From Zygnema circumcarinatum SAG 698-1b (taxonomy: Eukaryota; Plantae; Zygnematophyceae), in NCBI GenBank assembly GCA_037447605.1, contig CM074813.1, forward strand, positions 310,001 to 374,000: DNA of 64,000 bases, in the 5' to 3' direction. Both the position numbers and the translations under genes were made by a program. The first letter of the stretch is position 1. Each line of letters starts with the position of its first letter. Below are positions 1-64,000 of the stretch, in pieces. The notes below the pieces were generated by a model, which saw only the letters and a list, made by a program, of their open reading frames with translations, ran no database searches and was not told where the DNA came from.

Positions 1-190
1 AAAATACGATGACAACAATGAATGAATGCAAGTGCCTCCAAAGAAGCAATAACAAATTGCAATTGTAGAGTGAAAACTGGTTTCTTTGGTTTGTGGTTTT
101 TGTGGGTCCTCCTGCAGTTGTTTTTCCTGCACTTGGCCGGCTCTTCATGAAGGGAGGGCGTCCTGAAGTATTACTGTCATGGAAATCCGT

Positions 191-3100
191 TTACCATCGC
201 AGTTTATCCGGGAAATACTGTTCACCCACGCTCTCAAAGTTGTTATGGAGGGAGGGAAAGAGAGGACAGAGAGAAAGAGAGCGAGAGTAGGAGTGGGACT
301 GGGAAGCGAGAGCAGGCGGTTGAGCACAAAAACTCTAGAGACCGGAAGGAGGACGAGAGGTAGGAGGAATGGGACAGGGCAGGAGGAAAAGGAGATGAAG
401 AGGGGCAAGAACAAGGAGAACGATAGGGAAAAGAGCCAGATAGTGGGTTGAGAGAGAGGAAGTGGAAGCGGGAGATGAGGGAGATCATGAAGCCAGGACG
501 AGAGTGAGAATATCGTGACAGTTGGCGAAAGAGACAGGAGAGCAAGAAACAGGGAAGAGGGGGAAGGGCATGTGAGCGGGTGAGGGAGGCAGAAAGTGGG
601 AGGGAAGGCGTCCTGCAGTCACCTTGTGGATGAGGGACATGTAGTATGGCTTCAGCTTCTCCACATCGCAGCGCTCCTTGCTCTTGCTGTACAGATCAAA
701 CTTGCTGCAAATTTGCAGCAGAAAGCCACACCACACATATGACTTTAGTTTCCAGCTCAATTTGCTCCAGTTTTTGCTTCAGTTTGTTACGAACCAAGCA
801 ATTGCCAATTTTTGCCTCCACTAACCACCGGATTCCTGGCAATAGAGGTTCATGTAGCTCAATTACGTATGGAATAGTGATCATTATTTTTTTAATCGAA
901 TGATTGAATAAGTGACAGAGGTAAGGCTTCTCTCACTTGAACTCGAGCACCCATGGCATCATGCTTCGGTCAAAGTCATTCAAGAGGTGTCCGTACTTCT
1001 TGTCCTTGTGCAACGCTGTCCAAGGCAAAACCCCACAAATTAAAGGCAAGTCAAGGCAAGTCAAAGGCAAGTCAAGTCAAGCTTACTCATGTTCAGTGGA
1101 AGGTTTCTGTGGGGGAGACTCACAATAGAAGGAGTGGTAGCGGACCATGTAGTAGCCCGGAGCAGGGATGGTGCATCCATTACGGAGCATAACTTGATAC
1201 CTGACAATACAAAAAACGTAATAGAATTCAGAGAGAATATTTGAAGGTTTTAATTTCAACATTAGAATTGTAGGCGAAAAGCCTTGGGTTGCATTGAGCA
1301 TACGAGGAGTATGTAGCAGCTAGGATTTGAAGTGCTTGTTTTACACCACCTGAAACTTTGCAAAGGAACCTTACATGTATTCGTCATGGCTCCAAGACAT
1401 GTGTACTTTATCCAGCCCACAGCCCGGCTCGTAAACTCCATTTTCTGTGTTATACATGGGGTTATTGAAATCTGGATTTTCTCGAAAATGCTGCACATAC
1501 AACAGAGCAGCGCACCTTCAGTCTGAGGAAGTCGATTGTCAGTTTCTTATAAAAGCAACATTACTGCAAGCTACAAAACTGAACTTGCACTACATGGAAC
1601 ACAGGAGAAGCTTCCGTTATACTACCGTACCACCAGCATTACTGCTGCTACCACGATTGCCACTAGAGGTCTTAATGTCGGTAAAATGATCTGTAATTGG
1701 AGAAATAAAAAACCAGCATTTGAGGAAATGTTACAAGCGCTGTGGCTCACATCATAGTGAACAACCGCTGAATCAAACTTGCACCCAATGGGGTATGTGT
1801 CGCCTGCATAACATATGCTCACCCATTTCATAAGGAACATTATATGCTTGCAACAGAGATTAGCAAACTACAGCATGCATCTGAAGGATGAAACGACAAG
1901 AAGCAGTTGAAACTTAATTCCAGAAAATTAACTCACCAACAACAGCCCATTGAGGCTCAGATCCAAAGCTCGGATGCAAAAGAATTTTGCCCAAATCTGC
2001 GATCCACTAAGCTTCCCTTCAGTATCAACCTCACTAAGCTGGACAGCACACCGACGAGGACATTCTGTTTCCTCTAAAGAAAATAGAGCACAAACACGCC
2101 AAGATAGAAGAGAAAGAAAAAAGCCATGAAAGAAGCTCTACAACACCCGCTCCATGCACATCTGACGGCATCGCCATCGTGAGACGAATGTCAATTCCTT
2201 ACCCTCGGCTCTATTTCTAAAAAGCAACCTGAAGAAAACAGGAAAGATGTGTCATTTGAAGAATATCCAACTCATAGCTCGAAAACACGTACGATTCCGT
2301 AAACTTTTTGCACATTTTTTGTAACAATTTGTAAGTTTCCGTACGATCCCGTACCATGAATAAAGCCAACAAGATGAAACCAATCTTCCCGTGGATGCTC
2401 CGCGCGGATGGCCTCCGCCGTCTGCAGGAGATGCTCGATCTGCGGCATGTCGAGGTCGGGGTCCGACTCGTCCACAGTGTCGTTCAGTAGCTCCGCCGCC
2501 TCCCACACGCTCATCACCGCCTTGTCCAGTGCCAGGTGCTTCGCCTTCATCCGGGTCACCTGGGGAGAAGGGAGAGAGGGTGAGAGAGGGAGAAAGGGGG
2601 AGGGCCGAGGGTGGGAGGATGAGGAAGGGGGGGGGGGGGGTGGGGTGGGGTGGGGTGGGGAGAAGGGAGGCGGAGAAAGAGGGGAAGGGGAAGGGAGGGG
2701 GGAAAGGGGAGGTTAGAGGAAGGGGGGAGGAGCGGGAGGGACAAGTGTAAGGGGAGTCGAAAGGGGAGAAGAAAGGGGTAGGGGGGAGACAGGGGGTCAG
2801 AGGGCAGCTGGGGAGATAGGGACTAGAGCTTAAGGGAGAGGAGAGGGAGCAAGAGAGTTTGGAGAGTAGGAATGCGGGTAAAGTGGGAGTGGCGAGGGAG
2901 GAGGAGGATGGGCTATGGGGGGGGAATGTGGAGGGGTCGGGGAGGGCAATAGGCAGGAAGGCTTTTACAAAGTCATAGGTTTGGTTGATATGGTTGGTGC
3001 GGTAGAACTGCTCCACTCCGAGCCTTCTCTCACTCTCTTCGTTGTATGCTCTGATCAATTCCGCGACCACATCCCAAACCAATAAGGTCGTGATAGGGCC

Positions 3101-4361
3101 ACTTCAGTCCGCCTAAATTTCTTGGAACCCTCTAGGCCTCAAAATCTTCTACTCCCCTACGCCCATCCAATTTTACCTCCCCTGTACCCTCGCATTCCCG
3201 CACTCCCAACCGCGCACTTGAAAGCGCATATAAAAAATGTATAACCAAAAAACGAAAAGCCATTACAAGAACAGTATAGAAGATCTATTTTAAATTTCCC
3301 ATTTCGTCTCACTTACGGCACCTGAAGGCATGCCCGAAGGCGTTTGTGGTGGGGTTCAGGAAGGCGGGGAGGCCCTTTTTCTCAGGGGCAGAGAACTCAT
3401 TCAGGATTCGGTTGGAAAGTTCCGCCATCGCCCGCGGGCTGCCAACCACGTCCGGCAGATGGAGGCTTTGCAGGGCGTCGGCTGCGAATGACGTAAAAAC
3501 AAAAATATAGGGAAAACGAAAGGAAATTGTTAATGACTTGAATAAACCCAATACAACTTTGTGTAACTGAAGTGTTTGATCATTTTGAATACGCAAAAAA
3601 GCGGTGAAGACAGAAAAGTGCTGCTTGGATCCGCGGCATCCGCGTGGAAAGAGTTTTTGTTGCTTAAGGCAGACGTTCTGTGATCGTGTCGCCCCTTCTC
3701 ACCGCCCCCTCCCCCTTTCCTCCCCATCCCATCCCCCTTCCCCACTTTTCCCCCCCACCCGACCATCCCCTCCCCGGTCCTCCGCCCACAGCCCACCGCC
3801 CACTCTCCCACTCCCCCGCTCCCCCGCTCCCCCGCTCCCCCGCTCCCGCCCTCTCCCCCTCCCCCTTTCCTCTTTCCCCTCACCCTTTCCTCTTTCCCCT
3901 CACCTCCGTCTCCCCCCATCCCCCTCCCCTTTTTCCTCCTCCGCCACACCCCCTCCCCCTCCTCTCTCTCTCTCCTTCTCCCTCTCTCCCTCCTTTCTCT
4001 CTCTGTCTGCCTCCCGGCTTTCCCCTTTCCCTCTATACTCTCTCCTTCGCACTGGCATCAAGATTTCGATGAATTTGGATAAATAACTTTTATACAAAAA
4101 GCCACACACTTCATCATGTGCAGCTCACCCTTACTGGGTACAACCTCGCTTCCCCCGACCTCCACCGCATTTCTTCCTGCAATTCATTAATCAGGTTGAA
4201 TTATAACTTCGAATCGATAGAAACAAAAACAAGAGAGAGTGAGAGAGCGGAAAAAATTACAGAAAAAATCAGACGTAGTTTGGACTTGAATTTTGATTTC
4301 CCTCACCGAAACTGACAAACGATTCAGCACCGTCTGCGTCAGCGATGTCGACTCCCGGCAT
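191..4361 (-). CDS. MIOX: myo-inositol oxygenase, multi-exon
   Basis: Hand-spliced GT-AG exons give [99 protein letters not shown]/..MSWSHDEYM/..VRYHSFY/..[27 protein letters not shown]. The stop is at 191-193. The start at 4361 (MPGVDIAD..) and the two short 5' exons are less certain. Confidence 0.95.
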
Positions 4362-4576
4362 GTTGGCGAAAGAGGAGACAAGAAAAATATGGCTCCTTTC
4401 TACTTATTACTTTCTTCAAGTTACGACTGCAACGAGAGGAAGGAAAAAGTAATGTGTGTAAGAAAGTGGATGCATTTGCATATTTTTTTTTTTCGGGATT
4501 TTCAAAGTCACAAAAAGTTGCCCAACATACGAAAGGCAGTGAGTACAGTATGAACCAGGTGGTAATCTCTACTTCT

Positions 4577-4693
<117 letters not shown>

Positions 4694-6341
4694 TTCCCTC
4701 CCCCCACTCCCCACCTCCCTCTCCCTCTCTACTTCACCGCTGCCACACTATCTTCCTCTCCTCATTTACCACCCTTGGAAAGTTTCTCACCTTCAATTCC
4801 TCCTCCGTTCTACCTTTCCTTCTCCCCCTCTCTCCTCGCCAACTCTCTCCCACTCTCTCCCCCTCTCTCTCCCCTGTGTCCACTCTCTCCTCGCTCTCCC
4901 CTCTCCCCCTAACTCTGAATCTCTCTCTCTCTCTCTCTCCTCCCTCCCTCCCTCTATCGCTCTCCCTCACCTCTCTCCCACAAGAGAGCGACAGTTGTAA
5001 GGCTCCAGGCGACCATGGCCACCTGCTACAGGGCATGCTCGACGACCAAATTTGGCCGGCGGACACCGTTGCCGGCCGTCCGAAACGAAATAGGGGCAGG
5101 AAAGCCGTTTCTGCCGGCTACAGCGCCGGCTGGCAAGACGTCCGCCGGTTTGGAAGTGCCTGTTTAGGCCGCCAAGACCGAACCAACCCGCCACTCCAAA
5201 TCTGGAACGGTCAACACCAGCTGCCCAAAATATTCGGAAACAAAAAAAAACATCTTAGCAAAGTTTTGTGTACTTTTTGACGATTTCGTACGCCATAAAG
5301 TACACAATTGTGTACTTTTTTCTTGACCGTACATTCGGAAACATTTTTACGGGCAGATCAAACGTTTAACGGCAGTTGACACGTCGGATGTCTAACACGT
5401 GTGGGAATCAGCCGGACGAGTCGCTCTCGGCGCCTCCACTCGACAGCTCAACGCGCCGTGGCGGGTGGCTTGCCACGCGGCATGTGCACGAGGCCACCTC
5501 AGCGGATGGGCAGGCAGCCGAGTCACAACAAGATCGGTCGTTCTTCTTAACAATGGCTAATCATGGTGTGCCACGTAGTCATAGATCAACGTGGAAACCT
5601 GTAACTGGTCCTTTTGAAAAGTCGGCGAAAAAAATGGAGAAGCGCGGTAGGTATCCACGAGAAATCAACCTAACAATTTTGTCGTTTTGGAAGATTCAAA
5701 TCCAGCTAGATTTGGTTGTCAAGGAAGATCTTGGGAGTAATATGCCACGTCACCGCCTCGTAACGGACGAGATACGGATCGCATCTGAATCTACGGTAGA
5801 TACCTCTTCTTGAAAAATGGATTGGAAACACAATCTTCGAGGGATCGGGACGAAATCTCCTCCACACGAGCGAAGGAATCTGCTTAGAATTGACCGACCT
5901 ACGACACAAAGAATCTCCAGTTTTGGAATTTCAGTGGTCGGTTTGAACGATTCTGGACAGTCTCCATGGTCAACCTGATCCTGTTAGTTGCACGCGGCCG
6001 TGCAACCAAATGGCCTCATAGAACCGGGCAGCGCAGCTTCCATGACAAAGTCGCCATGCGATCATGGCATGAAGGGCCATCCCCCCCCCCCCCCCAATGC
6101 CACCATGCCATGTGTCACCATGCCAGGTAACACCTCCACATCTCATCGCACTGTCACAATTCACATCCTCATCCCATCCCATCCCATCCACATCATCACG
6201 ATACCACACACCCATTCCAACATGGAAAAGTTCGCTGTTCTTCATTCATCCCCTCCACACCAACACCAACAACCGCCGCCCTCCCTCCCTCCCTCCCTCC
6301 CTCCNNNNNNNNNNCCCTCCCTCCCTCCCTCCCTCCCTCCC

Positions 6342-7050
6342 TCACTTGTGCTTGCGTGACGTCAGCGCCTCCCTCGCCCCAAAGTCCCACACCCCAAACA
6401 TGAGCCTCTTGACCTCCCCCTTTCCGTACACAAGGTACCCCGCCCCGTGCAGCGCCTGGAACACGGCCGCCCCGCACATGGTCCGCATTCTTCGATTCTT
6501 CTCAAAGGCTTCGAAGAAGTCCGGATGCCTTATGATGTGCTGCTCCAACTTCTTCTCGCGCAAGTATCGCCCGCAGACCATGTTGCGGAGGAGGGAGGCG
6601 TGCTTGCGTTCAAGCCACAATATGGGGCCGTCCAAATGCTCCACAAGGAGTCTCTCCGCAAGAACCACATCCTGTTCACATCACAACGACATAAGAGACT
6701 TAAAATCGTTCATTAACAGTGCAAAAATGCAAATAGTACGGTTCAAACCGATGCAAAAAAAACTATGTGAAACTATGTTACTGACTTCTTTACAGTTGAT
6801 AAGGGGTACGTGAAAGGAATGTATGGGTTTTGGAGTGCTTAAAATTTGTGCTTCTGAGGGTTTTTTGGACTTTGGGGGTTTTTGGGTTTTCAGGGTTCAG
6901 GTGTGAAGAAGCTTACTTGAATTTTGGACCCCAAATATTCCAAACGTTCGTTACAGAATCGGGGATGCTCCGTTTTGTACATCGACGAATGCAGGAATGC
7001 CAGCTGGCAGTAAAACATAAGGGGTTAGAAATCTCTAAGCCCCGCCGCTT

Positions 7051-7111
<61 letters not shown>

Positions 7112-7775
7112 ATCCCTCTCTGATTCACACGGCCCACTCTTCCTCCTCCTCAAATTCCATGTGATACAGTTCGGAAAATTCTGTAAATGTAATTTTTACC
7201 TGCAGTGCGAGGACGAGCTCTTCATTTCGAGTTTGTTTAACTTCAACGGGCATGGAAGCAGGTGAAGGGCGAGGATATCCTAATTTATCGAGAACGGAAC
7301 TGAGACTGTTATAGAACCAGTTGCTTCCGCGGAATCTTCCAATGCCAGGTGGCACGCACGCCCGGAAAAGGCGGGGATGGAAAAAAAGGGCATCTGGGGG
7401 GGGCTGGAAAATCAGAGGAGGAAAAAGAAAGCAATGAAACGTCGTAGGAAACAAAAAAAAAAACACATAAGCACTTCATCGAGGTTTAAAACCAATTGTT
7501 ATTAGCTTATTTTTTCACTTATTGACAACAGGGCACACATGACTTGCAGCAGCACAGAAATCAGAAGAAAGGGGAGAGAGGCGGAACATATGGATGTAAG
7601 GGAGGGAGGGGAGTGGAGAAGGGAGTGAAGGGAGGGGGGGGGGGGTCTGGGGAGGGAAGCGAGTGTGGAAACGGAGAAAGAAAAAGGGTGCGGAGGGCAG
7701 GGAGAGAGAGAGAGGGGAGGGGGAGCGAAAGGGAGTGAGTGGGGATAGGGAAGCCAAGAGAAAAAGAGAGCTAAG

Positions 7776-7837
<62 letters not shown>

Positions 7838-10051
7838 TACCTCATAGTTTGCAACCTGTTCCCATGTCAACGGCTTTCCGTCCAGTTCGGGCACCATATA
7901 GTCTTCGTCCTCCGGGCGGCCCGCCCGGGGACGGGTCTCGGGGGCGTCAAAATCGATCCCAAAAACTTCAAAGAGGAGACGGTACACCTCCCGCATGCCA
8001 AGTGTCAAGTAGCCAGTGGCTATCAGGGCCATGAATACGGACCTGCCGTAGAGGACAACGGAACAAACCCACATGGAACTGAGAGTGGCGGACAGAAAGA
8101 GAGGCACAGGCAGTTGGATGCCAAACTGACAAGCCTCACGGAAATACTATCAGAGGGAACGGCGGAGAGTGGAGGAAGGGAGAGGGAAGGGGAGAATAGA
8201 GAGGGGGTGGAGAGAGAGGCACATACTTAGCGATAGGTTCGCGTGTGTTTTTCAAAACTCTCAAAAGGGGATAATCTGGAAATATGAGACGGTCCAATCC
8301 GGCGTCAACGAGGAGATTTGGAAGAACACGTTTGTTCAAAACAGCATCCGCTCGCTCGCGGAGGGAGGCGGGGACTTCACGCGGATATCTCTGAAGCCCC
8401 AAAAAATTAGAGTTTTTACAGTTACTTGCAGTCAGTTAGACATCAGAATTCTCAACCTAACTTTAAGGTTCGAGAAGAAAGGTATGAATTAGGGCTTCGA
8501 ATAACTTTTTTAAGGTGCAGGGTTCGGGATAAAGCTTCCGATTTGGATCTAGAATTGCAGTTGATAATTTATGGTTTGTCAGTGAAAGGGATTGAGTTAG
8601 TGAAGCAAGCCTCAGTTAGTGACAGGGAGGGGGAGGGGGAAGGAGGGAGAGGGGGGAGGAAAGGAAGTCGGGGGGGCAGCGAGAGGGAGAGAGAGTGAGA
8701 GAGGGAGTGTGAGAGGGAGAAGAGCACCTGAAGAAGGTACTCAGACAGAGCCAGGTCCACCACATACTGCCCGAGATATGCGAGACGAGAACTTGCCACC
8801 TTCAAATGCCGTCCTCTTTTAGTTTGCGCCCTGAAACCAACACAGACAGTTTCGGTTGTAAATCCGAACTGAAATCTACTACACTAAGAGGTGATCTTTT
8901 CATTTATGCAGTTCGGCATTATGCGAAGTTTCACATTAGCCACTAAACCAAAAGGACCTGCCTGCCTCTGCTGCATACCTGCCGCCTCTCCCTCTCCTCC
9001 TCCCTTCCCCTCCCTCTCCTTCGCCCTTCCCTTCCCCCACTCTCTCCCTCCCCTTTTCCTACCTGTGCATGTATGCCAAGAACAATAAGTTATCCAACTG
9101 CTCCATTGGCCCCCCCTCCTTTACCCCATTTAGTTCCATCTCCGGAAGTGGATATCCAAGCGCATATTTTATTTCCTCCACATTTTCCTCCATCCATTCG
9201 CGGTCGGAATTTGTGAGAGGAAGGGCAGAAAGGCAGGAGCTCAAGAGGGGGTACTGCGCGCCCTCCATCGACAATTGGGGACTCGATAAAAGCCGTTTAT
9301 ATAGAAAATCTTCGCTCGCATTATTCCGCACCGAACGCCTTTTCAAATTGACCTTTTCCTGAGGCTTCATTTTCCGAATATTGGGTTTCCGCACGAGTTT
9401 CCGGTCTCCGTCTTCCGAATTTTCTTCTTTTTCGGAATTGGGGCTTCCGTGTTGCCGAAAATTGACCTTCGTTTTGCCTTTTCTGCCCGCATTATTTACA
9501 TTACTACTCCGATTTTTGGTCCCGTTCAGCGGAGCGGAGCGGCGGCTTGTGTACCCTTGAAATCCAGCAATGTTGCGGGGCCCCTTCTTATTGGGGTCTT
9601 CTCTCTCTCTCTCTCTCTCCCTCTCTCCCACTCCCGCTCCCTCCCCGTCTCTCCCTCCCTCTCGCTCTCTGTCTACCCTCTTCCACTCTGAACCGCGCCC
9701 TGAACTCTTCCTGCTTCTGGGAAGAGGCCCTGAACCCTCGTCCCTTAGCCATGGCGGAGCAGTCTGCATGGAACTGGCAGCGGGCGAAGAAGCGAGAGTG
9801 CATTCCACCGGCCGCGAAATTTTAGGGTTTCGGTAAAAAATAGGGTTCAGAAGAGTTTCAGGCCTTGTAGTGTTCTGATAGTAGCCAACATTTTGAAAGA
9901 AGGATCCGGGAAATGGGAGACCTAAGAAGGAAGTGCGTGGGAAACCCAATTTTGGGTCAGCGGAGGCAGAGGGTGAGAGAGGGAGTGGGAGAGAGGAGGG
10001 AGGTGTGGAAGAAATAAGAGAGAGGGAGAGCGCTACAGTGGGGGGCGCCAT
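6342..10051 (-). CDS. RNC1: chloroplast RNase III-domain group II intron splicing factor RNC1, multi-exon
   Basis: Exons encode RLLSSPQLS..YPLLSSCL, SRLAYLGQYVVDLALSEYLLQ, RYPRE..LRER, YRLLFEVFG, PPPDALFFHPRLFRACVPPG, EHPRFCNERLEYLGSKIQ and AERLLVEHLDGP..CGRYLREK..YGKGEVKRLMF. This matches the plant RNC1 two-RNase-III architecture as I recall it. Confidence 0.92.
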
Positions 10052-11632
10052 GGACTAGAGAGGGGGCAGGCTGCGTAAGGGAGAGGGAGAGGGAGAAGGA
10101 GGGCAGATACCGCCGAGCGGGTATACGGCGACATTCTGATCGATACAATATCGAACGGCCAAATCAGTGCAATTTTTGCAGTACGATACAATACGATACA
10201 ATACGATACAATACGATACGATACATCTATGCCTTTGTCCTAGGCACTTACCCACTCTACCATGAACCATGTTCCGTCCACATGAGCCTTGTAGTTGGAG
10301 GACATGAAAGTCACTGTGTGTGTCTAAAGGTTTCGGGGCTAGAGATTGTTGTTCGTTCGCTCATGGCACAACTTGCCTAGCTCATGCCATCCCTCAATCA
10401 CACTATTGCCCATCCGTTTCTTGAGAAACTTCCCAAGTTTCCATGAATGGCTTCAAGAGTGAGGAAGAGAGAGCACTTCCCTTTCCTCACATCCTCACAG
10501 AGTGGCACGCAACCATTGCATCCAACGGTGGCAACCATTGGCAATGGTTGCTTGGTTGGGCCCCCTAACCTAACCAATGGTTGGTACAACCAGTACAGTA
10601 GGACCCCCATCATATTTTCCACCTCAACATTTGCGTCACCAATAAATTCGCACCAATTTTGCCGAAACCACTTTTTTTGTACGGTAACTTCGTGTTAGCC
10701 GTACTAGCCGTACTATCTGTACTAGCCGTCACGGGCTTACGCAAAACTCACCTAATCTCCCCGCACGTGCCGCCGTAAGAGGCGCTCACTCTCCCCTTGT
10801 TATTGGCTTCAATACGATACGAAACGATACGAAACGCCCCGATACGGTACTATCCGTACTATCCGTACGAGCTGTAGTAGCCGTTACGCGCTCGAATATA
10901 AACGATACGGTACGATGCGGTACGATATTCCAGAAAACGATACGATACGATACGTACGAACATACATGAACTCTAACATAATTCCGCTCGCCTATTGGTA
11001 ACACGGACCTTATATTTGCCAAAAACAATATTTTCGCCCGATTTTTGCCAAATGTAGGTGGAAAATATGATGGGGTCCTACTGTACAGTACTTCAAGGCT
11101 CCGTACGGTACTATAACATACGGAAGGAAGCATTAGCGTCGACCGCGTGAACCGAAATGGTCGTACATAACCGAAAGTGTACGACTGGGATTTAGAGCCC
11201 AAACAGTTCCTGCGCTTCAGGGCTACTTTGACATGTTTAGGGTTTCCGGACTTCAGGGTTTTAGGGTTTTTCCAGAAGCCTCAGGGTTCAGGCCAGCCCC
11301 TTCAGCCAACTGAAATATTGTTCTCTGAACCACAAATTTAAGCGATTTTTTCGAGCGCCAAATCTCAAGCTTGAAAGCCTAATTCTTGCGCTAATCCCCT
11401 AATGATCTTGAATTCTCCTCCTAGTCCTTGATCCCTGAACCCTGAACCCTAGACCTAAACCCTAATGTCATGACTACCGCACACCAGAAAAGGCCGCCTC
11501 TAAACCCTTTCACCCTTGTCCCTCGGAAACTCTGACTCGTTCCTGGACCCTAATTGCAAGTATTGATGCTCTGAACCCGTAAACTGTTAAACCCTAAACC
11601 CTAACCCTAAACCCTAAATCCTAGGCCCTTCC

Positions 11633-13312
11633 ATGGCGGCGCATTTCGCCATCAGCCCCGCGGAGGATGATATCGTCATCAGGCAGCGCCTGCTGACGCG
11701 CACCACGGTGACACGTGGCGAGCCCCCGCTGAAGAAGCTCCTGAAGCGCTTCAGCGCGTTTGCAACGGAACTGGAACTGGAACGGAACGGCGACGCGGCG
11801 CTCCATGAGGCGGAGCGGGCGGCCAGAGCGTTCCTGCAGGAACTGAACTCGTTCGAACTTCCGTTGGCGAAGACGGAGGCGGTGGTGCAAGCGAACAGGA
11901 GGGAGCAGGAGAGCTTCAAGGAGCTGCAGACGGACCTGGACCGCCAGATAGAGGAGGTAGGGAGGGAGGGAGGGAGGGAGGGAGGGAGGGAGGAGGGAGG
12001 GAGGGAGGGAGGGAGGGAGGGAGGGGGTGGGGGGAGGGAGGTGGGGAGGGTGGGAAGGGGTGGGGAGGAAGGTGGGGAGGGTGGGAAGGGGTGGGGAGGA
12101 AGGTGGGGAGGGGTGAGCGGGAAGGGGGGGGAGGGGGGAGAAGGGGGGGGGGGGAGGGGGGAGATGAAGGGGGGAAGTATAAGGAGTAGAGGGGAGGGGA
12201 CGAGGGACAAGGGGGGAGGAGCGAGGCAGGGAGAGGGGAAGAGTGGGGAGGGGGGTGGAGGAGGGAGGGGAGGGCGAGGGCGAGGGGTGAAGGAATGGGA
12301 GGGGCGAGGGGGAGGGGTGAGGGGCGAGTGGTGGAGAGGGAAAGGAGAGATGGGGGGAGGGGGACGACGGGAGGGGGGGAGGGGAGGAAGAGAGAGGTTA
12401 GGAAGGGGGAGAAGGGGGGCTGGGGGGAGAAAGGGGGAAACTGGGGGAGGAATTGCTTTTGGCCTCCCGACATTTGAATGAATAACTTGGGTGTTTCAGT
12501 GGAAGGTATGATTACGCTGACGTTTCAAATGGAGTAGTTTGAGACTCGGTTCTATTAGGTGAAGCACATTGACGACAATATTGTACAGCTTGTCGTCCTT
12601 GTCAGGCTCGCGCCCAAATAGAGGAGCGTGTGAAGGAGCTGGAGGTGGCGCGGATGGAGCGGAAGCACAAGGAGGAGAGTGAAGCCATCCGGCGGCTCAT
12701 CGCAGCGCAGCCTCCGCGTTTGGAGTCGGAGAAGGCAATTGCGATGCTCGAAGAGGAGCAGGCGAGGCTTGAGGCGGAGAATGCAATGGCTGCCAAAACG
12801 TTGGATTTGAGAAAGAAGCAGTTCGCATTGCTCATGCATGCGGTAGGTTTTCATACTTCCCTTCTCCCCCTCCCTCTCTTCCATCCTTCCCTCCCCTCAC
12901 TCGTTCTCTCTCTATTGCTCTTTTTAATCATGTATTTGTTTCGTTTTTTAAATTGCGTAGTGTGTATTGTGTAATGGGGATTCAAAGTTGACAGAGAATT
13001 GAGATGCCGACATTGTTGTTCTGCCATTGTGTTTTTTCCTTTTATCTGCGCCTCCCAGCAACCCCCCCCCCCCCGGGCAATCTTTCGAAATGGATTGGAG
13101 ATTGGACAAGCGGGTCGAGATGTGTTCGGGCTCGCTGAGTGCTTTTTGTTTCTTTTTTCCTCTTCTATTGGATGTAGGTGGACGAGCTTCAGGGTGCGAT
13201 GGAGGAGGAGGAGGGCGCCATCGACTCTGCGGAAGGAGAGGAAAGTTCTCCAGAGGAGGAGGGAGATGCTAACGGTGTTTCAGTTCAGCGCATGGATCTG
13301 GATGCCGTTTAG
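11633..13312 (+). CDS. THO7: THO complex subunit 7, 3 exons (11633-11956, 12606-12842, ~13179-13312)
   Basis: DDIVIRQRLLTRTTVTRGEPPLKKLLKRF..AFLQELNSFELPL; HKEESEAIRRLIAAQPPR..LDLRKKQFALLMHA/VDELQ; canonical GT-AG junctions. Confidence 0.93.
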
Positions 13313-13793
13313 GATTCTAATCACTGAATATCTGTGAGAATATGCGATGAGAGACTCATGCTGAGAAGGATAAGGAGCATTCTCAGTCAATTGTGAATAC
13401 ACCAACTAAAAAGGGGAAAGAAATAAGGGAATAAATAAAAAAAACGTCAAAGCTGCACCGTAAAATTTGATGAAGGTCTGGAGACTTCATCTCCACTCTC
13501 CATGCCGCTCTGTTTTGTTCCGTTCTGTTCTGCTCCGCTCCGTTCTACTGTGTTCAGTTCCGTTCTGCTATCGATGGTTAGGTTACGTACTTCTGGGCGG
13601 GTGTAAACATACACCTTCTTGAACCAAAGCCCCCATTTCAATTTTCAAACGTTACTGGTCTCGGGAAAATCTCTTTAAAAGAATAAATTATTTACACCAG
13701 ATACAGCAATTCTACAGAAGAAAAAAAAAGGGAAAGCAAAAAAGAAAATTGACATTTCCTATGGCCTCTATTTTGAATACGAAATAAACAATG

Positions 13794-15864
13794 CTACGCA
13801 TGTTTTGCCACAAATTTCTCAATCATTGGATTCACCAAATGAGGCGCCTCGTCCTGAGGGCAGTGGCCCACCCCGGGCAGCGAAACAAATTCTTCGACAG
13901 TCGTAAAATTTCCGTAAACTTTTCCGAGCTCGATTGGCTCCCACGGGTCCTCTTCCCCCCAACCGATCACAACGGGGCACTGCACAAGAGGAAGCATTTC
14001 CTCGGGAAGAGGCCCTCCGGAATAACATATGAAGTCGAGAAATACGTCAACTGCTCCGGGCTGCAAACCGGGCTCCAAAATGCAATTCACCAACTCGTCA
14101 GTCACTTGGGACTTGTCGTAATAACATTGTTGTAAAATCTGTTTTACGGATTTGGGGGTTGCAACGGACGCAAAGAACATCTGGCCAATGTTGGTGGTCC
14201 TCAGGGTGGTTTGGAGGGCCTTCACAAACGGCTTCAAAAACCATTGCTGCTTTTTTATATGTAATTGGCGAAGAGAGACGTTCAATAGCAGGAGACCTTG
14301 AACTTGAGAAGGGCAGTCGAGGGCCGCTTGGAGTCCAACAATCCCTTTGGAAAGAAAAAGGAAGGATGTCAGAGGACGTTTTGTTATACTTACCTTTTTG
14401 TTGGGTAGAATTCAACTCTCTGCAGTATAGTGCTTTGCGAAGTTCTGAAAAAGTGGGGCTCACCTCCGACTGAATTGCATATAATAAAGGGGGGTTCGCC
14501 AATGATTTCGGAGATAAAGGCCAGAGATTGGCGAGCCCATGTTTCGAATGTGTAGATGGTGTTGGGAGGGAGACCTCGCGGGTTCGGTTTGTCGGAATAT
14601 CCGTACCCCAAAAGGTCGATGGCATACACGCGATGTGATTGGCCGAGAATTGGCAGATTTTTACGCCAGTGATCGCTGGGATGGAAGAATGAAGGGGGCG
14701 AGAGGGAGAGGAGGCACGGGAGGGGGAGGGGATGGGGGGAGAGTGGAGAGGAGAGGAGAGGAGAGGCGAGGAAAGTGAGGAAAGAGGGAAGGGAAGAGAG
14801 TGGGAATGGGGTAGGACCGAGGTGGAAGAGGAGAGGAATAGTGAAAAGGAGAGGTGTGGGAGTTAAACAAAGGAGAGACCGGCGGAGTGATCGAAAGGGG
14901 GAATGTTATGTATGCGGTTGAGAAAGGTGGGAGAGAGCGATGCGAAGCAGGGCGAGAGAGAGTGAGAGGTGGGGAGCGGGGAGGTCATGAGGGTGAGACG
15001 AATGTGGGAGGGAGAACTTCAAGGTTACAATGAGAGTCAACAAAAATTGAGGCCCAGTTAACCACCAGTGCCTTCATCGCATATGGCACAAGCAAGACCT
15101 ATATTCTGATGAAAGTTTTAATAATAATTACCAATTGGCACCAAAGCCATGAATGAGAAGGAGTGCGGGTCCGGATGAGCCTGCTTGCTGGTAGCGGATG
15201 CTGTGCCCCTCCCATTTCCAGTTTCTGTGGAAAAAGAAGAAAGTGTGCGAAGAAAGCTTTAGTAGAAGATTTAAAACTGCCGAATTTCTCTCCCCATTTT
15301 TCAGTAAGTCTTCGCGGGATTAAATTTTTATAAAACTTAAGTGAAAGAAACCTTACAATAGATTATTTTGTGTCACTTTCGGTCACTGACTCAACTCGGT
15401 AAATCGAACAGATACTGATCCATTGACCCATCAATCCAGCTAAATGCATTCATAAATTTTAGTCGGCCGCATATTCGGAATTAAAAATATAACAAAAAAC
15501 AGCATGGAAAAATAAGATCGAAATTTAAGCCTCATTAAAAAATTGAATCACTTTTAAATTTAACATGGGGGGTTGGTGGGCCCCACCTGGTCAATACTTC
15601 CACCGGATGAAGCGCCTCCTCGAAGACAGGTGTCCCTCCCACAGCTCTGCCCGCCAGCGCGGCATCGCCTATGGCCGCCACGTCAGCAGTAGGAGGCTCC
15701 GCTGGCTGGGCAAGCGCCCTGACACGTGGCAATGCACGAAGCCGCTGTGTGGAGTGCCAGCTGGAGGCACGAGATTGGAGGAGGAGAGGGCGGGAGGACT
15801 TCAGGAAAAGAGAGGGAGAGGTGGATGGGGCGAAAGAGAAGAGGGAGGCCGAGCACGCAGCCAT
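13794..15864 (-). CDS. plastid-targeted alpha/beta hydrolase, pheophytinase-like clade
   Basis: Ser-rich transit peptide, then WKWEGHSIRYQ..ALLLIHGFGAN/DHWRKNLP..VYAIDLLGYGYSDKP..ICNSVGG/..GGPLPEE..WGEEDPWEP..VGHCPQDEAPHLVNP. The nucleophile elbow and catalytic Asp/His motifs are present. Confidence 0.92.
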
Positions 15865-17486
15865 GGCCGCGTGCGATGAAAAGAGGGAAGGAGGGAGAGA
15901 GAGAGCCAGTGGGAGAGAGTTCGGAAACGAGGGAGGGATGACGAGGAGCGAGGATTTGACGGTGAAAAAAGGCTAGTAGGATGGCAATCGTGTGGGAAGT
16001 GAGAGCTTGGGAGTGGTAGCGAGTCAGGGAGAGGGAGAGGGAGGGAGGGAGAGGGAGCGGGAGAGGAGCGACGTGGCGTGCGGAGGGCCGCAGGACACCC
16101 CGTTCCATGCCCCCAGTTCTACTGGTTCGACGTTTCTATGCCTCAGTTTGACGCGAATCTGCTTTGACATTCCATTTCTTTCGTTTTCAGAACATTGTTT
16201 GGAAAAACTGGCCACAGGGAAACTGCATAGAACTTCATGACTAACCGGTCGGCTGAGGCTACACTAGTTGTTGATCATGCAAGGGTTGCGCATGAAATGT
16301 GTGATAGGCCGGTGGCCCATCTTTCCCAACGGATGGATGGAAGTGACATTGGTCGCACGATGGCGATCCCATGCAATGTGTATAAACAACAACAACAAAA
16401 ACAACAGAACATGGAGAACCATGAGGAACCGCTCACAATTGACCTAGAAAATCAAAGTTCCACTATGAGCGAAACTTCGCTTCTAGGACCACCGACAACA
16501 ACAATACGGCTCTAGAAGCAGCCCCAAATGTGGTCATTTGCTACCGTTGATTGCCTACCCATGTTGGTCATTCCAAGCGTTGCCATGTTGCGATCAACAA
16601 ACACCGAACGTTTCTCGCCAACTGTTGGCTCTGCAAATCCGTACGGACACAGTCACTCAGATCGGGAACGACCGTACGGACGGAAGGCACGCGAGGGGCA
16701 ACTGCCCGACAGCTACCAGCCCAATATTTGACAGCTTACCGCGATATTTTCCGATATATTACTGTGAATACGACACCCAGCAATGATATCGCCTCGAACG
16801 ATAGGTCAACTTTAGCTACTCTCGCTCGAGTCTGCTCAGTTCTTTGTCGTGTAGCGCAGTTTATGATTATCTGGTGTGCCCCTTTCAGGCATGTCAGGGA
16901 TTTGCTCTTTTTGTTCGTACCGTTCAGGATTTGCATCGTCTGCACAAGATCGCGAATTTCTTAGGTGGACGATTCTATCGTATCCAAGATGGGATTCTTC
17001 TAGACATTCAGCAAATTATAGCCGCCACGTGACCCTATAAGTGGTCGATCCATGCATATTTCCAGAACGGGGAATCTACAAAGATTCTCCATACCCAATC
17101 CGATCTTCACGATTCTTAAAGGATCCGGATCCATGCTCTAATTGTGCCGAATCTCGCGACCCGCCGAGCGGCAGATACGAAATCGAGGAATTGACCGGTT
17201 CGTACAGTGAGCGTGGGGCCCACCGAATCGTCATGTCAGTCCGTACAGTAGCTGTGACAGTTCCGTCGAACGTCCGCGCAAGCGGACGGACGTTACCGTA
17301 TGGTTGGCGGCTACAAAGGCGGCGGCGGCCGCCGGAGGCGGCACCGGCGGCGGAGTGGGAGTCGGCTGCCTCGTCAGTGGATTGAGGCTAAGGAACAGAG
17401 GGAGAGAGAGAGGGAGCGAGAGAGGGAGAGAGAGGGAGAGAGAGGGAGGGAGAGAGTGGGGGAGAGAGAGAGGGGTGGAGAGTTCT

Positions 17487-21594
<4,108 letters not shown>

Positions 21595-22169
21595 GCGCCT
21601 GCCTGCCTCGCTTGAGGACTGCTTTAGGAGCCCCAAATGCTTTTGTATATTGTTTATTTTTTGACTCTCGTATTTAAAAGTGTTTATAGGTACGCTCTGC
21701 ACGCGCCTGCAAATTTAGGAAAAAAAAATTATGGCCGTAAAGGTCAAGGTTGTCCATAAACGAACCCAAATTTTTAGAGCGTTTGGCTTCAGACCGAGCT
21801 AAGCCTTACTATCTTAAATTTGTGGGGTTTTCCAAATCGTGATTTATTTACTCGAACTTTGGCACGCTTTTCAGTTTTTTCTATTGGTCATTGTACCCGC
21901 GTCTAGGAATGTTTTAGATGGTTAACTGCCTAACTCACTGCCTAGGAGCTTTTCGTTAGTCATTCTCTGGGAGTCATCGTCATTAACCATAACCAAACTA
22001 CCACTACCCCCTACCCCTTACCCCCTACTCTTTTACCCCTACCCCCACCCCTACAGCTGCCCCTGCCCCTACACTTACCCCTACCCCTACCCCTATCCCT
22101 ACCCCTACCCTACCCCTAACCCTAGTCTTAATCTTAACCCTAACCCTTGTCTCGACCCTAAACCAGTCT

Positions 22170-22217
22170 TAACCCTAACCCTAACCCTAACCCTAACCCT
22201 AACCCTAACCCTAACCC
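22170..22217 (+). repeat. interstitial (TAACCC)8 telomere-type array, preceded by degenerate CCCCTA/CCCTAA units from ~22005
   Basis: Eight perfect TAACCC units read directly from the sequence. Confidence 0.9.
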
Positions 22218-22801
22218 TACTCAAGCCAGACTAGCCATCTGAATATCCGCGCAAGGTTCCATGAAGGGTTTTTAGGCCCACGATTCATCAGAGCAAATCG
22301 GCGCCGTGCAGGCCTATGGAGCTCTCTTTCTCCGCGAAGTTCCATAGGTACAGCCGTGGGCGCCACGTCCGCAAAACGTGGCCTGACGGAACCCCCGTCG
22401 CACACGACACTAAGGCCCGCGTTACATGAGACATTCTCTAAATGTCGCCACGTCGGATCAGCGTTTTGCATGTTACCTTGCAGGTTCCATGTAGAACTCG
22501 CGTATCCAATCGGCAAACGCCAAGTGGACGATTTGAAATATCCGACTAGACCCACAGCGTGGCGCGTTTGAAACTGTCCGATGCCCCCCGCCGTATCGCA
22601 GATTCTGATTTTTTCGAATCGAGATTCGTGAATCCGAAAAGATTTTATCGCAGCGAATCTGCGAAAGGCTGACAAAGCGACAAACAGGAAAACGGACAGC
22701 ACACGACGGCTCTAACCGCACAGGGGTGTGCGCGTACCGTCCCGCAGGCAGGGCAGCCTGAATTTCAGGCTGTAATGGAAAACAAGCTGTCCATGAGATT
22801 A

Positions 22802-22945
22802 GGGCGTGTCAGACTCTAAAAACGTTACTATCCTTGCTCGTAAATTTGACACCAAATCGCGATCGCGATCCTTCTGTGGCGGAGTACTAACGCAACCTTA
22901 TTTTCGTAACGCATTTCGTAAGATTTTGTTAAGTCTGACACCCTC
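22802..22945. mobile_element. MITE with imperfect GTGTCAGACT TIRs and TA flanks; same family as 25440-25596
   Basis: TA|GGGCGTGTCAGACT ... AGTCTGACACCCTC|TA; the internal sequence resembles the 25440 copy. Confidence 0.7.
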
Positions 22946-23348
22946 TACAACTAAACTTTTTCGTTAAGATGAAACCGTGCCCCTGTTCCTCCTCCTCACT
23001 ATCCGTCACTCCCCTCGAGGAATTCGATTGATTGCATCGATTAAAGCAGACACATCAAAACCACATACTACTCAGCACACAGATACCTTGATGTATGAAA
23101 ACAACACCCCATCACACGAGATTTAAAAAAACAATTCATCGAAACTCCGATCAGGTAGATTAGTGAAACATGTGTCGATATCGATTATGGCTTTTCCAGT
23201 TCTAAAAGTACATCAAAACTGCGGAAAACAATGCCGCTACAGCCTGTCTTCTCAAAAAAACTCACGACCCCACCCCTCCCCTAACCTACCTCCCTTCCCA
23301 CTCTGCAAAATTGGTAGTTACATACGCTGTTCTAAATGACAGATGAAC

Positions 23349-24472
23349 TTAGTTCTTGATGTAGTTTCCGTACTTGATGCCCTGATCCCTGTACTTCTGG
23401 GGAAGAGGGTCAAAGTAGAACTTGCCAGCCAATCCTTGGACGGACGACCCCATGGTGTAGATGATCCACGTCTTCACAATGTAGCTAACAGATGCGCTTC
23501 CGTACGAAATGCGGCAGAATTCGAACGGGAGAGCGGCAATGGGGTAGGTGGAGGGGCCGGGCCTGTTGAGGAGGGAGAGGCCGGCGAACACGGTGCTGGC
23601 GTAGTCCGGAGGAGTGGTCGGGAGCGACGCGGAGAGGTCCGCTCCGCTCGCCGCATAAATGTAGTTCCCTGCGGGGTTCTTGATGCCGGCGGCCGGGACG
23701 GCCTCGACGGTGCAGATGCCGGTCTGGACGTACCCGATCCGGTTCACGTCCGCCTTGAGCGCCGCGATGATGCCCGCCGACCCCGAGGCGTACACGATGA
23801 ACGGAGAGACGCCGGCGATGCCCTTCCACGTGTTGGTGCCGGTGGCTGCGGTGGGCCACGCGGTGTTCTGCGTCTTGATCCACTTCCCGATCACTTCGGT
23901 CGACCCGGAGGAGTCGGACCGCGCCACAGGCGTCACTTGGCCGTAGAGGCCGGTCTTGATGGTGGACCAGTACACGCGCGTCTTTGCTACGTAAATTTTG
24001 TAAACCTGGGCGCCGGTGAGTTTCACAGAGGCCTTCTTCGTGCAAAACGAGTAGGTCGCGATGGAGAAGGGGATGGTGAACTTCTTCGTGCCTCCCGCGG
24101 CGGCGTCCTGTGAGGAGGGGATGGCGACGTCGGAGTACGCCACCTGGTAGGTCTTGCTGATGAAGTTCGAGATTCCCGCGCCGGAACCCACGGACTTGTA
24201 CGTGCCATAGTTGGCGCGGTTGGGGGCGTTGAGAATGGCTTGGGCGACGTACTGCCAGAGAGAAACAGCCTGTGTGAGCTGCATGAAAGACTCAAAGCTG
24301 AAACACTTTCCAACAACAGACTGCGACGCATTCAGAAGGACAGCAGGGAGGGAGGTCGGGTCGTTACCGGCGCCACGGAGGTGGCTCCGCCAATCACAAT
24401 CGCCGACTGCGCGGCACCGGCTGAGAGAAGGACGAGAGCGGCGATGAGAGCGGCGATGAGAGCGGCGGCCAT
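23349..24472 (-). CDS. pstS: secreted PstS/DING-superfamily phosphate-binding protein, copy 1 (exons 24472-24368 and 24251-23349; 335 aa)
   Basis: Signal peptide MAAALIAALIAALVLLSAGAAQSA, then IVIGGATSVAP|YVAQ..YKSVGSGAG..AYSD..VARSDSSGSTE..ASGSAGIIAAL..RIGYV..KNPAGNY..TYPI..FDPLP. The phase-0 GT-AG intron is in frame (exon lengths 105 and 903 nt). Confidence 0.9.
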
Positions 24473-24620
24473 GGCTGGGGAGCCGGGAGGGAGAAGGGGA
24501 TCACTTGGAAGAGTGGGGCGGGAGGAGAAGTAGGCTGTCGGCTGTGAGGGAGGACGCGCGGGCTTATTTTATAGTCTGCGCTGCGCCAGTGCCGCGTACT
24601 TCGCCCGCGGGTCGTGCTGA

Positions 24621-24630
24621 GCCACGTGGC
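24621..24630. promoter_or_regulatory. palindromic G-box GCCACGTGGC upstream of the TATA box of PstS copy 1 (same motif at 29576-29585 for copy 2)
   Basis: Perfect palindrome about 150 bp upstream of the ATG in both copies; TATAAA lies between it and the ATG on the minus strand. Confidence 0.5.
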
Positions 24631-25221
24631 AGCCTGGTATTGGTTAGTGAATGTGACGTCAGCAGGCAGTTTGCAAGTGGCTCTCAATACCGTACCAACT
24701 CATCGCAACGGATAGCGTGTCTCCATGAGAGAACGGAGCCCGAATTGAAAATTGGTGCAGACGTGGCCATTCGCCATTAGCTGATGTTCGATTGTTTCTC
24801 GCAACTGAGCGTAGCCAGACCGCTTTCCGATGTGCAATCTTGATTTGCTCGCTACGAATTACTTCGGTTTGAAACTGTTCTGCGTCAGAATGCGTAGCGA
24901 GCAAATTCGGATTCCATTCCAGGAAGCCAAAGTCTTCCCAAAACCCCTCCCGGTGTATGAGCCAATCCGATTGTGCGACGTCAGTAGTGTACCAAATCGT
25001 TGAAAGATTGGCTTTGTCCTGGATTCGAGCATTCTACGATGAAGTTTCCGCCTATTTGTCGTCTTTTTAACGGATGTGCCACGCGTCGCCATCCGGTTGG
25101 CGGAAGGACATTGTGACGTGGTTGCGCACTACCCGGCCAGCATCCGGCACGTGGCGACTCGTTGGAGGATTGGCGCCGTATGGGTGGCCTTACTAATACG
25201 ACAAGAAAAGGAGTCCCCAGC

Positions 25222-25229
25222 GAATATTC
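25222..25229. promoter_or_regulatory. P1BS-type motif GAATATTC (GNATATNC) in PstS spacer 1
   Basis: Lies in the block GAATATTCCAAGATGCTGTC, which is identical in all three spacers. Confidence 0.5.
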
Positions 25230-25439
25230 CAAGATGCTGTCGGCGCAACATAACGACAAAACAGAGTCCGACGTGGTGAACAATGCGAAAGTAGGGCTTG
25301 GAGGGAACGCAGAAATTAGAAATGAGTCGTTTTTGGGAGAGGCGAGGTTTGGACTGCGGCATTGTAAAATTACACAAACATTGAACGTAGTTCGGCGAAT
25401 TTAAAAATTGAAAAAAAAAGAAAACAATTCCTTAGAATA

Positions 25440-25596
25440 GGGGGTGTCAGACTTAAAAAATTTCAGTACGCGTGTTCGTAAGTTTGACATCAGAACGAGT
25501 ACTCCAGTATAATCGCGATCCTCCTGCGGCGGAGTACTTTCGTAACCTTTTTTTTCGTAACGCTTTTCGTAAGATTTTGTTAAGTCTGACACCCCC
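25440..25596. mobile_element. Tc1/mariner-type MITE, 17-bp perfect TIR, TA target-site duplication
   Basis: TA|GGGGGTGTCAGACTTAA ... TTAAGTCTGACACCCCC|TA; absent from the paralogous spacer position near 30385. Confidence 0.85.
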
Positions 25597-26243
25597 TAAT
25601 GGGCCGAATGAAAGTCACATATGGAACTTGCACACAGCCGGAAGGATTAATTTTTTTACTTGAAACTCCTGAAAAAGTTGTAAAAGCAAAACAGTAAATT
25701 CCAATGCCAGGATTACGCCAGAAAGTAAATCTCGAAACCAAGACGTCCACCGACGAATTGTATTCCTGTAATAGAAACTGGAAGTACTAATTTTAAAACG
25801 TAAACCTAAAAAAATGCTTCGCACGAGTGTCCACCACAAAGGTCAACAAGTTTCAACGTTACCTTTCCCAAAGCCCAACAAACTCTTTTGTCGTCTTTCG
25901 CCCCGACAAAAGTCCCCCGCAGGTCCCACATGACGCTTCTAAAGAAGCCAAACCGCGAGTGCGACAAGGGACCAACGACGGTTCACCGCCCGCAAGGGTT
26001 TTGTCGTAAGAGTAGGAACGCATCTTCCGGAGATGCGATTCCGGCAATTAGCGGCATCTCACCGACAATTTATGCCACGTCGGCGGCGGCTTGTCGGCGG
26101 GGACGGCGGCGCCGCCAGGCGGCAAGCAGCCTGTGAAGGGGCCAGTGTGCCCTCAAGACTGGCAGCCGCCAGCCTACGCCTCCTCTCATCCTCTCGCCTC
26201 TCTCTCTCTCTCTCAGCCCCTTCTCCTCCCCCGCACTCCAGCC

Positions 26244-26275
26244 ATGGCCGCAGTTCTCGTATCCGCTCTCGTCCT
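26244..26275 (+). pseudogene. 5' relic of a PstS-like gene (promoter plus MAAVLVSALVL), head-to-head with copy 1
   Basis: CTCCAGCC-ATG GCC GCA GTT CTC GTA TCC GCT CTC GTC CT and the upstream 26040-26243 match the promoter and 5' end of copy 3; homology then stops. Confidence 0.7.
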
Positions 26276-26337
26276 ACACTTAGTGGGGGGGGGTCACACA
26301 TTGACCATCGCCGTACTAAATTCCAGAATTTAGTATA

Positions 26338-26811
26338 CAGTACCCCCCTAAATGTTTTCGCCATGGTTTCGGCAAATATTGGGCGAAAATCTTGGAATTT
26401 GAAAATATAAGGAAGTCCGTGTTAAAAATAGGCAGGCGGTCTTATGTTAGAGTCCCGCCTTCGGCCGTACTGTTTCTCTCTGTACAGAGGCGCATGGCTG
26501 CCTGGGGCCTGTCGCGAGCTCCTATTGGTGCCGAAAATTTAACTACACGAGCTCCTATTGGTGCCAAACATATACCGCACCATTCGGAGATCTTCTGCGT
26601 ACTATCCAAACAGCGGAATAGCGTGACCCATGTTTGAAATTCATTTCGATTAACAGATTTTTTATTGAAAAATAAGTCAGGTTAGGTTAACACCCCTGAT
26701 ACATAAACACAGACTTCCCGTACTAAAAGTGGTTTCCTCAAAGTCAGGGCGAATTTCTTGGGTAACGAAACTCGGGTACTCGGGTGGAAAATATTATAAG
26801 GGGGGGTACTG
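26338..26811. mobile_element. non-autonomous Tc1/mariner (CAGT-terminal) element with TA TSD
   Basis: TA|CAGTACCCCCCT ... AGGGGGGGTACTG|TA. Confidence 0.75.
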
Positions 26812-28313
26812 TACCAAGGATTGAATGTACGCGTAAATGGATGTATTCAACGGAAGTCGTCTCCGTCCGCCTACACTGCGTGACACGTGTCCCGATGAGA
26901 TCTGAGATCTTCCCAGACACATCAGCAAACTGTGTCGTTTGCTGTGGCGTCCTGACTGACCGGCGAACCATGCACATGCTAATTTCGCTGTCACTGGTAA
27001 ATTTCTCCATAGAAACGAGAAATTAATTGGCTCTCGAACTGCGTTGAAAATCAGTCAAATCCGTGAAATCAGGACCGCACCCAATCTGGATCGATTCCAA
27101 AATCTGAAATTCGATTCTGATTGGACGGCCAGGATGCGCCACGTCAGCGAGTCATCGCCCAATCCACCGTTTCTTGGCCCTGGCGGGACCGACGGCGCAG
27201 AACTGCGTCGGTTACGGTCCGTCCGACCGACGGGCACGTCGGTCGCCTGGGCAGCGATCGTACACTGAACGGACGGACGAGATTCATTCAAATTTCAAAA
27301 ATTGGTCGACGTTAGTCCGCGTGTGAGAGCTTGCGAGCACACTGAGGACCGCTAATCGCACCGATCAATGTTGTTGCCTAGCAGTGGTTTTTCATGTCCA
27401 CCTGCTGCCGTCCATAAGAGATGGCACGCATCTTTGCTACCATGTCAACTCTCGTCCTCTGCTTCAGATGTTAATTCTTCTACTTGTAAAAAGTGCATAG
27501 TCAGAGAATGGGTTTGTCGGATTTGTTTGTGATCATGGATGCTCCGCTAGGCTCCTGATATCAGCTATCGTATTCAACCGTTGGCACACATGCCAACAGT
27601 TGAGGGGAAGTGGAGGGCCGGCTACTTCCACCATGCTAAGACGACGTCCATTCTTTCACACAAGGCGGGCTGCGGTGCAGCGCGCCCGCAAGGTGAATGG
27701 CGAGAGGAAGACGGCCAGTGGACGCCGCCGGGGGGCTCTCGCCAAGCACTTCAAAATAAAGCTCAAATGCCATTGTTGAAAAATAAACGATTGAGCAGGC
27801 TGGTAAAGTGCTGCAATCACCTTACAATCACTTAGCTATTGAATATATTGTAAGAAAAGCAGTCATTAACTTCCAAGGGACTGTCAATACACCTCCAAAG
27901 TGTACAAGTCATTTCAGAGTGACTCCCCGATTCAAATGACACGTGTATGAAGATAAACTTGACAAAGAATATTCGTGGAAGTAAATGCAGAGAAAACCTG
28001 CCTTCCAGTTTCAATTTCAATTGATGACCAGCTTCTCATCCTCCAGTTGAGGGGAGTAAGGACGCATTGACAAGAGCAGACACAGTCAAGACACACGACC
28101 TTATCATATCAAAACTCCAATCAGGTAAATGAGCATGTCTCGATCCATTTATTTACGTCTACAATTACATCAAAACTGCGGAAAAAAACGCCGCTATAGC
28201 GTATCTTTTTCTCCAGAAAAATCACGACCCCACCCCTCCCCTAACCTACTACCTCCCTGCCCATTCTGCAAAATTGGTAGTTCCATACGCTGCCCTACAT
28301 AACAGAGTGAAAC

Positions 28314-29427
28314 CTAGTTCTTGATGTAGTTTCCGTACTTGATGCCCTGATCCCTGTACTTCTGGGGAAGAGGGTCAAAGTAGAACTTGCCAGCCAATCC
28401 TTGGACGGACGACCCCATGGTGTAGATGATCCACGTCTTCACAATGTAGCTAACAGATGCGCTTCCGTACGAAATGCGGCAGAATTCGAACGGGAGAGCG
28501 GCAATGGGGTAGGTGGAGGGGCCGGGCCTGTTGAGGAGGGAGAGGCCGGCGAACACGGTGCTGGCGTAGTCCGGAGGAGTGGTCGGGAGCGACGCGGAGA
28601 GGTCCGCTCCGCTCGCCGCATAAATGTAGTTCCCTGCGGGGTTCTTGATGCCGGCGGCCGGGACGGCCTCGACGGTGCAGATGCCGGTCTGGACGTACCC
28701 GATCCGGTTCACGTCCGCCTTGAGCGCCGCGATGATGCCCGCCGACCCCGAGGCGTACACGATGAACGGAGAGACGCCGGCGATGCCCTTCCACGTGTTG
28801 GTGCCGGTGGCTGCGGTGGGCCACGCGGTGTTCTGCGTCTTGATCCACTTCCCGATCACTTCGGTCGACCCGGAGGAGTCGGACCGCGCCACAGGCGTCA
28901 CTTGGCCGTAGAGGCCGGTCTTGATGGTGGACCAGTACACGCGCGTCTTTGCTACGTAAATTTTGTAAACCTGGGCGCCGGTGAGTTTCACAGAGGCCTT
29001 CTTCGTGCAAAACGAGTAGGTCGCGATGGAGAAGGGGATGGTGAACTTCTTCGTGCCTCCCGCGGCGGCGTCCTGTGAGGAGGGGATGGCGACGTCGGAG
29101 TACGCCACCTGGTAGGTCTTGCTGATGAAGTTCGAGATTCCCGCGCCGGAACCCACGGACTTGTACGTGCCATAGTTGGCGCGGTTGGGGGCGTTGAGAA
29201 TGGCTTGGGCGACGTACTGCCAGAGAGACACAGAGCCTGTGTGAGCTGCATGAAAGACTCAAAGCTGAAACACTTTCCAACAACAGACTGCGACGTATTC
29301 AGAAGGACAGCAGGGAGGGAGGTCGGGTCGTTACCGGCGCCACGGAGGTGGCTCCGCCAATCACAATCGCCGCCTGCGCTGCACCCGCTGAGAGAAGGAC
29401 GAGAGCGGCGATGAGAGCGGCGGCCAT
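28314..29427 (-). CDS. pstS: secreted PstS/DING-superfamily phosphate-binding protein, copy 2 (exons 29427-29335 and 29216-28314; 331 aa)
   Basis: The exon 2 protein is identical to copy 1, the intron position is the same, and the signal peptide is MAAALIAALVLLSAGAAQAA. Confidence 0.9.
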
Positions 29428-30180
29428 GACTAGAGAGCTATGGGTGAGAAGGGAAGAGCTTTGAGGTGTGGGGCAGGAGGAGAAGGAGGCTGGTGGCTGT
29501 GAATGTGATGGCGCGCGGGCTCCTTTATAGTCTGCCGGCGCCAGTGCCGCGTACTTTGCCCGCGGGTCCTTCTGAGCCACGTGGCAACCTGTTATTGGCT
29601 TGGGAAAATGACGTCAGCATATAGTTTGCAAGTGGCTCGCAATGCCGTACGAACTCATCGGAACGGGTAGCGTGTCTCCATGCGAGAACGGAGCCCAAAT
29701 CGGAGACGTGGCCAATCGCCATTAGCTGATGGTTGATTGTTGTATCGCAAATGAGAGTAGCCAGACCGCTTTCGATGTGCAATCTTGATTTGCTCGCTAC
29801 GGATTACTTCGGTTTGAAACTTTTCTGGGTGAGAATTCGTAGCGAGCAAATTCGAATTCCGTACCGAGCAGCCAAAGTCTGTCCACACCTCGAGCCAAAG
29901 TTTTTATCATTCGGTGTTTGAACCAATCCGATTGTGCCACGTCATTAATATCAAATCGTTGAAGGATTAGCTTTGTCCTGGATTCGAGCATCCTTCGATG
30001 AAGTTCCCTTCTGTTTGTCGGCCTGTTAACGGATGTGCCACGCGCTCACATCCGGTTGGCTGCGGGCCGTCGTGACGTGGTTGCGCACTACTCCGCCAGC
30101 AGCCGGCACGTGGCGGCTCGTTGGAGCATTGGCGCCGTAGGGATGGCCGTACTAATGAGACAAGGAAAGGAGTCCCCAGG

Positions 30181-30188
30181 GAATATTC
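30181..30188. promoter_or_regulatory. P1BS-type motif GAATATTC in PstS spacer 2
   Basis: Same conserved block as 25222. Confidence 0.5.
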
Positions 30189-31014
30189 CAAGATGCTGTC
30201 GGCGCCTAATAGCGACAAAACAGAGTCCGACGTGGCGAAAAGTGTGAAAGTAGGGCTTGGAGGGAACGAAGAAATTTGAAAAGCGTCGTTTGTGGGGGAG
30301 GCAAGGTTGGACTGCGGGATTTCTAAATTACACAAAAATTGATCGTCTTGAGATGAATAAAAAATCCTTAAAAAAAGAAAACAATTACCGAAAATTTGCC
30401 TCATGGAAGTCACATATGTTACTTGCAGTCAACCGGAAAGACTAAATTTTTTATTTGAAGCACAAAAGTTGAAAAAAGTTTTGTAGGCTAAACACCAAAT
30501 TTCAATGCCTGGTCAGGTCAGAAAGTAAAACTCGAAACTAGTACGTCCTCCGACGAATTAAGATTCCAAAAGGACAGAAAATAAGTACTGATTTCAAATC
30601 GAATACGTCGGAAATGGTCAAAGCTTTGCACGAGCGTCAACGTCACTTTTCCCGTCGCCCAACAAACTCGTTTGTCGTCTTTTACCACCAACAGAAGTCT
30701 TCCACAGGTCCCAAATGACGCATTCAAAGAGTCCAAACCACCAGTGCGACAATGGACCAACAACAGTCCTTAACCGCCTGCTGCGTTTTGTCGTAAGCGT
30801 AAGACCGCATCTTTATGAGATGCCATTCCTGCCAACCGCGGCATCTCACCGACAATCTGTGTCACGTAGGCGGCGGCTTGTCCGCGGGGACGGCGGCGCC
30901 GCCAGGCGGCGAGCAGCCTAGAAGGGGCCAGCGCGCCCTCAGGACTGGCAGTAGCCAGGCTCCGCCTCCTCTCCGTAGGGTCTTCCCCTTCTCCTCTTCC
31001 CCCGCTCTCCAGCC

Positions 31015-31053
31015 ATGGCCGCAGCTCTCGTAGCCGCTATCTTACTAGAATAA
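31015..31053 (+). pseudogene. 5' relic of a PstS-like gene (MAAALVAAILLE*), head-to-head with copy 2
   Basis: CTCTCCAGCC-ATG GCC GCA GCT CTC GTA GCC GCT and the upstream promoter match copy 3; the relic abuts the 3' flank of stalk gene B. Confidence 0.7.
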
Positions 31054-31271
31054 TTACTACATCAGGAATTAAGATTCATATAGCACACATGCAATGTCTA
31101 CACTTTAACAGTGCTATGGGCTAAACAAACTATAAAGTCCTGAAATCAAGATTCGAGGATCGTAACAACTATACTTATGTTACATCTGGGTCTCCACTTT
31201 CACGGCCACATTTAAATGTTCAAAAAATCACATGTAAATGATGAAGTTCCATATATATAGTATGCGGAGTC

Positions 31272-34200
31272 CTATTTCCTTTTCCTTGCGAAGCTGCCCT
31301 TCACAGACTCGCCGTTGAGGTTTTTGGCGCCCGACGATGCGAGCGCCGTCGCCTGCGCTGCCCCCACAACGCGCGCGCTGGCCCGAACGAATCGCGCGAC
31401 CTTGCAGTCGGCGCGGAGGAGGGCAGAGGCGCGGTACGCGGCGACGGGCCCGTCCAGGAACCCGATCGCGTCGTCGCCAGGCACCACCTCCGTACGGAGA
31501 AGGGCGTTATATTCGAGGGTTTGCTGAGCACTGCCACAAGACAAGCATCAAACCGGTGTTGGAGTTAGAAAGAACGGTATGGCGTTTGAACTCATCTAAA
31601 TAGTAAGATTCATGTTCTACGTAAAGCAAGCTCGAGTCGTGTCAGCCAGAAGGAAGCTGCAAACTCTTTAACAAACGAGGGGTGAATCAGAACTCACAGG
31701 CGGTCCCTGTGGTCTGAGCGGAAGGTCTGCCCGAGGATGCCATGAGCATTGTCGGACAAGTCCGCGACGGGAATCTCAAAGTTAATGTGCACCACTCCAT
31801 CCGTTTCTGTCCTCAAAAGCTCGATTTCCGGTCGCAGCGTGAGCCTCAGTTTGATCACTTCCCCGATTCTGATTTGGAACACATCGACCAAGTCATCGCC
31901 GCTTCGCATCTTCGCCGCGAGCCATCGCACTTCGATGTCTCCATTTGCGCGCGCGGCGGAGTCTCCCGCCTGTCCGAGCAGCACCTCTTCGCCGTCGATG
32001 GCAATGTGGCCAAGGTACCCACTGTCATACTGCCACCTGGCACCATCCCGTGCCGCGAAAACGACGGTGTGGTGCCCCCAAAGGATGGCGAGCCGTCGGA
32101 TCCATGTAAGGGCTTTGTGGGGGTTGCTGCCCCACTGTCCGTACCGACCTCCGTAATACATGTTGATGTGAAGGTGCGCATCGCTGATCAGGCAGAATGA
32201 TGCATTGGGTTCGCCTGTGCACAAGTCCAGCAAATGCAAAAGGTAAGGACCAGTCTTTCTCCCTTACTAGAACTAGGTAAGCAGTGTGAATTTCAAGCCT
32301 ATGTTTCTGCCAATATCTGGCAAAGCTGGCTTAACAATGTTGTCCTACCCGAGAAGTCAAACCGGGACCCATCAGCACCAGTGAAGTGAGGGTCTCCAAC
32401 GCCGCCTGGAACAAGCGGAGGGGGTGGAGCAGTGGTGGTAGGGGGGGAGGAAGTTTCTCCGGAAGAAACAGGCGGGGGGGGAGAAGGGGTTGGGTCGGCA
32501 ACGACTGGCGGAGGAGGGGAGGCGGTCGGAGTGGTGGGAGGTGGAGGGGGAGAAGGGGTTGGGTCGGCAACGACTGGTGGAGGAGGCGAGGGGGTCGGAT
32601 TGGTGGATGGTGGAGGGGGAGAAGGGGTTGGGTCGGCAACGACTGGCGGAGGAGGTGAGGCGGTCGGAGTGGTGGATGGTGGAGGGGGGGAAGGGGTTGG
32701 GTCGGCAACGACTGGCGGAGGAGGGGAGGGGGTCGGAGTGGTGGATGGTGGAGGGGGGGAAGAGACTGGTACGGAAACGACTGGCGGAGGAGGGGAGGAT
32801 GTCGGAGGAGGTGGAGGAGAAGGGCAAGTTCCAGCAGCGACCGTGAGAGCGTTGCATACTTTGTTGCCTATGCTGATGTCAGCAGTGTTTGACCCCAAGT
32901 TTGCGAGCACTACGGTGCTGGTGAATCCGTTCCCCTGCAGAGCCAAAGTGCCCACAAGTTGGGTCAAGACGAGAGTGCAACGTCCAGAGAATATGCTATT
33001 GATGTGGAGGGGCTTTCGGGGGCGAGAGGTGGGAGGGAGTTTAGGAACGTGAATGAAGACTGGGGAAAGGAAGGGAAAGAGAGAGAGAAAGTTAGGAGAA
33101 AGAAAGGCACAAAAAATGGTAGTTGGAAAGAGAGTGGCGGGGGTGGGAAAGGAAGGAAACAAGTCCGATGGTGGGAGGAATGGCATCAAGAGCGAGACTG
33201 GGGGGTGAGGAGAGTGATGTAACAAGTGGGTGGGAAATCGACAGCGGAGGGTGGAGGGTTGGCGAGGAAAACGTTGAGCCAGGTAAAAACTAAAAACAAA
33301 AGCAGAGGGGAAAAGAGAGCCTTGACATGGGGAGAGCACGAACCAGTATTCCTCCAGCATTGCACTGCCCGTTGTTCATGATGCTAACGGAACAGGTCGG
33401 GCTGGCCACATTCACAAAGCATCCGTCCACTTGCGCATTCGAGAGGAGGCCAAACAGCGGATTTCCGCCTATAAAAAGGGTGTTTAGAAACTTGGTGTTC
33501 GCTGAGACCAGAGCCGACGTCCCGGTTGCGCCAGTCAGGGTGACCTGCAGGCAGAGGGCATTCGTACACTTATTTTAACCAGATTTCCTCGCGAATAAAC
33601 GAGTGAGCCATCAAGATATTCAAGTTACATCAGCAACAGTAATAAAGCTCAAAGCATGTGCTAAACATGGTTATGAGTTGTGCTGCCCCTCACTCCAAAG
33701 CCTCCAGTGGAACTTGTAGTTCCGCTGCCCCACACGTATGTGTATGTCGAGACTCCAAGTGTGGTGGTTCTGAGCGTGCAGTTGATGGAGATCTGAAGCA
33801 CCAAAATCGATGGCACACATCACCCATTGGACGAATATATTTGAGAGGTGAACCGGCGTATTGAGCTGTTTATAGACTTGGAAATTTTCCAAACTCATTA
33901 TAAAAGCTTTAATGCGCCCTACAGTTCATTCTTCAAAAAATGAAGGTGCGATACAAGTGACTCATAGGAGGTTCGGTCGGAGTCGAGGCTAAAGCAAACG
34001 GGAAAGAGAAAATGGCAGAGCGTGGAGGGGGAAACAATAATTAGGGCAGCGAAATGAAAGAAGAGGAGGAGAGGGCGAGTACCGAGCTCGAGGTCGTGAA
34101 CTCGTCCGTGCCGACTGTGAAGGTCCCGTCGAGGCACCTGTCACAGTACGCGCTCCCCAAAATCGCACTGCCGCTCTGCTTCCCACCAGACCCACTTTGT

Positions 34201-34375
34201 CACTACATGCGATCTGCCAAAAAAGTTCAGAAAAAAATCAAAAGAAATGCACTGTGCTTTTATTTTTTGTTTCCGCATGCGCTAGAATAATTCGCAGCCG
34301 TACCACGGTGGGGAACAGCAAGTTCAACAGAGCTGCGCACAGCGCAGCCACTACTGCTCCTCTGTTCGAAGCCAT
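31272..34375 (-). CDS. secreted Ole e 1 + Ser-Pro4 stalk (~143 aa) + GDPH root-cap domain protein (copy B)
   Basis: MASNRGAVVAALCAALLNLLFPTV; GSAYCDRCLDG; stalk with four STTPTPSPPPPVVADPTPSPPPP-type units; GDPHFTGADGSRFDFSG/EPNASFCLISDAHLHIN..HGILGQTFRSD/..ADCKVARF. Confidence 0.88.
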
Positions 34376-35079
34376 GGCGCCCCTTTCTGTGTCTCCTGCA
34401 CTATCCTCCCTCTCCCTCTAACTCCTCTCCCTCTTCCTCTCCCTCTCCCGCACGGCGAAGTCCTCAAGCACAGGCTGCCAACACCCAAGCTCCGCTCCGA
34501 CTTCGAGCGCCGCCGCCGCCCTCTAAATCGTCCCCCGCCGACCGTACGGTAGCTGTCGCGCGCCTCCTCGTAACTGTCGCCGCGCGGCCGCCGGCCCACA
34601 GCTACAGCCGCGGCCTCTGTACGAACGGCAACTGTAAGGACGAACTGACGGCGGTTCCGTCGCCGTACGGCGTGGGCCGCGTGGCAGTCATTGGACGGAG
34701 CGCACCGATGCGACGACTTTACCGTACAGGCGACAAGACATGCCTTGTACAGTAAGGCGGAAACGACAACGATGAAGCTGAGGTGGTTCCGGGGATTTCT
34801 TTATCTATACTTTGTCGTTTATTGGTGAACGTTTTAGAAAGGATGGTCTGGTCTATGTATATTTTGTCGTTTATTGGGACAAGTAGTAGAGGCGGTGGTT
34901 GGGTATGTTGTATTTTGTCGTTATTCGCTGGTTTGACGAGCTGACGCGACTGACGTTTCTAGGGTTCGTGTGGGGACGTCATATTGTGGATGGCAAAGTT
35001 GGCGTTTTGAGGGATTGACCGTACGATCTTCATTGGAAGTTGTCTCCTTCCGCCAGCGCTGCATGTAACGTGTCCTGAA

Positions 35080-35454
35080 TAGGGATGGCCCGCGTTATAA
35101 AGTCCGACTATATTATATACTTTACAACGGGTTTAAAAGTAGTAATATAGTACAAAGTAAAACACTTTATTACATATATTATACCCACTCGTTTTGAACA
35201 ATTAACGACCGTACGACCGTACGAATACGGTCGTACGGTCGTACCATACCAAAATTAGGTCGTTTTGGCGTTGGCGTTGCGAAATGCGTCCGTCTGGTTC
35301 ACTCTGTCTTCACCGCATAATACCGTACAGTCGTACGACCGTACGCCCGTACATGTTGTAAAGGCGTTGTAAAGTATTATATAACAGCCGTTATTTAGTC
35401 GTCACAGTTATATAATATAATAGAGATTATATAGTCGTAATTAAGCCATCCCTT
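35080..35454. mobile_element. non-autonomous hAT (Ac/Ds-like) element
   Basis: TAGGGATGGC ... GCCATCCCTT ends with an 8-bp TSD GTCCTGAA (35072-35079 and 35455-35462). It carries internal CGACCGTACG subterminal repeats. Empty sites occur in the paralogous flanks near 26890 and 42350. Confidence 0.85.
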
Positions 35455-36900
35455 GTCCTGAATGAGATCTGAGACCCTCCCCAGCACGTCAGCAAACTGT
35501 GTATTGCGCTGTAACACCGGATTGAACGGCCGACCATGCACATGCACATTTCTCTTTAACTCGTAAACTTCTCTTTAGAAATATCTCAGTTGGGCCACGA
35601 CCGGCGTTGAAAATCTTCCCGATCCATGAAATCAGGACCGCACCGAATCTGTATATACTCAAAAATCTCAAATTTGATTCTGATTGGACGGCGTGAATGC
35701 TCCACGTCAGCACGCCATCGGCCAATCCGCCGTTTGTTGGCTCTGGCTGGACAGACGGCGCCAAACTGCGCCGGTTACGGGCCGTCCGACCGACGGGCAC
35801 GTCGGTCGCTTGGGCAGCGATCGTACGGACAACGGACGGACGGACGAGATTCATTCAAATTCCAAAGACTGGTCGACGTCCGTCCGCGTGGGAGAGCTTG
35901 GGGGCACAGTCGAGGACTGCTAATCGCACATACAATGTTGTTGCCTAGTCCTGGTATTTCATGTCCTCTTGTTGCCGTCCACAACCTAGATTGTGTGGAT
36001 TGCACACACCTCTGCTACCATGATATGATATGGTGCCTACCGTGCTTCAGATGTTAATTATTCTACTTGAAAAAAGTACATAGTCAGAGCATGGGTTTCT
36101 CGGATTTGTTTGTGATCATGGATGCCCCGCCAGGCTTCGCATATCAGCTCTAGGACTCAACCGTTGGCATATGTGCCAACGGTTTAGGGGAAGTGGAGGG
36201 CGGTCTGCTTCCACCATGTTAAGACGGCGGCCATTCTTCACACAAGAGCAGCGCGCGCAAGGTGAATTGCGAGAGAAGGACGGCCACAGCACAGCGCCGG
36301 GGCGCTCTCGCCAAGCACTTCAGAATAAATTCAAATGCCATTGTTGAAAAACAAACGATTGAGCAGGCTGGTCGAGTGATCGCATTACTTAGCCATCACT
36401 TCGCCGTTCAATATATGGTGAGAAATGCAGTCATTAAATTCGAAGGGACTCTTCATAACAACTTCCAGAGTTCCATATATTGACATTTCAGAGTGACTCC
36501 CTGATTTGCATGACAGGTGTATGAAAATATCCTTGAAAATGAATAATTGTGGGAGTAAATGCAAACAAAACCAGCCATTCAGCTTTAGTTTCAATTGAGG
36601 ACCAGCTTCTCATCCTCCAGTTCACAAAAGCAAGCTGGAAAAGGAGTACATTGCATTGATTAGAGCAGACACATTCAAGCCACACGACCATATCATAATC
36701 AAAACTCCAATCAGGTAAATGGGCATTGTATCGATCCTTTATTTTACGTCTACAATTACATCAAAACTGAGGGAAAAAATGCTGCTAAAGCGTGTCGTTT
36801 TTTCCGGAAAACTCACAACCCCACCCCTCCCCCAACCTACCTCCCGCCCACTCTGCAAAATTGGTAGTTACATACGCTGCTCTACATGACAGAGTGAAAC

Positions 36901-37122
36901 TTAGTTCTTGATGTAGTTTCCGTACTTGATGCCCTGATCCCTGTACTTCTGGGGAAGAGGATCAAAGTAGAAGTTGCCAGCCAATCCCTGGACGGACGAC
37001 CCCATGGCGTAGATGATCCACGTCTTCACAATGTAGCTGACAGATGCGCTTCAGTACGAAATGCGGCAGAATTCGAGCGGGAGAGCAGCAATGGGGTAGG
37101 TGGAGGGGCGGGGCCTGTTGAG
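36901..37122 (-). pseudogene. PstS copy 4 pseudogene, 3' fragment (~73 codons)
   Basis: Matches the PstS C-terminus but has GGA>TGA (ISY*), several missense changes and is cut by an LTR. Its promoter survives at ~38065-38260. Confidence 0.88.
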
Positions 37123-38062
37123 TGTTAGTGTACATAGTTAGTTCAGATTAGCATGTTTGTGTTGGCGCTTAGTTCCTAGGGGTGTGCTTCTAGGTGTGAG
37201 ATGTATGGGGGCGGACTTACTTCATGGTTGACTCAAGAGCGTGCGCGCGGAGGCGAGACCGACCAAGCTGCCGGTAGAGACTGTACGGACAGTACGGACA
37301 GTACGGACAGTCGACAGTGCGGACAGTACGGCCAGGAGTTCGACATTCAGTACCGCTCCGAGGACTCGGTCCTGGAGTACGGAATCGAGGAATGATGCGG
37401 CGCCGGAAGACGGCGGAGTCGGTGGAGGCGGCGGAGCGTACTTTGGGTACGGAAGTTAGTCCTTGTGGGTGACGGCGGGAAGTTCAGCTCGGCGGTAGAG
37501 TACATGGCCATTTGGGTTAGAGCGGTGGTGTTGGTACGTTNNNNNNNNNNTGGGTGTACTATGCATAGCAAGACACGAAGTAGTTTATTTAGGTTGTTTG
37601 AATAAGGTTGTTGCATGCATGGTCCCGGCGCGTGTGACGTGACATGGTCACGTCACAGCCCCATACTATATAGTGAGAGTGGGTGTGTAAGTTAGTAACC
37701 TTCTTGATATGCATTGCAAGGCTATGGCAGTTTGAGGGCATGGCTTTGGCAAGAGGAGGTGGACCTTTGTGAGGAGTCTCCGTGTGTGGAGAGCTGCCTC
37801 ACGTGAAGGTGAAGTGATCATGTGGTGAAAGCTTGACTAGGCTTATGGGGGCTTGAGTTGGAAAGCTTGTCATCATAAAAGGAGTTTTAGGCTGGGAGCT
37901 TTCTCCTACGTTTTTCTATTCCGCCTCTTGTGTGTTGTGTGTGCACTTGAGTGAAAAATGAGTGAGAGTGTTGCGGGCACCAGGAGGGAAGTTTCCATGG
38001 ATAGTGAAGAGGGGGAAAGGGTTGGAGACGAATTTGCATCTCATCCCTCTGCCCCTCTCACA
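37123..38062. mobile_element. LTR element (solo LTR or collapsed element spanning the N gap at 37541-37550)
   Basis: Begins TGTTAG, ends CTCACA, and is flanked by a 5-bp TSD TTGAG (37118-37122 and 38063-38067). TATA-like and AATAAA-like motifs lie inside. Confidence 0.8.
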
Positions 38063-38554
38063 TTGAGGAGAGCAGGGAGGGAGATGGGGAAAGCTTTGAA
38101 GAGTGGGGCAGGAGGAAGAGGAGACTGGCGGCTGCCACGTCGAAGGGACGACGGCCTCTTTATAGGCTTCTCGCCGCCACGCGGGGGCGCCGTCCCTGCC
38201 GAGAAAAGACCTCCTATGTGGCTAAACTGTCGGATAGATGCCGCCTATGGACGGAATGAGTTACCGATCAACAATGAGATTTTAGAGGATCGCAACGCGC
38301 GTGGACCCGGAGGCTCGTACAGAGTTTGTTGATCGGGTCGCCGGAGAGTTGTACTGCAAAACTGAGCCCGGGTGAACCGGATCCCTCGAATCGCATGGAA
38401 CTAACGTGGCAAATACTGGAATCCTCTCGTGCGACCGAGATGTCTCCATGTGACAATTATACCGAAATCCAGTATTTGTGGCGTATCACCATCGACGATG
38501 ATCGATAGATATTTCGCATTGGAGAAGAGTTTTGAGACTTGGCTTCCCGTCATG

Positions 38555-38636
38555 GCAATCTGAATTTGCTTGCTACGAAGTCTTGCTGTTTGACACTGTG
38601 CTAGTTCAGAATTCGTAGCAAGCAAATTCAGATTGC
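38555..38636. repeat. 25-bp perfect inverted repeat (hairpin) in PstS spacer 3; homologs at 24843-24906 and 29788-29851
   Basis: GCAATCTGAATTTGCTTGCTACGAA ... TTCGTAGCAAGCAAATTCAGATTGC. Confidence 0.85.
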
Positions 38637-38956
38637 ATTTCCGGGAAGCCAAAGAGTAGCCCCTCCGCCCACAGATTTAAAAAACTTGAGATTACATTTA
38701 CTGGGCCAATCGAAATTATGCCACGTAAGCATAATCCAAAAGCGTGCTGAGATTTGTCATATCTTGGATTTGGGGGCCACACGATTGATTCTCCACTTTT
38801 TTGTCGACATGTGCGTATACGGCACGCGTCACCGCCCGGTTGGCCGCAATGCTTCCGCGCGCTACTGTATTACGCCGGCCCGCACATGGCGAACCAGTCC
38901 GTACATAAAGACCGTACGAGCGGCCATGGGCATACGGCACGGGCAGCTTTCCAAGG

Positions 38957-38964
38957 GAATATTC
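38957..38964. promoter_or_regulatory. P1BS-type motif GAATATTC in PstS spacer 3
   Basis: Same conserved block as 25222 and 30181. Confidence 0.5.
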
Positions 38965-39779
38965 CAAGATGCTGTCAGCGCAGCATCCCGACAAAACCTC
39001 CCGTAAGTCCGAAGTGGTTGAGACAAAAAGTAGACCAGTGAAATTTGAACACACGCACATGGTTTTCGTACAGTTCAGACGTCCGGCCGTACATTCAAAC
39101 AGCTCTTCGGCCATTCTGAAAGTGTTTTATAATACGGCCAGACTTTTAAAACTTTTGATTGGAATTCTAGTTCCCGACACTGCGTTAAAGTAAACATCCC
39201 TCCCTAATCGTGACGCACATCTCGAAACTAGTACCTTATCACTCGAAAATCAAGAAACGCAAAGGCCAAATGGAAGTACTCCTTCGAGACCGACCTCGTC
39301 AGAGAACGTCAAAGCCTTCACCCGCTCGAAGGATCCACAATGTCGACATTTTCTAACGTCCCCTTCTACATGGTTGCCGCGAACCTTCCCAACTCAATTG
39401 TCAACTCAACTCAACTCAACTCAACAAACTCAGTTGTCGTATAACACATCGACAAAAGTCCCCGCAAGTCCCAACTATCGCATTCAACGAAGCCAAACCG
39501 CACGTGCGACAAGAGACCCACAACCGTTGGCCCCCGTCGGCTGCGTTTGTCGTATTCGTAAGACCGCATCTTTCGGCGATGCCATTCCGTCCATCGGCGG
39601 CATCTAACCGACGGTTTATGCCACGTAGGAGGCCTCTTGTCGGCAAAGACGGCGGCGCAGCGTGGCGGCGAGAAGCCTATAAAGAGGCCTCCGTCCCTTC
39701 GAAGTGGCAGCCGCCAGCGTTCTTCTCCTCCTGGCTCTCTCTTCCAATCTTTCCTCATCTCCCTCCCTGCTCTCCAGCC

Positions 39780-40894
39780 ATGGCCGCCGCTCTCATCGCC
39801 GCTCTAGTCCTTCTCTCAGCGGGTGCCGCGCAGGCGGCGATTGTGATTGGCGGAGCCACCTCCGTGGCGCCGGTAACCACCTGACTCTCCCTCCCTGCAG
39901 TGCTCCTGAATGCGTCTCACTCTGTTGTTGGAAAGTGTGTCAGTTTTGCATCTCCCATGCAGCTAAGACAGGCTCTGTGTCCCTCTGGCAGTACGTCGCC
40001 CAAGCCATTCTGAACGCCCCCAACCGCGCCAACTATGGCACGTACAAGTCCGTGGGTTCCGGCGCGGGAATCTCGAACTTCATCAGCAAGACCTACCAGG
40101 TGGCGTACTCCGACGTCGCCATCCCCTCCTCACAGGACGCCGCCGCGGGAGGCACGAAGAAGTTCACCATCCCCTTCTCCATCGCGACCTACTCGTGGTG
40201 CACGAAGAAGGCTTCTGTGAAACTCACCGGGGCGCAGATCTACGCCCTCCACGTGGCGAAGACGCGAGTGAACTGGTCCGCTCTCAAGGCTGGCCTCACG
40301 GGCCAAGTGACTCCCGTGGCGCGGTCCGACTCCTCCGGGTCGACCGAAGTGGTCGGGAAGTGGATCAAGACGCAGAACACCGCGTGGCCCACCGCCGCCA
40401 CCGGCACCAACACGTGGAAGGGCATCGCCGGCGTCTCTCCGTTCATCGTGTACGCCTCGGGGTCGGCGGGCATCATCGCGGCGCTCAAGGCGGACGTGAA
40501 CCGGATCGGGTACGTCCAGACCGGCATCTGCACCGTCGAGGCCGTCCCGGCCGCCGGCATCAAGAACCCCGCAGGGAACTACATTTATGCGGCGAGCGGA
40601 GCGGACCTCTCCGCGTCGCTCCCGACCACTCCTCCGGACTACGCCAGCACCGTGTTCGCCGGCCTCTCCCTCCTCAACAGGCCCGGCCCCTCCACGTACC
40701 CCATTGCCGCTCTCCCGTTCGAATTCTGCCGCATTTCGTACGGAAGCGCATCTGTCAGCTACATTGTGAAGACGTGGATCATCTACACCATGGGGTCTTC
40801 CGTCCAAGGATTGGCTGGCAAGTTCTACTTTGATCCTCTTCCCCAGAAGTACAGGGATCAGGGAATCAAGTACGGAAACTACATCAAGAACTAA
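39780..40894 (+). CDS. pstS: secreted PstS/DING-superfamily phosphate-binding protein, copy 3 (exons 39780-39872 and 39992-40894; 331 aa)
   Basis: Same exon/intron structure as copies 1 and 2, TATAAA at 39678, and 11 amino-acid differences confined to one segment of exon 2. Confidence 0.9.
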
Positions 40895-42986
40895 GTTTCA
40901 CTCTGTTATGTAGAGCAGCGTATGTAACTACCAATTTTGCAGAGTGGGCAGGGAGGTTAGGGAGTTAGGGGAGAGGTGGGGTTGTGAGTTTTCCGGAGAA
41001 AAAGACACGCCGTAGCAGCGTTTTTTCCCGCAGTTTTGATGTAATTTTAGACGTAAATAAAGGATCGATACAATGCCCATTTACCTGATTGGAGTTTTGA
41101 TTATGATATGGTCGTGTGGCTTGAATGTATCTGTTCTAATCAATGCATCCTCACTCCTTTTCCAGCTCGCCTTTGTGAACTGGAGGATGAGCGTCTGGTC
41201 CTCAATTGAAATTAAAACACAGACAGGTTTTCTCTGCATCTCCTCCCACGATTATTCTTTTGAAGAATATTTCCATACACTTGTCATGCAAATCAGGGAG
41301 TCACTCTAAAATGACATTTTTTGGAAATCTGGAGTTTATGGAGAGTTCCGTCGAATATAATTACAGCATTTCTCACCATATTTTTATCAGCTAAGTGGTG
41401 GTAAAGGGATTTCATCACTGAATAGCCTGCTGAATCGTTTGATTTTCAATAATGGCATTTGAATTCATTCTGAAGTGCTTGGCGAGAGCGCCCCGGCAAT
41501 GTGCTGTGGCCGTCCTTCTCTCGCCATTCACCTTGCGGGCGCGCGCAGCTCCTCTGTTGTGAAGAATGGACGACGTCTTAACATGGTGGAAGCAGCCGGA
41601 TCTCCACTTCCCGTCAACCGTGCATAAGTGCCAACGGCTGAATACTAGAGCTGATATCCGGAGCCTGGCGTAGCATCCATGATCACAAACAAATCGGAGA
41701 AACTCATTCTTCAACTATACGTTTTTTACAAGTAGAATAATTAACATCTGATGACAAGTGTTCACATGGTAGCAAAGGTGTGTGCAATCCCTTGTGGACG
41801 GTAACATGAGGACATGAAATACCAATACAAGGCAACAACATTGTATGGTGTGATTAGCGGTCCTCGAATGTGCCCGCAAGCTCTCCCACGCGGACGGACG
41901 TCGACCAATCTTTGGAGTTCGAGTGAATCTCGTCCGTCCGTTTGTTTCCGTACGATCGATGCCCAAGAGACCGACGTGTCCGTCGGTCTGACGGACCGTA
42001 TCCGGCGCGGTTTGGCGCCGTCGGTCCAGCTAGTGCCAACAATCGGCGGATTTGGTTGATGGCAAATTTGGCTAAATTTGCCATCAACCAAATCGGATCG
42101 GATCGGATCGGATCGGATTGTATTGGCTGGTTGGTTGGTCGACGTGAATATCCCCGTCGTTCAATCAGAATCGAACTGCCGATTATAATATCATTCCAGA
42201 TTCGGTACAGACCCGATTTTACGGATCTGGAATGAACTATGTCTATGGAGAATATAAGATAGTTACGGGAAATGTGCATGTGCACGGTACGCCGTGCAGT
42301 CAGCTGTTACAGCGCAAGGTACAGTTTGCTGTGTCGCGAAAGATCTCAGATCTCATTTGACACTTGTCACGGAGTGCTGGCCGAATGAGACGACTTTCAA
42401 CGAAAACGTCCAAAACCGCGTACCGCCATCTTCGCTTTGTCGTCTTCAATGCAACCTTTGAAGCGTCAATCGCGTCAGCTTCGCCAAACCAGCGATGAAC
42501 GACAGAATACGCATAGGTCTCATATACTTGTATCACTAGACGACAGAAACTACATAGGCCAAACCACCACTCCATAACCTATACCACTAAACGACAAAAC
42601 GTAGATTAAAGAAATCCCCGAAACCACCTCAGCTTCATCTTTGTCGTTTCCTTGTACAAGATATGTCACGTTGTGTGTACGGCAAAGTCGTCGTGTTGGG
42701 GCGCTCCGTCGAATGAGCGCCGCGCCGTATGTCGGCGGAACCGCCGTCAGTTCATTTGTACAGTTTCCATTCGTACAGTTGCCGCGGCTGTAGCTGTGGA
42801 CAGTTACTAGGAGGCGCGCGACAGCTACCGTACGGTCGGCGGGGGACGATTTAGAGGGCGGCGGCGGCGCTCGAAGTCGGAGTGGAGCTTGGGTGTTGGC
42901 TGCCTGTGCTTGAGGACTTCGCCGTGCGGGAGAGGGAGAGGAAGAGGGAGAGGGAGGATAGTGCAGGAGACACAGAAAGGGGCGCC

Positions 42987-45849
42987 ATGGCTGCGAACAG
43001 AGGAGCAGTAGTGGCTGCGCTGTGCGCTGCTCTGCTGAACTTGCTGCTACCCACCGTGGTATGGCTGCGAATTATTCTAGCGCATGCAAATACAAAAAAT
43101 AAAAGCACAGTGCATTTATTTCCAATTTTTTCTTAAATTTTTTTTGTGGATCGCATCTAATGACAAAGTGGGTCCGGCGGGGCGCAGAGCGGCAGCGCGA
43201 TTTTGGGGAGCGCGTATTGCGACAGGTGCCTGGACGGGACCTTCACAGTCGGCACGGACGAGTTCACAACGTCGAGCTCGGTACTCGCTCTCTCCACTTC
43301 TTATTTTATTTCGCTGCCCCTATTTTTGCCCTCTCCAGGCTGTGCCCTTTTTCCTTTCTTTCAGTCTCAACTCCGACCGACCCTCCTATGAGTCTCTTAT
43401 ATCGCACCTTCATGTTTAGGTGCATGAACTGTAGGGCACATTAAAGCGTTTATAATGAGTTTGGAGGTGTTTCCAAGCCTATAAACAGCTCAATTAGCCG
43501 GTTCACCTCTCAAATATCTTTGTCCCAATGGCTGATGTGTGCCATCGATTTTGGTGCTCCAGATCTCCATCAACTGCACGCTCAGAACCACCACACTTGG
43601 AGTCTCGACATACACATACGTGTGGGGCAGCGGAACTACAAGTTCCACTGGAGACTTTGGAGTGAGCAGCACCACAATTCAAATCCATGTTCAGCACATG
43701 CTTTGAGCTTTATTACTGTTGTTGATGTAACTTGAATACCTTGATCGCTCACTCGTTTGTTCGCGAGGAAATCTGGTTAAAATAAGTGTACGAATGCCCT
43801 CTGCCCGCAGGTCACCCTGACTGGCGCAACCGGGACGTCGGCTCTGGTCTCAGCGAACACCAAGTTTCTAAACACCCTTTTTATAGGCGGAAATCCGCTG
43901 TTTGGCCTCCTCTCGAATGCGCAAGTGGACGGATGCTTTGTGAATGTGGCCAGCCCGACCTGTTCCGTTAGCATAATGAACAACGGGCAGTGCAATGCTG
44001 GAGGAATACTGGTTCGTGCTCTCCCCATGTCAAGGCTCTCTTTGTTTTTAGTTTTTACCCGGCTCAACGTTTTCCTCGCGAACCCTCCACCCTCCGCTGT
44101 CGATTTCTTACCCACTTGTTACATCACTCTCCTCAACCCCCAGTCTCGCTCTTGATGCCAGTCCTCCCACCATCGGACTTGTTTCCTTCCATTCCCACCC
44201 TCGCCACTCTCTTTCCAACTACCATTTTTTGCGTCTTTCTATCTCCTAACACACTCGCTCTCGTCCCCTGCCTTTCCTCACTCTTCCTTCACGTTCCTAA
44301 ACTCCCTCCCATCTCTCGCCCCGGAAAGCCCCTCCCATGAATCGCGTATTCTCTGGACGTTGCACTTTCGTCTTGACCCAACTTGTGGGCTCTTTGGCTC
44401 TGCAGGGGAATGGATTCACCAGCACCGTAGTGCTCGCAAACTTGGGGTCAAACACTGCTGACATCAGCATAGGCAACAAAGTATGCAACTCTCTCACGGT
44501 CGCTGCTGGAACTTGCCCTTCTCCTCCACCTCCTCCGACATCCTCCCCACCTCCGCCAGTCGTTTCCGTACCAGTCCCTTCCCCCCCTCCACCATCCACC
44601 ACTCTGACCCCCTCGCCTCCTCCACCAGTCGTTTCCGACCCAACCCCTTCCCCACCCCCACCTGTTTCTTCCGGAGAAACTCCCTCCCCCCCTACCACTA
44701 CTGCTCCACCCCCTCCGCTTGTTCCAGGCGGCGTTGGAGACCCTCACTTCACTGGTGCTGATGGGTCCCGGTTTGACTTCTCGGGTAGGACAATATTGTT
44801 AAACCAGCCTTGCCAGAGAGGCAGAAACATAGGCTTGAAATGCACAGTGCTTACCTGGTCCTAGTAAGGGAGGAAGACTGGTCCTTACCTTTTGCATTTG
44901 CTGGACTTGTGCACAGGCGAACCCAATGCATCATTCTGCCTGATCAGCGATGCGCACCTCCACATCAACATGTATTACGGAGGTCGGTACGGACAGTGGG
45001 GCAGCAACCCCCACAAAGCCCTTACATGGATCCGACGGCTCGCCATCCTTTGGGGGCACCACACCGTCGTTTTCGCGGCACGGGATGGTGCCAGGTGGCA
45101 GTATGACAGTGGATACCTTGGCCACATTGCCATTGACGGCGAAGAGGTGCTGCTCGGACAGGCGGGAGACTCCGCCGCGCGCGCAAATGGAGACATCGAA
45201 GTGCGATGGCTCGCGGCGAAGATGCGAAGCGGCGATGACTTGGTCGATGTGTTCCAAATCAGAATCGGGGAAGTGATCAAACTGAGGCTCACGCTGCGAC
45301 CGGAAATCGAGCTTTTGAGGACAGAAACGGATGGAGTGGTGCACATTAACTTTGAGATTCCCGTCGCGGACTTGTCCGACAATGCTCATGGCATCCTCGG
45401 GCAGACCTTCCGCTCAGACCACAGGGACCGCCTGTGAGTTTTGATTCCCCCCTAGTTTGTTAAAGAGTTTGCAGCTTCCTTCTGGCTGACACGACTCGAG
45501 CTTGCTTTGCGTAGAACATGAATTGTTTCTATTGAGAAGAGTTCAAACGCCATGCCATTTTTTCTAACTCCCCAACACCGCTTTCATGCTTTCGTGTGGC
45601 AGTGCTCTGCAAACCATCGAATACAGTCAACTTCTCCGCACTATGGTGGTGCCGGGCGATGATGCGGAAGGCTTCTTGGATGGTACTGTTTCCGACTACC
45701 GGTCCTCCGCTCTCCTCCGCGCCGACTGCAAGTTCGCGCGCTTCACTCGAGCGAGCCAGCGAGGGTCGGCCCCCGCGGTCGAGCTCGCATCGTCGGGCGC
45801 AAAAAATATGAACGGGGCGACTATGAAGAGCTTCGCAAGAAGAAGATAG
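42987..45849 (+). CDS. secreted Ole e 1 + Ser-Pro4 stalk (~74 aa) + GDPH root-cap domain protein (copy C)
   Basis: MAANRGAVVAALCAALLNLLLPTV; YCDRCLDG; ISINCT..GDFG; one 23-aa stalk unit; GDPHFTGADG; penultimate-exon protein identical to copy B; last exon nearly identical to copy A. Confidence 0.88.
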
Positions 45850-46615
45850 GACTCTGTTCTGAAAATATGGGGCTTCAACATTCACAAGTGGGCTTGAAAG
45901 TGGGGATTCAGATGTAACATAACTATTGCTGCTATCATCTTCAAATCTTGTTTACAGGGTTTTATAGTTTTACCAGCCCGTAACATTGTTAGCGTGTAGG
46001 CATTGCATGTGTTCTATATGGCTCTGAATGCCTTACGCATTACATTAAGTTTTATTTCTATGATTGTTGTATTCGAGGCCTGAAATCCGTATTTTAAACA
46101 AAGAATTCCTGATTTTTTGTCCTTCAAAAAATGTTTATTTATGTCCTGTTTTCACATTTTGGAAATGAGTGGCTGCAGTGCTCAGTAGAAGAATGTTAGT
46201 TGTGCTCTCATTTAGGTGGGCTCGCAATAAAAGCATCCCTTAAAATTTATATATACAATATAGCGGACTCAGAGAACCCCATTTCTTCAAGGTCAGTTTC
46301 CAATAGGATGTGAGTTGGAAAAACACATTGGAAAATAAGGTTATCTGAAATGCAAGTAACGGCAACTTCATATAACGACAATCCATCAAGCATCTAAAAA
46401 TTTGACTTTGGTGCTATTAGACATTCAGTCATGAGAACTCACGCTTATGATTATGCTTTGAAGAAAAGATTTTTGAGAATGATGATGTGGGACTGCAAGA
46501 GTTGAACTGTATCTTGTATTCTTTATTGAATATGGGGATTTTACATCTTTCAAAGAGAACAGAGCGGTACTTTCTTGATTTTGGATCCAACCGTTTGGCT
46601 GACCAAGGCCAAAGT

Positions 46616-49600
46616 TTACAACAAAATTGAGTCTTTTCGATACTCTCGGAGAATTACAGGAACACTTGTTGGAGGTACCTGTTCAGACAACAAACTACAT
46701 TAAATTAAAAAAAAGGAAAAATATAAATAAAAAAATATCAAGAATGATAACTCTTTGCCTTACTTCATTGTTCGGCTCAACGCTGTTAATGTGCATGGAA
46801 AACCTTTCTTGTTACCTTCAAACTAGACCTGCTTTGAGTCGACTAAATTTGACTTGACTACCGGTCAACCACCCATATTAAATCGCCCATGTAAAGGCAG
46901 ACATAATTCAGAAGAAGAAAAAAAATGGAATAAAGATAGAAAAAAATGACTATGGAACCAAAAATTGAAAAAGGAAGAAGTGAAGTTTTTTCGTACCATT
47001 CCGAGCTCCGTCACAATCATGGAAACATATTCCGCCGGCATTGCATCGTACCTGTTCAATTAGAATAATAATAAAATAGAATAAAAAAGAAAAAATCGGA
47101 AGGGGAGGGAGAGAGAGAGGGGGGGGGGGGAAGTTAGAGAGAAATACGCAAAAGTGAAAATTAACCTTCACGTTTCAATAAGGAAACAGGTTTAAAACAT
47201 ATTTCAAGCTCAACAATTAAAGCAGAATGAAGGAAAGGATTCAATGAATGAAGAAATCTTTCTGGTTTGCGTTTGTGTTCGTGGTTTTTTTTTTTTTTTT
47301 TTTTGTTTTCTTACGTGAGATTCAAAAGGCGGAGGTGTTCGTCGTCGGCCCATCCTTCAAGAGTTCGAATTTCGCTCCTTCCGATCACTTTCACGAGCTC
47401 GTCCGGATCGCCTTTTTTAAAGATACAAAAAATAAAATAAAAAAAATCGAACAGAAAGTAAACCAGCTCAATCAAGAGGACCAAAGATGACAAAAAGGAG
47501 AGAGTTCAAAAAAATAAAAAAGTAAAACCTCGATTAGAAAACCGTAACAGAACGGAACTGAAAACAGAACAGAACTGAGAACATAACAGAACTGAGAACA
47601 TAACAGAGCAGAACTGAGAACAGAACAGAACTGAGAACAGACAGAACTGAGAACAGAACGGAACTGAGAACAGAACTGAACTGAGAACAGAACAGAACAG
47701 AACAGAACAGAACAGAACAGAACAGAACAGAACAGAACAGAACAGAACAGAACAGAACAGAACTGAGAACAGAATAGACTTGAGAACAGAACAGAACTGA
47801 AAACAGAACGAAACTGAGAACAGAACAGAACTGAGAACAGAACGGAACTGAACATAGAACCCACCGAGTTCATTGGCGGTGATGGAGTCCAACTGAACCC
47901 TCTCATGGAACTTGTACGTTTCGCAGCACACGAGCACCGGCACGTGCGAACTGTGCGCGACCATCGCCACGCTGGCACTGCCCACACGTGCGTACACGTA
48001 ACCGTTGGCTAGCACGGAGCCCGCCCCAAGGAGGACACGTGTCACCTCCTGAATGGAGACACGTGGCGCACGATGACACGTCCCGAAAGCATCGTCAGAC
48101 TGGGAGTTAGGGCAGTTGACAGTTACGGTTTCAGTAACAGGAACAGTTGCAGTCGGTTGCATCGTCACATGACACGAAATGGCATATGACGACACGTGTA
48201 GCAACGCATCGAATGATGTCATCGATGTCATGTCACTTTTGGGGAGAGAGGCGGAGGGAGAGGGAGGGGAGCGAGAGCATAAAACGAGGATGGAGACTGA
48301 GAGAGTGAGAGAAGAAGAGAGAGGCGAAGAGAGAGAAGCAGAGAGGGAGAGCGATGGGAAGAGAAAAAGTGAGAATACGGGCTTAACCTTACAAAGGTCG
48401 TGCTCAGACAGGGAGGGAGAGACAAAGAGAACGAAAGAGAGAGAGAGAGGGAGAGAGAGAGAGAGGGAGGGAGAGAGAGAGGGAGCGAGAGAGAGAGGGA
48501 GAGAGAGAGATGGAGAGAGAGAGACAGAGAGAGAGAGTTGGAAGAGAGAGAGGGATCGAGATCCCCCCTTCCACCCTCCCTCCCAGTTCCCTCACCTGCA
48601 TAATGTACGAAATTGCATTTAAATGCGTGTAAGTGCATTTAATTCCCGCCTTCAATAGCCGTCGGAGCATTTCTCGTCCTTCCAAATTTGGTCTTGAATC
48701 GACGACGATCACGCGAAATTTTCTGCCCGACATTTTTGCATTTTTCAAAATTTCTTCGACCACGTAAGAATGTCCGTACGTGAGAAGGACATCGCTTTCT
48801 GCCCGAATTTTTTGGACCGCATGTCGGACAATCTCCTGGTCAGCAAAGATAATTTTTTCCTGCCCAAATCGAACGAGCAAAACAGGGCTTCAAAAGTAAG
48901 CTTTTTTTTTTTTTTTCTCTTTCTTCCCACCCCATCCCCNNNNNNNNNNCCCCCCCCCCCCCCCCCCTCCTTTTTTTTTTTCAATGCATGTCAGATTTTT
49001 TTTTTTTTTTTTTTGAAGAAGCGAATGGGGCCCAGATCTCACCTGAATGAAGCGGTCGATTTCTGAAACCAAAATAGTTTTCGCCTCTGCTTCGGGCAGC
49101 CCAACTGAAAATTTTGCGATTCGCTGTTTGAGCATTCGAATGGCGTTGCCCATCCCGATTGCCAGCGGGCGGCATAAAATTAAAAAGGAAACGTGAAAAT
49201 TTATTTTTGCGGTCAGATCTCGAACAAGAGTTTTTTCAGGGGGGGTCGAATAGTCGCTAATCATTTCTCGGAGCGCATTTAACATCGCCACACAGCGGGC
49301 ATTTCCGCCAGTAATGTCACCAGTCAAAAAATTTAGGCCAACCTGCCCGAAGTTTACGGGCAGACCCAAAAAAGTTAGATCGAAAACAAAACAGTCGAAA
49401 ATCACTTGATTGCCATAACACTGCGAATGTCCTGCTGTGGATTCGTTTTTTTTTAAACGAGTCTGCCCGGATTTTCCGGGCAGGGTTGAATTTAACAAAA
49501 CGGGCAGAAAGTAGTGAAGAGAAAAGTTTTCACCTCGTATACTGCCGGATGAGGATGAGTAATTTCTTCTGAGAAAAATTTTGCCTCTAAAGAGGGCAGC

Positions 49601-51826
49601 TGGGCTCCATGCACAAACTGGGGCAGGTGCCGAAAAAGTTCGACTCGATTTTTTGTCTCGGTCTGTTCGACTAAGTTTCTCCTTTTCGCTTTTGCCACTC
49701 TTTGCTCGTCGTCAAATTGCAATCTTGGGCCGGGCACTTCCTTTTTTTTTTCGGCTGCCCCAACTGCCCCAACGGCCCCACTGTAACTTCCTTGGCTTTT
49801 TTTTTCCGTCTGTTGGAGCTGCTGTTGATTTTTTTTTTCTGCCCCAGAATCCTTTTTCGGCGCCTGCCCGGGCCCACTTTTTCCTCCAGCCTTGTCGTCT
49901 TTTGGGACGGGAACGCTCTTTCCTGGACCTGTAAATAAAAAGAATTTTTTAATCACTAGAAACTGTACCGCTTCCTCTCCCTCGCCTTCTCTCCCTCTCC
50001 TTCTCGTCCTCTCCCTTTCTCCCTCTCCCTCTCTCTCTCTCTCTCATCTTCCTCTCTCGATTGCTCTACTCACCCCCCACTCCCGCTCTCTCCCACTCCC
50101 CCTCCCTCTCTCCCCTCGCCTTATCTTTCTCTCTCGCTTGGTCTCCCTCCTCCCTCTCTCTCTCTGCCACTCTCCCCCTCCCTCGCGCTTGGTCTCCCTC
50201 CTCCCTCTCTCTCTCTCTCCCACTCTCCCCCTCCCTCTCTCCTCTCGCCTTATCTTCCTCTCTCGCCTGGTCTCCCCCTTCTCCCTCTTTCTCTCTCTCC
50301 CACTCTCCCCCTCCCTCTCTCCCCTCGCCTTATCTCTCTCTCGCTTGGTCTCCCTCCTCCCTCTCTCTCTCTGCTTGCTTGATCTCCTTCCTCCCCCCTC
50401 CATCTCTCTCTCTCACTCTCCCTCTCCTCTCCCTGCGTCACCCTCGCCCTCGGCTACTCCCTCTCCGTCCTCCCTCCCGCCCATTGCACCCACCCAAATA
50501 CAGACATATTCAAAACCCTCCAAATTTAAAGTCATATAGCCCTAGACGCCTAAATTCGGACCCCACAAGTCCTGAACTCATGAAGTCCCAAAACCCCAAA
50601 ACCCGAAAACCCTGAAACTCTGAAAGAAACCATAAACCTTGGCCTGACACATAAACCCTCAAACTCTAGAGACCTGAAACCCTAAATCTTCAAACTTTAA
50701 AAAAACCCTCAAATCAAACCCTAAAGTCCTAAACCAGAAGCCCGCACCTCAACCCCCAACCCTAAATCTCAGCCCCAGAGACCATAAATCCTAAAACCCC
50801 AAGACCCTGAAACCCACCATAAACGCTAACCCTACACCTGAATCTTAAACCCTAAACTTTAAACCCTCAACCCTAAATTCCAAGCCTTGAACCCCTAAGC
50901 CCTAAACCGTGAACCCTAAAGCCCAAACTCATGGACCCTGAACCCTAACCCTCCTTAATCCCAAACCCTAAAGCCCACGCCCTTAATCCCTGAACCCTGG
51001 GCGGGCGGGTCCTCGCCTTCCTTGGCGGCGGACTTCGCCGCGCGTTGCGCCTCCTGCAGAGCGCGCCGCTCCGCCTTCGTGGGTTTGGCCTTGGGGGGCA
51101 CGCCTGGGGAAAGGGGAGGGAGGAGGGGAGGAGGGAGGAGGAGGGAGGGGGAGAGGGAGGAGGGAGGGGGAGAGGGGGAGGAGGGAGGGAGGGTGGGGGG
51201 AGAGGGGGAGGGGGAGGGGGAGGGGGAGGGGGGGAGGGAGGAGGGAGGAGGGGAGGGAGGGAGGGGAAGGAGAGGGAGAGGGGAGAGGGGGAGGGGGGGA
51301 GGGGAGGGAGAGGGGGAGGGGGAGAGGGAGGGAGGAGGGAGGGAGGGGAGAGGGGGAGGGGGGGGACGAGAAGGGGAGGGGGAGGAGGGGAGGGGGAGGG
51401 GGAGGGGGAGGGGGAGGGGGAGGGGGAGAGGGGGAGGGGGGGAGGGAGGAGGGAGGAAAGAAGTGGGGAGGAGGGAAGGGGGGAGGGAGAGGGGGGAGGG
51501 GGATGGAGAGGGAGGGTGAAAGGCGGGAAACAGAGGACAGGAGGATCAGAGTGGTGGCAAGGAGGAGCGAGAGGGGGAGGGCGGGAAGGAGGAGTGAGAG
51601 AAGGGGGGAACCTCCTGAACCCTAAAAAAGCTTCAAACATTCTGAAGGCTTCCAAAACCTTTGGAAGGATGGAGAAAAAGGAGAATGTCTCACCTAATTT
51701 TCAGAGTTCCTGAATCCTTAAACTTCTAGCACACATTTGGAGGCGACCAATCATAAAAAACCCAGAGAAATAGAGAAAGGGAGAGAGAGAGAAAGAGAAA
51801 GGGAAAGAGAGAGAGAGAAAGAGAAA

Positions 51827-51866
<40 letters not shown>

Positions 51867-52539
51867 AAGAAAGTGGTCCCGCACCTCCTTGCATCCCCTT
51901 CCCTCCCCCGCCTCCCACACTGGTCGGAGTCGCGGGCCCACTGCTAGCTGGCGACTTCGCAGGAGCAGTTGCGACAGCTGGCAGCTCTACCGCCTTTCCC
52001 GCGCCTCCGCTGTCGCCGCCACCTGGCGCGCCCCCAGCGGTGCCAGCTGTCCGCCGGTCGGAAGGCCCGCCCCTCAAAAGCGCTGGCACTGTGACAGCTG
52101 GCCGGGCAGGAGGGGAAGTTCCAAGCACGCTCTCAGTAGCCACGCTGTCGTACCCCAAGTCCGAATCTCCCTCTCTCCCTCCCTCTCCCTCCCTCCCTCC
52201 CTCTTCCTCCCCCTCCCCCTCCCCCTCTCCCTCTCCCTCTCCCTCCCTCTCTCCCACTCTCTCTCCCTCTCCAGAAACTGGGCCCCGCCCCTCCTCCGCC
52301 TCGGCAATGGGAGAGGGACGGTGGGAGGGAGGGGGAACTGGGATGGGTTCGGATTGTTTGTGGGGTTCAGGGCCGCCCTTTGGGAGGCTTACAGGGGGAG
52401 GGAGGGGGGGGAGCAGGGGTTCAGGAGGCTGCTGCCCTGAAGCCTGCGGGGTGGCGCCCGGGGGTTCAGAGCTCGGGGTCACAAAGCCCACTTGGCGGAC
52501 TAAGGGGTCGATGATGGGACGGCCGCGGCGGGGGTCCAT
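46616..52539 (-). CDS. eIF2B-delta: translation initiation factor eIF2B subunit delta, multi-exon
   Basis: [19 protein letters not shown]; [16 protein letters not shown]; [16 protein letters not shown]; [27 protein letters not shown]; [14 protein letters not shown]; [75 protein letters not shown]; stop at 46616-46618. Confidence 0.95.
47545..47852. repeat. (GAACA)n / GAACTGA pentanucleotide-derived microsatellite in an eIF2B-delta intron
   Basis: Direct reading. Confidence 0.9.
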
Positions 52540-53230
52540 GGGGGAGGGACACGTGGCAGCGGGAGAAGGAAAGTTGCCACGTGCGAGTTTAGGGTTGAAG
52601 GGTTTAAATTTTAGGGTGAGGGCAGGAAAACCGTGGGAAGGTAAAGGTTTCAAGGTGTTGTACGGACAGAGCTTTGGATTTTGGACAAGGGAGGGATGGA
52701 CATTAGAACGCAGTGTCGTGTATTAGAATTCCAATCAAGAATTCTAAAAGTCGCGCCGTTTTCTAAAGCACTTTTAGAACTGCAGGACAATCTTATTACA
52801 GTACCAGTACAGTACTGTACTGTAGTGTACAGTACCATCGTACGGCCTAACTGTACGGTCAGAGCCAAAGCAATTCAAGTTGGCGGGTGTTCAAATTCAG
52901 TGGTCGTACTCTCATTCTAAAAGTGTTATAAAACTTTGAAACTTTTGGATATTAGAACATTCTATTTCTGAAATCACCCTAAAAGTCCCTTGTACGGACA
53001 AGTCCAACATCCCAAGCCTGTGACCGTACGTACGGCCTACCATTTAACTGTCAAAATGTACGGACGATCCCTCATTGGTGCCGTATAATACCGTACGACT
53101 CGAAATCCAATCACACATCGCCACGTGTCCCCTCGGTCACGTCACGCTTGTGCTTGTACCGCAGCAATTAGGGTTTCGCTGTGAAGTCCCTCCACTCCGA
53201 CGTGGCGTCTCCTCCGCTCGCCACGTCAGC

Positions 53231-53401
53231 ATGGGGCTGCTACGTGTCCTGTTCTCATTTGGCGCCGGGACCCTCTTTGGCGTGTACCTAGCGCAGAGCT
53301 ACGACCTGCCGCCGCTGCCCGCGCTCGCCGACAAAGCGTGGGACCTTGCGCGCTCACTGGAGGAGCAGTACCGCAAAAGCGGGGAGAAGCCTAAACCCTA
53401 A
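53231..53401 (+). CDS. STMP1: 56-aa short transmembrane mitochondrial protein (STMP1/DUF4535 family)
   Basis: MGLLRVLFSFGAGTLFGVYLAQSYDLPPL..ARSLEEQYRK matches the family signature G.Y.AQ.Y..P as I recall it; it is divergent from eIF2B-delta. Confidence 0.8.
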   Translation: MGLLRVLFSFGAGTLFGVYLAQSYDLPPLPALADKAWDLARSLEEQYRKSGEKPKP

Positions 53402-53763
53402 TGGGGGGGCTAGGGTTCAGCGCTTGGGGATGGCCTAGGCTCAGGGGTCTAGGGTTCAGGGCCTCGCCCACCCTGGGGGGCTTAGGGCTTCGGGCCTAGG
53501 GTTTGAGGTTTCGGGTTTAGGGGTTAGAAGGCGTAGGTTCAGGGGGGGGGTTCAGGCCCTCAGTTTTGTGCAGGCTTAGGGGGTAGCTCCAGAGCTGAGG
53601 TTCAGGGTCTAGGGGGGTTATGGTGGATGGTTTGGGATCGGCGAGGTTCAGGGAAGTTTCGGGTTTAGGGTTCAGATTGGCAATCGGAAGGATCAGGACT
53701 TCTGGCACATGATTTAGGGTTTTCGGTTTTGGGGTTGGGGGGTTTAGGGTTCAGAGGGTGAAC

Positions 53764-53927
53764 GGAGCTGGAGAGCGAGGTGCAGGGTTTAGGGTTTAAG
53801 AGATGGATGTTGCAGGGGTGACTGCGCGCAGACGTGGCTGTGGGAGGAGCTGGAGAGCGAGGTGCAGGGTTTAGGGTTTAAGAGATGGATGTTGCAGGGG
53901 TGACTGCGCGCAGACGTGGCTGTGGGA
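53764..53927. repeat. two-copy 82-bp perfect tandem duplication
   Basis: The unit GGAGCTGGAGAGCGAGGTGCAGGGTTTAGGG...GCTGTGGGA starts at 53764 and again at 53846. Confidence 0.85.
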
Positions 53928-54840
53928 GGCGGAGCAGTGATGTAAGCCTCTCCCTCTACGCATTCTGCCTTCTCGCTCAGCCTCGTCTTTCTCTCACTCT
54001 CCCTCACCCTCTTGTCTCTCTTCTCCCTTTCTCCCGCTCCCGCTCCCTCTCCCTCTCCCCCCCCCCCCTCTCTCTTCCACCCCCCATTCCTCTCCCTCTC
54101 TCCCAATACCGTAGCATTCTCCTTCTAGTTACTGTTCCGTGAATTTCCGTTCCAGAGCCTAGCAATAACTCATTCTGTGATGATGCTTGCATTGGGACAG
54201 GATGGAGACGGCGCTAAAAAATGAAAAAAACTAAGTAAAGGAAGAATTCGTGATTTTCATTTTTTTCTGTAATCTGGAACGGAACAGCGTATCATGGAAC
54301 CCCTTATTGACCTCGAGTGGTGTCTCCATACCATCCCCATTACCCAGAGCAACGGTCACAATTTTAATTGTTGGATGTTTTCTCCATATTGATATCAAAC
54401 CGAATTGACTGTAGTTCGGATTGAGCGTTCACATTGCATTCAGAAACAACGTTTGAACCATTAGTCTGTGTTCACAGGTGTGAACACATTTACATGTTTT
54501 CTTGTAACGTGCTAATGGATTCATGCCTCGTTTCATACCTGACTGTTTTTCTCGGCCAGTTTTGCCTTGACTATCGTCATAGTTGACTCTGTAGAGTGAC
54601 TTGATTTAGTTATTTTTAATTGTTTCCCGTCTTTTTCGGGCTGTTGTTTTTTGGAAGCTGGGGAGTTTGTACATCCTCAGAATATTTCATCGCTTGAATT
54701 TTTTTTAGAAGTGTCACACAATGTTGTGTCGGAATTCGTTTCTGTTGAAAATGAAGAGATGTGAAACATTCTACACTCATCATTTGGAACCGACTGATCA
54801 AAGAGTGGGGAGGGGGAGAGGGAGAGGGGGGGAAAGGGGG

Positions 54841-54919
<79 letters not shown>

Positions 54920-55026
54920 GAACATTGGTTTCACAACATTATGAACAAATTGATCACGAAAAAAACTTTCGGACAAATACTCCGAAAGTCAACCGTAGAT
55001 CATTGACATTAACAAAAAAAAAACAA

Positions 55027-56110
55027 TCATAGCCTCGACCGTGCCTCTGTTGACTTTTCAAACTCCAATGCGTCGTAGTGACTGCTTCCGTTGTAAAATA
55101 CAGAAATCGGTTCGCCCTGATCTTTGTACTCTTGCCCATAATCAGCGATCGAAATTATCCCATTTGTACCCTTTGGGTCCCGAATATATACTGTTATTGG
55201 CGTGCTGCAATTAGACATTATGTGATAAAAAAAAATGATCAATGGGTTTCACACAAAATATCAACAAACGCTTTACTAAAAATGTATGCAATCATTCTAT
55301 CAGCACGTTTTATCCTCTCACCCCAAAAATTGACTTGACAGAAATCAGTGGGGAAAAGGGGATAGGAGGGGGGGGAGGGGTAAAATCTGAAGTTTCGCGG
55401 GTTGTGCCGACATACCGCAGAACATGAGACATCATCAGAAGCTCCGGCTCGCCTCCCCACGTGTGAGATCGGCGCATATTTCGAACATACGTTTCAAAAT
55501 TGCCTTCTATGAACCTGACGTAGAAACAAGATTAACAGTAAGAAAAAACGGTTAGATTAAACTGCAGGATAGAGCAGGATGGTGCTTGAGCACACAGACA
55601 CGGATGAAATGTAAAACAAGAGTGGAGAGAGAGATGGGAGGGGGGAAGAAAGCAGGAGTGGCGTAAGTGATCAGAGATGTAAGGACGGGAGAAAGAGAGG
55701 TGGGAGAAAGGGGAAGGAGAAGGTAGACGAGAAAACGAAGGAGAGAGATGGGGTGGATGGCGGAAGGAAAGGAGAAGTAGTAATGGACCAGTTGCAAGTG
55801 AGAATAGGCAAATTTAATCATTAAGTTTTTGGCTTGATTAGTATTTACCATTCTGTCTCCTCCCGCCTTTTCAGAAATTCATCCGCCACCTGTTAACCAA
55901 TCTCCCCAACTGGCAGGAATCTTAGTACAAGTGGAAAAAACGAACTATCACTCCCTCTTGTGTTTCCTTCATAGCTCTCTTCACTCTCTTAGCCTGCCTT
56001 CTCCTTCCCTCGTTCTCGCTCTCCCTCTCTCTCATTCTCTCGTACATGCACACTCGCTCGCCGTCCTCAGGCTCTTTCTTTGTATCTCCTCTTTCTCCTC
56101 TCCCCTCCCT

Positions 56111-56160
<50 letters not shown>

Positions 56161-57084
56161 TTTCTCTACACCGCTTTTCAGTTACTGGTGCTGATTTTTG
56201 GTTTCTGCGGCCTACCATTGACCTCAACTCGTCCGCTACTTGTTGCCTTTTCGCTGAACTCAGTCCCGACATCCCGTTCCGTTGGCAGACACCATAAGTC
56301 ACCGCATGGAACAGGCACCTTCCGTCGCCAGGCATCTCTGTTCCCACATCAGTCCGCAGAAATAAGACAAGAAAAAAAGATCAAACCCCAGAAAAACCAA
56401 AACCTCCAAACCCCAAAAACTCAAGACCAAAAATACCCCAAGAAACGGATGACCAAAAAAACCTAAAAAATCTCAATAAACCAAAATTCCAAAACCCAAT
56501 TCGCGAATCAACTTACTTATGATACGAAACTCCTCAAAAACAGGCTTCTTCCCATCTTCTGAAAGTAGCTGAGCCGATGCGCCCCCTCTCATTCTCTCTC
56601 TCTCCCTCAGGCCCTCTCCCTCACTCTCATCATCAGCGGAAGCCATAGTTATGGCCAGCTGGGGGGCGGCCACAGCCATGGCCATGGAGGCGGAAAGGAC
56701 GCCACATTTCAGCCAATCAGAGCGTAGCTTCAGCCGCCGCGGGCGCCACGTGTCGGGACGGTGTACAGTCAAAAGCGTCCCGTTACGGAAAACGGAAGAC
56801 GGAGACATGTGACGGCGCCATTTTTGCGCAGTTCGGGAGGAGGAGCTGTTGGAGGAGGGCACTCGGATGTGGGACAAAGATGATGTTGAGGAGGGAGAGG
56901 GTGATGTTGCGGATGATGATGGTGATGTCGACGATGAGAAGCGGCGGGATGTGAAGGAGAGGGAGAGAGAGGAGAGGGGGAGAGAGGAGAGGGAGAGAGA
57001 GGAGAGGCGGAGAGAGGAGGAGAGAAGGGCGGGGGGGGAGGAGGGGGAGGAGACACGGGAGGAGCTGAAGAGGTAGTATTGCAT
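55027..57084 (-). CDS. OTU4: OTU-domain deubiquitinase, plant OTU4-like, with an N-terminal Ser-rich targeting peptide
   Basis: MPGDGRCLFHAV (Cys loop), VADEFLKRREETEW/FIEGNFETYVRNMR..TWGGEPELLMMSHVL/TPITVY..IADYGQEY..YNGSSHYDAL. The start codon is uncertain. Confidence 0.88.
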
Positions 57085-57924
57085 GCTGGAAGGGAACCAA
57101 AATTTAGGGTTGAGGGTTTAGGGCTTTCCGGGGCTTTTGAGGGCTGTGAGGGAGATTCAGCGCTACAAGAAATTTGAGGGTTCTAACGATTTTTTCGAGT
57201 TTCGGGGATTTTTAGGGTTCACGGCTCTCCCCGGGAGGGAGGGCCTGTGGGAAGGGTTGACATGCTTCCTTAGAAGGAGGAGGCGCCTTTTCTTTTTTTT
57301 TTTTTTTTTCGAAGGGTGGGTTTAGAGGAGAGGATGGGGTTCTGGAAGCTTCGAAAACGGAAGGGCGGAAACGTCCTTTCCAAGAAAAGCGGGATCGGAC
57401 CTCGACGTGTTCACACTGCAACGACCTTTCGTGACATGACGTGGCGAGAGGCTGTACGGAAGTATTATACACGTGGCAGATATTCTTTGGACGACAGCCC
57501 ACCAGCCAATCAATGACGGAGAAAATTGAGGATTGAATTGGACCCGTTCACACGACAAGGACGGAAACCTAAGCCTAAGTGTAACCGCTTTCACATGCCC
57601 GCAGTTTCACGGAGCGTATCTCGTGCGAACGCGATCCCCCCTTCCTTGGTCCAACTTTTTTAGGATTCCTTCCTCCTTCCTCTATCCTCCCTTGAAGACA
57701 AAACCCTTGTATTAGGGTTCAGAGCCCGCCCTTCCCCCACCCCTCTCCCCCTCAAGGGTTCAGGACCTCTTCTCTGTCTTCAATTTCTTGCCCTAAGTCT
57801 AGGGCTGAAGCTTCAGTTCTCGACCCTGATGTTCAATTTTTAGTCCCTCCCTCCCTCCCTCCCTTTCCCCAGCCTAGGAAAATCCTCCAACCCTAAACCC
57901 CCGAAACCCTCCCTAAAACCCCGC

Positions 57925-61151
<3,227 letters not shown>

Positions 61152-62152
61152 CCTTGCTCCGTCGCCAGCTGTGTTTCTATGCGTCTTTGGCGTGCCTCAG
61201 TTACAGTTGTAGTTTCAACTGAAGGGATACGCGTAGAACCCTTCGAACTCAGTTTCCCGAAAGCAACTTTTTACAATGTGCAGATTTGTATATTGAGGAT
61301 TTTTCTGATGGCTCCTGCTTGGCCTTGTAATCTCTATCCATATATTGAAACGAGAACTTAAACTGGAATTCAATGGGTTCAAATTTCTAATTGTTGTTTG
61401 TTCCACTGTTTGTTATATTCTGTTAAATCATTTTCCAAGGATAAAAATATGTTCTTTCTCAAAATTTTGAACCTCCTATACGCGCGGCTACATGTCGTCA
61501 TAGCGAGCGGCGGTTCCGTGCTGTGTCGTTTTTCGTAGAAGTGACTGTCCAATTGAGTTTCCAGCTGTCGCCGTGACCAGTCCAGCCCAACCGTTTTACC
61601 GTACAAAGCAACCGTACCACCATTCCTTTTTGGCACGCACCAACCGCCGCTTGTTATCGAATGTCCGAGGGTACGGATATCTACTAACCAACAAAATAAG
61701 CCGTACAATAAACTAATCATTAACTTGTCGGTCCTTCCAAACTGACTAATCAGAGCGCGTCCTGAAACCTCGTACATACAAACTATTTTGGACATATCCG
61801 AGGGGCCCTGAAATTTGTCGGTCCTTTTCAGAGAACGTTCCACGAGGCGCAAGGTGAAGGCAGTTCTCATATGACAAAAACGGTTACCGTTGGAAAGACG
61901 CGGTCACCGATTCGTACGGTCAGAAATAACAGTACCTGTCTTGTTTTTGTCGTATTCAATCAGTTATTTCGGCGGCTGGCCTATTTGACGCCGGCGGCGC
62001 AACAGACATTAGGCCACAGTCGAAAAGTCCCAGTCTGCAAAGTGGGAGAGGCAGCAGTTGAGAGGGAGCGGTTGAGGGAGAGAGAGAGACACAGGGGGAG
62101 AGAGAGAGAGGGAGAGGGAGAGAGAGGGGGAGAGAGAGGGAGAGGGAGAGAG

Positions 62153-62621
62153 ATGGCTGCATTCAGCGGAAGAACGGCGGTGGCGGGCGTGCTTTGCGCC
62201 ATTTTGCTTCACCTTCTGCCGCCCGCCGTGGTATGTGATTTCGCTCTCAGGGGAGGGAGAAATGGAAGCAAAGGGAAGAATTTTAATGGAACTAAGAGCT
62301 GTATCGACCGGAAGTGGTTGAGAAAGTGATGGAAACTGTCCCACAACATGATGACGTGTATTAGAATCACGAAAAAATGAAAATGGATGTGTCAAATCAA
62401 CTAAGTGAAGAGGAAATGTGAAGCGTACAACTTTTAGTTTCTTTACATGCTGGTTTTTTTTCATCTATCATGAAATGCATCAATTTCCAAGTTTTTGAGT
62501 TCCTGACCGAGAGGGGGAGGAGGGGTGCAGAGCGGCAGCACCATCAACGGAAACGTCTATTGCGACACCTGCTTGGATGGCATGTACAACGAAAAAGACA
62601 TTCCCGCCACTTACAGTCCCG

Positions 62622-62714
<93 letters not shown>

Positions 62715-62715
62715 T

Positions 62716-62747
<32 letters not shown>

Positions 62748-64000
62748 GTGTCTACGGCCTGGATTCCACTTTTTGCATACTCCATAGGGCTCGTCTCCAC
62801 GCTAAACTGCTAAATATTCGAAAAGAATGAAATTTTCAACCAAAAGTCTCCCCAGTTTGCCAATTCTGAATCGCTACGTCAAAAAAATCCATCTTGCAGA
62901 TCACGGTGAACTGCACAATCTCCTCCGGCGCGATCTTCAAGACCACCAAGTATGTGCTGGCGACCGGTGGGACTGATGGCGACGGAAACTTCAGAGTACG
63001 AACTTCTGATTCATGACTTGTGACTCTTTGATAGGCTTACTTCTTTCTTGGATACTGTGCTTAAACGAAAGAATCTGGCTCCATGCTATTGAATATTGTA
63101 ACTGAATGAATGCATGCATCTGCTCCGGCTGCAGCTCTCATTGAAGAGCGGCTCTGGCGCATCAAATTCGGCCTCTGCCGAATCGGTCTTCAAGAACACT
63201 CTCTTCGTCAGCGGAAATCCGAGTTTAGGAACGCTTCCAAATGCGCGAGTGGAGGCATGCTCCGTGAAAGTGGACTGCGACGATTGTCCGATTGCCATAA
63301 TGAACGATGGCCAATGCAATGCCGGGGGCAAGCTGGTGAGCTCCCTCTCCCTTGCTCTCTCTCTCTCTTTCACAGACTCGCTCTGTAGCTCCTCTCTCTC
63401 TTTCTCGCTCGTTGCCTCTCTAACTCCTCTCTCCCACTCTCCCTTCGCCCCGCAACCCTTCTCTTTACTTGTCACAGCTTCTCTCACTCGCTACCATCCA
63501 ACTCCTCTATTTTCCTTCTCTCTCTTGACTGCATCACTCGCCTTTCCACTCATCACTTGACTTATGAGACATGTCAATCATTCGCCTTCTGACATGCATC
63601 CTTTCTCTTACAAGGAAAGCTAAGTCGTGCTCTTCATGTGTCGATTTGTGCAGGGCAATGGATACACCGGCAATGTGCAACTCGCAAACATTGGGTCCAC
63701 AGGTGCCGACATTGTAATCAACAACCGCATCTGCTATGCGCCTCGTGAGCGTGACGAGGACTGCCCTGCTGAAGCTCCTCCTCCTCCCGGGGGGGAGGGA
63801 GACCCGCACTACACTGGGGCGGATGGGTCCCACTTCGACTTCTCAGGTGGGCAATACACATGTCATATCAGACAAACATATTCTCAACTAGTTTTGCTTT
63901 GAATTCGTATTAATTGTTACAATTAGCGACAAAGCGATGGGCTGACATGACCATGACATTCCTTGCAGGCGAACCCAACGCAACCTTCTGCTTGGTCAGT
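62153..64000 (+). CDS. secreted Ole e 1 + GDPH root-cap domain protein with almost no stalk (copy D, runs off the window)
   Basis: MAAFSGRTAVAGVLCAILLHLLPPAV; GNVYCDTCLDG; ITVNCT..GTDGDGNFR; ACSVKVDCDDC..GQC; ICYAPRERDEDCPAEAPPPPGGEGDPHYTGADGSHFDFSG/EPNATFCLVS. Confidence 0.85.

What the first reader, a model, noticed from the sequence alone, without database searches (positions are those of the whole stretch)
23349..40894. Intron-containing, secreted PstS/DING-superfamily phosphate-binding gene family in a plant-lineage nuclear genome
Seen: three intact copies (23349-24472 minus, 28314-29427 minus, 39780-40894 plus). Each has a hydrophobic signal peptide and a phase-0 GT-AG intron splitting the GATSVAP|Y motif, and all lie on the same scaffold as RNC1, THO7 and RPT2. 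Knowledge: the E. coli PstS phosphate ligands T10, S38, D56, R135, D137, S139, G140 and T141 align by eye to GAT, VGSG, YSD and RSDSSGS, so the binding site looks intact. The compact W..IKTGLYGQVTPVARSDSSGSTE and ASGSAGIIAAL segments resemble DING proteins more than the longer loop of ABC-linked PstS. DING-type proteins have been reported from plants and animals, while their genes are known mainly from bacteria. No pstA/B/C partner is in the window. Inference: a horizontally acquired and domesticated extracellular phosphate scavenger that has been amplified locally.
Basis: partly seen in the sequence, partly recalled or inferred. Interest (0 to 1): 0.92.

Follow-up and report, generated by a model that had tools for sequence, protein, structure and literature searches.

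The report
Secreted algal PstS phosphate-binding gene cluster
A streptophyte (plant-lineage) nuclear genome carries a small cluster of intron-containing genes for a secreted, bacterial-type PstS phosphate-binding protein; it belongs to an old, barely studied algal gene family and is neither a recent bacterial import nor a DING protein.

Summary
There are three intact two-exon genes (335, 331 and 331 aa). Each has a TATA box, an N-terminal signal peptide and a phase-0 GT-AG intron three codons after GGATS. There are also one 3' pseudogene fragment and three promoter relics. The N-gap is intergenic and touches no copy.

The protein is a canonical PstS. It passes Pfam PBP_like_2, the AlphaFold model has pLDDT 94.7, and the best fold matches are Xanthomonas and cyanophage PstS. 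All E. coli phosphate ligands are conserved apart from T141S.

The DING affinity is not supported: DING structures score clearly lower by profile and by fold, and there is no DINGGG N-terminus.

Recent horizontal acquisition is not supported either. The genes fall in a well-supported clade with Mesotaenium, Spirogloea and Closterium proteins. Two distant members have the intron at the same position. The clade sits beside multi-domain PstS of Mesostigma, Tetraselmis and Paulinella, apart from all sampled prokaryotic PstS. The ultimate donor is unresolved, and a cyanobacterial-type origin is not rejected (AU p 0.28).

Nuclear algal PstS genes are already on record: Chlamydomonas PSTS, which is induced by PSR1 over-expression, and diatom PstS with a signal peptide.

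The likely role, inferred only, is extracellular phosphate capture under phosphate limitation. The cluster is homogenised by gene conversion.

The parts
23349..24472 (-). PstS-like gene copy 1 (335 aa): exon 1 24472-24368, intron 24367-24252, exon 2 24251-23349 including the stop
   Evidence: The signal peptide carries a 12-nt (IAAL) duplication relative to c2/c3.
24567..24573 (-). TATAAAA box 101 nt upstream of the c1 ATG
   Evidence: Read directly. Equivalent boxes are present at c2 and c3.
28314..29427 (-). PstS-like gene copy 2 (331 aa): exon 1 29427-29335, intron 29334-29217, exon 2 29216-28314
   Evidence: Exon 2 is 902/903 nt identical to c1.
29524..29529 (-). TATAAA box 102 nt upstream of the c2 ATG
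39780..40894 (+). PstS-like gene copy 3 (331 aa): exon 1 39780-39872, intron 39873-39991, exon 2 39992-40894
   Evidence: It differs from c1 at 35 nt and 11 aa in exon 2; 27 of the 35 nt differences lie at exon 2 nt 206-324.
39678..39683 (+). TATAAA box 102 nt upstream of the c3 ATG
36901..37122 (-). 3' pseudogene fragment (last ~73 codons) with an in-frame TGA at 37053-37051
   Evidence: 93% aa identity to c3 residues 259-331
37541..37550 (.). Assembly gap, intergenic, about 420 nt beyond the end of the fragment's homology
26034..26275 (+). Solo promoter/5'UTR/start-of-exon-1 relic (75% identical to the c3 5' region), divergent from c1
30821..31038 (+). Solo promoter/5'UTR relic (74% identical), divergent from c2
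38067..38258 (-). Solo promoter/5'UTR relic (86% identical to the c3 5' region)
25222..25229 (.). P1BS-like palindrome GAATATTC, 750 nt upstream of the c1 ATG
   Evidence: Suggestive only.
30181..30188 (.). P1BS-like GAATATTC, 754 nt upstream of the c2 ATG
38957..38964 (.). P1BS-like GAATATTC, 816 nt upstream of the c3 ATG. The surrounding block is in the opposite orientation relative to the gene.

Best explanation
This is a cluster of three expressed-looking nuclear genes, plus decayed relics, in a streptophyte genome. The host is most likely a zygnematophycean alga or a lineage near it.

Each gene encodes a single-domain PstS-type phosphate-binding protein of about 310 aa after signal-peptide removal. 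It carries a eukaryotic ER signal peptide and no membrane anchor or retention signal.

Shown: the gene structure, the PstS fold, the conserved phosphate ligands, membership of an algal PstS clade with a conserved intron, and maintenance of the local copies by gene conversion.

Inferred: the protein is secreted into the cell-wall or periplasm-like space. There it binds orthophosphate with high affinity under phosphate limitation. It raises the local supply for the alga's own H+/Na+-coupled phosphate transporters, or it is taken up again, since no PstCAB importer exists. In effect it is a PstS working without its ABC partner.

The prokaryotic origin of the family is ancient. It predates the divergence of the Zygnematophyceae and possibly goes deeper into green algae. 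It is not an event of this genome.
For: Gene models, phase-0 GT-AG intron, TATA boxes at -101/-102.

Sequence family: Pfam PBP_like_2 43.3 bits against a cut-off of 27. TIGR00975 matches nearly its full length.

Fold: AlphaFold2 pLDDT 94.7, pTM 0.92. Foldseek top hits are Xanthomonas PstS 8ods and cyanophage PstS 7xg8/7xg7, with TM 0.76-0.83 and E about 1e-20.

Ligands: T31, S58, D76, R146, D148, S150, G151, S152.

Topology: only the N-terminus is hydrophobic.

Eukaryotic setting: THOC7, IF-2B, a proteasome ATPase and Root_cap genes on the same N-free contigs. GC3 is 0.84, against 0.81-0.84 for THOC7 and RPT2. THOC7 is 66-70% identical to Sphagnum, Mesotaenium and fern orthologues.

Family: an exhaustive search finds 35-39% identical proteins. 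Named ones are Mesotaenium, Closterium and Spirogloea. The clade has support 98 in FastTree and in IQ-TREE LG+C20. The algal versus prokaryotic split has support 93-96.

Intron: the same position in L001 and in L007/L008, the latter next to a Ty1/copia gene.

Gene conversion: c1-c2 are 97-99.9% identical across exon 1, intron and exon 2, but 72-78% in the immediate flanks. The c1-c3 differences cluster in a 120-nt patch.

Function: Chlamydomonas PSTS (Cre01.g044300) rises up to 7.9-fold when PSR1 is over-expressed (PMC10413257). One P1BS-like GAATATTC lies 750-820 nt upstream of each copy.
Against: No expression, secretion or binding data exist for these genes.

The TIGR00975 score (80 bits) is far below the equivalog cut-off (205 bits). 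By NCBI's criterion this is not a functional equivalent of bacterial PstS.

T141 is Ser, and F11 is Ser.

No partner is known, so the hand-over step is speculative.

The P1BS sites lie in a repeated block, so they are not independent, and the window-wide excess is weak (14 against 7.1 expected; 3 of 100 shuffles reach 14).

I did not place Chlamydomonas PSTS in my tree, so transferring its regulation to this family is by analogy only.

The structure model lacks exon 1 (first strand, T31/S32).

The host species was not identified.
Confidence: 0.72

Rival explanations
1. Recent horizontal transfer from a bacterium into this particular genome, followed by domestication.
For: PstS is a typically prokaryotic family. 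The nearest prokaryotic hits are only 28-31% identical. No eukaryotic ABC partner is present.
Against: The closest relatives are eukaryotic: Mesotaenium, Spirogloea, Closterium and transcript-like contigs, at E 1e-45 to 1e-19. The clade has support 98. The intron position is shared with homologues only about 32-33% identical. Codon usage matches the host.
Confidence: 0.04
2. Endosymbiotic gene transfer: the algal PstS clade descends from the cyanobacterial plastid ancestor's pstS/sphX, not from a later HGT.
For: The best solved-structure relatives are cyanophage, that is picocyanobacterial-type, PstS. Forcing the algal sequences together with the cyanophage-type cluster costs only 16 lnL units and is not rejected (AU p 0.277). 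PstS-domain proteins occur in both Chlorophyta (Tetraselmis; Chlamydomonas PSTS in PMC10413257) and Streptophyta (Mesostigma, Zygnematophyceae).
Against: In the free ML trees the cyanophage-type cluster is nested among other prokaryotes and is not sister to the algal clade. Cyanobacterial diversity was barely sampled. The proteins carry ER-type signal peptides, not plastid transit peptides. Paulinella and diatom PstS also need explaining.
Confidence: 0.25
3. A true eukaryotic DING protein gene, the long-sought gene behind plant and animal DING proteins.
For: It has a GGAT N-terminal motif and a PstS-superfamily fold, and it is secreted with no ABC partner, as DING proteins are (PMC2817009 and PMC2225411 for background).
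Against: The profile scores DING at 75-78 bits, against 109-142 bits for canonical PstS. Foldseek ranks DING 21st or lower, with TM normalised to the target of 0.59-0.65. The mature N-terminus is AIVIGGATS, not DINGGG. The mature protein has about 310 aa, against about 370-380 for DING chains.
Confidence: 0.02
4. Neofunctionalised binding protein: the PstS fold is kept, but the protein binds another oxyanion or a phosphorylated wall component, or acts as a sensor or structural cell-wall protein rather than in phosphate nutrition.
For: It scores far below the PstS equivalog cut-off. F11 is Ser and T141 is Ser. Some paralogues in the family have lost the D56 equivalent (Mesotaenium P0129, P0132, P0138), which shows the family does explore other specificities. 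The genes are co-duplicated with extensin-like Root_cap wall-protein genes.
Against: In the window copies every side-chain ligand of E. coli PstS is identical or conservatively replaced. That includes D76, the D56 equivalent, which established work on E. coli PstS links to phosphate-over-sulfate discrimination.
Confidence: 0.15
5. Bacterial contamination or chimeric assembly.
For: The scaffold has four 10-N gaps, one of them between c2 and c3.
Against: The genes have spliceosomal introns, TATA boxes and eukaryotic signal peptides. Each copy is on an N-free stretch with bona fide eukaryotic genes. Repeats and relics of the gene are interleaved with host-type genes.
Confidence: 0.01

Closest known systems
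Bacterial PstS, the periplasmic phosphate-binding subunit of the PstSCAB ABC importer (E. coli PstS, PDB 1IXH/2ABH; Xanthomonas PstS 8ODS)
   Same: Same type II periplasmic-binding fold (TM about 0.7-0.8). Same length class. Same phosphate ligands: T10, S38, D56, R135, D137, S139 and G140 identical, T141 replaced by Ser. The signal peptide is cleaved just before the first strand (GGATS corresponds to GAGATF).
   Different: Only 18-31% identical. Below the TIGR00975 equivalog cut-off. Nuclear gene with a spliceosomal intron and a TATA promoter. No pstCAB or phoU. F11 is Ser. Must work without an ABC permease.
Cyanophage and picocyanobacterial PstS (PDB 7XG7 Syn19, 7XG8 P-SSM2)
   Same: Best sequence and structure matches among solved structures (142 bits; TM 0.79-0.83). 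Compact loops.
   Different: About 22-26% identity. These are viral or bacterial genes that feed the host's Pst transporter. A specific relationship is neither supported nor rejected (AU p 0.28).
Nuclear PstS homologues of other algae: Chlamydomonas PSTS Cre01.g044300 (PMC10413257), diatom PstS with a signal peptide (PMC3237598), and multi-domain proteins of Tetraselmis (UniRef A0A061RD09), Mesostigma and Paulinella micropora
   Same: Eukaryotic, nuclear PstS domains without a Pst permease. They fall on the same side of the algal versus prokaryotic split (support 93-96). The Chlamydomonas gene is induced when the phosphate-starvation regulator PSR1 is over-expressed.
   Different: The Tetraselmis, Mesostigma and Paulinella proteins have two to four tandem PstS domains (700-1750 aa) and are about 25% identical. 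The window family is single-domain and soluble.
Zygnematophycean single-domain PstS-like proteins (Mesotaenium ME000013S00800/00797 and ME000026S04527/04530; Spirogloea SM000365S13725/13721 and SM000056S17993; Closterium CAI5530945.1 and CAI7732424.1)
   Same: Same architecture (signal peptide, GGATS, about 330 aa). Same clade (support 98). Also found in tandem or paired copies. An intron at the same codon boundary was shown in two environmental members of the clade.
   Different: Only 30-39% identical to the window proteins, which sit on a long branch of their own. These proteins exist only as automatic annotations. I found no paper that describes them.
DING proteins (PfluDING 2Q9T/4F1U, HPBP 2V3Q)
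   Same: PstS superfamily, high-affinity phosphate site, and not encoded next to an ABC transporter.
   Different: Lower profile and fold scores than canonical PstS. No DINGGG N-terminus. About 60-70 residues shorter, lacking the DING-specific insertions.

Membership tests
PstS / PBP_like_2 phosphate-binding proteins | Significant match to Pfam PF12849 above the gathering score | tested here: met
   43.3 bits (c1, c2) and 38.6 bits (c3) against a cut-off of 27
PstS / PBP_like_2 phosphate-binding proteins | Two-lobe type II periplasmic-binding fold most similar to solved PstS structures | tested here: met
   AF2 pLDDT 94.7. The top 20 Foldseek hits are all PstS or PhoX, with E 1e-17 to 1e-20. 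The model covers exon 2 only.
PstS / PBP_like_2 phosphate-binding proteins | Conserved phosphate ligands (E. coli T10, S38, D56, R135, S139, G140, T141, plus the D137 salt bridge) | tested here: met
   T31, S58, D76, R146, S150, G151, S152 (Thr to Ser) and D148
PstS / PBP_like_2 phosphate-binding proteins | NCBIfam equivalog TIGR00975 score above the trusted cut-off (functional equivalence to ABC-linked PstS) | tested here: not met
   77-80 bits against a cut-off of 205
PstS / PBP_like_2 phosphate-binding proteins | Encoded with, or working with, PstC/PstA/PstB | tested here: not met
   tblastn of E. coli PstC, PstA, PstB and PhoU against the window gives only E > 1 noise. The rest of the genome could not be searched.
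PstS / PBP_like_2 phosphate-binding proteins | High-affinity, selective orthophosphate binding | not testable with these tools
   Needs purified protein
DING proteins | Mature N-terminus DINGGG(ATL) | tested here: not met
   The predicted mature N-terminus is AIVIGGATSVAP
DING proteins | Closer in sequence and structure to DING than to canonical PstS | tested here: not met
   Profile: DING 75-78 bits against PstS 104-142 bits. Foldseek: DING ranks 21-28.
Algal (zygnematophyte-type) secreted single-domain PstS clade | Monophyly with the Mesotaenium, Spirogloea and Closterium sequences, to the exclusion of prokaryotic PstS | tested here: met
   Support 98 in FastTree (229 rows) and in IQ-TREE LG+C20 (87 rows)
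Algal (zygnematophyte-type) secreted single-domain PstS clade | ER signal peptide directly followed by the (F/I/L/W)GGA(T/S)S strand; about 325-345 aa; no anchor | tested here: met
   Alignments; hydropathy. No dedicated signal-peptide predictor was available.
Algal (zygnematophyte-type) secreted single-domain PstS clade | Phase-0 intron three codons after GGATS | tested here: met
   Window c1-c3, L001, L007/L008. Not resolved in L011/L012. L010 carries an uninterrupted full-length ORF on a metagenome scaffold, so the intron may be absent from a basal subclade.
Algal (zygnematophyte-type) secreted single-domain PstS clade | Induction by phosphate starvation (PHR1/PSR1 regulon) | tested here: inconclusive
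   One P1BS-like GAATATTC lies 750-820 nt upstream of each copy, but in a repeated block, and the window-wide excess is weak. The Chlamydomonas PSTS data are from another subfamily.

The most novel reading that the evidence does not exclude
[quoted passage not shown] A secreted bacterial-type binding protein concentrates orthophosphate in the wall space and either passes it to eukaryotic H+/Na+ symporters or is internalised. This would be a mode of eukaryotic phosphate acquisition not yet described. It would have been kept and amplified in subaerial or freshwater streptophyte algae and apparently lost in land plants.
Probability: 0.3. Interest if true: 0.75.

Novelty: new member of a known kind. 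Interest (0 to 1): 0.48.

Why it matters
Phosphate is often the limiting nutrient in the freshwater and subaerial habitats of streptophyte algae. How the algal relatives of land plants scavenge it is part of the terrestrialisation question.

A secreted PstS without its transporter raises a concrete, testable mechanistic question: how is the bound phosphate handed to a eukaryotic carrier?

The family gives a clean case of a prokaryotic binding protein integrated long ago into eukaryotic gene structure, with a conserved intron, an ER signal, and multi-domain and single-domain forms.

The result also removes a tempting but wrong link to the DING-protein puzzle.

Practically, these are compact and probably very tight phosphate binders from eukaryotes. 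They could serve as biosensor scaffolds or as phosphate-stress markers for zygnematophytes.

Tried and rejected
(1) The word-indexed search with exon 2 returned only prokaryotic PstS at 28-31% identity and missed the eukaryotic family. The exhaustive representative search was needed.

(2) The profile search in the indexed collection saturated at 8000 candidates. It returned one family member plus bacterial PstS, so it gave no taxonomic survey.

(3) The search for related loci on genome contigs with alignment A1 failed because no stretch was conserved enough. Named prokaryotic references were taken from plasmid and phage records and from E. coli K-12 instead.

(4) An exact look-up of the 311-aa read-through ORF found nothing. 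The host genome is not in the gene-position collection and the species stays unidentified. THOC7 places it only as a streptophyte, 66-70% identical to mosses, Mesotaenium and ferns.

It was re-run without them. The full spliced protein could not be submitted by reference, so the model lacks exon 1.

(6) The intron-position test on L011/L012 (P0133, P0146) showed no recognisable exon 1.

(7) Source look-ups of further unlabelled clade members gave only anonymous environmental or transcript contigs. Absence from land plants is therefore inferred only from the lack of any embryophyte label among the 30 clusters looked up. It is not proven.

(8) Literature searches pairing PstS with Zygnematophyceae, with streptophytes or with individual genera found no description of the family. 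Searches did find Chlamydomonas PSTS and diatom PstS.

(9) DING kinship was considered and rejected.

Full report
**Observation.**
Reading their 5' ends and building the models in a script gives three two-exon genes.

- c1, minus strand: exon 1 24472-24368, intron 24367-24252, exon 2 24251-23349, 335 aa.
- c2, minus strand: exon 1 29427-29335, intron 29334-29217, exon 2 29216-28314, 331 aa.
- c3, plus strand: exon 1 39780-39872, intron 39873-39991, exon 2 39992-40894, 331 aa.

Each intron starts GTAAC and ends CTGGCAG. Each is phase 0 and splits GGATSVAP|YVAQ. Introns of 116-119 nt cannot be read through in frame. A TATAAA box lies 101-102 nt upstream of each ATG.

The only strongly hydrophobic stretch is the N-terminal MAAALIAAL..LLSAGAAQ(A/S). 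There is no second hydrophobic segment and no C-terminal anchor.

The spliced junction aligns without a gap to cDNA-derived homologues and to E. coli PstS (GAGATFPAP|VYAK). This is homology support for the splice model, given that no RNA data are available.

**The gap.**
The window has four 10-N gaps. The one at 37541-37550 is intergenic. The nearest PstS-like sequence is a 3' fragment at 37122-36901, which covers the last ~73 codons and has an in-frame TGA at 37053-37051. Its homology ends about 420 nt from the gap.

c1 and c2 lie on an N-free stretch (6315-37540) with THOC7. c3 lies on an N-free stretch (37551-48939) with an IF-2B gene and a Root_cap gene. Linkage to host genes therefore does not depend on the gap. 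Only the c3-to-c1/c2 linkage does.

**What the protein is.**
Exon 2 of each copy matches Pfam PBP_like_2 above the gathering score. It also matches the PstS equivalog TIGR00975 over nearly its whole length, but at 77-80 bits against a cut-off of 205.

An AlphaFold2 model of exon 2, built with a 76-row alignment, is very confident (pLDDT 94.7, pTM 0.92). Its best PDB matches are Xanthomonas PstS and the cyanophage P-SSM2 and Syn19 PstS structures (TM 0.76-0.83), followed by mycobacterial and E. coli PstS.

I aligned the proteins with E. coli K-12 PstS taken from the annotated genome. Every phosphate ligand is conserved: T10, S38, D56, R135, D137, S139 and G140 are identical, T141 becomes Ser, and the backbone-donor position F11 is Ser.

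No PstC, PstA, PstB or PhoU homologue is in the window.

**DING.**
A profile of the family scores canonical PstS at 104-142 bits and DING/HPBP at 75-78 bits. Foldseek ranks DING structures 21st and lower, with poorer coverage of the longer DING chains. The predicted mature N-terminus is AIVIGGATS, not DINGGG. The GGAT motif that prompted the idea is the general PstS first-strand motif.

**Relatives.**
The word-indexed search saw only prokaryotic PstS at 28-31% identity. The exhaustive search of 1.84 billion representatives found a closer set at 31-39% identity, with E down to 3e-45. These proteins share the architecture: signal peptide, GGA(T/S)S, about 330 aa.

Source names identify Mesotaenium endlicherianum (two tandem pairs), Closterium spp., Spirogloea muscicola (two pairs) and a EukProt transcriptome. 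The rest sit on transcript-length or short genomic environmental contigs.

More distant hits include multi-domain PstS proteins of Tetraselmis, Mesostigma and Paulinella micropora.

In a 229-row FastTree, the window copies fall in a 40-row clade with all the zygnematophyte sequences (support 98). The multi-domain algal proteins form its sister clade (support 96 for the union). Every labelled bacterial, archaeal and cyanophage PstS lies outside.

An 87-row IQ-TREE analysis with a site-heterogeneous model reproduces this: family clade 98, algal versus prokaryotic split 93.

The intron gives independent support for old eukaryotic residence. Two family members about 32-33% identical to the window protein have a phase-0 GT-AG intron at the same codon boundary, three codons after GGATS. 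One is genomic contig L001, and the other is L007/L008, which sits next to a Ty1/copia gag-integrase gene.

GC3 of the genes (0.84) equals that of the neighbouring THOC7 and proteasome ATPase exons.

The host's THOC7 is 66-70% identical to Sphagnum, Ceratodon, Mesotaenium, liverwort and fern orthologues, with no same-species hit. The host is therefore a streptophyte not represented in the protein collection. From the position of its PstS genes inside zygnematophyte diversity, it is probably a zygnematophyte or something close. This is inference.

**Origin.**
The family is of prokaryotic type, so a transfer happened at some point. It is not an event of this genome.

The donor is unresolved. Constraining the algal sequences to group with the cyanophage/picocyanobacterial-type cluster costs 16 log-likelihood units and is not rejected (AU p 0.277). 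Endosymbiotic transfer therefore remains a live alternative to ancient HGT. My sampling of cyanobacteria was thin.

**Local dynamics.**
The cluster consists of a direct repeat (c1 and c2, period 4965 bp) and a larger inverted duplication that also carries an extensin-like Root_cap gene.

c1 and c2 are 97-99.9% identical across exon 1, intron and exon 2, but only 72-78% identical in the 150-300 nt on either side.

c1 and c3 differ at 35 exon 2 positions. Of these, 27 lie within nt 206-324, and the remaining ~780 nt are about 99% identical. Of the 8 differences outside the patch, 7 are synonymous.

This mosaic pattern indicates gene conversion acting on functional genes.

Three solo promoter/5'UTR relics (26034-26275, 30821-31038, 38067-38258) and the 3' fragment record further duplications that decayed.

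**Function.**
Nothing here measures function. The inference of extracellular phosphate capture rests on four things:

- the intact site;
- the secretory architecture;
- the absence of a permease partner;
- by analogy, Chlamydomonas PSTS (Cre01.g044300), a nuclear PstS homologue induced when the phosphate-starvation regulator PSR1 is over-expressed (PMC10413257).

Each copy has one perfect P1BS-like palindrome (GAATATTC) 750-820 nt upstream of its ATG. These sites sit in a repeated block whose orientation differs at c3, and the window-wide excess is modest. They are a hint, not evidence.

Some paralogues elsewhere in the family have lost the D56 equivalent, so not all members need bind phosphate.

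**Novelty.**
Nuclear PstS genes in algae are already on record. Chlamydomonas PSTS appears in PMC10413257. A diatom 'Phosphate-binding protein PstS', of prokaryotic origin and with a signal peptide, appears in a table of PMC3237598. The zygnematophyte proteins exist as automatic annotations.

I found no paper that describes or characterises the streptophyte family.

The window therefore adds a new, divergent and locally amplified member to a known but unstudied kind. It is of moderate interest for phosphate nutrition in the algal relatives of land plants. It is not the extraordinary find that its initial score implied.

Noticed in passing
window 18497-21203 (+), 31694-33360 (-), 44337-45437 (+): Three genes combine long SPPPP/extensin-like repeats with a DPHFxGxDG Root_cap-type C-terminal domain (weak Pfam Root_cap hit). 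Two of them are co-duplicated with the PstS-like genes in the inverted segmental duplication.
   Followed up: partly
window 26034-26275, 30821-31038, 38067-38258: Solo copies of the PstS-like promoter/5'UTR, 74-86% identical to the c3 5' region. One runs about 30 nt into an exon-1-like start, with no gene body behind it. They are relics of earlier duplications or rearrangements.
   Followed up: partly
window 24981-25283, 29967-30413, 38716-39114: A repeated block, read as ORFs containing ..ADSILEYSLG.., lies about 0.5-1 kb upstream of each intact copy and carries the P1BS-like GAATATTC. At c3 it is inverted relative to the gene, so it may be a mobile or independently duplicated element.
   Followed up: partly
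window exon 2 nt 206-324 of c3 (about 40197-40315) versus c1/c2: A 120-nt patch holds 27 of the 35 c1-c3 differences and 10 of the 11 amino-acid changes (residues 69-103 of exon 2), just before the RSDSSGS ligand loop. It is either a conversion tract from an unseen paralogue or a locally diversifying surface.
   Followed up: partly
window, e.g. 4454-4912, 7502-8107, 17304-18173, 48228-48638: Very abundant (CT)n/(GA)n microsatellites, read as SLSLSL or ERERER in ORF lists, fill introns and intergenic DNA throughout the window.
   Followed up: no
P0129/P0273 (Mesotaenium), P0132, P0138: One subclade of the algal family has replaced the D56-equivalent ligand with Ile or Thr, and in part also S139/G140/T141. 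This suggests a changed ligand specificity.
   Followed up: no
P0148/P0480 (Mesostigma), P0141 (Tetraselmis), P0143 (Paulinella micropora): Algal proteins with two to four tandem PstS domains (700-1750 aa). The Tetraselmis protein has a hydrophobic C-terminal segment that looks like a membrane anchor. They form the sister group of the secreted single-domain family.
   Followed up: partly
L010 (ENA metagenome scaffold, P0153): A member of the basal subclade (with Spirogloea P0140) has a full-length uninterrupted ORF on a metagenome scaffold. The conserved intron may therefore be absent from that subclade.
   Followed up: no
RNC1 was not verified.
   Followed up: no
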